From: an uncultured Fibrobacterota bacterium
GTDB taxonomy: Bacteria > Fibrobacterota > Fibrobacteria > Fibrobacterales > Fibrobacteraceae
Direction: 5' to 3'
Length of the DNA stretch: 32,000 nucleotides
Assembly (NCBI GenBank): GCA_903876665.1
Contig: CAIRAY010000093.1
Span: forward strand, 5,685-37,684
Below, one piece after another: positions 1 to 32,000 of this stretch. The position numbers and the translations under genes were made by a program. Numbering within the stretch: the stretch's first letter is position 1; every line of letters begins with the position of its first letter. A model generated the notes under the pieces. That model had not been told where the DNA came from, made no database searches, and worked only from the letters and a program-made list of their open reading frames with translations.

Positions 1-62
1 ACACGCTAGATTCAGGTTCTAGTGAGAGCAATCTCGTGGAGGTTCAAGTCCTCTTTTCCGCA
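1..62 (+). tRNA. tRNA-Leu(CAG), 3' portion only (5' end cut by the window edge)
   Basis: Anticodon stem ctaga(6-10)/tctag(18-22) with loop tt-CAG-gt. Long variable arm gaga(24-27)/tctc(32-35). T arm ggagg-ttcaagt-cctct (38-54). Acceptor 3' strand tttccgc plus discriminator a (55-62); CCA is not encoded. The core closely resembles the remembered E. coli tRNA-Leu(CAG) sequence CGCTAGcTTCAGGTgtTAGT...GGTTCAAGTCC. Confidence 0.85.
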
Positions 63-65
63 TAC

Positions 66-90
66 GAAAGCCCGCAACCAGCGGGCTTTC
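66..90 (+). terminator. Hairpin after the tRNA (candidate intrinsic terminator)
   Basis: Perfect 10-bp stem gaaagcccgc/gcgggctttc with loop aacca, starting 4 nt after the tRNA 3' end. The downstream T-tract is weak (gtcgtattc). Confidence 0.45.
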
Positions 91-116
91 GTCGTATTCA
101 ACCCAAGGACAACAGA

Positions 117-614
117 ATGGGACACAATTTCGCAATGTGGAAAGGGATGACCCTCTTTGCCTTAAGCATCTTTTTGGGCGGTCTGGTGGGCTGTGGCGAC
201 ACGACCAAATCTGCGCATCAGGAGCCTGTGGCAAGCGTCGCCGGAGACTCCCTGGTAATTGCGGATGGTTCAGATACGGTTTGGGTCTGGTGGGCTAAGG
301 GCGACCAGTTGGCCCAGATTGGCGGACAGCAGGCCATCGGTGCGTTCCCCACGGTGGGAATGGATGGCGACTCCCTGGTGCTCTATTTTTTGAACAGCGG
401 GGCGTGGGACCGGATTGGAATCCTTCCCTTGACCAAAAACCGGATGCCTTTTTTGCAGGTAGGGATTTCCCCTTCGGGCGCGTATGATTTTGCTTTGGAG
501 CTCTACCGCTCCGGGGTCATGTCCTTGCGGGTTGCCGGCTCCACCGAGTTTCCCATGCTTCGCCAAGTCCCCATCACCGCCCCGCAAGCCGTGGCCATTG
601 GAGTTTTACCATGA
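117..614 (+). CDS. Putative lipoprotein, family unknown
   Basis: In-frame ATG at 117 within ORF 36..614; the upstream part of that ORF overlaps the tRNA and hairpin and is rejected. The N-terminus MGHNFAMWKGMTLFALSIFLGGLVGC has a signal peptide with an L-V-G-C lipobox. Confidence 0.6.
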   Translation: MGHNFAMWKGMTLFALSIFLGGLVGCGDTTKSAHQEPVASVAGDSLVIADGSDTVWVWWAKGDQLAQIGGQQAIGAFPTVGMDGDSLVLYFLNSGAWDRIGILPLTKNRMPFLQVGISPSGAYDFALELYRSGVMSLRVAGSTEFPMLRQVPITAPQAVAIGVLP

Positions 615-1027
615 GAGTTGAAATTGCCGCAATTTGCGATGCCGCCACGGACCAAGGTGGCAAGTTGAATATTCTGGGAGCTTTTGACCGGATTGGGGGC
701 GAACTGCCCATGGTCATGCCCCAGTGCGCCACGGCCTTTCGCATCCGGTGGGACCGGGAAGACGCGGGGGAGCATTCCTTGTCCCTTTTGTTCGAAGACC
801 TGCGCGGGGCCCCTCTGTTGCCTCCGCTGGAAAGCAAAATCGGCGTCCCCAGCATGCCTCCCGAATTGGATTCCCATGCCATCAACCTGGTGCTTAACTT
901 GCAGAGATTGCGGGTAGAACACGAGGGAAAATACCAGATGATCCTTCGCGTTGACGGAAAAGAAGTTGCTGTGCTTCCCTTGTGGGTGCAGGATCTGACG
1001 CCACACGAACCCAATCCCCTGGCATAA
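611..1027 (+). CDS. Small soluble hypothetical protein (138 aa), possibly DUF6941-like
   Basis: ATGA start/stop overlap with the lipoprotein gene (611-614) suggests translational coupling. A GC hairpin follows the gene. The N-terminal pattern A.ICDAA....GKLNILGAFD resembles, from memory only, small DUF6941-type proteins. Confidence 0.55.
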   Translation: MRVEIAAICDAATDQGGKLNILGAFDRIGGELPMVMPQCATAFRIRWDREDAGEHSLSLLFEDLRGAPLLPPLESKIGVPSMPPELDSHAINLVLNLQRLRVEHEGKYQMILRVDGKEVAVLPLWVQDLTPHEPNPLA

Positions 1028-1043
1028 GTTTGCCATCGAAAAA

Positions 1044-1063
1044 GGCGCCCTTTTCAGGGCGCC
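1044..1063. terminator. GC-rich hairpin between convergent genes (candidate bidirectional terminator)
   Basis: ggcgccc (1044-1050) pairs with gggcgcc (1057-1063) around loop ttttca. It is flanked by A-run and T-containing sequence and lies between the stop at 1027 (+) and the stop at 1090 (-). Confidence 0.5.
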
Positions 1064-1089
1064 CTTGTGATGTATGGAGTTCTTTTGGG

Positions 1090-2730
1090 TTATGCTTTCA
1101 GCACATCGATGGCTTTTCCGTCGAGCGCGGTCGCGCAGGTGGGAAGGCCGGTCAATGCTGAGGTTTCTGGGTTTGCGGCCATGAGGTCCGCGCGCTCGAT
1201 GTCAGCCAGGCGGAACTTGCGTGCGCCGGCCATAAACTGTTGAAGACCGCAGGCGAGCTTGTCTACCCAGGCGGTCATGGCGACCGCGCCCCACGGAATG
1301 TTCTTCATTTCGTCCGCGCCCACGCGTGACTTCACATTTTCCCAGGATGAGAAAATGGCTTCGGGTGTTTCACCGAAGCAGGTTACGCTAGAGGGCAGTG
1401 CATCCCAGTTGCCGTTGACTTCTGCACGCTTTTCGGGTTGCAGGACGCCTTGGATATTGCTTCCCAGGTAGCCGGGGATCATGGGTGCGCGGCCCATGCA
1501 GATCAGCTTGGTGAATGGTGCGCCCAAAGCAAGAGCCTTGAAGACATGGTCTTCGCGGGCAAAGCCGCCACCGAAAGAAATCGCAGGAACGCGCAGGCCA
1601 CGGTCGCTCAGAATTTTGCAGTATTCGTAAGCTTTGGAATGCAAAGTCAGGGACGGGACGCCCCAATGTTCCATCATATTCCATGGGCTCATGCCCGTGC
1701 CACCACCAGCGCCGTCAATGGTCAAAAGATCCAAGGCACCTTCGGAGGCGCAACGGATTGAGAGCGCGAGGGCTTCCATTCCGTAGGCACCGGTTTTGAG
1801 CGAAATGCGCTTGAAGCCAATTTTCCGCAAATACTGGATAGCTTTGAGGAAGTCTTCTTTGACTGCGGCTGCGCTATGGATGTCCGGTGCGCCCAGGCGG
1901 CTGTGACGTGCGAAGGAGCGGATGGCGCCTGCGCGGAACGAGGCTTCCACGAGGGGGTCGGATGGATTGGGATCCACCACATAGCCACGTCCCTGGAGGA
2001 ACTTGGCATAGTCGATATCGGAGACCTGGATTTCGCCACCAATGTCTTTGGCACCCTGGCCCCACTTGAGTTCGAGCACCACATCGTCGCCGTATTTGCC
2101 CAAAATGTATTCGGCCACGCCGTTGCGGGTGTCTTCCACGTTCATTTGTACAATGATCGCGCCATAGCCATCGTAGTAGCGCTTGAAAATTTCGATGCGA
2201 CGGTCAAGCTCTGGTGCGCTAGTCACTTTGCCATTGGCAAAGGTGGCTTTTTTATCGATGCCCACCACGTTTTCCCCGATCACGATCGGAATGCCTGCAA
2301 GCGCAGCGCCCGCGGCAAAGGAAGACCAATACTTGGCGGCGATCATGGTCGAGCCCAGTGCGCCCGTCATGATGGGAACGCGGCATTTGGTGGTGATGGC
2401 ACCGCCAAATTGGACTTCGGTGCTCACATTGGGGAAAATGCATCCATCGGCATCAGCGGTGATGCCGGCGGGAACCCCGGTGGAACCAAAGGCGTAGCCC
2501 TGAATGCGCAAGGAATGATAGCCTGCGCCGACGGAGAAGGTGTTTGCCGATCCCGATGTGATCATGCCGAAATCCCGTGGGTAGAGCAATTTGCGGCCGA
2601 CCAGGGAGGACATCCAGGTTTCGCATTTGCCTTTGCAGTCCGCACGGCAAAGCGTGCAAAGCCCGGACTCGCAGGGGTTTCCACGGTTGACTGTTCCCAG
2701 TGCGTCATTTTGTTTCGGCCATTCGAACAT
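1090..2730 (-). CDS. Glutamate synthase-related FMN-binding protein (GltB domain-2-like) with an N-terminal Cys cluster
   Basis: The start is moved to the ATG at 2730, which is preceded by AAGGAG (caaggagtctgcATG). The product begins MFEWPKQ. It carries the Cys motif CESGLCTLCRADCKGKC, the FMN/GOGAT-type motif DGAGGGTGMSP, and GENVVG and ISFGGGF blocks typical of the glutamate synthase large-subunit central domain family. Confidence 0.85.
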   Translation of the reverse strand: MFEWPKQNDALGTVNRGNPCESGLCTLCRADCKGKCETWMSSLVGRKLLYPRDFGMITSGSANTFSVGAGYHSLRIQGYAFGSTGVPAGITADADGCIFPNVSTEVQFGGAITTKCRVPIMTGALGSTMIAAKYWSSFAAGAALAGIPIVIGENVVGIDKKATFANGKVTSAPELDRRIEIFKRYYDGYGAIIVQMNVEDTRNGVAEYILGKYGDDVVLELKWGQGAKDIGGEIQVSDIDYAKFLQGRGYVVDPNPSDPLVEASFRAGAIRSFARHSRLGAPDIHSAAAVKEDFLKAIQYLRKIGFKRISLKTGAYGMEALALSIRCASEGALDLLTIDGAGGGTGMSPWNMMEHWGVPSLTLHSKAYEYCKILSDRGLRVPAISFGGGFAREDHVFKALALGAPFTKLICMGRAPMIPGYLGSNIQGVLQPEKRAEVNGNWDALPSSVTCFGETPEAIFSSWENVKSRVGADEMKNIPWGAVAMTAWVDKLACGLQQFMAGARKFRLADIERADLMAANPETSALTGLPTCATALDGKAIDVLKA

Positions 2731-2877
2731 GCAGACTCCTTGTGTTTTTGTTTTTAATGGCAATGGATTGCCGTTAGAGTTGAGAATGTACAACGAATAT
2801 TCTCCCTTTCAAAATCGGGAATAACGTGTTTTAAAGGAATAGGGAACAAGGATTGCCGATAATTTTCCCTCTCCAAA

Positions 2878-2949
2878 GGAAAAACTACCATTACTTGGAA
2901 ATATTGCCGTTCTTGGCTTGTGAATGGGTATATTATCGGAAAAACTACC
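2878..2949. promoter_or_regulatory. Repeated motifs in the divergent gltB-like/nrpR-like control region
   Basis: The exact 12-nt direct repeat ggaaaaactacc occurs at 2878-2889 and 2938-2949, exactly 60 nt apart. The motif attgccg(t/a)t occurs at 2767-2775, 2852-2860 and 2903-2911. Function is unproven. Confidence 0.3.
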
Positions 2950-2957
2950 GAGAAATT

Positions 2958-3962
2958 ATGTCGATCGACGAACGAAAAAAAAAGAACCGCCTGGGTATTC
3001 TCGAGGTTTTGCACGAGGCGATCCTCCCTTTGCACAGCCATCAGATTGCGGCAACCCTGCAGTCCATGGGATTGGATCTGAGTGAGCGGACGGTCCGGTT
3101 GTACCTGGAAGACATGGAGGTGGATGGATTAAGCGCCTCCCAAGGCAGGCGGGGCCATCAAATTACTCCTGCAGGCCGGGACGAGCTGGGAGGCGAGAGG
3201 ATCATGGATCGCATCGGCTACATGTCCTCGCATGTGGAGCGCATGATGTATTTGATGGATTTTGATTTGGCTACCCGCAATGGAACGGTGGTAGTGAATT
3301 TAAGTCTAATTCCCCATGACTTGATGTGCTTGCATTTAGATACGATGTGTCAAGTATTTGCCAAGGGCTATGCCATGGGGACTTTGGTGGGACTGTTGCG
3401 CGAAGGGGAATCCCTGGGTTCGGTGGTCGTTCCCAAGGGGCATATTGGCCTTTGTACGGTCTGTTCCATTACTCTCAGCGGAATCCTGCTCAAGCATGGG
3501 GTTCCCGTTCGTTCCTTGTTCTGTGGCCTTTTAGATGTGGAAAATGGAAAGTCCAAGCGGGTCAAGGAATTGATTGCCTACGATGCCACCAGTGTCGACC
3601 CGTTGAAGCTCTTCATCAACAGCGGCATGACCAATTACCTAGGTGCGATCCGTGATGGAAATGGCCGGATCGGAATTGGATTTCGCGAAGTGCCTTCCGA
3701 AAGCCATAGCTTAGTGGAGAGCGTTGCACACAAAGTTCGCAAAGTGGGATTGGGTGCATTCCTTGAGATCGGCATGCCCAATACGCCCCTGCTCAATATG
3801 CCGGTACACGAGGGCTGTTGCGGAATCCTGGTGATCGGTGGCCTCAATCCGATTGCGGTCTTCGTGGAATCCGGGCTTCGCATCGAATCCAATGCGCTTT
3901 GCGGACTCATGGAATACCATAAGCTTTTCCCCTTTACCGAGCTCGCGGAACGCCTGGGATAA
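2958..3962 (+). CDS. nrpR: NrpR-like transcriptional regulator (winged HTH plus one DUF128/NrpR regulatory domain)
   Basis: The start is taken at ATG 2958 (MSIDERKKKNRLGILEVL...). The N-terminus LGILEVLHEA..PL.S.QIA..L...G.DLSERTVRLYL.DME.DGL matches the remembered wHTH of archaeal NrpR, and the remainder resembles the DUF128 domain. The upstream 35 codons of the tracked ORF lie in AT-rich promoter-like sequence. Confidence 0.7.
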   Translation: MSIDERKKKNRLGILEVLHEAILPLHSHQIAATLQSMGLDLSERTVRLYLEDMEVDGLSASQGRRGHQITPAGRDELGGERIMDRIGYMSSHVERMMYLMDFDLATRNGTVVVNLSLIPHDLMCLHLDTMCQVFAKGYAMGTLVGLLREGESLGSVVVPKGHIGLCTVCSITLSGILLKHGVPVRSLFCGLLDVENGKSKRVKELIAYDATSVDPLKLFINSGMTNYLGAIRDGNGRIGIGFREVPSESHSLVESVAHKVRKVGLGAFLEIGMPNTPLLNMPVHEGCCGILVIGGLNPIAVFVESGLRIESNALCGLMEYHKLFPFTELAERLG

Positions 3963-4038
3963 GCACACTGCGGTCCAAAAACTATTATCGAAACTCGCTA
4001 GACCATTGGTATTGTTGGTTTGCAGGCACGGTGCGGTG

Positions 4039-4056
4039 ATCCCCCCGGCGGGGGAT
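4039..4056 (+). promoter_or_regulatory. Perfect hairpin covering the first candidate malQ ATG
   Basis: atccccc (4039-4045) pairs with gggggat (4050-4056) around loop cggc. The ATG at 4055 sits inside the 3' arm. Alternative ATGs are at 4073 and 4079. Confidence 0.25.
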
Positions 4057-6136
4057 GACAAGATGGCGGGGGATGAAAATGCCTTTTGCTAATAATGATG
4101 AACAGAGCGCCTCGAGCCACTATTTTTGGCGATTTCTTGGAAATATCGCGATTGAAGTGTATTTTCGATCCATGCGATACGGAACCATCTCGACTTTTCA
4201 GACAGGCATTGCGGTGCCAGTATTCTCCCTCCGCTCCAGGCATAGCATTGGCATCGGCGATTTTTTGGACCTGATCCCATTTGGCGAATTTTCGCACCAG
4301 GCAGGATTTGATCTGATTCAGCTTTTGCCCATTAATGACACGGGCGAAGAATCCTCTCCCTACAGCGCGCGCAGCGCCTTTGCCCTGAACCCCGCCTACA
4401 TCCGGGTCCAGGAAGTATATGGGGCCGATGGCTTCATGGGCGAAATCCAGAAGGCCAAGCTTCAATTCGATTCGGCCCCCCAGGTGGCTTTTTTCGAGGT
4501 GGTTCGCTTCAAGCGAAAAATTTTGCGCAAGATATTTGATGTCCAAAAGCCAAATTTGCAGAAGGACGCCGAGCTGTTGGCCTGGATCGAAGAAAATTCC
4601 TGGGTCAAGCCCTATGCCGTGTATTGTCTGTTGAAGAACAAGAATGGCGAATCGGGCTGGCGTAGCTGGAAGGATCATTCCGACCCCAAACCGAGCACGA
4701 TCAAATCCCTCTGGTCCAAAAACGGGGACGACGTCCTCTTTGAAGCTTGGATGCAATACATTTGTGAGCAACAATTGTGCACGGCCATTGTGGCTCTGGA
4801 CGCCAAGGGGATCAAGCTCAAGGGCGACGTTCCCATCCTCATCAATGAAGACAGTGCCGATGTATGGGCGGACCGGAAGTTCTTCAATATTGAAAGCCGT
4901 GCTGGCGCTCCTCCCGACATGTTCAGCTATTCCGGTCAAAATTGGGGATTTCCCACCTATCATTGGGATGCACTTGAAAAGGACGACTTTGGCTGGTGGC
5001 GCAGGCGTCTAAGCCAGGCCGCAAAATTCTACCATGCCTATCGCATCGATCACGTGCTGGGTTTTTTCCGCATCTGGACGGTGCCCAGCAACGAAGTTAC
5101 GGGAATCATGGGGCACTTCAACCCGGCGCACCCCATTTCGCGAAAGCGACTTGCCCTCGCGGGCATCCAGGAAGGCACCCTTCAATACCTCATGCATCCC
5201 AATTTCGGTCGCGACTATTTGAGCGGGCTTTTCACCACCGACACGGACCGTATTGCCTCGACCTACTTTGAATCCATTGGTGGCGGGCGCTTCCGCCTGC
5301 GCGACAAATTTTGTTGCGAACAAACGATTGTCAATCTTCCCGAGTCGCAAAGCATCAAGGATGCCATGCTCAAGGTGTATTGGAACCGAGTGTTCCTGCC
5401 GAGTGCGGACGGGCAGAATTACTGGCCCTTCTGGTATTGGTACAGCGCGCCGGTGTTCTTTACCCTTCCCGAAAATGAGCAACAGGCCATACGCGGAATC
5501 ATGGAAGAAAACGAACAATCCCAAGAACAGCTCTGGCGCGACAATGGCCTCAAGCTACTGAAAATCATGGCGGAAGAAACCGACATGCTGGTGTGTGCCG
5601 AAGACTTGGGAGTGGTCCCGGAATGCGTGCCTTCCGTTTTGCGGGAGCTGGGGATTTTAAGCCTGCGCATCGAGCGCTGGACCCGCAATTGGAAGGCCGA
5701 AGGGCAACCATACATTGCGGTCAATGATTATCCTCGACTCTCTGTCGCGACCACCAGTTGTCATGATTCCTCCACTCTGGCAGGACTTTGGAACGAAGCC
5801 GATTTTGACCGGGAACTTTTCTGGAAATATTTGTGCGCACCGGGAAATGCACCCGCCAAACTCACTCCTGCTGCGGCCACCACCGTGCTCTCCCACCAGT
5901 TCTTGGGCAATTCCCTTCTGGTCATTCCCCCTCTGCAGGACTTCCTCTCCCTGTCGGCCAAATTTGCAGACCGTGATCCCGAGCGGGACCGCATCAATAT
6001 CCCTGGAACGGTTGGGCCTCACAATTGGACCTGGCGCATGCCCGCCCTTGCCGAAGACCTCAGCGAAGACAAGGGATTGCTCGATTCCATCCGGGCCTTG
6101 ATCGCCAAGCGTCGCAAGCACGAAATGTGGGATTAA
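4055..6136 (+). CDS. malQ: 4-alpha-glucanotransferase (amylomaltase, GH77)
   Basis: GH77 hallmarks are present: GIAVPVFSLRS..GIGDF.DL, LLPINDTG...SPYSA.SAFALNP, YRIDHVLGFFRIW, CAEDLGVVPE and TTSCHDSSTL. The start is uncertain among 4055, 4073, 4079 and 4172. Confidence 0.85.
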   Translation: MTRWRGMKMPFANNDEQSASSHYFWRFLGNIAIEVYFRSMRYGTISTFQTGIAVPVFSLRSRHSIGIGDFLDLIPFGEFSHQAGFDLIQLLPINDTGEESSPYSARSAFALNPAYIRVQEVYGADGFMGEIQKAKLQFDSAPQVAFFEVVRFKRKILRKIFDVQKPNLQKDAELLAWIEENSWVKPYAVYCLLKNKNGESGWRSWKDHSDPKPSTIKSLWSKNGDDVLFEAWMQYICEQQLCTAIVALDAKGIKLKGDVPILINEDSADVWADRKFFNIESRAGAPPDMFSYSGQNWGFPTYHWDALEKDDFGWWRRRLSQAAKFYHAYRIDHVLGFFRIWTVPSNEVTGIMGHFNPAHPISRKRLALAGIQEGTLQYLMHPNFGRDYLSGLFTTDTDRIASTYFESIGGGRFRLRDKFCCEQTIVNLPESQSIKDAMLKVYWNRVFLPSADGQNYWPFWYWYSAPVFFTLPENEQQAIRGIMEENEQSQEQLWRDNGLKLLKIMAEETDMLVCAEDLGVVPECVPSVLRELGILSLRIERWTRNWKAEGQPYIAVNDYPRLSVATTSCHDSSTLAGLWNEADFDRELFWKYLCAPGNAPAKLTPAAATTVLSHQFLGNSLLVIPPLQDFLSLSAKFADRDPERDRINIPGTVGPHNWTWRMPALAEDLSEDKGLLDSIRALIAKRRKHEMWD

Positions 6137-6149
6137 CAGGCCAGCGTTT

Positions 6150-6171
6150 CTGACTACTGGATCGTAGTCAG
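6150..6171. terminator. Hairpin between convergent malQ and the membrane-protein gene
   Basis: Perfect 8-bp stem ctgactac (6150-6157)/gtagtcag (6164-6171) with loop tggatc. It overlaps the minus-strand stop codon at 6154-6156. Confidence 0.4.
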
Positions 6172-7413
6172 AAGTTTGGCTGCGCGACGGCCAATCAGGT
6201 CGTCAGCGCCGGATTTCACCACGCGCTCCAACCATGGTCTGGCTACCCCAGGATTGTTGCTTGTTTGTATCCTCAATTCGGTGGCCTGCACAACGGCTGG
6301 TCGCGCAAGTGACGACGGAGTTCCGGGGGTCTGGGCGCATTTTTCCAGGCAGGCGATTGCGGATTTGAAAAATCCGAGTTCGCTCATCCGCACTCCCCAC
6401 TGGTACCAGAGTTCCGGGCCTACAGGCAAACAATAGTTGTTGTTCAGCAGCTTCTCCAGGACGCCTTCCACCATTTGTGGATCGGGCTTTGAGTATGCGA
6501 GCAACCCTTGCATTCCCCGTTCAATTTGCCCGAGCGCGGCATCGAGCTCCAGCAATTCGGCCAAGCGCCAGCCTTCCTGCAAATACTTACGCGTTTGTTG
6601 TAAGGGGTCCATGGTGCGAAGGGGAATTGTGGCTTTTACGGGGGCGAGGAGGGGGATTTTGGGAGCGAGTGCCCAGCCGAGCCCCAAAGCACCTAGGTCC
6701 AGAACAAAAACCCAGCCATAGTTGAGGGGGTTGACGAAGACTTGCACCACAAAATCCAGCACAATCCAGATTCCCGCGAAAATGAGGGGGTGCACTTGAA
6801 TTTGCCGAGGCTTTAACCACCAGCCTTGGAAGGGAATGGGATCCCGGTGAATGTGGGCGAGGATTCCCACCGCCACCGCAGAAGCCAAGCCCACGCCACA
6901 ATAGGGGATTTCCGCATGGACATCCCATAGAACAGTTACCCACAGATAATACAGGAAGGACCCCATCACCGAAAGGGCGATGACTCCTGCAAAGGGTTTT
7001 TGCCGGGACCATGACTTCTCTAGCCATAAGCCCGCATAGAGCAAGACCCAAAGCGAAAGCAAAAGCGAAATCCATCCTGGTGAAAGCAGCCAATTGGCAA
7101 AAAAGGCCAAGGGCCCTGCCCACATGGGCACCAGCCACACATTGTAGAAGAAGCTTTTGCCCACATACTCCTTCAAGTGGGCCTGGCGCCGGATTTCTTC
7201 TTCAGCCTTGTTGGGATCAACGCCTTGTTTGCTTAGAATCATGGATCGGCCGGTATTCCAGAGGACTTTGAATTTCTGGATTTCGGCCTGATAGTTTTTT
7301 TGCGCATAAATTGCGGGAACGAATGTGGCAAGCTGCACCAACACCAGAATCGACAAAAGAACGACCATGGGGCTTGCCAGCCACTTGATGGGACCTTGGG
7401 GTAGGGGAATCAA
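6154..7413 (-). CDS. Polytopic membrane protein, rhomboid-like core with a helical-repeat C-terminal domain
   Basis: There are about 7 hydrophobic segments. GWISLLLSLWVLLYAGLWLEKSWSRQK resembles the rhomboid TM2-loop block, and the C-terminal ~150 aa is helical and TPR-like. The tracked start is a TTG at 7413 overlapping the rsmA stop; an alternative ATG is at 7368. Confidence 0.6.
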   Translation of the reverse strand: MIPLPQGPIKWLASPMVVLLSILVLVQLATFVPAIYAQKNYQAEIQKFKVLWNTGRSMILSKQGVDPNKAEEEIRRQAHLKEYVGKSFFYNVWLVPMWAGPLAFFANWLLSPGWISLLLSLWVLLYAGLWLEKSWSRQKPFAGVIALSVMGSFLYYLWVTVLWDVHAEIPYCGVGLASAVAVGILAHIHRDPIPFQGWWLKPRQIQVHPLIFAGIWIVLDFVVQVFVNPLNYGWVFVLDLGALGLGWALAPKIPLLAPVKATIPLRTMDPLQQTRKYLQEGWRLAELLELDAALGQIERGMQGLLAYSKPDPQMVEGVLEKLLNNNYCLPVGPELWYQWGVRMSELGFFKSAIACLEKCAQTPGTPSSLARPAVVQATELRIQTSNNPGVARPWLERVVKSGADDLIGRRAAKLLTTIQ

Positions 7414-8222
7414 GGTTCCTCCGAGATGTTGTGCAAATGGTCAAACAGCATTAAAAAATCTTCGGGAGAAAATTCCTCGGCGCGGGAGTGCTCGGAGCGA
7501 CCAAGGTCTGCGACGGCTGTTGCCACCTGGGCTTTGCTCCAGCGGCCTTCCAAAGAATTGGAGAGTCGCTTGCGCTTGTGCTTGAAACAGGATTGCACGA
7601 ATTCAAAAAACCCCGGAGGGACGGCCAGGGGAGGAGTCCGGGGCGTCAACAGCACCGTGGCGGAATCCACATTGGGCTTGGGGGTGAAATGCTCGGGGCC
7701 GACTTTGCGCAGCAGGGTTGCGTTGCAATTCGACGAGACCAGCACGGAGAGGGATCCGTAGTCGCTCGATCCTGGTTTTGCGCAAAGCCTAAGCGCCACC
7801 TCGTACTGGACCATGGCCATGATTCCTTCGAGCCTGGGCATGGATTCCACCAGGCGCACCAGAATGGCGGTGGCGACATTGTAGGGAAGGTTCCCCGCGA
7901 CCCATAGGCCAGGGTGGCGGTCCAAAAATGAATCCAGGTCGAAATGCATAAAATCCTGGTTGATTACCGTGATGCCGTTTTTGGCAAACTGGGATTCCAC
8001 CTTTTGGGCGCATTCGGGATCGATTTCCACTGCGGTAATGCTTGCCGAGCGACCAACCAAGTGGCGAGTCAGGGCTCCGTGCCCGGGCCCAATCTCCAGC
8101 AGGTGCTGTGCCTTTTGAACGGGCAGGTCCGAGGCAATGGCGTAGGCCATCGCATCATCCAGAAAATTTTGCCCAAACCGTCGGCGTCTATTTCGATCCA
8201 TTTGGAAAATGTAGCTTCCCAT
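7410..8222 (-). CDS. rsmA: 16S rRNA (adenine1518/1519-N6)-dimethyltransferase
   Basis: RRRFGQNFLDD, the SAM motif LEIGPGHGALT, NLPYN, and the length all fit KsgA/RsmA. An alternative ATG is at 8201. Confidence 0.9.
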   Translation of the reverse strand: MGSYIFQMDRNRRRRFGQNFLDDAMAYAIASDLPVQKAQHLLEIGPGHGALTRHLVGRSASITAVEIDPECAQKVESQFAKNGITVINQDFMHFDLDSFLDRHPGLWVAGNLPYNVATAILVRLVESMPRLEGIMAMVQYEVALRLCAKPGSSDYGSLSVLVSSNCNATLLRKVGPEHFTPKPNVDSATVLLTPRTPPLAVPPGFFEFVQSCFKHKRKRLSNSLEGRWSKAQVATAVADLGRSEHSRAEEFSPEDFLMLFDHLHNISEEP

Positions 8223-8257
8223 GGCCGGATTCCGAAATTACCCAGGGCAAACGCATA

Positions 8258-8462
8258 AAGCGCAAAAAAGATGGTATTAAAGTGTCATGCCCGGCACGGG
8301 CATCGCCGGTGCTTGTTGCTGCATTGTTCGGGCGTGGTGCGGTGATGGTCCACACAGTGGATAGTGCTCCACTAAGGGCAAAGCCCTAAGTGGCCAAGCT
8401 TTGCATAGCTGCCAGTAACCGTAACTGGCAGCACATCGGCCCTTCCGGCCATGACAACCGGG
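8258..8462. repeat. Tandem duplication, copy 1 (139-bp core 8258-8396, 40-nt copy-specific insert, 26-nt tail)
   Basis: The core is identical to 8464-8602 apart from C8291 versus A8497. The tail 8437-8462 matches 8605-8630 at 24/26 positions. The insert 8397-8436 carries a perfect 9-bp hairpin, 8408-8416/8424-8432. Confidence 0.9.
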
Positions 8463-8463
8463 C

Positions 8464-8630
8464 AAGCGCAAAAAAGATGGTATTAAAGTGTCATGCACGG
8501 CACGGGCATCGCCGGTGCTTGTTGCTGCATTGTTCGGGCGTGGTGCGGTGATGGTCCACACAGTGGATAGTGCTCCACTAAGGGCAAAGCCCTAAGTGGC
8601 CACTCGGCCGTTCCGGCCATGATAACCGGG
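8464..8630. repeat. Tandem duplication, copy 2 (139-bp core 8464-8602 plus tail 8605-8630)
   Basis: It is offset from copy 1 by exactly 206 nt across the core, and 138/139 positions are identical. Confidence 0.9.
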
Positions 8631-8763
8631 ACGACAAAGAAAACACAGCCACCCAAAAGGCCTTGGATTTCTTTAATGCGTTTGCCTTGCGAAATTACCC
8701 ATATTCCTATGGACTTTTCTAAGTTGAATCGGTATTTTGTAAGACTTGAATGCCAGAAAAATC

Positions 8764-11700
8764 ATGTTCCGAAAGTATTTAAGGCACGCGACAGGATTGC
8801 TCCCCGCTCTGCTGGCTTTGGTGATGAGTGCCCACGCGCAGTCATCACCTGCGGTCGTACCCTCAAATGCGTCTGGGTCCAGCCTGGAATACATCCCCAC
8901 TCCTCCCAGCACCCATCCCTTGCAGGGCCTTCTCCCCAAAGGGGGAATTGGGCAACACCCGGCCTGGGGATATCTCAAAATGCCTGAGCGGAATTTGCTC
9001 AATCGCCACGAGGTAGATTTCGAAAGCCGCGAAGTCCGCATCCATGCCCTTTACTACAACACCCTATCCCGCGACACCACCAACATGTGGACCGCTTACT
9101 ATCAGGAGCTGACCTCCTACACTTTTGACATGTTCGACATTGGGTTCCGCAGGCTGTGGCTCAATTCCCTAATTGGGCAAAAGGATGGCGGGTCCGAATC
9201 CCAGGAAGGCTCCCTGTTTGATATTTCCATTCCGGTAAATATGCCTGCCTGGATGAAGGACCTTGGCCTGGACAAGCCCAAGCTACAACTTCAAGGGACA
9301 ATGAACATCAAGTTCACCGGAATTGGAACTTACGATGATGCACCCGGAAGTACGCAAAAATCCTTGTGGCCTTCTCCCAACTTGAGCTATGAACCGAGCT
9401 TCCTGGTCAAAGGAAAGATTGGGCGAAACATTACCGTCGAGATCAATAATACCGAAAGCGGCCTGGGCGTTCGCAATCAGTTGAAAGTGGTTTATGCCGA
9501 AGCGACCCCCGGGGAATTCGAGGACTTCATTCTGCAACGGGTGGAGTTGGGGTCCACCTCCCTCTCCCTCAAAGGCACGGAGCTAACCGGATATTCCGAG
9601 ACTCATACCGGTCTGTTCGGTGTCAAAGCCGACTTCAAGGTGGGCGACTGGAATTTGACCGCCATTGCTTCCCAGGACGGAGGCTCCACCGAAAAATACA
9701 AGATGCGCTCCAGCGAGCAGTCTGCAGAAGGCAAAATTGAGGATCGTCAGTTTGTGCCCTACAAATACTACTTCCTGACCCAAAAGTACCGCGCCGATTT
9801 CATTGCCTCTGCCATCCAAGGATCCACCCGCCCAATCACCATGCCAGTGGGTCTTGAACTGTATACCCGTCCCCGGGCCGAGGTTCTGGATGCAATTAAA
9901 GATGTGGATGCGCTGTATTACGATGCCAACGACAATCAAAGTGGACTTGGGATCACAAGTCTCATGTTGGTAAAAATGAGCGCCGAAGATTGGTCCTGGA
10001 ACCAGAATACGGGAACGGTGGTGATCAAGAACGGAAGCCGCAATACCCTGATTGTCGCGGCCTGGAACAATGCCCCAACCCATCAGGGAGCCGGGGGATT
10101 ACGCTCCGGCCAAAAGGCTGTCCTGGTCCAGACAGACGGCCAAACCAAACCTCATCTGGGCATTGAAAAGTTAATGCTTCGTAATGTCTATAACGTGGGC
10201 CTTTCCCAAGAAAACGCCACCGGCTTTGTGCTACGCATGAAGAATCAAACACTCAACGCTGTCGATTATCTGAAAACTCTTGGAGTGCTGGATAGTGCCT
10301 CGGGAAGCGCCAAAGTGACTGATGACGCCATTTTCCCCAAAGAGGGTTCCAAATACTCTGGTGAAATGTGGCTCCCCTGTCTGCCGGCGTCCTGGTATGT
10401 CAAATACAACAATGCCACCCAGGCTTTGGCGATTCAGCGAGCATCAGAAAACTGCCTGGAACCCCTGCGGGCTGTGGATTCCTCTGCCACGATCAAAAAT
10501 CTCTACACCTTGCCGGTCGCAAGTCTCACCTCCAGCCAATATGCTCCTCAGTACAGTTTTTATACCGTGGGAAAGCTTCGCTCGTCCTTTATGAGCATCC
10601 GCGATGCAGGTTCATCCTATTCGGTCAATTCGGGAAACTGCATAGACATTGCCCCGGGTTCCGAAACCCTGAAAATCAAATCGGACAAGCTGGTGGCCAA
10701 TGTCGATTATTCCGTGAACTACGAGCTGGGGCAAATTGAATTGTTGAGCGAAAAAGCCCTCAATCCCAATAACGAAATCGAAGTCACCTACGAATGTGAA
10801 CCACTGTTCCAAATTGACAACAAGCTTTTGTTGGGAGGTCGCGCAGAATATCCCATCAAGAGCTTAAGCGACAAATCCCTCTTTGGCTTGACTGCGCTGT
10901 ACAAGAGCCAGAGCACCACCCAGGAACAACCTCGCTTTGGTGGAGAACCCTATTCCAGCGTACTGCTTGGCGCAAACTTGACTTTGCAGGATTCCGCCCG
11001 TTGGATGGACCGTTTCACCAATGCCCTTCCTTTCATTGACACCAAGGCCCGCTCCCAATGGACCGTCGAAGGAGAAGTCGCGGCCAGTTACCACAATGCC
11101 AACACCTCCGCCAACAAAACCGCATTGCTGGACGATTTTGAAAACAGCCTGCGCTCCATCCAGTATTCCACCTACCGGACCTTCTGGTACCCTGCCTCAC
11201 CACCGGGTGGCACCATCGATGATCCTTCCACCTATATCCCGCTTTTGGATTTCAAGCACAAAGGTGAATTCATTTGGCATTCCAACCAGAGCGAGCGCTA
11301 TCGCAATGTCTATACTGCGGTCGGGAATACGGAAGTGGACTCCCGCGAACTGCCGATCCTCAAATTCACCTTGCGTCCCAACGACAATCTGGAAGGAAAT
11401 TCCTGGGGTGGCGTCATGCGCGCCAACGGAACTTACAATCAGGATTTAAGCGATTTCCGTTATCTGGAAGTGGTGGCCCGTGGCAACGTGGGCAATCTTT
11501 TTGTGGACCTGGGTGCGATCAGTGAAGATGTTCCTGTAGGCGGGATGGAACCCAACCGGGAGATCAATACCGAGGCCGATCCTTGGACCGCAAAGGCCAA
11601 CGACGACAACGGTATAGACGGCGTGGGAGACGGGACATCGACCTCCACGGCAAGCGAAGTTCGGGTGGATTGGAATTGCCGTGTGCCGGGATGCATTGCG

Positions 11701-14700
11701 GACACGGTGAAAACCGGCGCGAACCCTGACCTGGCCCAGGATAATTTTTCCTTGCAGGAAAATGATACAGATCCCGATGTGCATATCAACGGTACCGAAG
11801 GAAACAACGGCCCCAATGAACGCCCCTACGACACGGAAGATTTGAACGACAACCGTTCCCTCGAAGTCGATAACCGCTTTGTGCGCTATCGCATCAATTT
11901 AGAATCTACCGACCTCAATGATTTTGAAGAGCTGAAGAACGGCTGGCGCCGCTGGCGCATCCCGCTTTCGGAATACGACACCATTGTTTCCGGTGATGGC
12001 ACTTCCTGGCAAGAGATTCTTGGCCAAACGCCCATGACCCGCATCTGGTACGGAAGGCTCAAGCATGGCGTGGTGGAAGGTCAATCCCAGATTCTCGATT
12101 TGCGCATCGTAGGCAATCAATGGACTGCGGATTCCACCGGCAACCAATATGGTGTCGTGGTCGATGGCCCAACCCAGACCGTCATCGTGGATGGAATGCC
12201 AGTGCAAGTTACCGTGCCGGGCACAGTTGTCAAGCAGGACACCAATTATTTGCGCGTTCGTGTCCTCAATAATCGCGATGATGCCGGCACCTATTTCAAG
12301 AGCGAAAAAACCGTCACCGAGCGCGATGCCCAGACTAGCGCTGCGCTCAAAGAACAAAGTCTGGTCATGGATTTTGGTGGTCTGCACAAAAACCAGGCTG
12401 TCAGTGCCACGCGGTTTTTCGATGGTGAAGAAAAGGACTTGACTCAATACCAAAAGATCCAACTGGAAATCCTCTACAAGAGCGACGCCATCCGCAGTGC
12501 CACCGATTCCATCCCCGTGCGCTTCGCGGTCCAGCTTGGTCTGGGTGGCCCCGAGGGTTCGACGAATTATTACGAATGGTCCTATACGCCCCGCCTGATG
12601 AATAGCGCGGAATGTACCGCAGAGAGGCTTACCATTCAGAATTGCCATGAGCAGAATTGGGACGACAACCGCTTTGTCCTGGATCTGAGTAAATTCGTGG
12701 ATTTGAAAAAAGGCAGAGGTCCACGCGATTTGCCCAAATATGTTTCCATTCCTTCGTCCACCAAGTTTGAACGCAACGAGCGGGTCGGCATTGTGGGGAA
12801 CCCATCCATTGGGCGCGTGAACTGGGTTCGCTTTGTGGTGATTGCCCAGGACTCGCTTGCCCGTTCCGGTTCGCTCTGGGTGAACGATCTGCGGCTTTCC
12901 GGCATGAGCAATGAATGGGGCGTAGCGGCTCGTTTGCGCGCGCAAATGGACTTTGCCGACCTCATGACCCTTTCCGGTGAGTTGAATTATCGCGATGGTG
13001 CCTTTGCCACCCTCAAAAGCGAAGGCAAGTCCCCCAAGCCCACGCTGGCTGAATCCAATGCGAGCCTGGAGGCCAAGGCCAACTACTCGCTCAATATCAA
13101 TAAATTCTTCAAGGACGAGTGGATGTTGCACATGCCACTCTCCCTGAGTTATGATGCGTCGGTTCTTCGCCCTTATTTGAAACCCCAGAGCGATGAGCGG
13201 CTCAGCAAGGATGACCTGAAGGAAATATCGACCCACTCGTTCAATGTCACCCAGGACGATTTGGCTGGTCCCATGGATACCCTGTTGTCTCGGGACCTTC
13301 GCGATGGATTGGACTCTGCGGAGCAGTATCTTCGGGACAACCAGAAGTCCAAAGGTTTTCAGAATTTCTCTCGCACCAAGAGCTTGAGCATTGGCTACGC
13401 CAAAGAGCATACGGAAGATGAAAATCTGTGGATGGATTGGGCAACCCAGGCCTTCCTGGAACGGCCCGAATTCAATTTCCGCTACAGTGAAACCCAGTCC
13501 CACTCGGCCACCAGCGCCGATTCGTCCTACACCTACGGCGCTTCCCTGAAATACAAGTTGGGCTCTTACAAGCCCTTTAACCTCACTCCCTTCAAAGCCT
13601 TTCCTTCGCTGGTTTTTGAGCCCTGGCCCCAGACCATGGACGTTACCCTTGCCGATTTCCTCTACAGCAAGTCGCTGGGGCAGGAACTCGATCCAAACTA
13701 TGTCGCACCACTGGCGGATCCTACCCAGATTTTTGGTGTCGACTTGAAACACAAAATTGATATGCGGTGGAATATTCTCCCCTTCTTGACTGCCGCCTAT
13801 TCCCTCGGAGTCGAACGCGATATGAACCGTGGCCATGACCGGCAATCCTTCACCCGCGATAATTTCTTTGACCCGGGCAGCGAAAATGGATTATTTGCCA
13901 GAAAGGTCGTATTTGACTATGACACCAATGACTGCGAGCTGGTCATTGCCAAAAGCAAGGATTCCGTTGCGGTGGAATACAAGGTGGCCCGTGACGGTCA
14001 GACCTTGAATGAGCTCGACTCCTCCACCTATAATTTGGATACCACCTGGATTCAACGGGATACTATTGTTGATGTGGGCGACTGTTCCTACGGTCGTCGC
14101 TTTGGTGTGCTCCGCAACGAACGCTCCCGCACCCAGGATTTCAAGCTCAACTTCAATCCCATGGTCATCCCATTTTTGCCCACGCGCTTCACTTTCGGAA
14201 GCACGTTCCAGCAGAACAAGACCATCCCGACTCCCTTTAGCCTGCTGGATCCGGAGACTTTGAAGAAAAACTTCTGGAGCATTGAGCAGACCAACCGCTT
14301 CGAAGTGATTCCTACGGTGAAGCTAGTGGATCTCTTTGGCTGGGGATCCAAAAATAAGGTTACCGAATTCCTGAACAAGTGGAAGCTACAAGAATTACGC
14401 ACAAACTGGTCGGTAGATGTGGGCACCAAGGGCGAAGACTTTACCTTATACCAATTGCGCGAACGACAGAAGGTCACTCCGGCACAATATTACCTCTACG
14501 GACTAGGCATTGGCGATGGCAAGAGCGTGCGCAATTTCTGGGACCTCGTGACTGGTGACATGAATCTTAATCGCGACGATTACGAACAATTCGCTGAATA
14601 CCGCAACCGGCATGTAGATACTTTGGTGTATCAAGGTGCATTTACGCATGCCGTCAAGCGCAATGCTTCCTTGGGGTCAAATCTAACCTTGCCCATCTGG

Positions 14701-15642
14701 GATGTCGCTATTACGGGTGACCTGTTTTGGTCCGAAGAGTTTACCCAGAAGCGGGAGACGCCCCTTTACCTGGACACCACCACCACCTGGCCCAAGGCAG
14801 GCGTGGGCGTAACGATTCCCAATTTTGCGAGCCGTTTGAACCTGTTGAAGAGTTATTTCAGCTCTTTTGCCCTCAACCATCGCACGGATTACACCTTTAC
14901 ACGCTCGGTCACTCCGTTCCAGAATGCGGAAGACGAATGGAAGACCGAATGGGGATTTTCGCCCTTGGTGAGCATCCAAACTCTCACAAAAAAGAACGTC
15001 CACATCGATAACGACATCAATCTGAATTTATCCCATTCCTTGCGCCGTCCAAAAATCCAGGTGGTGCCATACCCCGGCTGGCCAGATACCACGACCCACA
15101 GCACCCTGGATAGCTCGCTGTTTATCGATGTTCCTTGGATGCACACCGATTCCAACCAGAGCTGGGGGACCAAAATTGGGGATGAGCTTTCCATTGGTTA
15201 CGATCTGAAGACCGCGCGAGGATTCCAGCTTTTCAAGTGGTACTTCCGTCTCAAAAACAACATCAATCTGAAATTGAATACCGGCCTCACCTACGAAACC
15301 ATTCGTTACCGTGAGCGGGCAGTGGTCCCGGATTACAGTCCAATTCAGAACAATGCCTCTGCAGGTTCGGTAAACGGAAAGATCGCCTGCGACGACAAGG
15401 GTGAAAACTGCCAATTGGTGTACAATCCGCTGTTTGTGGAGGTCTCCGACGAAACTGAACGGACTCCTACGGCCACGTGGGAATACTACATCCGCCCCAA
15501 TGCGGGTTACCAGTTCAACAAGATGGCTACCGGAAGCGCGTTCCTGGAATATCGATACAATCGATCCAAAACCAACGATGGCGAAACGAATTCCATCCAT
15601 ACCCTACGGTTTGAAATCGCGCTGATGCTGCAGTTTGATTAG
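8764..15642 (+). CDS. sprA: Type IX secretion system translocon / gliding-motility protein SprA (Sov family), about 2290 aa
   Basis: The giant ORF has a signal peptide, MFRKYLRHATGLLPALLALVMSAHA-Q, when started at ATG 8764; the tracked start at 8746 is a TTG. The N-terminal block KGKIGRNITVEINNTES...LKVVYAE....FEDFILQRVELG...LFGVKADFKVGDWNLTAIASQDGG matches the remembered SprA N-terminal repeat consensus (kGkiGdkl.v..n.nte...lkl.Y.g..ediiq.iE.G...LfG.k..l.fG....t.v.Sqq). The C-terminus is beta-rich and ends MLQFD. Confidence 0.85.
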   Translation: MFRKYLRHATGLLPALLALVMSAHAQSSPAVVPSNASGSSLEYIPTPPSTHPLQGLLPKGGIGQHPAWGYLKMPERNLLNRHEVDFESREVRIHALYYNTLSRDTTNMWTAYYQELTSYTFDMFDIGFRRLWLNSLIGQKDGGSESQEGSLFDISIPVNMPAWMKDLGLDKPKLQLQGTMNIKFTGIGTYDDAPGSTQKSLWPSPNLSYEPSFLVKGKIGRNITVEINNTESGLGVRNQLKVVYAEATPGEFEDFILQRVELGSTSLSLKGTELTGYSETHTGLFGVKADFKVGDWNLTAIASQDGGSTEKYKMRSSEQSAEGKIEDRQFVPYKYYFLTQKYRADFIASAIQGSTRPITMPVGLELYTRPRAEVLDAIKDVDALYYDANDNQSGLGITSLMLVKMSAEDWSWNQNTGTVVIKNGSRNTLIVAAWNNAPTHQGAGGLRSGQKAVLVQTDGQTKPHLGIEKLMLRNVYNVGLSQENATGFVLRMKNQTLNAVDYLKTLGVLDSASGSAKVTDDAIFPKEGSKYSGEMWLPCLPASWYVKYNNATQALAIQRASENCLEPLRAVDSSATIKNLYTLPVASLTSSQYAPQYSFYTVGKLRSSFMSIRDAGSSYSVNSGNCIDIAPGSETLKIKSDKLVANVDYSVNYELGQIELLSEKALNPNNEIEVTYECEPLFQIDNKLLLGGRAEYPIKSLSDKSLFGLTALYKSQSTTQEQPRFGGEPYSSVLLGANLTLQDSARWMDRFTNALPFIDTKARSQWTVEGEVAASYHNANTSANKTALLDDFENSLRSIQYSTYRTFWYPASPPGGTIDDPSTYIPLLDFKHKGEFIWHSNQSERYRNVYTAVGNTEVDSRELPILKFTLRPNDNLEGNSWGGVMRANGTYNQDLSDFRYLEVVARGNVGNLFVDLGAISEDVPVGGMEPNREINTEADPWTAKANDDNGIDGVGDGTSTSTASEVRVDWNCRVPGCIADTVKTGANPDLAQDNFSLQENDTDPDVHINGTEGNNGPNERPYDTEDLNDNRSLEVDNRFVRYRINLESTDLNDFEELKNGWRRWRIPLSEYDTIVSGDGTSWQEILGQTPMTRIWYGRLKHGVVEGQSQILDLRIVGNQWTADSTGNQYGVVVDGPTQTVIVDGMPVQVTVPGTVVKQDTNYLRVRVLNNRDDAGTYFKSEKTVTERDAQTSAALKEQSLVMDFGGLHKNQAVSATRFFDGEEKDLTQYQKIQLEILYKSDAIRSATDSIPVRFAVQLGLGGPEGSTNYYEWSYTPRLMNSAECTAERLTIQNCHEQNWDDNRFVLDLSKFVDLKKGRGPRDLPKYVSIPSSTKFERNERVGIVGNPSIGRVNWVRFVVIAQDSLARSGSLWVNDLRLSGMSNEWGVAARLRAQMDFADLMTLSGELNYRDGAFATLKSEGKSPKPTLAESNASLEAKANYSLNINKFFKDEWMLHMPLSLSYDASVLRPYLKPQSDERLSKDDLKEISTHSFNVTQDDLAGPMDTLLSRDLRDGLDSAEQYLRDNQKSKGFQNFSRTKSLSIGYAKEHTEDENLWMDWATQAFLERPEFNFRYSETQSHSATSADSSYTYGASLKYKLGSYKPFNLTPFKAFPSLVFEPWPQTMDVTLADFLYSKSLGQELDPNYVAPLADPTQIFGVDLKHKIDMRWNILPFLTAAYSLGVERDMNRGHDRQSFTRDNFFDPGSENGLFARKVVFDYDTNDCELVIAKSKDSVAVEYKVARDGQTLNELDSSTYNLDTTWIQRDTIVDVGDCSYGRRFGVLRNERSRTQDFKLNFNPMVIPFLPTRFTFGSTFQQNKTIPTPFSLLDPETLKKNFWSIEQTNRFEVIPTVKLVDLFGWGSKNKVTEFLNKWKLQELRTNWSVDVGTKGEDFTLYQLRERQKVTPAQYYLYGLGIGDGKSVRNFWDLVTGDMNLNRDDYEQFAEYRNRHVDTLVYQGAFTHAVKRNASLGSNLTLPIWDVAITGDLFWSEEFTQKRETPLYLDTTTTWPKAGVGVTIPNFASRLNLLKSYFSSFALNHRTDYTFTRSVTPFQNAEDEWKTEWGFSPLVSIQTLTKKNVHIDNDINLNLSHSLRRPKIQVVPYPGWPDTTTHSTLDSSLFIDVPWMHTDSNQSWGTKIGDELSIGYDLKTARGFQLFKWYFRLKNNINLKLNTGLTYETIRYRERAVVPDYSPIQNNASAGSVNGKIACDDKGENCQLVYNPLFVEVSDETERTPTATWEYYIRPNAGYQFNKMATGSAFLEYRYNRSKTNDGETNSIHTLRFEIALMLQFD

Positions 15643-15682
15643 CCATTCCTAATTATGCGGCATGACAGACTGCCGGGCATGA

Positions 15683-15720
15683 CAATCCATAAATACTATG
15701 TGCGGAGTACTTTTGGATTG
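15683..15720. terminator. Imperfect hairpin between convergent sprA and fliI
   Basis: Arm 15683-15697 pairs with arm 15706-15720 at 13 of 15 positions, with an 8-nt loop. There is no clean U-tract on either strand. Confidence 0.3.
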
Positions 15721-15732
15721 TATCACGGTAAA

Positions 15733-17043
15733 TTATACGACCGTTAATATACCGCGTAGAACCGTTTCCAGCTTGGGCGGGTCGGACTTTTCATCCACGG
15801 CCTGTTGCAGGAATTTTTGCATGGGTTCGCGGCGCTTAATGGCCGTGTCGACCTCGGGGTCGGAGCCCTTGACATAGGCACCAATGTTGATCAGGTCTTC
15901 GTTTTTGCGATAGCTCGCCATAGAAGTCAAAAGGGGGCCGGTGATGGCGCGGAATTCGGGCGTGGTTACATCGGGGCGGCAACGGCTGATGCTTGCCAGC
16001 ACATCGATGGCGGGGTAATGGTTGCGGTGGGCGAGGGCCCGCGAAAGCACAATATGGCCATCCAGAATGGAGCGGGCCGTGTCGGCGATGGGGTCGTCCA
16101 TGTCGTCGCCTTCGACCAGAACCGTGTAGAGCCCGGTTATGGAACCCTTGGTTCCTGATCCGGCCCGTTCCAGCAACTTGGGCAGGAAGGCGAAAACGGA
16201 AGGCGTGTAGCCCTTGGTTGCGGGTGGCTCGCCGATGGCCAGCCCGATTTCGCGCTGGGCCATGGCCAAGCGTGTGGCGGAATCCAGCAGAAGCATCACC
16301 TCTTCGCCTTGGTCGCGGAAATATTCGGCAATGGTCGTGGCTAAAAGGCTTGCCTTGATGCGAATGAGCGCCGGCTGGTCGGAGGTTGCCACAATGACGA
16401 TGGATTTTTTGAGACCCTCGGGACCCAAGTCTTTTTCCACAAATTCCCGCACCTCGCGTCCGCGTTCCCCGATCAAAGCGATCACATTCACTTTGGCCAA
16501 GCAGTTTCGCGCGATCATTCCCATGGTAACGCTTTTGCCCACGCCGGAGCCTGCAAAAATTCCCAGACGCTGGCCCTGTCCAATGGTTAAGAATGAGTCC
16601 ACCGCGCGGATTCCCGTAAACATGGGCTTCACGATGCGTTTGCGTTCAAGCGCTCCGGGCGGGTTCGCGTAGATGCTGCGATGCCCTTCAAAATCAAGGG
16701 GACCCAGCTGGTCAATGGGGTTTCCCAAGCCATCGAGCACCCGACCCAAAATTCCCCATCCCACGGGAGCGACCAGGGTGGCACCATCAGCGATGACCTC
16801 CATGCCGGGGCGAATTCCTTCCAAGGGTCCCAAGGGCATCACAAGCGTTCTTTGTTCGCGGAATCCGACCACCTCGGCTTTGCAAATTTCATGGTTTCCG
16901 GACATAATCCGGCAGAGCTCACCGACGCTTGCCGTGGGACCTTCGCATTCAATGGTGAGGCCAATAATTTTAGCGACACGCCCGCGCAATAATGGAATGC
17001 GTTGGGGGACTAGCTTCTGCAGAATGGAGTTTGCAAGGTTCAC
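15733..17043 (-). CDS. fliI: Flagellum-specific ATPase FliI
   Basis: Walker A motif GSGVGKS and F1/T3SS ATPase blocks (LLLDSATR, EGDD..DPI.D). The GTG start overlaps the fliH stop as GTGA. Confidence 0.9.
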   Translation of the reverse strand: MNLANSILQKLVPQRIPLLRGRVAKIIGLTIECEGPTASVGELCRIMSGNHEICKAEVVGFREQRTLVMPLGPLEGIRPGMEVIADGATLVAPVGWGILGRVLDGLGNPIDQLGPLDFEGHRSIYANPPGALERKRIVKPMFTGIRAVDSFLTIGQGQRLGIFAGSGVGKSVTMGMIARNCLAKVNVIALIGERGREVREFVEKDLGPEGLKKSIVIVATSDQPALIRIKASLLATTIAEYFRDQGEEVMLLLDSATRLAMAQREIGLAIGEPPATKGYTPSVFAFLPKLLERAGSGTKGSITGLYTVLVEGDDMDDPIADTARSILDGHIVLSRALAHRNHYPAIDVLASISRCRPDVTTPEFRAITGPLLTSMASYRKNEDLINIGAYVKGSDPEVDTAIKRREPMQKFLQQAVDEKSDPPKLETVLRGILTVV

Positions 17044-17867
17044 ACCTTCTCCGCATCCGACAACGCCTGGCCAATTGCAGTCCGGACCATAGTCTCGATA
17101 CGATCCAGCACGACTTGGGTACGCAGGTCAACCGTTCCTCCGCCCGTGGATTCAATCCAGCAGCCACCACGGTCCACGCGCTCGTCCGATTCTAGGCGCA
17201 CAGATTTCAAGGAGGTGTTCAAAGGCTGCCAAACGGACTGGGATTCTTCCGCATACTTGACATCCAAAGGGTGCAAATGCAAAACCACGGATTCGGCCTG
17301 CCCCAAATGGGAGAAGGCTTCGTTAAGAACGATCGCAATGCGTTCCGGATGGGTTTCGGCTTCGATGCTGAAAAGTTTTTTGGCGATTCCCAGAGCCAGT
17401 TCCAACGATTCCGACTGAATATTGCGGACCCGTTCTCCGTAGGCGGCGTTGATGTTTTGGATGGATTTCGCAACTTCGGCCTGCAGTGCGGCGACTTGGG
17501 TGGCAAATTCTTTGGTGGCTTTGCTTTCGCCTTCTTTGCGACCGGCCACCAGGCCTTCTTCGCGGGCTTTGACCGCAGCGGATTCAGTCGTGCGCTTGGC
17601 CTCGGCTTTGCTGGCTTCAAGTGTCCGTTTGCTCTCCGAAATTTCCCGTTCCAGAACTTGAATGCGAACCAGGTTTTCGTCTTTGGCTTTCTGGATTTCG
17701 CGCCCGGGAACTTTGAATTCGGGAAGGTCAAAAGAATCCAGAGGAAGCCGTTGCAGATTCTGGGCAGCGGCCCCGCTGCGGACAATGCCTTTGAGCGCCA
17801 CTTTGCCCTCGGACTCCTGGGTAAGAGCCTGGAACATGGAGGATTGCTGGTCTTTCCCTGGAGCCAT
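17040..17867 (-). CDS. fliH: Flagellar assembly protein FliH
   Basis: It sits between fliG and fliI. It has a charged coiled-coil centre (E/K/A-rich) and a FliH-type C-terminal domain (VVLHLHPLD...GGCWIES..G.VDLR). GAGG lies 8 nt upstream of the ATG. Confidence 0.8.
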   Translation of the reverse strand: MAPGKDQQSSMFQALTQESEGKVALKGIVRSGAAAQNLQRLPLDSFDLPEFKVPGREIQKAKDENLVRIQVLEREISESKRTLEASKAEAKRTTESAAVKAREEGLVAGRKEGESKATKEFATQVAALQAEVAKSIQNINAAYGERVRNIQSESLELALGIAKKLFSIEAETHPERIAIVLNEAFSHLGQAESVVLHLHPLDVKYAEESQSVWQPLNTSLKSVRLESDERVDRGGCWIESTGGGTVDLRTQVVLDRIETMVRTAIGQALSDAEKV

Positions 17868-17879
17868 ATAAAGCCTCGC

Positions 17880-18941
17880 TTACACGATCACATCGTCTTC
17901 GCCACCACGACCCGAAATAATGATTTCGTTTTCGGATTCGAGACGACGGACAATGTCCACAATCTTCTGCTGGGCTTCTTCCACTTCGCGCAGGCGCTTG
18001 GGTCCCATGAAGGAGATTTCTTCCTTGATGATTTCCGAAGCGCGCGAGGACATGTTCGTGAAGAACTTGTTCTGCACCTGTTCGTTGGCCCCCTTGAGCG
18101 CAAGCGAAAGCTCCTTGGAATCGACTTCCTTGAGAACTTTCTGGATCGACTTGTCGTCGAGCAGGAGCATATCTTCGAACACGAACATGAGACTCTTGAT
18201 TTCTGTGGCGAGCTCGGGATCGTCCCGTTCGAGGGTTCCCAAAATATTCTTTTCGGCGCTGCGGTCGACCATGTTGAGCATTTCGGCCACGGACTTGACG
18301 CCGCCGACTTCGGCGGTATCGCCCGAGAAGAAGCTCTTCATGACCTGCGAAAGTTGTTGTTCCACCTGGACCAGGACATCCGGTGAAATGGATTCCATGG
18401 TGGCGATGCGCGTGGCGACTTCCACCTGCATTTCGGGGCTTAGCGCCGAAAGGGTTGCAGCGGCTTTGTCCGACTTCATGTGCGCAAGCAAAAGGGCAAC
18501 CGTCTGCGGATGTTCCTTTTGCAAAAATCCGATCAGCTGACTGGTTTCCACATTGTCAAGCATGTTGAAACCCGTGGTGCGAATGGTGCTGGTGACTTTT
18601 TCCAGGATTTCGCGGGCTTTACGAGGACCCATGGATGCTTCCAGAACTTCCTGGGCGTATTCGATTCCACCATGTGTCACGAATTCTTTGGCCATGGAAA
18701 GGCTCTGGAACTCAGTAAGAACATATTCACGCATTTCGGGAGTGACACCCTCGAGGCGGGCGATCTGGGCCGTGAGCATTTCAATTTCGTTTTCGGTCAG
18801 GTTCTTGAAGATGTTGGCACTGGCTTCCGCACCGAGCGCCACCATCAGAATGGCGGCCTTCTTGGGTCCGGGAATGTCGAACATGGGGGCACCGGGAGCT
18901 GCTCCCGAATCACCACCGCCCTTATAGAATTGTTTGGCCAT
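17880..18941 (-). CDS. fliG: Flagellar motor switch protein FliG
   Basis: Typical FliG sequence (KAAILMVALG.E.SA.IFK.L...EIE.L..., EVD.KEL..ALKGA....), a length of 353 aa, and operon position. Confidence 0.9.
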   Translation of the reverse strand: MAKQFYKGGGDSGAAPGAPMFDIPGPKKAAILMVALGAEASANIFKNLTENEIEMLTAQIARLEGVTPEMREYVLTEFQSLSMAKEFVTHGGIEYAQEVLEASMGPRKAREILEKVTSTIRTTGFNMLDNVETSQLIGFLQKEHPQTVALLLAHMKSDKAAATLSALSPEMQVEVATRIATMESISPDVLVQVEQQLSQVMKSFFSGDTAEVGGVKSVAEMLNMVDRSAEKNILGTLERDDPELATEIKSLMFVFEDMLLLDDKSIQKVLKEVDSKELSLALKGANEQVQNKFFTNMSSRASEIIKEEISFMGPKRLREVEEAQQKIVDIVRRLESENEIIISGRGGEDDVIV

Positions 18942-18944
18942 CTA

Positions 18945-20489
18945 CTATTTACCACTCTTGGCAGGTTTCTTTTCTTCACCCTGGGCTAGCCAGGAGCGTA
19001 GCAATTCCGCGACGACCAGAGGATTGGAAACGGTGTAATCCTCTAGCTTTTGCAGAAGCTCGTTATGGCGCTTGACCCGCTCGGGAACTTCCTGCTTTTC
19101 ATCTTCCAGGTTGATTCCGGCAAATTTGGGCACGGGCGGATTCATGGCTTCGATCATGCCCACCGCGACCTTGCGCAGGAACACGAAGGCCAGCAAAAGA
19201 ATCAGGACAATAGTTCCACGTAATGCCCAGGTTTCGTAGACTTCGCGTTGCTCCATTCCTTCCAAAGCCTGCATTTCGTCTTCCACGTCGGAGCGGTCAA
19301 ACTGCACGGAAGCAACGAAGACGTCGTCGTTGCGCTCGGTGGAGAAGCCAACCGCATTACGCACAAGCTGGTTTAGAACTTGAATTTCATCGGGGGAGCG
19401 TGGCTTGAAAATCTTTTTGCCATCGGAACCCTTTTCGTAGGAGCCATCGACGGCCACGGACACAGTGAGGCGTTTGGTGGTGCCTGGACTCGAGACAATT
19501 TGCGACATGGTCCGGTTGATTTCGTAGTTGGTTATCGAGCCTTCCTTGGTCTCGTTGCCCACGATTGGGCTGTTGGTCTTGCTGCCGTCGTCGCGTTGTT
19601 CGGAGCGCACGACTTTTTTGGAAGGATCGTAGGTTTCGACGGTTTTGTTGATCTGGTCGAAGTCGAGTTCGGCACTAACTTTGACGCGGGATTTATTGGG
19701 ACCGACTACGCCGTCCAGAATCATCATGATCTGGGCTTCCATGTTGGCTTCGACGCCACGCTTGAGTTCCTGGTTGTGATCGGTGGCTTCGGCAACCACA
19801 TTGTCGGCAAAGCCACGGGTGAGCATGCTTCCATGATCGTCAAGAATGGTGACTTGGCGGGCACGCAAGCCTTCTACCGCGCTGGCCACCAGGTGCTGGA
19901 TTCCTTTGATCTGGCGTTCCTTAAGGTCTTGGCCGGGACGTAATTTCAATATTACCGAAGCGGTCGCTTCCTCTTTCTTTTCCATGAAGATGGTTTGTTT
20001 GGGAATGCTGATATGCACGCGGGCACCCTCGATTTCGCGAAAGGTTTCGATGGAGCGCATGAGTTCGGTTTCGACCGCACGCCGGTAATTGAGGTTCTGG
20101 GTAAAGTCGGTCATGCCCAATTGGCTTTTGTCGAACAACTCGTAGCCCTTGCCTTGTTCCCGTGGAAGGCCTGCGCGTGCAAGGTTCATGCGAATTTCAT
20201 GAATCGATTCCTTGGCTACGAGAATGGATCGGCCATCGTTGTCGAGCTCATACTCGAACTTGCCTTCCTTGAGGAATCCGGTGATTTCGGCAGCATCGCT
20301 GAGTTCCAGGTTTGCAAACAAAGTGGCTTTGCCAGAATCGCCTCCGCCAAACCCTTGAATGGAAATCACCACGACCAGCGCAATGAAGGTAATGCCAAGG
20401 ACCGCAACGATCAATCCCTTCTGCAAAGGATTGAAACGAACCCAAATATCGCGGAACTGTGTGAGTAGTTGTTTAAAAAATTCTGACAT
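18945..20489 (-). CDS. fliF: Flagellar M-ring protein FliF
   Basis: An N-terminal TM (LIVAVLGITFIALVVVI), the YscJ/FliF periplasmic domains, a second TM near aa 440, and operon position. Confidence 0.9.
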   Translation of the reverse strand: MSEFFKQLLTQFRDIWVRFNPLQKGLIVAVLGITFIALVVVISIQGFGGGDSGKATLFANLELSDAAEITGFLKEGKFEYELDNDGRSILVAKESIHEIRMNLARAGLPREQGKGYELFDKSQLGMTDFTQNLNYRRAVETELMRSIETFREIEGARVHISIPKQTIFMEKKEEATASVILKLRPGQDLKERQIKGIQHLVASAVEGLRARQVTILDDHGSMLTRGFADNVVAEATDHNQELKRGVEANMEAQIMMILDGVVGPNKSRVKVSAELDFDQINKTVETYDPSKKVVRSEQRDDGSKTNSPIVGNETKEGSITNYEINRTMSQIVSSPGTTKRLTVSVAVDGSYEKGSDGKKIFKPRSPDEIQVLNQLVRNAVGFSTERNDDVFVASVQFDRSDVEDEMQALEGMEQREVYETWALRGTIVLILLLAFVFLRKVAVGMIEAMNPPVPKFAGINLEDEKQEVPERVKRHNELLQKLEDYTVSNPLVVAELLRSWLAQGEEKKPAKSGK

Positions 20490-20599
20490 AAGTTTCGACT
20501 CTCCGCATTAAGATAGTCACATTTGCGATGAAATGCCATATCTTGTTTAAAATCAACAAGTTAAGAGTAGCGAAATTTGTGCCGAAAGAAGGGAGGTAC

Positions 20600-20804
20600 A
20601 AGTGGAAAGTGAACAGCCCGGGTTGCGGATCGGTTGGCTAGTGGAATACACAGGGGTGTATAAGTTCCCGTATTCCGCCTGGGCGGAACGGTCACTATTA
20701 AGTGGAAAATTGCGAAATGTATTCTCTTTCAGGGAAATTTGCCCGCAATTTTCCGTTTTCCACTAGGGTGTCGTGCAGAGAATCTGGCTGTTCACTTTCC
20801 ACTT
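20600..20804. repeat. Nested perfect inverted repeats (205-bp palindromic element) in the fliE-fliF spacer
   Basis: Outer arms 20600-20618 and 20786-20804 pair over 19/19 bp. Middle arms 20638-20646 and 20758-20766 pair over 9/9 bp and share the same centre. An internal hairpin, 20704-20714/20744-20754, pairs over 11/11 bp. Small hairpins lie at 20646-20661 and 20673-20688. The AGTGGAA core occurs 5 times. Confidence 0.85.
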
Positions 20805-20808
20805 CTCC

Positions 20809-21117
20809 TTAGCTTCTCATCCGGATCAATTCGCTGTAGGCATCCATGGTTTTGTTGCGGATTTCGAGCATCAGGTTGAAGGCGACCTTGGCTTCTTCTA
20901 CGGCGAGCATGACCTGGTGGACGTCCTTGACTTCGCCGGCGACCATCTTCTGGATCGAAGTGTCAGCGGTCTTTTGCATTTGATTGACATCGGTCATGAA
21001 ACCCTTGAGCATGTCGTCGAATTTGGGAGCGCCCGCTTTCCCGGGAGAGGATATCTTGGGATCAAGCTCCGTGGGTCCTTGGGGAATTAGGCCTTTAATC
21101 ATTTCTAGTTCATTCAT
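20809..21117 (-). CDS. fliE: Flagellar hook-basal body complex protein FliE
   Basis: FDDMLKGFMTDVNQMQ....MVAGEV.DVHQVMLA.EEAKVAFNLMLEIRNK...AY.E..RM is a classic FliE sequence. A GAGGA RBS lies upstream. Confidence 0.85.
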   Translation of the reverse strand: MNELEMIKGLIPQGPTELDPKISSPGKAGAPKFDDMLKGFMTDVNQMQKTADTSIQKMVAGEVKDVHQVMLAVEEAKVAFNLMLEIRNKTMDAYSELIRMRS

Positions 21118-21133
21118 ATTCTTATCCTCGAAC

Positions 21134-21448
21134 TTAGGCGCGCATGTCGATCAAATTTCCGATTTTTCGGATGGGCATGCCGGTAGCGGCTTGGGCCCGT
21201 AGGGATTCCGCCCGGGACTGGTAGTCTCCTTGGGCAAACTTGGGTGCCATCGTTTGACTGGCCACGGCTTTGGCGGGGGCGGTCTGCTGCTGGGGTGCAA
21301 TTCCCATTTCCCGGCGTTTGGATTCAAGCAGAGCCTGCCAATCCGAAACCTGGGTAGACTTGGCTGGAGCGGCAGCCGCAGGTGTCTGCATCCGGGCTTG
21401 GGCGCTTTCGCGAAGTTTCATGAATTGTTGCAGTGCGACGGGATCCAT
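21134..21448 (-). CDS. Hypothetical Ala/Gln-rich protein (104 aa) inserted between flgC and fliE
   Basis: The ORF fills the gap exactly: its ATG is 1 nt after the flgC stop and its stop is 16 nt before the fliE ATG. It is on the same strand as the operon. No family was recognised and the sequence is low-complexity. Confidence 0.55.
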   Translation of the reverse strand: MDPVALQQFMKLRESAQARMQTPAAAAPAKSTQVSDWQALLESKRREMGIAPQQQTAPAKAVASQTMAPKFAQGDYQSRAESLRAQAATGMPIRKIGNLIDMRA

Positions 21449-21449
21449 A

Positions 21450-21962
21450 TTAGAGCTCCAGTGCCTTGGTGAGCATGGCTTTGGTGGAGTTGAATGCGGT
21501 CACATTGGCTTCATAAGCGCGGGACGCTGTGATCATGTCAACCATTTCTTCAATCACATTTACATTGGGCATGGCCACATAACCTTTTTCGTCGGCGTCG
21601 GGGTGGCTGGGGTCGTAGACCATGCGCAGGGGCGCGTCATCCTTCACGATTCCGGCAACCTTGACGCCCGAGCCAATGTTTTCCTGGGCTAGAGGCCACT
21701 CGGGCTGGGGAATGTTCATGTGTCCGTTCTGGGTTTTGCGTCCACCGATTTTATCTTGTTCCTTCACCAGGAACTGGTCAAATTCAACTGGATCCGCTTC
21801 GAGCTGGACTCGTTGACGGCGGTAAGGGCCACCTTCGGCGGTGCGGGTAGTTTCGGCATTGGCCAGGTTCGAAGAGATGACGTTCTGGCGAATGCGCTGA
21901 GCCCGTAAGCCCGAGGCGCTGATGTCTAAACCGGTAAAAAATCCAACAAGAGGCATAATCAT
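21450..21962 (-). CDS. flgC: Flagellar basal-body rod protein FlgC
   Basis: LDISASGLRAQRIRQNVISSNLANAETTRT and the C-terminal block ...ITASRAYEANV.A....K.M. The start is probably the second ATG at 21956, which has AAGGA 6 nt upstream. Confidence 0.9.
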   Translation of the reverse strand: MIMPLVGFFTGLDISASGLRAQRIRQNVISSNLANAETTRTAEGGPYRRQRVQLEADPVEFDQFLVKEQDKIGGRKTQNGHMNIPQPEWPLAQENIGSGVKVAGIVKDDAPLRMVYDPSHPDADEKGYVAMPNVNVIEEMVDMITASRAYEANVTAFNSTKAMLTKALEL

Positions 21963-21972
21963 TCCTTAGGTC

Positions 21973-22440
21973 TTAAGTGACCTTTCCCGCAGAAGTAATT
22001 TTTTCCAACTGACTGCGAATAAAGCGCGCATCAAAGCTATATGCGAGCTGGTTTTCAGCCAGTTTGGACATTTCCATATCAATATCGACATTGTTCACTT
22101 CGCCCGGCTTGGTGGGGTCTTCGGGACGGTAGGCAAAAGGCTTGAGCATATCCAATTCAGGTCGTCCTAAACGGATGTGGTTGGGATCGGTACGGTCGCC
22201 GGCCACTTGTTTCTTATCGAGAGCCTTGCGAAGCTGTTCTTCAAAATTGACTTCGATGCGCTGGAACCCAGGGGTAGTCACATTGGCCAAATTATCGGCA
22301 ATTGCCTTACCACGCAGAGTACCAGCGTCCAGCCCTTTGGCGGCTACCGGGATGCTCGTGTGGTCGAATATGGTCAGTTTTGCAAGCATAGACAGTCCTT
22401 CTAAAGACTGCTTTGCGAATTCCATGCCATAAGGGTTCAT
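21973..22440 (-). CDS. flgB: Flagellar basal-body rod protein FlgB
   Basis: LRGKAIADNLANVTTPGFQR matches the rod-protein N-terminal motif. The tracked start is a GTG at 22449. ATG 22440 is preceded by GAGGGAG. An alternative ATG at 22389, preceded by GAAGGA, gives a more typical 139 aa. Confidence 0.85.
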   Translation of the reverse strand: MNPYGMEFAKQSLEGLSMLAKLTIFDHTSIPVAAKGLDAGTLRGKAIADNLANVTTPGFQRIEVNFEEQLRKALDKKQVAGDRTDPNHIRLGRPELDMLKPFAYRPEDPTKPGEVNNVDIDMEMSKLAENQLAYSFDARFIRSQLEKITSAGKVT

Positions 22441-22512
22441 CTGCGTCACTCCCTCGCAAACGTTGGTCTAGTGCACTGTTTCGCATGAGCGACCCGCCTT
22501 CCTAGGGCCACG

Positions 22513-22582
22513 GGCAAAATTTGCTCCCGGTCACCCGGCAAAACCTGCCTAGCAGGCAAAACTTGCCGTGGCAATAACTTCC
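22513..22582. promoter_or_regulatory. Array of GGCA-N5-TGCC palindromes upstream of flgB
   Basis: The copies are ggcaaaatttgc (22513-22524), ggcaaaacctgc(c) (22537-22548), ggcaaaacttgc(c) (22555-22566) and a degenerate ggcaataacttcc (22570-22582). Confidence 0.35.
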
Positions 22583-22592
22583 CCTATTCAGA

Positions 22593-22619
22593 GTATCGGC
22601 ACCTGGGTCGAAAATCTTA
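22593..22619 (-). promoter_or_regulatory. Sigma-28 (FliA)-type promoter facing flgB
   Basis: The minus strand reads TAAGATTT-N11-GCCGATAC, against the textbook consensus TAAAGTTT-N11-GCCGATAA. The -35 element matches 6/8, the -10 element 7/8, and the spacing is exact. It lies about 150 nt upstream of the flgB ATG at 22440. Confidence 0.5.
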
Positions 22620-22651
22620 ACGAGGTTTTTTCATTTGGCTAACTTTGCGAG

Positions 22652-22912
22652 ATGCAAAAGAGCAAAAAGACCCAATCCGCAATTCTGGTGGCCAAAAACC
22701 TGTTTTCGGACCGCCTTCAGAAATATTTGGAGGAGGAGCATGGGGTCAGCATCGGAAAATTCGAGGCGGAAGAAATATTTGAAGAATCCTTCAAGACCAT
22801 TGCGCCCATCCTGTACAACCAGGCCCTTCTAGATGCCAAGGAGTTCTTTCAGGAGCGCTTCGCGGACTTGTCTGAAGATGTAATCCAGCTTGAGATATCC
22901 GCGGAGAAGTGA
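22652..22912 (+). CDS. DUF2164-like small protein
   Basis: IAPILYNQALLDAKEFFQERFADLSEDV matches the remembered DUF2164 core (IGP.vYNQav.DA..y.qer..DL). The protein is 86 aa. Confidence 0.7.
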   Translation: MQKSKKTQSAILVAKNLFSDRLQKYLEEEHGVSIGKFEAEEIFEESFKTIAPILYNQALLDAKEFFQERFADLSEDVIQLEISAEK

Positions 22913-22918
22913 TATAAT
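22890..22918 (+). promoter_or_regulatory. Sigma-70-like promoter for the LOG-family gene
   Basis: TTGAGA (22890-22895), a 17-nt spacer, then TATAAT (22913-22918). It lies 45 nt upstream of ATG 22964 and overlaps the 3' end of the DUF2164-like gene. Confidence 0.45.
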
Positions 22919-22963
22919 CTATGTTAAACTCAAGTACACTTGAGAAACTAGAGGATATTCACC

Positions 22964-23812
22964 ATGCATGAACCGATGACATCGTCGCCTCTCCTGGCCC
23001 ACGAAAATAAAGAATTTCTGAACTCGGCCCAAGGGCGGCAGGTCCGCATCCTTTCCGAATTCATCGCTCCCGATGTGAATTTCGAACGGGCCAAAGTCTA
23101 CCATACCATGGTGTTCTTCGGTTCGGCACGTATTCTGCCCCATGATGTGTTGAATGAAATGCGTGCATCGCTCAACCCCATGCGTGCCGAAGACGCACCC
23201 AAGCTTGCTCGTCTAGCTAAACTCGAGCCACTTTGTCGCTACTACGAGGACTCGAGGGAACTAGCCCGCAGGCTTAGTGTCTGGGGCAAGGCGCGCCCGG
23301 AGCGCTATTCCGTCTGTACCGGGGGTGGTCCAGGCATTATGGAAGCCGGCAATCGTGGTGCCTTCGATGCCAAGAGTCCCAACATCGGGCTCAACATCCA
23401 ACTCCCTTTTGAACAACACCCCAATCCGTATATCAGTCCCGAGCTGAATTTCCAATTCCGCTACTTCTTCATCCGCAAATTCTGGTTCCTCTTCAAGGCG
23501 CGCTGCCTGGTCGGATTCCCTGGCGGCTGGGGCACCCTGGACGAGCTCTTTGAAACCCTGACCCTCATGCAGACCGGCAAAATCGACAAGATGCCCGTCC
23601 TCATTTTCGGGACCGAGTATTGGAAGAGACTAATCAACTGGGAGCAGCTGATTGAAACGGGCATGATTGACGAAGCCGACATGAAGCTGTTCCATTTCAG
23701 CGACTCGGTGGACGATGCCTTCCAATGGCTGATTACCGAAATGGAGCGTATTGCGCCCACGGTGGAAGGGCGCAACGAAGTGTTGGGCCACTCCTTTGGG
23801 AGCATTCAGTAA
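22964..23812 (+). CDS. LOG-family / TIGR00730-type Rossmann protein (nucleotide 5'-monophosphate nucleosidase-like)
   Basis: GGGPGIMEAGNRGA and the signature GFPGGWGTLDELFE (PGGxGTxxE). Confidence 0.8.
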   Translation: MHEPMTSSPLLAHENKEFLNSAQGRQVRILSEFIAPDVNFERAKVYHTMVFFGSARILPHDVLNEMRASLNPMRAEDAPKLARLAKLEPLCRYYEDSRELARRLSVWGKARPERYSVCTGGGPGIMEAGNRGAFDAKSPNIGLNIQLPFEQHPNPYISPELNFQFRYFFIRKFWFLFKARCLVGFPGGWGTLDELFETLTLMQTGKIDKMPVLIFGTEYWKRLINWEQLIETGMIDEADMKLFHFSDSVDDAFQWLITEMERIAPTVEGRNEVLGHSFGSIQ

Positions 23813-23852
23813 CCCATGAGGGGATTTTTTGCTTAGAACCTTACTGTCTGAA

Positions 23853-24935
23853 ATGTTTGATCGTTTTTCCCGTAGGTTGACCCTCCGGGAACATTGCTCC
23901 CAAATGGAATACCAATATTGGATTGATCGCAATCCAACCTTTCTGCAACACGATTCCATCGAACGCATCAAGCTTGGCCGCAGGCTCAACATGGTCGGCA
24001 CCAACGATGTGTTTTTGGCCAGCAACTGGATCGAGCGGACTACCGGCGAGGCCCGCACTCCATCGCGCGAAATCGTGGTCAAAATCTGCAAGTACTGGGC
24101 TCCTGCGGGCAAAGGCCGCCATCATCGCCTCAATATGATTCTTGCGGCTTTCCAAGACGAAATCCGCATTAACAACCTGGTGCGCGCCACCAACATCGAA
24201 GGCGTAGTGCAGAGCTTTGGCGGGGGCCAGGCTGGTCGTTACCCCTTCCTCAAAATGGAATACATCAAGGGCGTTCCTCTCGACAAAACCTTCCGCACCG
24301 ACATCGATGAGACCGAGCTGATTGGGCGCATGGCCAAGCTTGCGTACCTAGCCAACAGCATTAGCCAGCTCCATTACTATGAAGTGGTGCACAAGGATCT
24401 CAAACCCAAAAATCTTTTGCTGAGTCAAGACGAAGCGCACCACAATAACCATAAGATTCTGATCTGCGACTTTGGTTTCGCCCAGGCCAAGATCCGCGAA
24501 AGCGTGACGGAATACGGTGGCCAGATGAGCCCTGGCTATTCCGCTCCAGAGCAGGCGGTTCAAGGCGGAGAAACATTGGGTGCCATGGTGGATTATTTCT
24601 CTTTTGGCGTCATTATGCATGAGTATTTGACTGGCTACAACTTGTTTCCTCAGTCCATGCAAATATTTCTTGAGGATAATTATCGCATTACGGATCGTTA
24701 CCTGAACCACTTGCGCGATGGTCGCGTGAACCGCTTTGCCCATCCCAAATGGGGTGCCGAAATTTGTGGGTGGATTAATGCCCTCACGACTTATGATTCC
24801 AATGACCGTCGTCAAAAGTGCCCCGACCTGTTCCATATTGCGCACCGCTTGCGTGAGCTGGTGAACGAGACCGGATTCCGCGATATCAATACGGACTTTT
24901 TGTGGAATCAATTGAAGGAATACGGCAAGGCTTAA
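23853..24935 (+). CDS. Soluble Hanks-type (ePK-fold) kinase, non-RD
   Basis: Catalytic loop VHKDLKPKNLLL, DFGFAQ, SAPEQ, and VVKICK (candidate VAIK-type lysine). The Gly-rich loop is degenerate. There is no TM segment or signal peptide. The tracked start at 23829 is a TTG; the first ATG is at 23853. Confidence 0.8.
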   Translation: MFDRFSRRLTLREHCSQMEYQYWIDRNPTFLQHDSIERIKLGRRLNMVGTNDVFLASNWIERTTGEARTPSREIVVKICKYWAPAGKGRHHRLNMILAAFQDEIRINNLVRATNIEGVVQSFGGGQAGRYPFLKMEYIKGVPLDKTFRTDIDETELIGRMAKLAYLANSISQLHYYEVVHKDLKPKNLLLSQDEAHHNNHKILICDFGFAQAKIRESVTEYGGQMSPGYSAPEQAVQGGETLGAMVDYFSFGVIMHEYLTGYNLFPQSMQIFLEDNYRITDRYLNHLRDGRVNRFAHPKWGAEICGWINALTTYDSNDRRQKCPDLFHIAHRLRELVNETGFRDINTDFLWNQLKEYGKA

Positions 24936-24976
24936 GGTTTCCGTATTATTCAATCATTCTGTCATAAAGGCTTTTC

Positions 24977-25708
24977 ATGTTTAAAAATTTCCCCAAGCAA
25001 AGGCCACCACTCCCTGCGGCGATTCAGGCGATTTATTCTAGCCAGTACAAATCCAACCGCAATGGCAGCACCACTGCGGCTTCCTTGGCGCAGCGCATGG
25101 AAGAATGGCTTCACCGCAAGGTGGCCAGCGATGTCGGCTCTCCAAATGATGCATACAAAGTTACACTCGAACTCGGTGCTGGAACTCTCAACCAGTTAAA
25201 GTACGAACCGAATTTGATTACCTATGACATCGTAGAGCCGTTTAGGGATCTGTTCCGTGATTCCCCAAGCCTCAGTCGGATTCGAAACGTATTTGCTGAC
25301 ATTTCCGAAATCCCCTGTAGCCCCGGTTACGACCGTATCACATCCGTGGCGGTTCTGGAACATGTATGTAACCTGCCCGAAGTTATTGCGAAAGCCGGAC
25401 TCCTGTTGAACCCAAACGGCGTATTTCGAGCAAGCATCCCCAATGAAGGGACGTTTCTATGGACTCTAGGCTGGAAATTGACCACAGGGCTAGAGTTCAA
25501 GCTGAAGCACGGACTGGATTACGGGATATTGATGAAGCATGAACATGTCAATACGGCCGATGAAATTGAACAGGTATTGAAGCATTTTTTTAAAGATGTT
25601 TCTTGTAAGGTATTTGGGGTGTGCAAGGGTATCGCGTTGTATCGCTACTTCGAGTGCAAAAACCCACAGCTAGGTCTCTGCAATGAATTCCCTTCGTCAT
25701 CGCGATAA
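24977..25708 (+). CDS. Class I SAM-dependent methyltransferase
   Basis: Motif I is LELGAGT. The acidic post-I residue and the VAVLEHV block are typical of type 11/12 methyltransferases. Confidence 0.75.
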   Translation: MFKNFPKQRPPLPAAIQAIYSSQYKSNRNGSTTAASLAQRMEEWLHRKVASDVGSPNDAYKVTLELGAGTLNQLKYEPNLITYDIVEPFRDLFRDSPSLSRIRNVFADISEIPCSPGYDRITSVAVLEHVCNLPEVIAKAGLLLNPNGVFRASIPNEGTFLWTLGWKLTTGLEFKLKHGLDYGILMKHEHVNTADEIEQVLKHFFKDVSCKVFGVCKGIALYRYFECKNPQLGLCNEFPSSSR

Positions 25709-26123
25709 ACTGGTGCGTTACCTATTCGTCGGAGGCTCCGCAGCGGTAGTCGATTTTGTGGTGTTTGTTGTGGTTTTGCATCTCCTGACCATGGTCAACT
25801 TTGCGACGAGTGGGACTTCCCCTTTTTATCCGGAGCAACTGGCAAATGCCGCTTCGCTTCTCTGCGGCTTCCTTTTCAGTTTTTTCCTGCATCGCTTTTG
25901 GTCTTTTCGGTCCACAGGAAACCCGTATCCCCAGCTGGCCAAAACGATCCTGCTGGTGATCATCAACACCGCAGTCAGTAGCGCTCTGATTTCCGTCCTC
26001 GCTCGCGACTTTGGCTTGAACATCAAAATTGCAAAGCTGATTTTGCAAGGGCTTGTTGCTTCTTGGAATTATCTAATTTTCAATTACCTGATTTACAATT
26101 CAAGAAAACGATGCAGTCCATGA
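25683..26123 (+). CDS. GtrA-family small membrane protein (putative polyprenyl-phosphate-sugar flippase component)
   Basis: LVRYLFVGGSAAVVDFVVF matches the GtrA N-terminal signature. The protein has 4 TM segments in 146 aa. It overlaps the methyltransferase 3' end by 26 nt and the GT2 start. Confidence 0.75.
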   Translation: MNSLRHRDKLVRYLFVGGSAAVVDFVVFVVVLHLLTMVNFATSGTSPFYPEQLANAASLLCGFLFSFFLHRFWSFRSTGNPYPQLAKTILLVIINTAVSSALISVLARDFGLNIKIAKLILQGLVASWNYLIFNYLIYNSRKRCSP

Positions 26124-27082
26124 ATCAATTGCTTTCTGTAGTTATCCCTGTCTATAACGAAGGCGAGGGAATCGCCCACGCCATTCAACAAATCAGCAAA
26201 ACCCTGGTTCAAGCAAATATTCCTCACGAATTTGTCCTGGTGGACGATGGATCCCGGGATCACTCCTGGGATGAATTGTTAAAGCTTGCCAAGGGCAGTG
26301 ACAATATTCTCTCGGTAAAGTTGAGTCGGAATTTTGGAAAAGAAGCGGCTCTCTGTGCTGGCCTCGATCATGCCAAGGGGGCCTGTTGCCTTTGTATGGA
26401 CTCCGATTTGCAGCACCCCCCCGAAATCATCCCCGAAATGTACCGGCTTTGGAAGGATGATGGCGTTGAGGTGGTCGAAGGAATCAAGAAGCATCGGGGT
26501 CGCGAATCCATTTCATACAAACTAAGCGCAAAGATATTTTATCAGCTTCTCAAAAAGACATCTGGAATCAACCTTGAAAACGCCTCGGATTTCCGCCTGC
26601 TCGACCGTGTGGCTGTAGAGGCTTGGAAGTCCCTCCCCGAACGGTCCACCTTTTTTCGGGGAATGTCCACATGGATTGGATTTTCCCGGGCCCAGGTAAG
26701 TTTTGTCGTCGCTCCGCGTGAAAATGGATCCACCAAGTGGTCATTCTTTCGACTTGCGCGCCTAGGTCTCAGCGCCATCACCTCTTTCTCTGCCGCCCCC
26801 CTTTACCTCTCCGCAACCATAGGCTGCGCGTTCCTGTTTCTTTTTGTTCTCCTTTTGGGATGGACTTTGTACATGAAATTCATGGGAATTGCTGCAGACG
26901 GATTCACCACGGTAATTTCCCTCCAACTCATTGTCGGAGGGTTGTTATTGTTAAGTGTTGGGGTCATTGGCATTTATCTGGAAAAAATTTACGAGGAAGT
27001 GAAAGGGCGTCCGCGTTATTTGATTCACCGCGTTGTAGCTCGAAATCCAACTTCATCCAACTCCATCGTCCGTGAGGGATAA
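26111..27082 (+). CDS. GT2 polyprenyl-phosphate hexosyltransferase (GtrB/ArnC/DPM1-like)
   Basis: LSVVIPVYNE, VLVDDGSRD, MDSDLQHPPE (DxD), and two C-terminal TM helices. The start is ATG 26111 or 26120; the tracked 26063 start would overlap GtrA extensively. Confidence 0.85.
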   Translation: MQSMNQLLSVVIPVYNEGEGIAHAIQQISKTLVQANIPHEFVLVDDGSRDHSWDELLKLAKGSDNILSVKLSRNFGKEAALCAGLDHAKGACCLCMDSDLQHPPEIIPEMYRLWKDDGVEVVEGIKKHRGRESISYKLSAKIFYQLLKKTSGINLENASDFRLLDRVAVEAWKSLPERSTFFRGMSTWIGFSRAQVSFVVAPRENGSTKWSFFRLARLGLSAITSFSAAPLYLSATIGCAFLFLFVLLLGWTLYMKFMGIAADGFTTVISLQLIVGGLLLLSVGVIGIYLEKIYEEVKGRPRYLIHRVVARNPTSSNSIVREG

Positions 27083-27088
27083 TTCAAA

Positions 27089-28846
27089 ATGGAACTGTTT
27101 AATCTTTTCTCTTTTTGTTTCGTTGCACTGCTGATTTTTCTTGCAGTTGCAATTCGCTTTGCTTTGACTCCTGCGCAATTGGAGAAATGGGCGCTACCCC
27201 AAGGGAGTCGCACCCAGCGGGCGATTCAATGGGTTAGTTCGATGGCTAGGCCCGAGGGGGCGCATCCTCGCCTGTATTGGGTCTTATTTACCGTTGCCAT
27301 TCTTGTCGCTACCGGGCTACGGGTTTACCAATTCGGAGGTGTGCCTGCTGGATTCAATCAAGATGGCGCCATGGCCGCGGTGGATGCCAAGGCACTTTCG
27401 GACTACGGGACTGATCGCTTTGGCATGAAATTCCCCGTTCAATTTACCGCATGGGGCTATGGCCAGATGAGCGTGTTGCTCTCCTATGCCATGGTTCCGT
27501 TCATAAAGGTCTTTGGCCTTACTGCGATCACCGCCCGGCTGCCCATGCTGTTTGCCAGTTTACTTGGATTAGTTGCGTTGTTTTTTCTGATCAAGGATTT
27601 GGCTGGACGGCGTGCGGCTTTGGTTTTGTTGTTTTTTGCGGCCATTAACCCTTGGCATATTATGCAAAGTCGTTGGGCCCTGGATTGCAATATGTTTCCT
27701 CACATGCTCCTCATCGGTCTGTTTTTACTGAATCGGATGAATCGGAGCCCTGGGTATTTATATGCATCCATGATTTTCTTTGCGCTATGCATGTACAGCT
27801 ATGGCATCGCCTTTGTAACCATTCCACTTTTTCTGCTTGCGACGCTCGTTCTTCTTCTTTTCAAGCGAATGGCGTCCTGGAGGCAGCTATTGATTGCCAG
27901 TGCAGTATACATTGGACTCTCCTGGCCCGTTTGGCTCGTCATGGTGATTAACACGTTAAAGCTTTCAACTGTTCAGACGCCCTTCTTCACTGCGGCATTT
28001 TTTGAAAACAGCGTCCGTTCCAAAGACCTGCTATTTTTTGCCGATGATTTTTGGAGTCAGCTGTTAATCAATGTTCAGTCGCTTTTGAATGTGGTCTTTT
28101 TGCAACGCCCTGATCTTCCCTGGAATGCCCTGGATAACTACGGAACGATCTATCTCTGTTCCATGCCCTTTGTTTGGGTGGGCTTGTTGTGGTCCATAAA
28201 AGAAATCATGACCTCTGCAAACAAGCAAAAACAATTCGCCTATTCGATTCTGATGTTCGGATTCCTTACTGGCATTTGGGCCGGATTAGTGGTTGCATCT
28301 GTGAATGTGAACCGAATCAACATCATTTTCTATGTGATGATCATTCTGGGGGGCTTGGGCATTTACCAAACCATACGTTGGTTCCGTTGCAGCAAATATT
28401 TGATCGCGGTCCTTTATGCCATTTTATTGGTTCAGTTCTCCTCGCACTATTTTGGAGATTACGCAGACCAAATTGGGGAATACTATTTCGAAGATTTTGG
28501 AAAGGCATTGAACTATGTCGAAGATAAGCCCTTTGAATCCATCTATGTTACCGTGAACAGCCAGTACGAGGGATCAAAAAATGTCAGTGAAATTTTGACT
28601 CTGTTCCATCATGGAATCGATGCGCAATATTTTCAGGGCGTTACCAACCAAGTGGAGGGGAAAACCCTTCGACCATACTCCGAAAAATATCGGTACGCAT
28701 CCATGCGTGATCTGGTCATTAATCCTTCCGAGCAGGCGGTGTATGTGGTAAATAGCAATGAGGTCCAATACTTCGATCCCGCCGTTTTCCACATCGAACA
28801 GTTTCCAAGATTCAGCGCAGTCATTCCCCGAAACATGCAGAACTAA
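27089..28846 (+). CDS. GT39/ArnT-PMT-like GT-C membrane glycosyltransferase
   Basis: The first periplasmic loop GGVPAGFNQDGAMAAVDAKALSDYGTDRFGMKFPV.F.AWGYG resembles the family-39 loop (..DEa..gYnAysl..tG.D..G...Pl.f..fg). The protein has more than 10 TM segments followed by a C-terminal soluble ~130 aa. Confidence 0.75.
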   Translation: MELFNLFSFCFVALLIFLAVAIRFALTPAQLEKWALPQGSRTQRAIQWVSSMARPEGAHPRLYWVLFTVAILVATGLRVYQFGGVPAGFNQDGAMAAVDAKALSDYGTDRFGMKFPVQFTAWGYGQMSVLLSYAMVPFIKVFGLTAITARLPMLFASLLGLVALFFLIKDLAGRRAALVLLFFAAINPWHIMQSRWALDCNMFPHMLLIGLFLLNRMNRSPGYLYASMIFFALCMYSYGIAFVTIPLFLLATLVLLLFKRMASWRQLLIASAVYIGLSWPVWLVMVINTLKLSTVQTPFFTAAFFENSVRSKDLLFFADDFWSQLLINVQSLLNVVFLQRPDLPWNALDNYGTIYLCSMPFVWVGLLWSIKEIMTSANKQKQFAYSILMFGFLTGIWAGLVVASVNVNRINIIFYVMIILGGLGIYQTIRWFRCSKYLIAVLYAILLVQFSSHYFGDYADQIGEYYFEDFGKALNYVEDKPFESIYVTVNSQYEGSKNVSEILTLFHHGIDAQYFQGVTNQVEGKTLRPYSEKYRYASMRDLVINPSEQAVYVVNSNEVQYFDPAVFHIEQFPRFSAVIPRNMQN

Positions 28847-28860
28847 GGGTTCGCTAGGCT

Positions 28861-31044
28861 CTATTCTTGTGCCTGGAATTGAGGCTCAAGCCAGTCAGCG
28901 TGGTCATAATTTATGGATCCGAGGCCATCGATCACCAGCGCTAACTTGCCTTCACCCTGTAATGGAATCCGGGTAAACCCGGTAGGTGATCCATGGCGAA
29001 TGGTGTCGCTTTTCCAGGCCTGCACGCCGTCCAGTTCGATGCGGAATTGCACTTCACCACCCGGAGATTCATCGTCAATTCCAAAATTCACCGCGAAAGA
29101 TTTTGCCGTGTCGGGTATGCTGAATTCCATGCGAGAATTAGCATGCGCACCCCAGCCCAGGTCCCACATTTTTCCGTTGACCGAGAGAGGATTTCCATCG
29201 ACCGAAGAGTTCATTGCGGGTTGTTTGTAATCCTGCGAAGAAAGGGTTGGATTCCTTAAGCTTGAATCCAGTTTTCGGACTGTTTTGTCGAGGATGATCA
29301 CGGGCTGCAGCCAGTCGGCATGATCATAGGAGTCGGGTCCCAGGGTTCTCGTTTCTAGGGTGAGGATTCTTCCGTGTGCGACAGAAACCATGGCGAGCTG
29401 GTATTCTTCCCCGCCATTCGCGGGTTCGCTCGTCCACTTTTGCACGCCATCGACCCAAATGATAAATTCAACTTTTCCCTGCTTGGCCTCGTCGTCAATG
29501 CCTATCATTACATACAAACTATCAGAATTCATGGGCAGAGGAAATGAGAAGGAAGAGGGTGCGTGGGTTCCGATGCCATCTTTAAACACTCTCCCATTTA
29601 CCTGAAGAGGCTGATTGTCATAGGAACGGTTGATATTGAACTTCCTAGATTCCGGTTGCATATTCAAGGGAGGAATCGAAGTCAGCAACAGTTGGTTTTC
29701 GCCCAAGTTAAGCTCGAAAGATGGGGGAGGAATGGCCTGATAAATAAGCATGCCGCTCAGAGAAAGAATCAGAATCCCTTCTGGAAGCCATATTGGAGCA
29801 GGAAGAGCTACAAATGCCTGGCGAATCCGGCGCAAAAATCCGCCCCCCAGCACTTCTTTTCCGACCATTAGAAAAAAGACAACGACTCCGAAAAGGGATA
29901 ATGGCATCCAAAGCCACTCACCATTGAGTCCATTGACCTGAGCGATATTCAGTGCGCATACCAGGGTAATCACCAAAAAAAGGAAACCCCGCCGAATGTC
30001 CGTTGCCCAAGCGAGAACAACGAAAGGAACTGCGGGGAGAAGGTACCGCTCATGCATGCCTGGCAAGAGAATGAAAAAGGCGAATAAAATCAGAGCCGAC
30101 CATTTCCATGCTTGACGGGGCTTACGCACTCTCCAAGATTTCCAAAAAGTAAAAAGCGAGAACAGCGAAAACGCCACCATCCCAAGTCCCTTGGGGGTTA
30201 GGATGAATTGCCAGGTTTCGGTGGCTTCCTTTGTTCCTTGAAATAGCAATTGGTTGTCAGGGGCTACATTGCCTACAAGGGACATCCAGATATTGGCGGC
30301 ATTGTAGGTCGCATAAGGGTACATGGATGTATTATTTAGATATGCCTTGTCTATTAGGCCGGAAACCGAATCGAAAAGAATCCAGGGCAGAACAATTAAG
30401 GCGCCAACCGCTATGCCAATCGGCAACGCTCGGAGCAACCATCTCCAGCGATATAGCGCTAACCCTGCATACACGGGTAAAATGGCAATCATCTGGAATT
30501 TGCATAATAGGGCAAGAACAAGAAATGCGGGGCTCCAGAGAGTCAGGGCGGAACGCCGGGCTAGGCCTGCAATCGCTAAAACAGCAAATACTGCCGGGAC
30601 GATATCGACCTGGCCCCATACCGGGCCATCCAGCAATAATGCGGGATTCAGTGCGCAAAGACCCAAAATCCAGCCTTGCCGTTCCTGAGTCCAGGGGCGA
30701 CGTTTCACCTCGCTCCAGACCAGTCGCAAAAGGATCAGATGGGAAAAGAATACTGGCCAAAGAACCAGAAATTTGAGGGTGTAATCCTTGGCGAGCGGCA
30801 TCCCGGTCCAAGAATATATCTTTCCCACAACCCAGAGCCATTCTACATAGAACGGTGGGTAATTCCCTGAGAATCCCTGAAATCCAAAGTCTTTTAAATA
30901 GGTGACCCAGCCAAACCAATACCCCTGGTCTCCGTCATAGGGGGAGGCCAGAGTGCAAACCAAGTTGGCAATTATGGCCAGGATGGCATAGAAGACAAAA
31001 GGTCGGTTGTCTTTGGATTGCATAGGGTTCCCGAGAGGTTTCAT
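28861..31044 (-). CDS. GT-C glycosyltransferase (ALG6/ALG8-like motifs) fused to two C-terminal NPCBM carbohydrate-binding domains
   Basis: The membrane domain is aa 1-438 (nt 29731-31044), with GNYPPFYVEWLW (compare eukaryotic ALG8 LDYPPFFAWFE) and PGMHERYLLP (compare VHEKAILL). NPCBM-like repeat 1 is about aa 455-585 (nt 29290-29682) and repeat 2 is about aa 597-722 (nt 28879-29256). Each repeat has G.G(T/A)HA.S...F, F....GIDDE, G.V.F.I..DGVQ.W.S and the terminal YDHADWL. Confidence 0.75.
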   Translation of the reverse strand: MKPLGNPMQSKDNRPFVFYAILAIIANLVCTLASPYDGDQGYWFGWVTYLKDFGFQGFSGNYPPFYVEWLWVVGKIYSWTGMPLAKDYTLKFLVLWPVFFSHLILLRLVWSEVKRRPWTQERQGWILGLCALNPALLLDGPVWGQVDIVPAVFAVLAIAGLARRSALTLWSPAFLVLALLCKFQMIAILPVYAGLALYRWRWLLRALPIGIAVGALIVLPWILFDSVSGLIDKAYLNNTSMYPYATYNAANIWMSLVGNVAPDNQLLFQGTKEATETWQFILTPKGLGMVAFSLFSLFTFWKSWRVRKPRQAWKWSALILFAFFILLPGMHERYLLPAVPFVVLAWATDIRRGFLFLVITLVCALNIAQVNGLNGEWLWMPLSLFGVVVFFLMVGKEVLGGGFLRRIRQAFVALPAPIWLPEGILILSLSGMLIYQAIPPPSFELNLGENQLLLTSIPPLNMQPESRKFNINRSYDNQPLQVNGRVFKDGIGTHAPSSFSFPLPMNSDSLYVMIGIDDEAKQGKVEFIIWVDGVQKWTSEPANGGEEYQLAMVSVAHGRILTLETRTLGPDSYDHADWLQPVIILDKTVRKLDSSLRNPTLSSQDYKQPAMNSSVDGNPLSVNGKMWDLGWGAHANSRMEFSIPDTAKSFAVNFGIDDESPGGEVQFRIELDGVQAWKSDTIRHGSPTGFTRIPLQGEGKLALVIDGLGSINYDHADWLEPQFQAQE

Positions 31045-31103
31045 TAAATGGGTGGCAAAATATACAATCTACCCCAAAAGGTATGTTGGCATTTCCTTCC
31101 TAG

Positions 31104-31955
31104 TCACCGCAATGCCAAGGCACAGCTCACCAAAATAACCATTCCACCTAGCAAACTCACCGGAGGCAAAGCCTCGTGCATGAAAAACATGGCGACAAAA
31201 GCGTTGAGAACTGGCGAGAGCAATCCCAAGGTGGAGGCGCTGGAAACATTCAAAAACCGGTAGCCTTGAGTCATCAGCATTTGGCCAGCCGTTCCCAAAA
31301 GTCCTACCGCACCCAAATACCCCCACTCCAACATTCCGTAGGAAGAAATTGGATAATAGATGACAAAAGGGAACATACAAATGACTCCCGACAAACTAAA
31401 GACCAGGAAAATGGAAGGGGTGTTGTCCGTGCGGTGCAATTTCCCAATGGCGGTGACCGCGAACCCTGCTGCCACGGCCCCTAGCAATCCCGCCGCTTCC
31501 CAAATGCCAAAATCCGTTCCAGCCCCTTGGGCTAGTTTTGGTTGCAAAAGCAGTCCCAGACCCACTACTGCAAAGGCCAATGCCATCCAGCGGAAGCGGC
31601 TCATGCGTTGGTCCAGAATGAACACCGCAAATATGGTGGCAAATATGGGGTAGCTATACTGCAAAAAGGAACTGACTCCGATTCCAATTTTATAGATGGT
31701 CCAGAAGTACAAAGCTGTAGCAATGACTCCAATTCCGCCCCGCGCAAGCAACCAAGGCACGTTGTTGAAGCGCACCTGAAAAACTCCCGCCCGCATTAAG
31801 ATTAAGACCAACAGGGCTCCGGTCAAAAAACGAGTAAAGGCCAAATGCCAAGGATTAACGGTCTGAGCCAGGCGGATGACAATGGCCATTCCGCTGAAGG
31901 CCACCGCCGATCCGAAGATCAGGGCCAGGCCTCGCCATTTATTTTCGGATGTCAT
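31104..31955 (-). CDS. DMT-superfamily (EamA-like) transporter
   Basis: 283 aa with about 10 TM segments arranged as two EamA-like halves (ALIFGSAVAFSGMAIVIRLA...). It lies 59 nt upstream of, and co-directional with, the GT-C::NPCBM gene. Confidence 0.8.
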   Translation of the reverse strand: MTSENKWRGLALIFGSAVAFSGMAIVIRLAQTVNPWHLAFTRFLTGALLVLILMRAGVFQVRFNNVPWLLARGGIGVIATALYFWTIYKIGIGVSSFLQYSYPIFATIFAVFILDQRMSRFRWMALAFAVVGLGLLLQPKLAQGAGTDFGIWEAAGLLGAVAAGFAVTAIGKLHRTDNTPSIFLVFSLSGVICMFPFVIYYPISSYGMLEWGYLGAVGLLGTAGQMLMTQGYRFLNVSSASTLGLLSPVLNAFVAMFFMHEALPPVSLLGGMVILVSCALALR

Positions 31956-32000
31956 TTTCCAAACATGCCAGTCCGGGCGCGCTGTTCCAGGAACAGGTCC

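Follow-up and report, generated by a model that had tools for sequence, protein, structure and literature searches.

We found that the DNA between the divergent genes rsmA and sprA in an uncultured Fibrobacterota bacterium is, with a probability that we put at about 85%, a 447-bp non-autonomous mobile element (MITE) of the ISAs1 type whose core is duplicated in tandem. The window, by which we mean the whole stretch of 32,000 nucleotides that was analysed, carries this element at positions 8243-8689. An earlier sequence-only reading of the region had described a near-identical tandem pair just upstream of sprA and had offered three interpretations: the pair might be two sRNA genes, a leader or promoter that had become duplicated, or a small repeat element. 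Of these three only the small repeat element is supported, the unit being dispersed throughout the genome. That reading did not contain three points: the pair lies inside a bounded element, the element is flanked by a 10-bp repeat, and the unit is not unique.

The boundaries of the element are defined by its ends and by the target sequence that it has duplicated. The terminal inverted repeats start with CAGGG/CAAGG-CAAACGCAT; the left end reads CAGGGCAAACGCAT and the right end, as its reverse complement, CAAGGCAAACGCAT, and the two 18-nt terminal repeats match at 16 of 18 positions. A repeat search returned two further pairs, a direct one of 15 nt at 8230/8687 and an inverted one at 8236-8259/8673-8696. 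When the whole spacer was used as a BLAST query, everything from about 8243 to 8689 was found repeated elsewhere in the bacterium's own genome, while the portions outside these limits were unique in it. The motif GGCAAACGCAT occurs at many loci, where one of its sides is always different and the other falls into a few classes, a pattern that marks the end of a transposon. ISAs1 elements have inverted repeats of 14-22 bp that start with CAGGG and a direct repeat of 10 bp (PMC11946415); ISArsp11, an example of the family, has CAGGGCTGATGC... ends and a 10-bp repeat (PMC6305408). Since the window element has the ends and the target duplication of ISAs1 and lacks a transposase gene, it is best described as an ISAs1-type MITE. 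It is shorter than 600 bp, contains no transposase ORF and belongs to a set of multiple copies, as is expected of a MITE in size and in copy number. Folded as single-stranded DNA, the whole element gives a z-score of -5.1 against shuffled sequences.

The identities of rsmA and sprA were verified by profile matches, placing the array between these two divergent genes as first described (Table 1). Between the element and the ATG codons there are 20 nt on the left, towards rsmA, and 74 nt on the right, towards sprA. The spacer measures 541 bp; subtraction of 457 bp, the element plus one copy of the target, leaves 84 bp. Divergent rsmA-sprA spacers in relatives with the same arrangement are about 55-130 bp long, as estimated from the ends of tblastn alignments. 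The evidence for an insertion is the target duplication and the spacer length. The relatives are distant (rsmA at most 61% identical). In the window sprA, a gene of the type IX secretion system (T9SS), adjoins flagellar genes.

Table 1. Features of the rsmA-sprA spacer, other complete elements with 10-bp flanking repeats in the same genome, and the locus in other assemblies. Positions without a prefix refer to the window.
Feature	Position or source	Strand	Length	Details
rsmA/ksgA, 16S rRNA dimethyltransferase	7410-8222	-		TIGR00755 235.7 bits, PF00398 188 bits
Left target-site duplication copy	8233-8242		10 bp	CGAAATTACC, perfect
Complete non-autonomous element (probable MITE), ISAs1-type ends	8243-8689	+	447 bp	flanking repeat CGAAATTACC, 10/10
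Left terminal inverted repeat	8243-8260	+		CAGGGCAAACGCATAAAG, core GGGCAAACGCAT
Tandem unit copy 1	8258-8463	+	206 nt	left-arm segment, palindrome, linker, hairpins, 40-nt module, inverted palindrome
Locus-specific left-arm segment	8258-8282	+		exact repeat at 8464-8488
REP-like palindrome	8283-8307		25 nt	TGTCATGCCCGG-C-ACGGGCATCGCC; second copy 8489-8513
Hairpin modules	8340-8396	+		CCACACAGTGG and stem 8369-8379/8383-8393; repeated at 8546-8602
40-nt module	8397-8436	+	40 nt	hairpin 8408-8419/8421-8432; copy 1 only
Inverted, diverged palindrome partner	8437-8459	-		closes core 8283-8459; second copy 8605-8627
Tandem unit copy 2	8464-8630	+	167 nt	as copy 1 without the 40-nt module
Right arm and right terminal inverted repeat	8631-8689	+		repeat at 8672-8689, reverse complement CAAGGCAAACGCATTAAA
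Right target-site duplication copy	8690-8699		10 bp	CGAAATTACC, perfect
sprA, T9SS translocon	8764-15642	+		TIGR04189 811 bits
C80 element	C80		160 bp	10-bp flanking repeat 10/10
C50 element	C50		237 bp	10-bp flanking repeat 9/10
C124 element	C124		286 bp	10-bp flanking repeat 9/10
C125 element	C125		486 bp	10-bp flanking repeat 9/10
C13 insertion sequence	C13:31312-32826		1515 bp	flanking repeat GCATTTCCTG, 10/10
L084/L090	ENA ERZ27313532			rsmA to sprA, 335-bp spacer (541 minus 206), one unit, C at variable site, no 40-nt module
L085	ENA ERZ27313531			copy 1, junction, into copy 2; A at variable site in both
L086	Logan ERR4221447			C in copy 1
L087	JGI 3300045653			C in copy 1
L088	Logan ERR4222594			A in copy 1

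The anatomy of the tandem pair agrees with what the sequence-only reading had described. By repeat search, 8258-8396 and 8464-8602 are identical at 138 of 139 positions (99%), with C8291 against A8497 as the sole mismatch. A second shared block was recovered at 8436-8462 and 8604-8630, where 27 nt match at 93%, and the coordinates first read for it, with 24 of 26 positions identical, hold. The hairpin that is peculiar to copy 1 has arms that pair at 92% over 12 nt and that include the perfect 9-bp core noticed originally. Stems at 8287-8293/8297-8303 and 8369-8379/8383-8393 are present both in the sequence and in the folds, and the one proposed at 8301-8308/8340-8347 consists of seven Watson-Crick pairs and one G-T pair. 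No reading frame is common to both copies, as had been claimed, because the period of 206 nt is not a multiple of 3. A TRF run on the window overlooked the array owing to the 40-nt indel. In an RNA fold the core gives a z-score of -2.7 and its two ends pair with one another. Copies of 8437-8459 elsewhere in the genome read CGGCCGTGCCGGGCATGACA, which is approximately the reverse complement of 8283-8305; this stretch is thus a diverged inverted partner of the palindrome, and the core 8283-8459 is bounded by palindromes on both sides. The parts in between also occur elsewhere: the hairpin modules of 8340-8396 are dispersed independently and in both orientations, the second hairpin has different stems in other copies with complementarity kept, and the 40-nt module belongs to a 70-nt unit (8388-8457) with 22 copies elsewhere.

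The duplication arose at this site. The left-arm segment 8258-8282 has a best match of only 84-87% elsewhere in the genome and is therefore specific to the locus; its exact repetition at the start of the second copy shows that the 206-bp tandem duplication was local. Two independent insertions were considered as the origin of the units and were ruled out, the second unit carrying those 25 nt of locus-specific left arm. There is support for the suggestion that the near-identity comes from gene conversion or from a very recent duplication: the copies are 99.3% identical to each other, compared with 91% for the best match elsewhere, and the mismatch differs between samples. Tandem amplification of this kind recurs in the genome, and the closest relative of the window element (C22/C66) has a 197-bp tandem repeat.

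Exact searches with the rsmA and sprA proteins retrieved contigs of the same locus in other assemblies (Table 1). The left end of the element, together with the target duplication, is present in all five rsmA contigs from other assemblies, and no empty allele was seen among these five assemblies. In the metagenome_contigs collection neither the 24-mer of the predicted empty junction nor the occupied-site junction is present. The tandem junction (8450-8490) occurs in the window and in the separately assembled L085, and it is real in at least two assemblies. The single unit of L084 could be produced in two ways, for unequal crossover within the 105-bp identical stretch and collapse by the assembler would give the same result; either the copy number is polymorphic or one assembly is mis-assembled. 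Variation of both copy number and SNP between samples fits a recent duplication with recombination or gene conversion. In one further contig (L089:1257-1500; ENA ERZ27313531, k141_407804) sprA is preceded not by rsmA but by a phosphoribosyltransferase gene from the C164 locus. The join runs through a 51-nt module common to the sprA and C164 loci, and it is either a mis-join by the assembler or a real repeat-mediated rearrangement.

Members of the same MITE family and a candidate source of transposase are present in the genome of the bacterium, which we searched as an assembly of 4.32 Mb in 192 contigs that is 92.9% complete. This assembly holds 67 instances of the 18-nt end motif, against three in a shuffled genome, and a palindrome half-site lies on the inner side of 42 of the 67 motifs and on the outer side of five. 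Pairing of the ends gave six complete elements with 10-bp flanking repeats, among them the window element and the C13 insertion sequence; MITE family members are 160-486 bp long. In all six aligned members of the MITE family the palindrome core lies between the same left and right arms. The right arms at C22 and C66 are 95% identical to that of the window element, and arms of the same class are found at C80, C90, C124 and C189. The C13 insertion sequence encodes an intact 375-aa transposase that matches the ISAs1 profile NF033564 at 379.6 bits (cut-off 70) and also PF13808 (DDE_Tnp_1_assoc) and PF01609 (DDE_Tnp_1). The core GGGCAAACGCAT is found at both of its ends, where the 2-nt tips are CA and TA. 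Only the first 19 or so nucleotides of each end are alike in the window element and the C13 insertion sequence, their interiors being unrelated, and C13 is the sole copy of an ISAs1-family insertion sequence in the assembly. An extra 80-aa ORF lies within the C13 element upstream of the transposase. The DDE_Tnp_1 elements at C140 and C84 were rejected as partners, their ends being unrelated to these repeats. The genome has only three DDE_Tnp_1 transposase genes, yet it has hundreds of short repeats; its 4.3 Mb compare with 1.6-3.9 Mb in the 24 genomes of the same family that were sampled.

The palindrome in the core of the element is a member of a much larger population. The tandem unit has 56 BLAST matches in its own genome, and the unit together with its sub-modules occurs at about 167 loci, in both orientations and as fragmentary mosaics. 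Among the interior pieces a 25-nt palindrome, TGTCATGCCCGG-N-ACGGGCATCAC, is the commonest. When its structure is strictly defined, it has 217 sites in the genome and none in a shuffled genome, and its stems vary in a complementary manner: GCCCG/CGGGC at 107 sites, GGCCG/CGGCC at 70, CCCCG/CGGGG at 12 and CCCCC/GGGGG at 10. Stop-free frames of at least 200 codons make up 88.8% of the genome and hold 53 of the 217 palindromes (24%). Inverted doublets of about 68-70 nt occur at many loci, as do mosaics with other hairpin modules. At least 15 palindrome-holding arrays were found by TRF in the genome, with periods of 52-318 bp; the units match at 94-98% in 12 of these palindrome arrays, at 93% in the C125 array and at 72% and 77% in two arrays of C181. 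A palindrome lies within 400 nt of 45 of the 384 contig ends. The MITE cannot explain how the palindrome family has spread, for 189 of the 217 strict palindromes have no ISAs1-type end within 350 nt. The genome_contigs collection does not contain the exact 24-nt palindrome, and the repeat was not found in 40 related genomes.

Several other repeats were seen in the course of this work. Three more families of end motif occur as outer inverted repeats of the palindrome, for example at C146:2587, C43:20489 and C140:25075, with 33 (CAAAGTGTTTATGGAT), 19 (GATATCAACAAATCGG) and 52 (TTATGCGACATGAA) hits, and no partner transposase was identified for any of the three. In the window itself the fliE-fliF spacer (20597-20804) holds a palindromic element of about 205 bp that represents a second, unrelated dispersed repeat family; a BLAST search with it against the same genome gave 84 HSPs, which involve at least 14 contigs, with 73-97% identity among the matches listed, and it probably constitutes another family of MITEs. 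Tandem arrays of a different kind, with no relation to the palindrome, periods of 74-81 bp and 93-100% identity, form the ends of many contigs (C17:1-231, C40:1-213, C50:1-261, C59:1-218, C78:1-194 and C93:73190-73389), and these are another class of repeat that breaks the assembly.

Four other explanations deserve to be weighed against the ISAs1-type MITE. A role of the two units as small-RNA genes, or as an sprA leader or attenuator present in duplicate, would suit their position upstream of that gene and their richness in hairpins, to which the z-scores of the core RNA and of the element DNA (-2.7 and -5.1) bear witness. This reading is nevertheless extremely improbable. The unit is a generic dispersed repeat, a circumstance that the sequence-only reading had itself named as decisive against small RNAs or a leader: it lies in both orientations at some 167 loci, beside unrelated genes and at 45 contig ends, and relatives in which the genes are arranged in the same way lack it upstream of sprA. 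An Rfam cmscan of 7800-9200 on both strands gave no match at E <= 1, a tRNA/tmRNA scan gave none, and a scan for sigma-70-like or terminator-like sites found none. The 206-nt period disrupts any common reading frame, and one assembly has a single unit. That last fact also speaks for another interpretation, in which the duplication is an artefact of assembly and the real genome has one unit only: L084 (ENA ERZ27313532) runs from rsmA into sprA and has just one unit, in a 335-bp spacer, the draft of 192 contigs breaks at these repeats, and the join in L089 through the 51-nt module demonstrates that assemblers mis-join, or genomes recombine, here. An artefact is very unlikely all the same, for the locus-specific junction (inverted palindrome, left-arm segment, palindrome) is present in the window and in L085, which comes from another sample; the copies are told apart by one SNP, the 40-nt indel and two more mismatches; and assemblers usually collapse tandem repeats rather than invent them.

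The history of the core and its possible use by the cell offer the other two alternatives. The interior could be a REP/BIME cluster, spread by a RAYT-like HUH transposase that acts on its hairpins, and could have invaded a small, pre-existing ISAs1 MITE that served only as its landing pad. The 217 extragenic copies with their compensatory stem variants, the inverted doublets of about 68 nt and the tandem arrays all agree with such an origin, as does the distance of 189 of the 217 copies from ISAs1-type ends; moreover, sub-families that share the inner palindrome and differ in their outer extensions fit hairpin-guided cleavage better than transposition by a DDE enzyme that recognises ends. We hold this origin to be unlikely. 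No RAYT gene with a Y1 transposase domain (PF01797) was matched in the 92.9%-complete genome, an assembly that breaks at these repeats, while control genomes did give matches, and neither TnpB (PF07282) nor IS110 (PF01548) has a gene there. Ten of the 14 genes bracketed by palindromes were scanned against Pfam and none resembled a transposase or a nuclease: seven were a DUF4405 protein, a TPR protein, a DsrE protein, two AAA ATPases, a Fic protein and an amidohydrolase, and three had no match. The core also occupies the same relative position in six of six members, suggesting that it is ancestral to the MITE family rather than an invader that entered repeatedly. Co-option of the element as a regulatory module, whether through an rsmA promoter in its left arm or through hairpins that would insulate the divergent genes, seems improbable on the features of the sequence. 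With 20 nt between the left end and the rsmA ATG, an upstream promoter of rsmA would have to lie in or beyond the element; the only FCB-type pair of boxes is TAATTTCG at 8240-8233 on the minus strand with TTTG 22 nt upstream in the left arm; and the insertion is found in all five other assemblies. Against this, the box has one mismatch and its consensus is that of Bacteroidota, which may not be the consensus of a host in the Fibrobacterales, and fixation over so few samples is weak evidence.

Taken as an ISAs1-type MITE, the element has much in common with known systems and differs from each of them. Like the insertion sequences of the ISAs1 family (ISAs1 of Aeromonas salmonicida, ISArsp11 and the H-repeats of E. 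coli) it starts with CAGGG, has inverted repeats of about 18 nt and a 10-bp target duplication, and its terminal core GGGCAAACGCAT is found beside an intact transposase of the family in the same genome; unlike them it has 447 bp and no transposase gene, and so is a non-autonomous derivative. It resembles the bacterial MITEs, such as Correia/NEMIS of Neisseria, RUP of Streptococcus and the MaeMITEs of Microcystis, in measuring less than 600 bp, in its terminal inverted repeats and target-site duplication, in its multiple intergenic copies, in its strong predicted secondary structure and in its location in a promoter region. It differs from those MITEs in having an internal 206-bp tandem duplication and a core formed by a high-copy palindrome whose copies outside the MITE greatly outnumber those within. 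A limited search of the literature on ISAs1 and MITEs found no description of a MITE of the ISAs1 family. The palindromes, for their part, recall the REP, BIME and REPIN sequences of Enterobacteria and Pseudomonas (PMC2817692, PMC3333891, PMC3116915): they are imperfect, about 25 nt long, extragenic and present in more than 200 copies, with compensatory stems, inverted doublets of about 68 nt, mosaic clusters and tandem arrays. They differ from these in that no RAYT (Y1 transposase) gene and no recognised GTAG-type head were found with them and, in contrast to REPINs, many copies lie inside elements with DDE-type ends and target duplications. The less ordinary aspect of this system is the large, lineage-restricted and RAYT-less palindrome population that is the shared core of several MITE-like families. 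It is a doubtful but conceivable proposition that REP-like palindromes would thrive in this Fibrobacterales lineage without a RAYT, spreading because several MITE families, each with its own outer ends and one of them driven by a single ISAs1 transposase, have them in common as inner core, and that tandem amplification within the carriers, of the kind found at rsmA-sprA, would make new copies. If true, this would be a route to REP proliferation and concerted evolution other than that of the RAYT-REPIN model.

These observations suggest a history for the site. The ends of the element, the duplication of its target and an autonomous partner can be read directly from the DNA, and the element would have been moved by transposase supplied in trans from C13, the site of the genome's single ISAs1-family insertion sequence, although the presence of only one copy of that sequence in the assembly counts against mobilisation from there. 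It would have inserted into a divergent rsmA-sprA spacer of originally about 84 bp, duplicating 10 bp of the target, and would have carried a core bounded by the REP-like palindrome (TGTCATGCCCGG...CCGGGCATGACA) that is seen as part of a genome-wide, extragenic, BIME-like mosaic population. After insertion a stretch of 206 bp, comprising 25 nt of the left arm and the core, would have been duplicated in tandem, probably by replication slippage or unequal recombination, and the near-identity of the copies may have been kept through recency or gene conversion. An insertion 20 nt from the rsmA ATG displaces whatever lay upstream of that gene. Judged by its sequence, the element is most likely selfish DNA that has no dedicated function and is tolerated at this site; any effect on the expression of rsmA or sprA would be a by-product of its position.

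The spacer of about 540 bp is thus to be seen as a transposon insertion in a normally short divergent promoter region and not as a pair of sRNA genes or a leader of sprA, and the biology of the T9SS is unchanged unless expression data indicate otherwise. The repeat family fragments the assembly, and it gives rise to differences in copy number and in joining between assemblies of the same population. An ISAs1-type MITE family is documented here together with its autonomous partner. The REP-like population lacks a detectable RAYT and lives in a lineage where 40 relatives are without both, and it offers a case for the study of the invasion of genomes by short repeats.

Follow-up and report, generated by a model that had tools for sequence, protein, structure and literature searches.

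Between fliE and fliF of an uncultured Fibrobacteraceae bacterium lies a 319-nt spacer, most of which is taken up by nested palindromes built around the heptamer AGTGGAA. What is such a block doing within a flagellar gene cluster? The original prediction, made from the window (the whole stretch of 32,000 nucleotides analysed here), left several answers side by side: a MITE-like or REP-like insertion, a protein-binding cruciform or operator array, or a structure that attenuates or processes the flagellar transcript. Comparison with the rest of the genome and with relatives now argues, at a probability of about 0.85, that the block belongs to a mosaic interspersed repeat that is non-coding and restricted to the genus, one copy of which was inserted here 4 nt past the stop codon of fliE. 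The fliE-fliF copy is assigned to the mosaic interspersed repeats, an already known kind of element, and its family is unusual in three habits: its adjacency to stop codons, its fixed orientation and its species-specific heptamers. A limited literature search found no earlier published description of the family. On this reading, studies of the flagellar locus are spared a tempting false lead, since the nested palindromes would belong to generic repeat DNA instead of forming a flagellar operator, and the range of known bacterial repeats gains a modular family from an uncultured lineage resembling Fibrobacteraceae.

The insert between fliE and fliF

Both genes are encoded on the minus strand. 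fliE (20809-21117, stop codon at 20809-20811) was identified from the ORF list and by NCBIfam model TIGR00205 (2.6e-23), and fliF (18945-20489) by TIGR00206 (4.9e-92), with orthologues 77-81% identical in a genome of the same genus (G001, contig L014) and in a Fibrobacter sp. MAG (L015). The ORF list bears out that the spacer (20490-20808) holds no ORF of at least 60 aa; the only longer ORF (105 aa, 20773-21090) is on the plus strand, antisense to fliE.

The whole repeat element is 208 bp long (20597-20804) and is recognized by its copies on other contigs and by its absence from the corresponding spacer of relatives. On the plus strand, which we call the A-to-C2 strand, its modules read A-B-C1-C2; the flagellar mRNA carries the reverse complement. 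Module A, the outer left arm (20597-20646), consists of a heptamer, AGTGAAC, a G+T-rich core and then CTAGTGGAA. Module B (20647-20700) is a nested mini-element of 54 nt with two hairpins, running from TACAC to CACTATTA between two heptamers. Module C1 (20701-20764) is a central hairpin whose loop varies across the family, and module C2 (20758-20804) is the outer right arm, whose end is the one that abuts stop codons throughout the family. The predicted stems were all reproduced: 20600-20618 pairs with 20786-20804 (19/19) within a longer 32-nt arm pair (84%), 20638-20646 with 20758-20766 (9/9) within a 12-nt pair (92%), and 20704-20714 with 20744-20754 (11/11) in C1. AGTGGAA was found again at 20601, 20640 and 20701 and its complement at 20758-20764 and 20797-20803, and the outer arm indeed ends at 20804, leaving a 4-nt gap before the fliE stop codon. 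Since AGTGGAA or AGTGGAG stands at every module junction, what had been described as a five-fold core is the linker of the family.

The corresponding spacers of relatives are empty. In G001, fliE and fliF are separated by 77 nt without the element, and in the Fibrobacter MAG by about 21-39 nt, also without it and with gene order kept, so the search for empty sites suggested with the original prediction was successful. The final 75 nt or so of the window spacer align with the spacer of G001, and the insert starts directly after the stop codon; the alignable part (20490-20566, minus strand) represents the native spacer, and the spacer outside the element is unique within the genome. Divergence between these spacers is too great for exact insertion boundaries or a target motif to be defined. 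Of the other element sites, three were looked up in G001, and two of them lack a copy there. The sequence AAGTGG occurs 5 nt past the stop codon in the empty G001 site, possibly by chance. Within the native spacer, a palindrome, TTGTTGATTTTAAACAA, is kept in both species of the genus (window 20543-20560; L014 about 1125-1145); it may be a genuine control or promoter element of fliF.

A modular family stitched by heptamers

Because the assembly is a draft (4.3 Mb, 192 contigs, 92.9% complete) with repeats at contig ends, the following copy numbers are lower bounds: BLAST against the element's own genome gave 99 matches, or 68 places after merging, and two rounds of nhmmer with four module queries gave 71 places with module maps, including 39 matches to module A. 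Full-length copies lie on five other contigs at 91-96% identity and on one more at 80%. Partial copies are many, and several truncated ones sit at contig ends. The BLAST check of copy number, which had been proposed to distinguish a mobile repeat from a local signal, thus returned dozens of copies dispersed across the genome, and together with the empty site in relatives they back the MITE-like or REP-like insertion reading.

The copies differ in their combination of modules. About eight have the A-B-C1-C2 architecture (~207 bp), and others are A-C1-C2 (~154 bp), C1-C2 (~107 bp), A-B, B alone or B-B tandems. Modules always meet at an AGTGGAA or AGTGGAG heptamer, and tandem runs of these are frequent; 33 tandem heptamer pairs were observed versus 0.008 expected, and AAAGTGG is the top tandem 7-mer genome-wide with 221 occurrences. 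Heptamers of the ACTCATC/GATGAGT type are also commonly tandem in this genome (54 tandem positions).

These distributions bear directly on the proposal that the block is a flagellar cis-regulator, either an AGTGGAA operator array or a cruciform or attenuator that evolved for fliE-fliF. Its location inside the flagellar cluster, the dyad arrangement of its five heptamers and its very stable fold are what made this proposal attractive. But modules and heptamers occur at about 70 loci beside unrelated genes, including just after rho, and the element is missing from the spacer of the same-genus genome and of another relative with the same gene order. The original prediction had itself named many dispersed copies elsewhere as the observation that would speak against a role specific to this locus, and as such copies exist, the operator-array and flagellar-attenuator readings are refuted on its own terms; we consider a locus-specific regulator scarcely credible.

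The family as such is confined to close relatives, and its linker changes between them. BLAST of the element gave no match in 40 other relatives, nor did searches of plasmids, phages and viral contigs. A C2-like core is also present in G001, which has its own dispersed heptamer-hairpin family. This genome uses AGTGGAA, its sister species GGTTAGA/GGGTAGA, and the metagenome relatives AGTGATG or AGTGGAG, with B and C2 cores shared. The rho gene illustrates this difference: here its stop codon lies 4 nt from a C1-C2 element (C117:12025-12131), and after rho in G001 (C243:894-1014, L030) there is a hairpin of the other heptamer, GGTTAGA/GGGTAGA.

Module B is present or absent independently of the other modules. 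Its position is precisely between two heptamers, without any duplication of the target, and junctions that lack it read AGTGGAG-AGTGGAA at the corresponding place. Thirteen B copies share one sequence; the A modules directly adjoining an identical B, 12 in all, have a mean identity of 80% to each other and a minimum of 64%. For seven of these 12, the nearest A relative is one without B, and in three of the seven that relative is 100% identical. This distribution suggests that B was gained or lost precisely and more than once, or that modules were exchanged. Across 22 distinct B sequences, hairpin 2 shows covariation, five base pairs being changed on both sides and still paired.

Among 296 genomes of the phylum, the B pattern was found at 26 places in this genome, at 2 in G001 and nowhere else, and B-like units were detected on four metagenome contigs. 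In G001 and on three of the four metagenome contigs, B is flanked by heptamers of the GGTTAGA/GGGTAGA, AGTGATG and AGTGGAG types; on metagenome contig L049, for example, the flanking heptamer is of the AGTGATG type, which is also that of the ACTCATC/GATGAGT tandems of this genome. B is also found alone and inside other repeats. At C61:1-119 and C180:1-129, it forms head-to-tail arrays of the 54-nt unit without spacer, and the two contigs overlap through the array. In a separate family of repeats, each about 350-370 nt long, an extended hairpin comes first and then a B-like unit, which is nested in a GGCTCCTTC/GAAGGAGCC stem; this family is itself a mosaic (folding z -2.6 and -4.3), with sites at C82:7052-7423 (L016:2053-2424, minus strand) and C90:21029-21376 (L018) and further copies on C6, C38, C45, C94, C188, C92 and C190. 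Rfam gave no match for these ~370-nt B-bearing repeats, nor for six loci with B-like units. Domain V/VI of a group II intron was considered as the origin of B and rejected, as Rfam gave no match and the 2-nt bulge is, by eye, on the wrong side.

The mosaic-repeat reading can be put as a sequence of steps. The host element would be A-C1-C2, a palindromic, lineage-specific mosaic with a 19-bp perfect terminal inverted repeat, stitched by AGTGGAA and either placed or retained just past stop codons. B would have entered later, at a heptamer junction. The family would have spread, in the past or at present, by a trans-acting activity or by recombination at the heptamers. The fliE-fliF transcript would then carry a long imperfect hairpin showing C-rich internal loops, and any effect on fliF expression, be it attenuation, processing or stabilization of the upstream mRNA, would be incidental to a property of the whole family.

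Placement after stop codons and strand asymmetry

The position of copies relative to genes was determined with a heuristic ORF-based gene set and a direct stop-codon scan. On this basis, 36 of the 51 elements containing A or C2 have their C2 end no more than 45 nt from the end of an ORF of at least 100 aa, at a median gap of about 6 nt; five elements contain the stop codon themselves, as within AGTGAAC or AGTAAAC. Counted by side, 24 elements have a gene end at C2 alone, 4 have one at A alone and 12 have one at each side (binomial p 1.8e-4, a value that, like the other p-values given here, overstates independence, as the copies are mutually related). The fliE copy obeys the rule of stop codon and C2 end exactly, lying, as most copies do, where a 3' untranslated or intercistronic region begins. 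Orientation shows no dependence on local GC skew (26 of 41, p 0.12; the genes themselves lie on the G-rich strand in 52.7%), so it is the neighbouring gene, not replication, that the bias follows. Such tight adjacency and such orientation could mean that the family has been co-opted for a function, and "incidental" would then be too weak a word.

Folding adds a second asymmetry. For a 231-nt region, the fold energy is -89.2 kcal/mol (z -8.7) when read as mRNA and -98.1 kcal/mol (z -7.0) for the plus strand, and none of 200 shuffles matches the native energy on either strand. The plus strand folds better because the interiors of the outer arms are G+T-rich on it. The original prediction had taken the element to be strand-symmetric, and this was not borne out: fold energy, G.T wobbles and the C/G ratio are all asymmetric across the family. 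The mRNA-sense strand is C-rich, with a C/G ratio of 1.45 versus 1.03 in the 150 nt after other stop codons, and C exceeds G on it in 43 of 51 elements. Two C-rich cores in the arms are unpaired in the predicted mRNA-strand fold.

Placement and composition together raise the possibility that the family is functional and not purely selfish, acting as a portable mRNA element after stop codons, either a Rho-utilization or attenuator site or a protective 3' hairpin. In its Rho version, the unpaired C-rich loops would be exposed after the ribosome has departed. In either version, the element at fliE-fliF would end a flgB-fliE transcription unit, with fliF expressed from its own promoter just downstream. 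The short distance from C2 to the stop codon, the strong orientation bias with its independence of the replication strand, and the C-rich, unpaired cores all favour this alternative, as do the precedents of BIMEs as attenuators and SPRITE as possible terminators (PMC3049150). Both rho and rpoN are encoded in the genome, and a sigma-54-like -24/-12 motif, CGGCAC-N5-TCGCT (20569-20584, minus strand), falls between the element, which ends 13 nt before it, and the fliF ATG, which follows about 80 nt after it, as the sole match in the window. This motif is a weak lead, with at least one match in 20 of 100 shuffles and no genome-wide enrichment of the loose pattern; it is missing from the G001 spacer and sits in about 30 nt that have no counterpart in the sister species. 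An intrinsic terminator was rejected, since the element has no terminator-like site and its tail past the outer stem, GUACCUCCC, has no U-tract. A 19-bp outer stem is atypical for rut sites, stop adjacency could arise without any function if insertions interfering with promoters further downstream are selected against, and the emptiness of most checked sites in the sister species marks the element as dispensable. On balance, a functional 3' element is the less likely reading, though one that deserves to be taken seriously.

The strand asymmetry can also be read the other way round, with the A-to-C2 strand, antisense to the upstream gene, as the working strand, either as a single-stranded DNA intermediate of mobilization or as an antisense RNA reaching into the 3' end of the gene. 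This strand folds better than its complement in 34 of 39 copies, by 11.9 kcal/mol on average (p 7e-7), and for G.T wobbles at aligned arm positions the ratio in its favour is 80:41 for C1 and 110:31 for the A versus C2 arms. But the shuffled G+U-rich strand also folds better (-66.7 versus -52.3), so the asymmetry may be compositional and mirror the C-richness of the mRNA strand; given this same bias in shuffles, selection for structure on the antisense strand is inseparable from selection for C-rich unpaired loops in the mRNA. Moreover, no promoter was seen upstream of A and no HUH/Y1 enzyme was found, and the lack of GC-skew dependence stands against lagging-strand targeting. We regard this alternative as improbable and retain the mosaic interspersed repeat as the preferred reading.

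Likeness to known repeats and possible routes of spread

The closest architectural likeness is to the pneumococcal BOX element (boxA, boxB(n), boxC; PMC3049150). Here, too, A pairs with C2, and between them there may be no B, one B or a tandem. In both cases, a non-coding interspersed repeat is composed of modules, of which the end ones are complementary and the internal one is optional or repeated in tandem; a long stem-loop is predicted in the transcript, copies are enriched downstream of coding sequences, and neither has a convincing transposase (PMC3049150). In contrast to BOX, the present family has tandem-heptamer joints and tight stop proximity, and its B also occurs alone and in other repeats; the likeness is one of architecture, and Rfam gave no match; its orientation bias of 24 to 4 is much stronger than that of BOX, about 61% of which follow coding bias (PMC3049150).

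The REP and BIME sequences of enterobacteria, E. coli among them, and of pseudomonads, with their RAYT transposases, offer another comparison. As described earlier (PMC2817692, PMC3049150), they are extragenic palindromic units arranged in mosaics at 3' or intercistronic positions, as is the family here, and they can stabilize or attenuate transcripts. Unlike them, the present units are longer, they are joined by heptamer linkers, which are not a REP feature, and no Y1/RAYT gene was found. A six-frame search of the genome with PF01797 gave no RAYT match, although control genomes matched, and the units, which begin with AAGTGGAAAG or TACAC, bear neither a GTAG nor a CGTC head, whereas REP units are G+C-rich palindromes of 20-40 bp with such a head. 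With no RAYT gene and no conserved GTAG head, the family is not counted among the RAYT-associated REP/BIME sequences.

With MITEs, the family shares a length of no more than about 107-290 bp, terminal inverted repeats that match perfectly over 19 bp (19/19), the lack of any ORF of at least 60 aa, its many copies (71 genomic places) and an empty site. It differs from a classical MITE in having no recognised target-site duplication, no parent IS that could be found and modules that shuffle independently. Target-site duplications were not seen in the flanks of about 45 inspected copies, in which runs of heptamers blur the true ends. In this draft genome, the three transposase families searched, Y1_Tnp, TnpB and IS110, were not found, although control genomes gave matches, nor was a long autonomous element bounded by the ends of B; a partner gene may fall in the unassembled part of the draft. 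In view of the missing transposase and target duplication, mobility is deduced from distribution and not from mechanism.

Several specific routes and roles were also considered. Mobilization of the IS200/IS605 or RAYT type is unsupported, as there is no Y1 or TnpB and orientation is independent of GC skew, and IS110 with a bridge RNA is unsupported in the absence of a Transposase_20 match. Integron attC sites were compared as well: AGTGAAC...GTTCACT fits the R''/R' cores (RYYYAAC/GTTRRRY) in part, and the copies are dispersed beside housekeeping genes and not arrayed. A CsrA decoy acting through GGA motifs was rejected, the heptamers being paired in stems on inspection of the predicted fold. 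The Rfam search suggested with the original prediction yielded no family match for the spacer, only two chance-level CRISPR-repeat matches outside the element (E about 2). Three reverse-transcriptase genes are present (C191:5538-6227, C169:589-1179 and C137:12922-13446), with no link to the repeats seen; the two that were scanned against NCBIfam are generic and score below the cut-offs for group II introns, retrons and DRT.

A further parallel comes from cyanobacteria. Elhai et al. in 2008 reportedly described STRR tandem heptamers together with SDR elements of 21-27 nt in the intergenic DNA of Nostoc. The Nostoc SDR elements (<60 nt) are said to enter heptamer arrays or hairpins with apparent precision, with no target duplication and no known enzyme. 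On this account, the two systems would be alike in combining heptamer tandems with a very small repeat inserted precisely and without duplication, and in the present family both filled and empty junctions exist; they are unlike in phylum and sequences and in the size of the inserted unit, B being 54 nt versus 21-27 nt. The present family would thus echo these unexplained repeats and provide a possible second system in which to search for a mechanism.

Three features stand out in this respect: the near-exclusive placement, in one orientation, within a few nucleotides of the preceding stop codon, the difference in heptamers between sister species, and the apparent entry of the 54-nt module B into many diverged hosts, always at a single exact junction and by no known enzyme. 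They invite the thought that the genus has a dedicated system that writes or maintains arrays of hairpin modules right after stop codons, in one orientation and with a lineage-specific heptamer whose junctions are targeted by B. We consider this unlikely, albeit worth stating for its consequences. If it were true, the presence of each species' own heptamer after rho would need concerted evolution or a trans-acting template, and the elements would be functional 3'-end signals rather than junk.

The genome also contains repeats of other kinds. Within the window, a tandem module of about 140 bp upstream of sprA (8388-8457, within 8258-8630) matches a different high-copy repeat, for which BLAST found over 60 sites genome-wide, many of them at contig ends, and which also occurs at C180:2743-2901.

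Follow-up and report, generated by a model that had tools for sequence, protein, structure and literature searches.

The methyltransferase (MT), GtrA, GT2, PMT_2-type GT-C and GT-C::2xCBM51 genes encoded between positions 24977 and 31955 of a 32,000-nt window (the whole stretch of DNA analysed) from an uncultured Fibrobacterota bacterium (GCA_903876665.1 CAIRAY010000093.1:5685-37684) probably form one multi-component transmembrane glycosylation system rather than two. What the analysis shows is the protein families, the folds, the topology and the conserved linkage of the genes; from these we infer what each enzyme catalyses, which sugar is donated, what accepts it and what the MT does. The type of pathway is already known; the version with an unnamed-family GT-C fused to two CBM51 modules and a conserved methyltransferase is uncharacterised. 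The features of the locus are as follows.

23829-24935, + strand: Hanks-type kinase (Pkinase, 3e-23)
24977..25708, + strand: probable class-I SAM-dependent methyltransferase, 243 aa, first gene of the cassette (Methyltransf_23)
25683..26123, + strand: GtrA-family small membrane protein, 146 aa, candidate flippase (PF04138, 1.7e-16)
26120..27082, + strand: GtrB/ArnC-type GT2 polyprenyl-phosphate glycosyltransferase, 320 aa (PF00535, 5.6e-27)
27089..28846, + strand: putative PMT_2/ArnT-type GT-C glycosyltransferase, 585 aa (PMT_2 and homologue annotation)
28861-31044, - strand: GT-C::2xNPCBM protein, 727 aa (NPCBM x2, 7e-53)
29725..31044, - strand: its membrane domain, aa 1-440, unnamed GT-C family related to ALG6/ALG8 (GT57) and GT87 (predicted fold)
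29290..29655, - strand: its CBM51/NPCBM module 1, ~aa 464-585, predicted periplasmic (Pfam NPCBM)
28876..29247, - strand: its CBM51/NPCBM module 2, ~aa 600-723, predicted periplasmic (Pfam NPCBM)
31104-31955, - strand: EamA/DMT protein, 283 aa, two EamA repeats (5.6e-30)

Organization of the locus

The eight ORFs that an earlier note had placed in this DNA are all present, and the + strand order that it described (MT, GtrA, GT2 and GT-C, overlapping or 6 nt or less apart) agrees with the measured spacing. The MT and GtrA genes overlap by 26 nt and the GtrA and GT2 genes by 4 nt, the latter with the ATG at 26120, which is the start picked by gene callers (the longest GT2 ORF has a TTG start at 26063); a gap of 6 nt then leads to the 585-aa gene. 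The 585-aa and 727-aa GT-C genes are convergent, with stop codons 14 nt apart, and a single transcript is therefore impossible for both here. On the - strand, the EamA gene overlaps aroC (chorismate synthase) by 4 nt and is followed after 59 nt by the 727-aa gene, which could be co-transcribed with this aroC-EamA string. A 41-nt gap separates the kinase gene from the MT gene downstream of it. SprA (T9SS) and a GH10 xylanase are encoded nearby. The lack of O-antigen, capsule and lipid-A genes reported earlier holds for the window and for 10 kb past its right end; neither these nor other acceptor-biosynthesis genes were found in the 42 kb around the locus.

Components of the cassette

Pfam models for GtrA, EamA and NPCBM all match, as the earlier family calls had anticipated. 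The GT2 aligns over its full length with GtrB sll0501 of Synechocystis (PDB 5ekp; 1.9e-64, residues 5-303) and over its whole length with ArnC in the PDB (8e-42), and it also matches DPMS (5e-15). Its best NCBIfam match is PgfS (4e-69), at 233 bits against an equivalog cutoff of 500, and the match to NCBIfam ArnC (1.5e-48) is likewise under the equivalog cutoff. Two hydrophobic TM helices are predicted at its C-terminus, and homology predicts a membrane-anchored enzyme that makes a polyprenyl-phosphate sugar. Encoded with this synthase is a small flippase-type protein, GtrA, whose gene overlaps both of its neighbours and for which flipping is the predicted activity. Additional GT2 or flippase genes may lie elsewhere in the same genome.

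The 585-aa protein ends in a soluble C-terminal domain of ~140 aa and matches PMT_2 at 7e-4 (20.3 bits, below the cutoff of 26.1). Its best 120 homologues are 44-56% identical and nearly all have PF13231; homologues are labelled ArnT-family or GT39 in the source annotation. The first-loop motif G-x-N-Q-D92-G is invariant in the family, and some orthologues (P0122, P0210, P0227) carry a C-terminal NPCBM. Neither the single sequence nor a 25-sequence profile matched any PDB sequence, ArnT included. Thus, of the earlier description of this protein as a GT39 GT-C, the GT-C type stands through the PMT_2/ArnT-annotated homologues, and the family does not: PMT (PF02366), PMT_4TMC and MIR are missing, leaving only the sub-cutoff PMT_2 match. 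Membership of ArnT (GT83) was rejected as well, there being no PDB ArnT match, no NCBIfam match and no arnA, arnB or arnD nearby.

The membrane domain of the 727-aa protein has no Pfam match over residues 1-438, even at E<=10. Its AF2 model (pLDDT 87.8, pTM 0.88) gave ALG6 as the top Foldseek match in the PDB (6e-5, TM 0.63/0.58), followed in order by ArnT, PIG-U, STT3, Pmt4, ALG3 and EmbA/B. A profile of the domain gathers 2915 50%-identity clusters at E<=1e-10; 17 of 35 remote relatives match GT87 (best E 3.5e-19) and 13 of the 35 match Alg6_Alg8. The label "ALG6/8-like" given earlier to the NPCBM fusion is supported by the Foldseek result and by these remote relatives. Membership of GT57 (ALG6/ALG8) was nonetheless rejected, as the protein lacks an Alg6_Alg8 match and is joined to that family only by fold likeness and transitive links, and membership of GT87 (PimE-type) was rejected because there is no direct PF09594 match and the links run only via remote relatives. 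On profile evidence the protein is in the GT87 superfamily, outside the GT87 family. It has 13 predicted TM helices in an N-in/C-out topology, which places the CBM51 modules in the periplasm. The invariant motifs (D39, Y62-P-P, W143-G-Q-x-D147, K182-F-Q and H331-E-R-Y) all lie on the predicted periplasmic face, D39 being in the first periplasmic loop. A polytopic GT-C with an outside catalytic loop is indicated for the 727-aa protein by the model and for the 585-aa protein via PMT_2-annotated homologues only. Both of the large membrane proteins resemble GT-C enzymes, as had been proposed.

NPCBM (PF08305) occurs twice in the 727-aa protein (7e-53 overall; best stretch residues 600-723), and both the Pfam model and solved CBM51 modules assign it to CBM51/NPCBM. 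Module 1 matches the CBM of GH110 alpha-1,3-galactosidase B in the PDB (3.9e-10) and the tandem CBM51 structures 7js4 and 2ygl in Foldseek. Module 2 matches the C. perfringens GH95 CBM51 (2vmg/2vmh, galactose complex; 2e-6), with a Foldseek TM of 0.80 and rmsd of 2.0 against the C. perfringens CBM51. Most relatives (Fibrobacter, Cellvibrio) carry a single CBM51 module. These similarities suggest that the acceptor is probably a galactose-containing envelope glycan held by the modules, the galactose specificity being an extrapolation from remote members of the family that are 16-26% identical.

The methyltransferase assignment of the 243-aa protein is a weak one: the Methyltransf_23 match (7e-6, 26.3 bits) is just below the cutoff of 27, and the PDB holds no sequence relative. 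Homologues are 65-77% identical across phyla. In long metagenome loci they mostly adjoin polytopic GT-C-like proteins, sometimes together with a GtrB-like GT2, and some elsewhere neighbour GtrII-type proteins. A WbdD-type kinase/methyltransferase chain terminator was considered and rejected: the adjacent kinase matches generic Ser/Thr kinases only, the MT has no PDB relative, and this kinase is absent beside the MT homologues.

Related loci and their phylogenetic distribution

The GT-C::NPCBM family is found in Fibrobacter, Cellvibrio, Saccharophagus and Rhodocyclaceae and is concentrated in the first three, which are plant-fibre degraders. On an unrelated contig (L004), one strand encodes GtrA, a UGM-like gene, GT2 (66% identical), PMT_2::NPCBM (45%), GT-C::NPCBM (42%) and another GT-C; beside this run are a GtrA (49%) and an MT (68%) in MT-GtrA order. 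The recurrence of a set 42-68% identical on an unrelated contig argues that the grouping of MT, GtrA, GT2 and both GT-Cs is not chance. A Cellvibrio locus (L046) encodes GtrA, GT2, GT-C::NPCBM, PMT_2::NPCBM and PMT_2. In both loci the two GT-C genes are adjacent and collinear after one GtrA-GT2 pair. In Deefgea both GT-C types are fused in one 1280-aa protein, comprising an ALG6/GT87-like domain (29% identity, 2e-17), a galactose-binding-like domain and a PMT domain (true PMT and PMT_4TMC), next to GT2-GtrA-GtrA-GT2-GT39.

The GT-C::NPCBM gene has one or more partners no farther than 6 kb away in 43 of 51 well-flanked genome loci: GtrA in 30, GT2 in 18, a UGM-like gene in 10 and a second PMT_2-type GT-C in 34. 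Relatives often also carry the UDP-galactopyranose-mutase (UGM)-like flavoprotein, and up to three GT-Cs. Cassette linkage is frequent and not obligatory, since a nearby GT2 is lacking for many of the Fibrobacter orthologues and some of these stand alone. The inspected Fibrobacter, Cellvibrio and Deefgea loci contain no O-antigen, capsule or lipid-A genes. An MT-GT2-GtrA sub-module in Thiolapillus brandeum does adjoin an ABC-transporter polysaccharide locus, whose Wzm/Wzt-type transporter genes and large multi-domain glycosyltransferase gene are followed immediately by the genes for MT, for a membrane protein of 809 aa, for GT2 and for GtrA.

Conservation of the six or seven genes grouped earlier extends to five of them, on L004; EamA and the kinase are excluded. 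Apart from the loci of the organism that the window comes from (L009/L010), ~90 related loci were covered, and none encodes EamA, the kinase or LOG; the three are neighbours rather than parts of the cassette. The EamA protein was rejected as a conserved partner on this ground and because its gene overlaps aroC, and as an ArnE/ArnF-type flippase because it has 283 aa and two repeats and is not a small 4-TM subunit.

Alternative explanations

The earlier note had described two separate converging modules, with EamA/DMT as the ArnE/F-like flippase of the GT-C::NPCBM enzyme and the ePK-fold kinase taking part. ArnE/F are members of the DMT superfamily, and the short distances from EamA to the 727-aa gene and from the kinase to the MT gene fit such an arrangement. 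However, relatives have the GT-C::NPCBM gene directly after GtrA-GT2, with both GT-Cs on one strand behind a single pair, and the two types are fused in Deefgea. EamA and the kinase are missing from the related loci, the best NCBIfam match of EamA is TIGR00950 (a carboxylate/amino-acid/amine, that is metabolite, transporter), and the kinase is of a generic Hanks type. The two-module arrangement is consequently very unlikely. What survives of its three-component logic is the GtrB-type synthase, GtrA and GT-C, without a separate EamA module, and the proposal that two GT-Cs share one donor synthase is probable given the gene order of L004 and L046.

Within a single system the acceptor might instead be protein, with Ser/Thr-rich regions of exported proteins modified by the PMT_2-type enzyme, perhaps joined by the second GT-C, and with the CBM51s binding the first sugar for extension. 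Conceivable targets are T9SS-secreted or linker-containing glycoside hydrolases, in keeping with the nearby SprA and xylanase genes and with a family centred on fibre degraders; PMT_2 is in the clan of protein O-mannosyltransferases, the Deefgea fusion has true PMT domains, and in NCBIfam the GT2 is matched best by PgfS, the synthase of a streptococcal protein-glycosylation pathway (PMC12041528). Such O-glycosylation is nevertheless unlikely, since the PgfS score is far under its cutoff, the 585-aa protein lacks the domains seen in Deefgea as well as MIR, the cassette encodes no candidate acceptor protein, and polysaccharides are the acceptors that GT-C-fused CBMs have been shown to bind to date (PMC11127046). 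The cassette might also simply add a gtrABC-type side branch to an O-antigen/LPS-like polysaccharide made from a locus elsewhere in the genome. This would follow an identical three-component logic, and since it and the preferred explanation both involve a glycan acceptor, the two overlap. The Thiolapillus run and the GtrII-type neighbours of some MT homologues favour the side-branch reading, but the 42 kb here and the loci inspected in Fibrobacter, Cellvibrio and Deefgea lack the genes for such a polymer, and more than one side-branch is suggested by cassettes that encode two or three GT-Cs, in many cases alongside CBMs and a mutase-like enzyme. It is therefore judged quite improbable.

Relationship to known systems

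The single cassette resembles GtrA-GtrB-GtrC of Shigella/Salmonella, CsbB-GtcA-YfhO and lactococcal Csd with CflA in having a GtrB-type GT2, a GtrA-family protein and outside-acting GT-Cs. It differs in that its GT-Cs are not of GtrC, GtrII or YfhO type, one belonging to the unnamed ALG6/GT87-like family and being fused to two CBM51 modules, in that its operon is headed by a conserved methyltransferase with no acceptor-polymer locus nearby, and in that relatives have as many as three GT-Cs, along with a UGM-like flavoprotein. From the Arn pathway it shares an ArnC-like GT2 and a 585-aa protein with homologues named ArnT-family; it lacks ArnA, ArnB and ArnD as well as an ArnE/F-type protein, its GT2 is nearer GtrB than ArnC, and the 585-aa family has no sequence match to ArnT structures, even by profile. 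ALG6/ALG8 (GT57) and PimE-type GT87 enzymes share the fold and first-loop acidic residue of the 727-aa protein, which is ~15% identical to ALG6, bacterial, CBM51-fused and matched by neither the Alg6_Alg8 nor the GT87 Pfam model. ALG6 has 14 TM helices, unlike the 727-aa protein with its 13 predicted helices and periplasmic C-terminal extension.

The claim that this layout matches nothing known was too strong, since both component sharing and GT-Cs with a C-terminal CBM have precedents (PMC8035078, PMC11127046). In Gram-positives several synthase/GT-C pairs rely on a common flippase, CflA, and a single synthase, GttA, is shared between two acceptor polymers (PMC8035078). A C-terminal periplasmic acceptor-binding CBM is found on the GT-Cs GT136 ORF12 (Citrobacter youngae O1/O2) and Emb/AftD (PMC11127046). 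Like the cassette, GT136 ORF12, EmbA/B/C and AftD combine a polyprenyl-phosphate sugar donor with such a GT-C, and several mycobacterial GT-Cs draw on a single lipid donor, as proposed here. The GT136 donor, however, comes from PRPP via a UbiA-type synthase and is flipped by MATE, and that of Emb/Aft is decaprenyl-P-arabinose, in contrast to a GtrB-type GT2 and candidate flippase GtrA. The tandem CBM51/NPCBM is also unlike the CBMs of ORF12/Emb, and the 727-aa protein has fold likeness only to these enzymes (EmbA/B Foldseek E ~0.1-0.3), with no sequence similarity.

Proposed mechanism and significance

In the proposed single system, the GtrB/ArnC-type GT2 would load polyprenyl phosphate at the cytoplasmic face with a sugar taken from a nucleotide sugar, and GtrA would help to bring the polyprenyl-P-sugar across to the periplasmic face. 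There, two unrelated GT-Cs, one ArnT/PMT_2-like and one of the unnamed ALG6/GT87-like family, would draw on it and probably form two different linkages on a common acceptor, most likely the galactose-containing envelope glycan held by the tandem CBM51 modules of the 727-aa enzyme. The MT, a conserved accessory, may methylate the sugar before export, on either the nucleotide sugar or the lipid-linked sugar.

A more speculative and rather unlikely extension is that the cassette family builds or decorates an envelope glycan wholly from modified lipid-linked sugars, by a route not described before. The MT may then methylate polyprenyl-P-hexose or its nucleotide precursor before the GtrA flip, the eukaryote-type UGM-like flavoprotein of relatives may supply a furanose, giving a polyprenyl-P-galactofuranose-type donor, and two to three GT-Cs tethered by CBM51 to a galactose-containing product may assemble the polymer outside the cytoplasm. 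If true, this route would be an analogue of mycobacterial arabinan synthesis in Gram-negative fibre degraders, and the 727-aa membrane domain would found a new CAZy GT family.

Three-component glycosylation systems set bacterial surface chemistry, including antigenicity, phage receptors and resistance. To these the cassette adds an uncharacterised and large GT-C family that has no Pfam model, CBM51 modules on biosynthetic rather than degradative enzymes, and a methyltransferase, highly conserved across phyla, that travels with several GT-C module types. Cellvibrio japonicus is genetically tractable, and the host lineages Fibrobacter, Cellvibrio and Saccharophagus are major plant-fibre degraders whose envelope glycans are poorly known.

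Gene content of the window

All of the open reading frames named in the earlier note were found in the window, and assignments from Pfam, NCBIfam and PDB sequence searches give the following genes around the cassette:

23829-24935, + strand: Hanks-type kinase (PF00069)
24977-25708, + strand: probable class-I SAM methyltransferase (MT; Methyltransf_23, 26.3 bits against a cutoff of 27)
25683-26123, + strand: GtrA (PF04138, 1.7e-16)
26120-27082, + strand: GtrB/ArnC-type GT2 (PF00535)
27089-28846, + strand: 585-aa polytopic protein (PMT_2 at 7e-4, sub-threshold for the protein itself)
28861-31044, - strand: 727-aa protein with two NPCBM/CBM51 modules (7e-53)
31104-31955, - strand: two-repeat EamA protein (PF00892)

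The tight spacing described for the + strand genes is borne out: MT and GtrA overlap by 26 nt, GtrA and GT2 by 4 nt, and a 6-nt gap separates GT2 from the 585-aa gene. The 585-aa and 727-aa genes are convergent, with stops 14 nt apart. The GT2 matches the NCBIfam models PgfS (4e-69) and ArnC (1.5e-48), both under their equivalog cutoffs, and in PDB sequence searches GtrB sll0501 (1.9e-64, residues 5-303) and ArnC (8e-42). Three long ORFs, 24348-24953 (-), 30231-30776 (+) and 30332-30919 (-), lie antisense or out of frame to the kinase or the 727-aa gene; gene callers on identical contigs gave them no support, and they are most likely spurious.

In agreement with the earlier note, the rest of the window holds no O-antigen, capsule or lipid-A gene. 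It encodes a GH77 enzyme, KsgA, a DUF2164 protein and:

1090-2793, - strand: Glu_synthase-domain protein
2853-3962, + strand: NrpR-type regulator (NRD1_2 at 1.8e-75 and an HTH_12 domain), divergent from the preceding gene
8746-15642, + strand: 2298-aa SprA-like protein of the type IX secretion system (T9SS) translocon (SprA_N, 1.4e-20)
15733-22449, - strand: flagellar block (fliI, fliH, fliG, fliF, fliE and flgC-type rod gene), adjoining the SprA-like gene
22964-23812, + strand: LOG/'lysine decarboxylase'-family protein, extended by about 110 aa at the N-terminus, upstream of the kinase

Having SprA and flagellar genes, the organism encodes a type IX secretion system as well as flagella, a pairing that suggests a flagellated FCB-group lineage. 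NrpR is chiefly familiar as a nitrogen repressor of archaea.

The two polytopic proteins

Homologues of the 585-aa protein number more than 1200; the top 120 share 44-56% identity with it and belong to Firmicutes, Beta- and Gammaproteobacteria and metagenome bins. Nearly all of those 120 carry a precomputed PMT_2 match, and their sources name them ArnT-family or GT39; in the family alignment the motif G-x-N-Q-D92-G of the first loop is invariant. No solved structure was matched by sequence in the PDB, whether the query was the protein or the profile of its family, and its assignment as a putative GT-C enzyme is therefore based on family annotation and synteny.

Residues 1-438 of the 727-aa protein have no Pfam match even at E<=10. 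Because CBM51 matches swamped a full-length Foldseek search, residues 1-440 were remodelled alone, which gave a confident model (pLDDT 87.8, pTM 0.88). The best PDB matches of this membrane domain are all GT-C enzymes or GT-C-like subunits, led by ALG6 (6e-5, TM 0.63/0.58) and followed by ArnT, PIG-U, STT3, Pmt4, ALG3 and EmbA/B. A profile of the domain reaches 5346 clusters at 50% identity with E<=1e-3, 2915 at E<=1e-10 and 231 at E<=1e-30, and among 35 remote relatives Pfam matches were to GT87 (17), Alg6_Alg8 (13), ALG3 (4) and PIG-U (2). Together, the fold matches and the Pfam matches of remote relatives indicate that the 727-aa protein is a predicted member of the ALG6/GT87-type branch of GT-C enzymes and of no named family; the earlier description of this NPCBM fusion as ALG6/8-like agrees with both lines of evidence. 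JGI names the family 'Gpi18-like mannosyltransferase', and the best relatives in the genome collection are only 42% identical. The predicted 13-helix, N-in/C-out topology obeys the positive-inside rule in every cytoplasmic loop and places every invariant motif (D39, Y62-P-P, W143-G-Q-x-D147, K182-F-Q and H331-E-R-Y), together with both CBM51 modules, on the periplasmic face.

Homology between the two proteins was considered on the basis of an hhalign probability of 99%, an artefact produced by NPCBM columns that occur in each alignment. When only the membrane domain is compared, the profile-profile match to the 585-aa family drops to a probability of 31% (E 5e-4). The membrane domains are thus not detectably related by sequence profile, and homology is not claimed.

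Conservation and extent of the cassette

The distribution of the 727-aa family among genomes bears on whether the locus comprises one system or two. The family occurs in 80 genome loci from Fibrobacter/Fibrobacteraceae, Cellvibrio/Cellvibrionaceae/Saccharophagus, Rhodocyclaceae, Colwellia, Chromatiales and Edaphocola. Partners within 6 kb were counted in the 51 loci whose flanks extend for 6 kb or more on either side.

Partners of the 727-aa family within 6 kb, among 51 genome loci
Second PMT_2-type GT-C: 34
GtrA: 30
GtrB-like GT2: 18
UGM-like gene: 10
At least one of these four: 43

Related locus L004, on an unrelated 17-kb contig, encodes on one strand GtrA, a UGM-like flavoprotein, GT2 (66% identical), PMT_2::NPCBM (45%), GT-C::NPCBM (42%) and another PMT_2-like protein, and GtrA (49%) and MT (68%) adjoin this single-strand cassette. 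Similar sets are found in L001 (PMT_2::NPCBM, UGM-like gene, GtrA, GT-C::2xNPCBM, GLF, PAP2), Cellvibrio sp. NN19 (GtrA, GT2, GT-C::NPCBM, PMT_2::NPCBM, PMT_2) and Fibrobacter (GtrA, UGM-like gene, PMT_2, GT-C::NPCBM). Deefgea rivuli (JHVM01000013.1; L005 459-4301) has a 1280-aa fusion of CBM4_9, an ALG6/GT87-like domain (29% identity, 2e-17, motifs YPP, WGQVD and MHERY), an F5/8-type-C domain and a true PMT/PMT_4TMC domain, adjoined by GT2-GtrA-GtrA-GT2-GT39. This single polypeptide unites two GT-C enzymes of different classes. The Deefgea cassette has a LOG-family gene (31% identity) at a distance of about 4 kb; the presence of LOG genes near both this and the window cassette is probably coincidence.

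No EamA, kinase or LOG gene was found as a neighbour of the family in related genome loci. The conserved unit is therefore MT, GtrA, GT2 and the two GT-Cs, and the convergent layout of the window is a local rearrangement of an operon that is collinear elsewhere. The earlier note had proposed two converging modules, with EamA serving the - strand one; this division is not supported, as relatives carry the GT-Cs collinear with GtrA-GT2 and conserve neither EamA nor the kinase. In L009 and L010, contigs of the same organism that prolong the window rightward, the chorismate synthase gene aroC (L009 9096-10241; window 31955 onward) overlaps the start of EamA by 4 nt, suggesting an aroC-EamA transcription unit, and EamA is most simply a metabolite transporter travelling with aroC. 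A promoter and terminator scan of 22400-32000 gave counts not above those of shuffled sequence and was uninformative on - strand operon structure. Beyond aroC lie unrelated genes, including a CBM4_9-GH10 xylanase and a SAM hydroxide adenosyltransferase-family gene.

The methyltransferase

MT (family loci L092 and L098-L177) is unusually conserved across phyla: its homologues in Thiolapillus, Betaproteobacteria, Ca. Thioglobus, Chitinophagales, Deltaproteobacteria and Acidobacteriota are 65-77% identical. In Thiolapillus brandeum (L092, AP012273.1, 1456249-1473007), MT is followed by an 809-aa membrane protein, GT2 and GtrA, and the set follows immediately on Wzm/Wzt-type transporter genes and the gene of a large glycosyltransferase. 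Across 22 longer metagenome loci, the usual neighbour of MT is an adjoining 430-730-aa protein with 8-15 hydrophobic segments, often accompanied by a GtrB-like GT2 and a GtrA-sized protein. Ten of these polytopic neighbours were scanned with Pfam; five matched (three GtrII, one of them above cutoff, one sub-threshold YfhO and one DUF7657) and the other five had no Pfam match. Recurring beside such neighbours, MT thus seems to be an accessory common to modules with polytopic GT-C-like proteins. A WbdD-like kinase/methyltransferase terminator was rejected, as the kinase matches only generic Ser/Thr kinases, MT has no PDB relative and the kinase is absent beside MT homologues.

Donor, acceptor and relation to known systems

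The pathway logic of the cassette is that of the Gtr, Arn and CsbB-YfhO multi-component systems. In sequence comparison, the GT2 is homologous to makers of undecaprenyl-P-glucose or undecaprenyl-P-Ara4FN, and would load polyprenyl phosphate with a sugar. MT, being cytoplasmic, can act only before export, and would methylate this donor sugar; GtrA may help flipping. The donor would be common to both GT-C-type proteins, which carry conserved acidic residues on the predicted periplasmic face. The CBM51 pair may bind the acceptor glycan in the manner of the CBMs of GT136 ORF12, EmbC and AftD (PMC11127046). The GH95 CBM51 galactose complex 2vmg matches a CBM51 of the 727-aa protein with a TM of 0.80 (Foldseek). 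The ligands of solved CBM51 modules are galactose or blood-group-type glycans, and the best guess is therefore an acceptor that contains galactose. The two or three GT-Cs of different classes per cassette suggest several linkages on one glycan and not a single side-branch.

UGM-like flavoproteins of about 520 aa are encoded within the GtrA/GT-C cassettes of Fibrobacter, of a Firmicute MAG and of two metagenome contigs (L004 6806-8380, L017 6618-8219, L007 3667-5232 and L001 7966-9450). Because their closest relatives among solved structures are eukaryote-type UDP-galactopyranose mutases (8.9e-19 to 5e-17), and a bacterial GLF is additionally present in L001, a lipid-linked furanose donor is a possibility in the lineages that carry them. 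No UGM-like or GLF gene lies in the 42 kb of available sequence around the window locus, and the furanose idea thus has no direct bearing on it.

Literature searches found no report of a lipid-linked galactofuranose donor, nothing relevant on Fibrobacter glycosylation and no papers on NPCBM together with GT-C. Precedent exists for components shared within such systems (PMC8035078) and for GT-Cs bearing CBMs (PMC11127046). Family-model tests gave no membership in GT57, GT87, GT39 or GT83 and placed the NPCBM modules in CBM51. What is new is the combination of an unnamed GT-C family fused to CBM51, a PMT_2-type GT-C partner behind one synthase and a conserved methyltransferase, together with its concentration in fibre-degrading bacteria.

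Follow-up and report, generated by a model that had tools for sequence, protein, structure and literature searches.

A bacterial GT-C protein with ALG6-like features and tandem NPCBM/CBM51 modules in a Gtr-type gene neighbourhood

Described systems and the fusion family

The eukaryotic ALG6 and ALG8 proteins (CAZy GT57, Pfam PF03155, PDB 6SNH/6SNI) are Dol-P-Glc-dependent alpha-1,3-glucosyltransferases. ALG6, ArnT, PglB and PimE have been placed in class GT-C_A (PMC12041525), and an assignment of ALG6 to GT-C_B was dropped in line with that work. In ALG6, D69 was described as the catalytic base (PMC12653191) and H378 as essential (PMC10859629). In the mycobacterial enzyme PimE, a member of GT87 (PF09594, formerly DUF2029), the first juxtamembrane helix carries the proposed base, an Asp, at its tip, and Lys and His are proposed to hold the phosphate, without a metal (PMC12041525). 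GT-C enzymes with carbohydrate-binding modules (CBMs) of their own are represented by mycobacterial EmbA/B/C and AftD and by ORF12 (GT136) of Citrobacter youngae, whose CBMs bind the acceptor glycan (PMC11127046; PMC3044687). Gtr-type systems (GtrA/GtrB/Gtr*, CsbB/GtcA/YfhO, ArnC/ArnT and Pgf) combine a GtrA-family protein, a GtrB-like synthase and a GT-C transferase. CBM51/NPCBM modules are found in GH95, GH98, GH110 and M60 ZmpB proteins, and according to the titles of PDB entries the ligands of the characterised ones are galactose, blood-group A/B antigens or GlcNAc.

The window (the whole stretch of 32,000 nucleotides analysed here, from an uncultured Fibrobacterota bacterium) contains a 727-aa open reading frame with an ATG start, whose product comprises a polytopic N-terminal domain and two NPCBM/CBM51 modules (Table 1). 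A JGI gene call on an identical contig uses a later start, giving a protein of 646 aa that would lack the first transmembrane (TM) helix and the catalytic loop; the 727-aa start is supported because the family is conserved from about residue 14 onwards. No match was returned when the 727-aa product was looked up exactly, and scans for promoters and terminators near the genes gave results at or below shuffle expectation.

Table 1. Features of the target gene and its neighbours in the window.
Feature	Position	Strand	Basis
GtrA-family small membrane protein, 146 aa, putative polyprenyl-P-sugar flippase	25683..26123	+	Pfam GtrA_DPMS_TM, E 1.7e-16; gene call on identical contig L081
GT2 polyprenyl-phosphate glycosyltransferase, GtrB/ArnC/PgfS type, 320 aa from ATG	26120..27082	+	Pfam Glycos_transf_2, 5e-27
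Second GT-C enzyme, 585 aa, PMT_2/ArnT-like	27089..28846	+	Pfam PMT_2, E 7e-4, below cut-off
Target gene: GT-C glycosyltransferase with two NPCBM/CBM51 modules	28861..31044	-	ORF list; full-length AF2 model, pLDDT 88.4; family alignment
NPCBM/CBM51 module 2, aa ~597-724	28873..29256	-	best Pfam stretch 600-723; 41% identical to module 1
NPCBM/CBM51 module 1, aa ~451-585	29290..29694	-	PF08305; PDB 8pvs, 2vmg, 7js4
Membrane GT-C domain, aa 1-438, 13 TM helices, N-terminus in, C-terminus out	29731..31044	-	AF2, Foldseek, loop charge count
MHERY motif, aa 330-334, periplasmic loop; H331 candidate phosphate ligand	30043..30057	-	conservation and ALG6 alignment
K182-F-Q motif, periplasmic turn TM5/TM6; K182 candidate donor-phosphate ligand	30493..30501	-	conservation and alignment
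GPVWGQVD motif, aa 140-147, periplasmic end of TM3/TM4	30604..30627	-	invariant residues
GNYPP motif, aa 60-64, periplasmic loop 1	30853..30867	-	conservation and ALG6 alignment
D39, putative catalytic base, start of first periplasmic juxtamembrane helix	30928..30930	-	conservation and ALG6 alignment

In a survey by protein and genome searches, the fusion of a GT-C domain to NPCBM proved recurrent and without known function, with at least 243 genomic loci, each from a species-level genome, in Fibrobacterota, Cellvibrionaceae and Rhodocyclales. These proteins are annotated only generically, under database names derived from the lectin domain alone. The family was not described in the literature found by combining NPCBM/CBM51 with GT-C, glycosyltransferase, Fibrobacter, Gpi18-like or COG5542. 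The genome paper of F. succinogenes S85 lists CBM51-only proteins without catalytic function (PMC3079729) and may have counted members of the fusion family among these non-catalytic CBM proteins, with Fisuc_0215, Fisuc_0401 and Fisuc_1656 as candidate members.

Membrane domain and its relation to ALG6

Profile searches with the protein (Pfam, NCBIfam and phmmer against PDB) and with the profile of family alignment A1 (against PDB) returned NPCBM alone, with no GT-C match at E<=1-10. For the membrane domain, neither Pfam nor NCBIfam models gave a match; no Pfam GT-C model matched the target even at E<=1, and the same held for all 53 aligned family members, including Alg6_Alg8 (PF03155; no match at E<=1 for the target or the other 52) and GT87 (PF09594). 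Among 54 core representatives 4 matched Alg6_Alg8, as did 20 among 72 outer relatives, with some scores above 25 bits. The other Pfam models matching these distant relatives were GT87, the commonest (41/72), PIG-U (10/72), PMT (6/72) and ALG3, and true PMT domains occur as fusion partners in some relatives (P0239).

The structure of the membrane domain was modelled separately, since the matches obtained by Foldseek with the full-length model were mostly CBM51 and swamped the fold search. The resulting AF2 model (pLDDT 93.4, pTM 0.92) gave 13 matches in PDB at probability 0.96-1.0, all of them GT-C enzymes, and thus predicts a GT-C fold. The best match was yeast ALG6 (6snh; E 8e-6, TM 0.61/0.58), the nearest solved fold, followed in order by ArnT, ALG3, PIG-U, STT3, AftA, GPI-MT-I, EmbB and Pmt4. 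All significant matches were polyprenyl-monophosphate-sugar enzymes or OST-type enzymes; Wzy, WaaL and SEDS structures were absent from the Foldseek matches, and PimE was found neither there nor among the PDB-profile matches. The juxtamembrane feature of GT-C enzymes was present in the model as two helices (aa 37-53 and 64-80) between TM1 and TM2. As the earlier note had proposed for the first 438 aa, the N-terminal part (~437 aa) is polytopic, with 13 TM helices detected by a hydropathy scan and by the AlphaFold helices. The short loops rich in Lys and Arg all lie on one side of the membrane, and the conserved motifs and the CBMs all lie on the other, which places the active-site motifs and both modules in the periplasm.

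A profile that included the distant relatives (A4) matched ALG6 among the PDB sequences (E 1.4e-10, ~340 positions), the only strong PDB match of this extended family profile. When the core-family profile was aligned by hhalign to a single ALG6 sequence or fragment, the match was weak (E 0.002, probability 14%) and was taken as a register check only, so that the sequence link to ALG6 rests on the intermediate relatives. In the A4 alignment, D39 aligns with D87 of the ALG6 chain, which corresponds to D69; it is invariant in alignments A1 and A4, at least 90% conserved in the 53-sequence alignment A2, and represents the conserved acidic residue expected in the first extracytoplasmic loop of a GT-C enzyme. 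The sequence GNYPPFYVEWLW is located at aa 60-71. Its GNYPP motif, in which Y62, P63 and P64 are invariant, aligns with LDYPP of ALG6, with N61 placed on the essential Asp99; at least 90% of family members have Asn at this position, and outer relatives have DYPP. G140, W143, Q145 and D147 of the next motif are invariant, as is K182-F-Q, whose Lys aligns with that of ALG6 FKQ; by analogy to K195 of PimE (PMC12041525), K182 may act as a ligand of the donor phosphate. MHERY, part of MHERYLLP (aa 330-337), is invariant in the family and aligns with VHEK of ALG6, with H331 on H396 of the chain, which corresponds to H378. The two short ALG6-type motifs recognised in the earlier note are thus homologous to their ALG6 counterparts, and of the ALG6 residues described as essential those at D69 and H378 are kept (D39 and H331), whereas the D99 position is N61. 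Altogether, D39, K182, H331 and several motifs on the periplasmic face are invariant or at least 90% conserved down to 30% identity.

The target thus shares with ALG6 the loop-1 base Asp, xYPP, (F)K(Q) and HE(K/R), in the same order and register, and probably the use of a lipid-phosphate monosaccharide donor. It differs from ALG6 in being bacterial and acting in the periplasm rather than the ER lumen, in having 13 instead of 14 TM helices, in the Asn at the essential Asp99 and in the low identity of the structural alignment (~15%). Two CBM51 modules are attached to it, while a sizeable luminal domain is absent from ALG6 (PMC12653191), and in a bacterial host its acceptor is presumably not Man9GlcNAc2-PP-dolichol. 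Of the description 'ALG6/ALG8-like', the GT-C fold and the structural proximity to ALG6 stood, and membership of the ALG6/ALG8 family did not, given the lack of a Pfam GT-C match, the Asn at Asp99 and the larger number of relatives matching GT87 than Alg6_Alg8; the term denotes likeness only. The catalytic logic proposed for the target, in which the first juxtamembrane helix bears the base Asp at its tip and the phosphate is held by Lys and His without a metal, is that proposed for PimE, but the GT87 model matched neither the target nor its core family, and PimE lacks a CBM.

CBM51 modules and gene neighbourhood

The C-terminal part of the protein matched Pfam NPCBM (PF08305) in two stretches (E 7.2e-53), and the profile matches in PDB were CBM51-containing structures such as 7js4, 2vmg and 2ygl. 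Aligned with each other over 111 aa, the two modules show 41% identity (E 1e-26), and both contain YDHADWL. Their beta-sandwich corresponds to the CBM51 fold (Foldseek match to 2vmg, TM 0.82, rmsd 2.1), and the CBM51 signature residues GIGTHA, DDE and DHADW are conserved in the family alignment. The repeats are therefore true NPCBM/CBM51 modules, in agreement with their first description, and the combination of the motifs, 13 TM helices and paired modules is well beyond chance. Module 1 aligns with the sole module of the 578-aa homologs, and module 2 is limited to a ~720-aa subset of the family. The modules show a clear sequence and fold match to the CBM51/NPCBM of GH95, GH98, GH110 and M60 ZmpB but, unlike these hydrolase- or peptidase-linked modules, are joined to a transferase and located in the periplasm.

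The layout of an N-terminal GT-C domain followed by periplasmic beta-sandwich CBM(s) past the last TM helix is shared with EmbA/B/C, AftD and ORF12, and EmbA/B were full-length structural matches of the target. The earlier statement that no lipid-linked-sugar transferase with its own CBMs had been characterised is accordingly out of date: CBM-bearing GT-C enzymes are already known, and the target is not new in principle. Since the CBMs of EmbA/B/C, AftD and GT136 bind the acceptor glycan, acceptor capture likewise has precedent. Unlike in these enzymes, the GT-C lineage of the target is ALG6/GT87-like rather than Emb/ArnT-like, its CBMs belong to CBM51/NPCBM and are tandemly duplicated in the subgroup of the window, and its hosts are Fibrobacterota and Gammaproteobacteria.

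The neighbouring genes at 25683-28846 encode the co-located GtrA-family protein, GtrB-like synthase and GT-C transferase of a Gtr-type system. The window GtrA was missed by tblastn with distant GtrA proteins; it was located via the gene calls of L081 and confirmed by Pfam. The best NCBIfam matches of the window GT2 were PgfS (4e-69) and ArnC (1.5e-48), both under their equivalog cut-offs. The target gene is convergent with the GtrA-GT2-GT-C operon and lies outside it, with 14 bp between its stop codon and that of the second GT-C gene.

The neighbourhood was counted at those homolog loci, 55 in number, that had 5 kb or more of flank on each side. GtrA, a GtrB-like GT2 or a PMT_2-like GT-C was found at most 6 kb away in 48 of them (GtrA together with the GtrB-like GT2 in 33/55, the PMT_2-like GT-C in 39/55), while 7/55 had no partner gene within 6 kb. 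In different phyla, the partner genes often directly adjoin the target homolog on the same strand. In Cellvibrionaceae and Rhodocyclales, the gene directly upstream of the target homolog is a GT2 homolog; in the Fibrobacter loci of the 55-locus set, a GT2 was not detected within 6 kb. In Fibrobacter, homologs of the second GT-C lie directly downstream of the target homolog, and the operons contain an inserted conserved FAD protein (PRK07208). The window and the majority of homolog loci have the gene set of Gtr-type systems, but with two to three different GT-C enzymes per target locus instead of one. No O-antigen, teichoic acid or capsule locus was recognisable around the genes within the window. 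The order GtrA-GT2-target-GT-C-GT-C was found in locus L038, the only one of the 55 in which the second GT-C has an NPCBM of its own; the idea that it usually carries one was rejected.

Proposed function and alternative readings

The most probable reading, to which we assign a probability of roughly 0.7, is that the protein is a periplasmic GT-C transferase that uses a polyprenyl-P-sugar and binds its acceptor glycan through CBM51 within a Gtr-type pathway. Briefly, the adjacent GtrB/ArnC/PgfS-like GT2 would transfer a monosaccharide from a nucleotide sugar to undecaprenyl phosphate at the cytoplasmic face, and the GtrA-family protein would flip the lipid-linked sugar. The ALG6-like enzyme, residing in the inner membrane with its active site and both lectin modules facing the periplasm, and the neighbouring PMT_2-like GT-C would then transfer the flipped sugar to a glycan in the periplasm or at the cell surface. 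The role of general base would fall to D39 and that of holding the leaving phosphate to K182 and H331, in an inverting reaction expected to yield an alpha-linkage, whereas the CBM51 modules would bind the acceptor or product glycan and keep the enzyme on the polymer, as with the CBMs of EmbC, AftD and GT136.

The same chemistry and donor could instead serve a protein acceptor, in periplasmic O-glycosylation of the PMT or S. mutans Pgf kind, the Pgf machinery consisting of PgfS and two membrane GT-C enzymes. The PMT_2-like GT-C would then prime Ser/Thr and the CBM51 enzyme would extend sites already glycosylated, a follow-up role that a lectin reading an existing sugar would probably suit. PgfS is indeed the best NCBIfam match of the window GT2, the partner GT-C matches the PMT_2 model, and true PMT domains occur in some relatives (P0239; PMT in 6/72). 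However, the PgfS score is 233 bits against an equivalog cut-off of 500, the PMT_2 model also takes in ArnT-type lipid and glycan transferases, and the homolog loci show no conserved candidate glycoprotein acceptor beside the genes, so that we regard a protein acceptor as improbable. Still less probable is an inactive GT-C scaffold that, as PIG-U in GPI transamidase, merely anchors periplasmic lectins. PIG-U is among the Foldseek matches and its Pfam model matches 10/72 relatives, the S85 genome paper lists CBM51-only proteins without catalytic function (PMC3079729), and Asn occupies the ALG6 Asp99 position; against this stand the conservation of D39, K182, H331 and the periplasmic-face motifs and the tight linkage to donor-making genes, which is hard to explain for a non-enzyme.

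The conserved catalytic residues also argue against a membrane-anchored protein that senses galactosides of plant or host origin, or assists their uptake, outside envelope biosynthesis. Such a role might be suggested by the fibre-degrading hosts (Fibrobacter, Cellvibrio, Saccharophagus) and by the usual association of CBM51 with glycoside hydrolases, but it is highly unlikely with CBMs on the periplasmic side of a diderm rather than its exterior and with neighbours that are biosynthetic, not hydrolases or transporters. A polymerase or ligase of the Wzy/WaaL/RodA type, acting on undecaprenyl-diphosphate-linked oligosaccharides instead of a monosaccharide-phosphate donor, would be in keeping with a polytopic protein whose periplasmic loops are large and which has a polymer-binding lectin, and these enzymes are also counted as GT-C-like folds (PMC10920833). 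The Foldseek matches, free of Wzy, WaaL and SEDS and made up of polyprenyl-monophosphate-sugar or OST-type enzymes, and the neighbouring GtrA and GtrB-like genes, makers of Und-P-monosaccharides, render this reading extremely unlikely.

Under the preferred reading of a glycan-directed periplasmic transferase, a conserved protein family found in at least 243 species-level genomes gains a probable enzymatic function, and CBM51 joins the few lectin modules that lipid-linked-sugar transferases have recruited. ALG6-like GT-C enzymes are best known from eukaryotic N-glycan assembly; the bacterial relatives described here keep the catalytic residues and are relevant to how the lumenal glycosyltransferases of the ER arose. 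The findings point to an uncharacterised envelope glycosylation pathway in main rumen and soil cellulose degraders. A more speculative extension, which we consider rather doubtful, is that diderm fibre degraders (Fibrobacterota, Cellvibrionaceae, Rhodocyclales) assemble glycan in the periplasm by a route not recognised before, in which several GT-C enzymes would share one flipped Und-P-sugar and CBM51 would act as a product tether for processivity or spacing. If so, a cell-surface glycan or glycoprotein would be built or decorated by several GT-C enzymes in a Gram-negative equivalent of the assembly of arabinan and mannan in mycobacteria, and the product might add to the glycan-dependent surface properties of cellulose-adhering bacteria. 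The family includes the cultured Fibrobacter intestinalis, Cellvibrio fibrivorans and Saccharophagus sp. K07, and the pathway is thus open to experimental test.

Reading frame, topology and lectin modules

The target is encoded by one ORF of 727 aa beginning with ATG. Both motifs picked out in the earlier note are present (GNYPPFYVEWLW, aa 60-71; MHERYLLP, aa 330-337), and the polytopic N-terminal domain it described was borne out by hydropathy and two AlphaFold models, with membrane helices extending to residue 437; every detail of its observation was confirmed. The alignment indicates that the long start is the correct one, because conservation among homologs begins at about residue 14 and includes TM1 and the first loop. 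In the JGI gene call for an identical metagenome contig (metagenome 3300045653, L081 27-1967, equivalent to window 28861-30801; 646 aa), translation starts 81 codons later, at an internal Met. The shortened product lacks TM1 together with the catalytic first loop that holds D39 and GNYPP, and database copies are accordingly truncated at the N-terminus.

Thirteen membrane spans were assigned from the AlphaFold helices. The short K/R-rich loops (RRPW, RRS, R-WRW, RVRK and GGGFLRRIRQ) all lie on one side of the membrane, and D39, GNYPP, GPVWGQVD, K182, the YPYATYNAANIW loop, MHERY and the entire C-terminal region on the other. The positive-inside rule thus predicts a periplasmic location, on the side free of K/R-rich loops, for the active site and for both NPCBM modules; the earlier note had left the location of the modules to a topology prediction.

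The two C-terminal NPCBM copies were recovered as two stretches matching NPCBM/NEW2 (Pfam PF08305, E 7.2e-53); they are 41% identical to each other (E 1e-26) and share the YDHADWL motif. Both match CBM51 structures in sequence and in fold, including the methyl-galactose-bound CBM51 of Clostridium perfringens GH95 (2vmg, TM 0.82), the tandem CBM51 of a GH98 enzyme, the ZmpB CBM51 and an Akkermansia GH110 enzyme. Most family members have a single module, to which module 1 corresponds; the additional copy, module 2, is confined to a subgroup of about 720 aa.

Membrane domain and putative catalytic residues

No Pfam or NCBIfam GT-C model was matched by the target or 52 aligned family members, even at E ≤ 1, and CBM51 proteins were the only matches of the family profile among PDB sequences. 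The protein is not a demonstrable member of GT57 or GT87: it matches neither profile itself, and one essential ALG6 residue differs. The GT-C fold of its membrane domain was established by structure search, for which residues 1-450 were modelled from an alignment of 53 sequences (pLDDT 93.4, pTM 0.92). Foldseek returned 13 PDB matches at probability 0.96-1.0, all of them GT-C enzymes, and otherwise noise. Yeast ALG6 (6snh) was the best match (E 8e-6, TM 0.61/0.58, 496 alignment columns), followed by ArnT, ALG3, PIG-U, STT3, AftA, GPI mannosyltransferase I, EmbB and Pmt4.

A search of 1.84 billion representatives with a profile of the membrane domain only yielded 2341 relatives at E ≤ 1e-3, 73 of them at E ≤ 1e-30. 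Among 54 core relatives, Pfam detected NPCBM in 47 and a direct Alg6_Alg8 match in 4; the outer relatives (n = 72) matched GT87 (41), Alg6_Alg8 (20), NPCBM (14), PMT_2 (12), PIG-U (10) and ALG3 (10). When built from the target and 34 standalone relatives, the profile matched ALG6 among PDB sequences with E 1.4e-10 over about 340 positions, with GPI-MT-I next (E 1.8e-5). The match of the core family profile to a single ALG6 sequence is weak alone (hhalign E 0.002), but in identical register. Giant fusions occur among the distant relatives: in P0239 (1303 aa) a complete PMT domain is combined with one GT87/ALG6-like and one F5/8-type-C (galactose-binding-like) domain, P0195 (961 aa) has two GT-C domains in tandem, and P0220 comprises 1161 aa. 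Lectin-bearing and multi-GT-C fusions seem common in this bacterial clade.

Residues were equated through the alignment of ALG6 with the profile of the target and 34 relatives, with an 18-residue construct offset in ALG6 numbering that fits three literature residues simultaneously. D39 aligns on ALG6 D69, described as the catalytic base (PMC12653191), H331 in MHERY on the essential H378 (PMC10859629), and K182, within an invariant KFQ motif, on the Lys of ALG6 FKQ. The two motifs likened to ALG6 in the earlier note are therefore truly homologous and mark functional positions, with GNYPP falling on D99 and MHERY on H378. D99 is the one essential ALG6 residue that differs in the target (N61): it is Asn in the NPCBM-fused core family (alignments A2, of 53 sequences, and A6), and most outer GT87/ALG6-like relatives have DYPP there (alignment A5). 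An Asp-to-Asn change at this position appears to go with the NPCBM-fused clade. For PimE (GT87), the base has been proposed to be an Asp located where the first juxtamembrane helix has its tip, and the leaving phosphate is stabilised by Lys and His without a metal (PMC12041525). D39, K182 and H331 fit this scheme, as putative equivalents of the PimE residues.

Gene neighbourhood and proposed pathway

The target adjoins, in convergent orientation, genes for GtrA, a GT2 and a second GT-C on the opposite strand (see table). The GtrA gene, easily missed at a 150-aa ORF cut-off, shares 26 nt with the 3' end of the methyltransferase-like ORF before it and 4 nt, including the ATG, with the GT2 gene after it, which suggests a translationally coupled methyltransferase-GtrA-GT2-GT-C operon. 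The LOG-like, kinase and methyltransferase-like genes directly upstream of GtrA were conserved beside target homologs at none of the loci compared.

Features of the window
Feature	Position	Strand	Basis
Glutamate-synthase-domain gene	1090-2793
NrpR-like protein, 369 aa	2853-3962	+	NrpR regulatory domains, E 1.8e-75; winged helix
2298-aa ORF, probable SprA	8746-15642	+	SprA_N, E 1.4e-20
Flagellar cluster (FliI, FliH, FliG, FliF, rod proteins)	15733-22449	-
LOG/lysine-decarboxylase-like, Ser/Thr protein kinase, class I methyltransferase-like genes	22964-25708	+
Methyltransferase-like ORF (last of these)	24977-25708	+
GtrA family, 146 aa	25683-26123	+	Pfam, E 1.7e-16
GT2, GtrB/ArnC/PgfS type	26120-27082	+	Pfam, NCBIfam
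Second GT-C, PMT_2-like, 585 aa	27089-28846	+	Pfam
Target, 727 aa	28861-31044	-	GT-C fold; NPCBM/NEW2

This association is kept across phyla. When homolog loci flanked by 5 kb or more on both sides were compared (n = 55), one or more partners occurred within 6 kb at 48 of them (PMT_2-like GT-C 39, GtrA 31, GT2 19). In Cellvibrionaceae and Rhodocyclales, GtrA and GT2 lie immediately upstream of the target homolog and share its strand. The Fibrobacter loci have a PMT_2-like GT-C immediately upstream or downstream, often with GtrA. Cellvibrio sp. NN19 (L038) has the operon GtrA-GT2-target-GT-C(PMT_2+NPCBM)-GT-C. There, at one of the 55 loci only, a PMT_2-type GT-C (11893-13890, +) carries a C-terminal NPCBM (E 4.9e-13), so that the same lectin has been recruited by two GT-C lineages that are unrelated yet share an operon. 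At 11 Fibrobacter loci (L003, 6587-8236, +, and 10 others), a 549-aa FAD protein is encoded between the GtrA and GT-C genes (NCBIfam PRK07208, 'hypothetical protein'; weak C-terminal likeness to UDP-galactopyranose mutase, TIGR00031, 6e-7). This protein might act on the sugar donor and modify it; if so, the galactose binding of characterised CBM51 modules would make the finding notable.

The combined evidence is consistent with periplasmic glycosylation by a Gtr-type pathway, in which the GT2 would load a sugar onto undecaprenyl phosphate, GtrA would flip the lipid-linked sugar, and the target, with the PMT_2-like GT-C as its partner, would pass it to a periplasmic acceptor. Known GtrB-/DPMS-type synthases and GT-C enzymes are inverting, and an alpha-linked product would follow from a beta-linked donor. 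Among rival readings, O-glycosylation of proteins by a Pgf/PMT-type system was considered. Three others, namely a PIG-U-like scaffold lacking catalysis, a polymerase using Und-PP-oligosaccharides and a sensor of glycans, are made less likely by the fold matches, by the conservation of the catalytic residues and by the neighbouring genes for donor synthesis.

Within this proposed pathway, the most likely ligand of the CBM51 modules is the acceptor or product glycan; such binding has been shown for the CBMs of EmbC, AftD and GT136 ORF12 (PMC11127046; PMC3044687). The earlier note knew of no characterised lipid-linked-sugar transferase carrying such modules, a premise that these three enzymes make outdated. 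In its fold and its catalytic residues the target resembles ALG6 and PimE, whereas its architecture is like that of Emb, AftD and GT136. What is new is the combination of an unmodelled ALG6/GT87-related bacterial GT-C lineage, a CBM51 lectin (here in tandem) and a conserved multi-GT-C Gtr-like locus, the last in Fibrobacterota and Cellvibrionaceae.

Distribution of the family and origin of the window

Another search with the membrane domain yielded 151 protein clusters, nearly all with NPCBM and most of 578-580 aa. In species-representative genomes, at least 243 loci were detected, and the 80 best of these belong to Fibrobacter, Fibrobacteraceae and Hallerella, and to Cellvibrio, Cellvibrionaceae, Saccharophagus, Rhodocyclaceae, Uliginosibacterium, Colwellia and a few others. 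Source names are limited to 'NPCBM/NEW2 domain-containing protein', 'hypothetical protein' and 'Gpi18-like mannosyltransferase', and the literature search returned no description of the family. Three CBM51 proteins of F. succinogenes S85, two without signal peptides, were classed as non-catalytic and CBM-only when its genome was described (PMC3079729); they are probably members of the family. A second Fibrobacter subfamily (L059, L063, L067, L068 and L070; about 33% identity to the target) has no partner genes within 6 kb. Together with the two operon types at other Fibrobacter loci, it suggests about three paralogs per Fibrobacter genome, in agreement with the three S85 proteins.

Because a flagellar cluster is present and its FliI is closest to those of Fibromonadaceae and Candidatus Fibromonas MAGs (71-72% identity), the window is assigned to an uncultured flagellated, motile Fibrobacterota lineage, unlike Fibrobacter, which is non-motile. 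The 2298-aa ORF is probably the type IX secretion (T9SS) translocon SprA. The NrpR-like gene adjoins the glutamate-synthase-domain gene; NrpR is best known as an archaeal nitrogen repressor and is therefore unusual in a bacterial genome.
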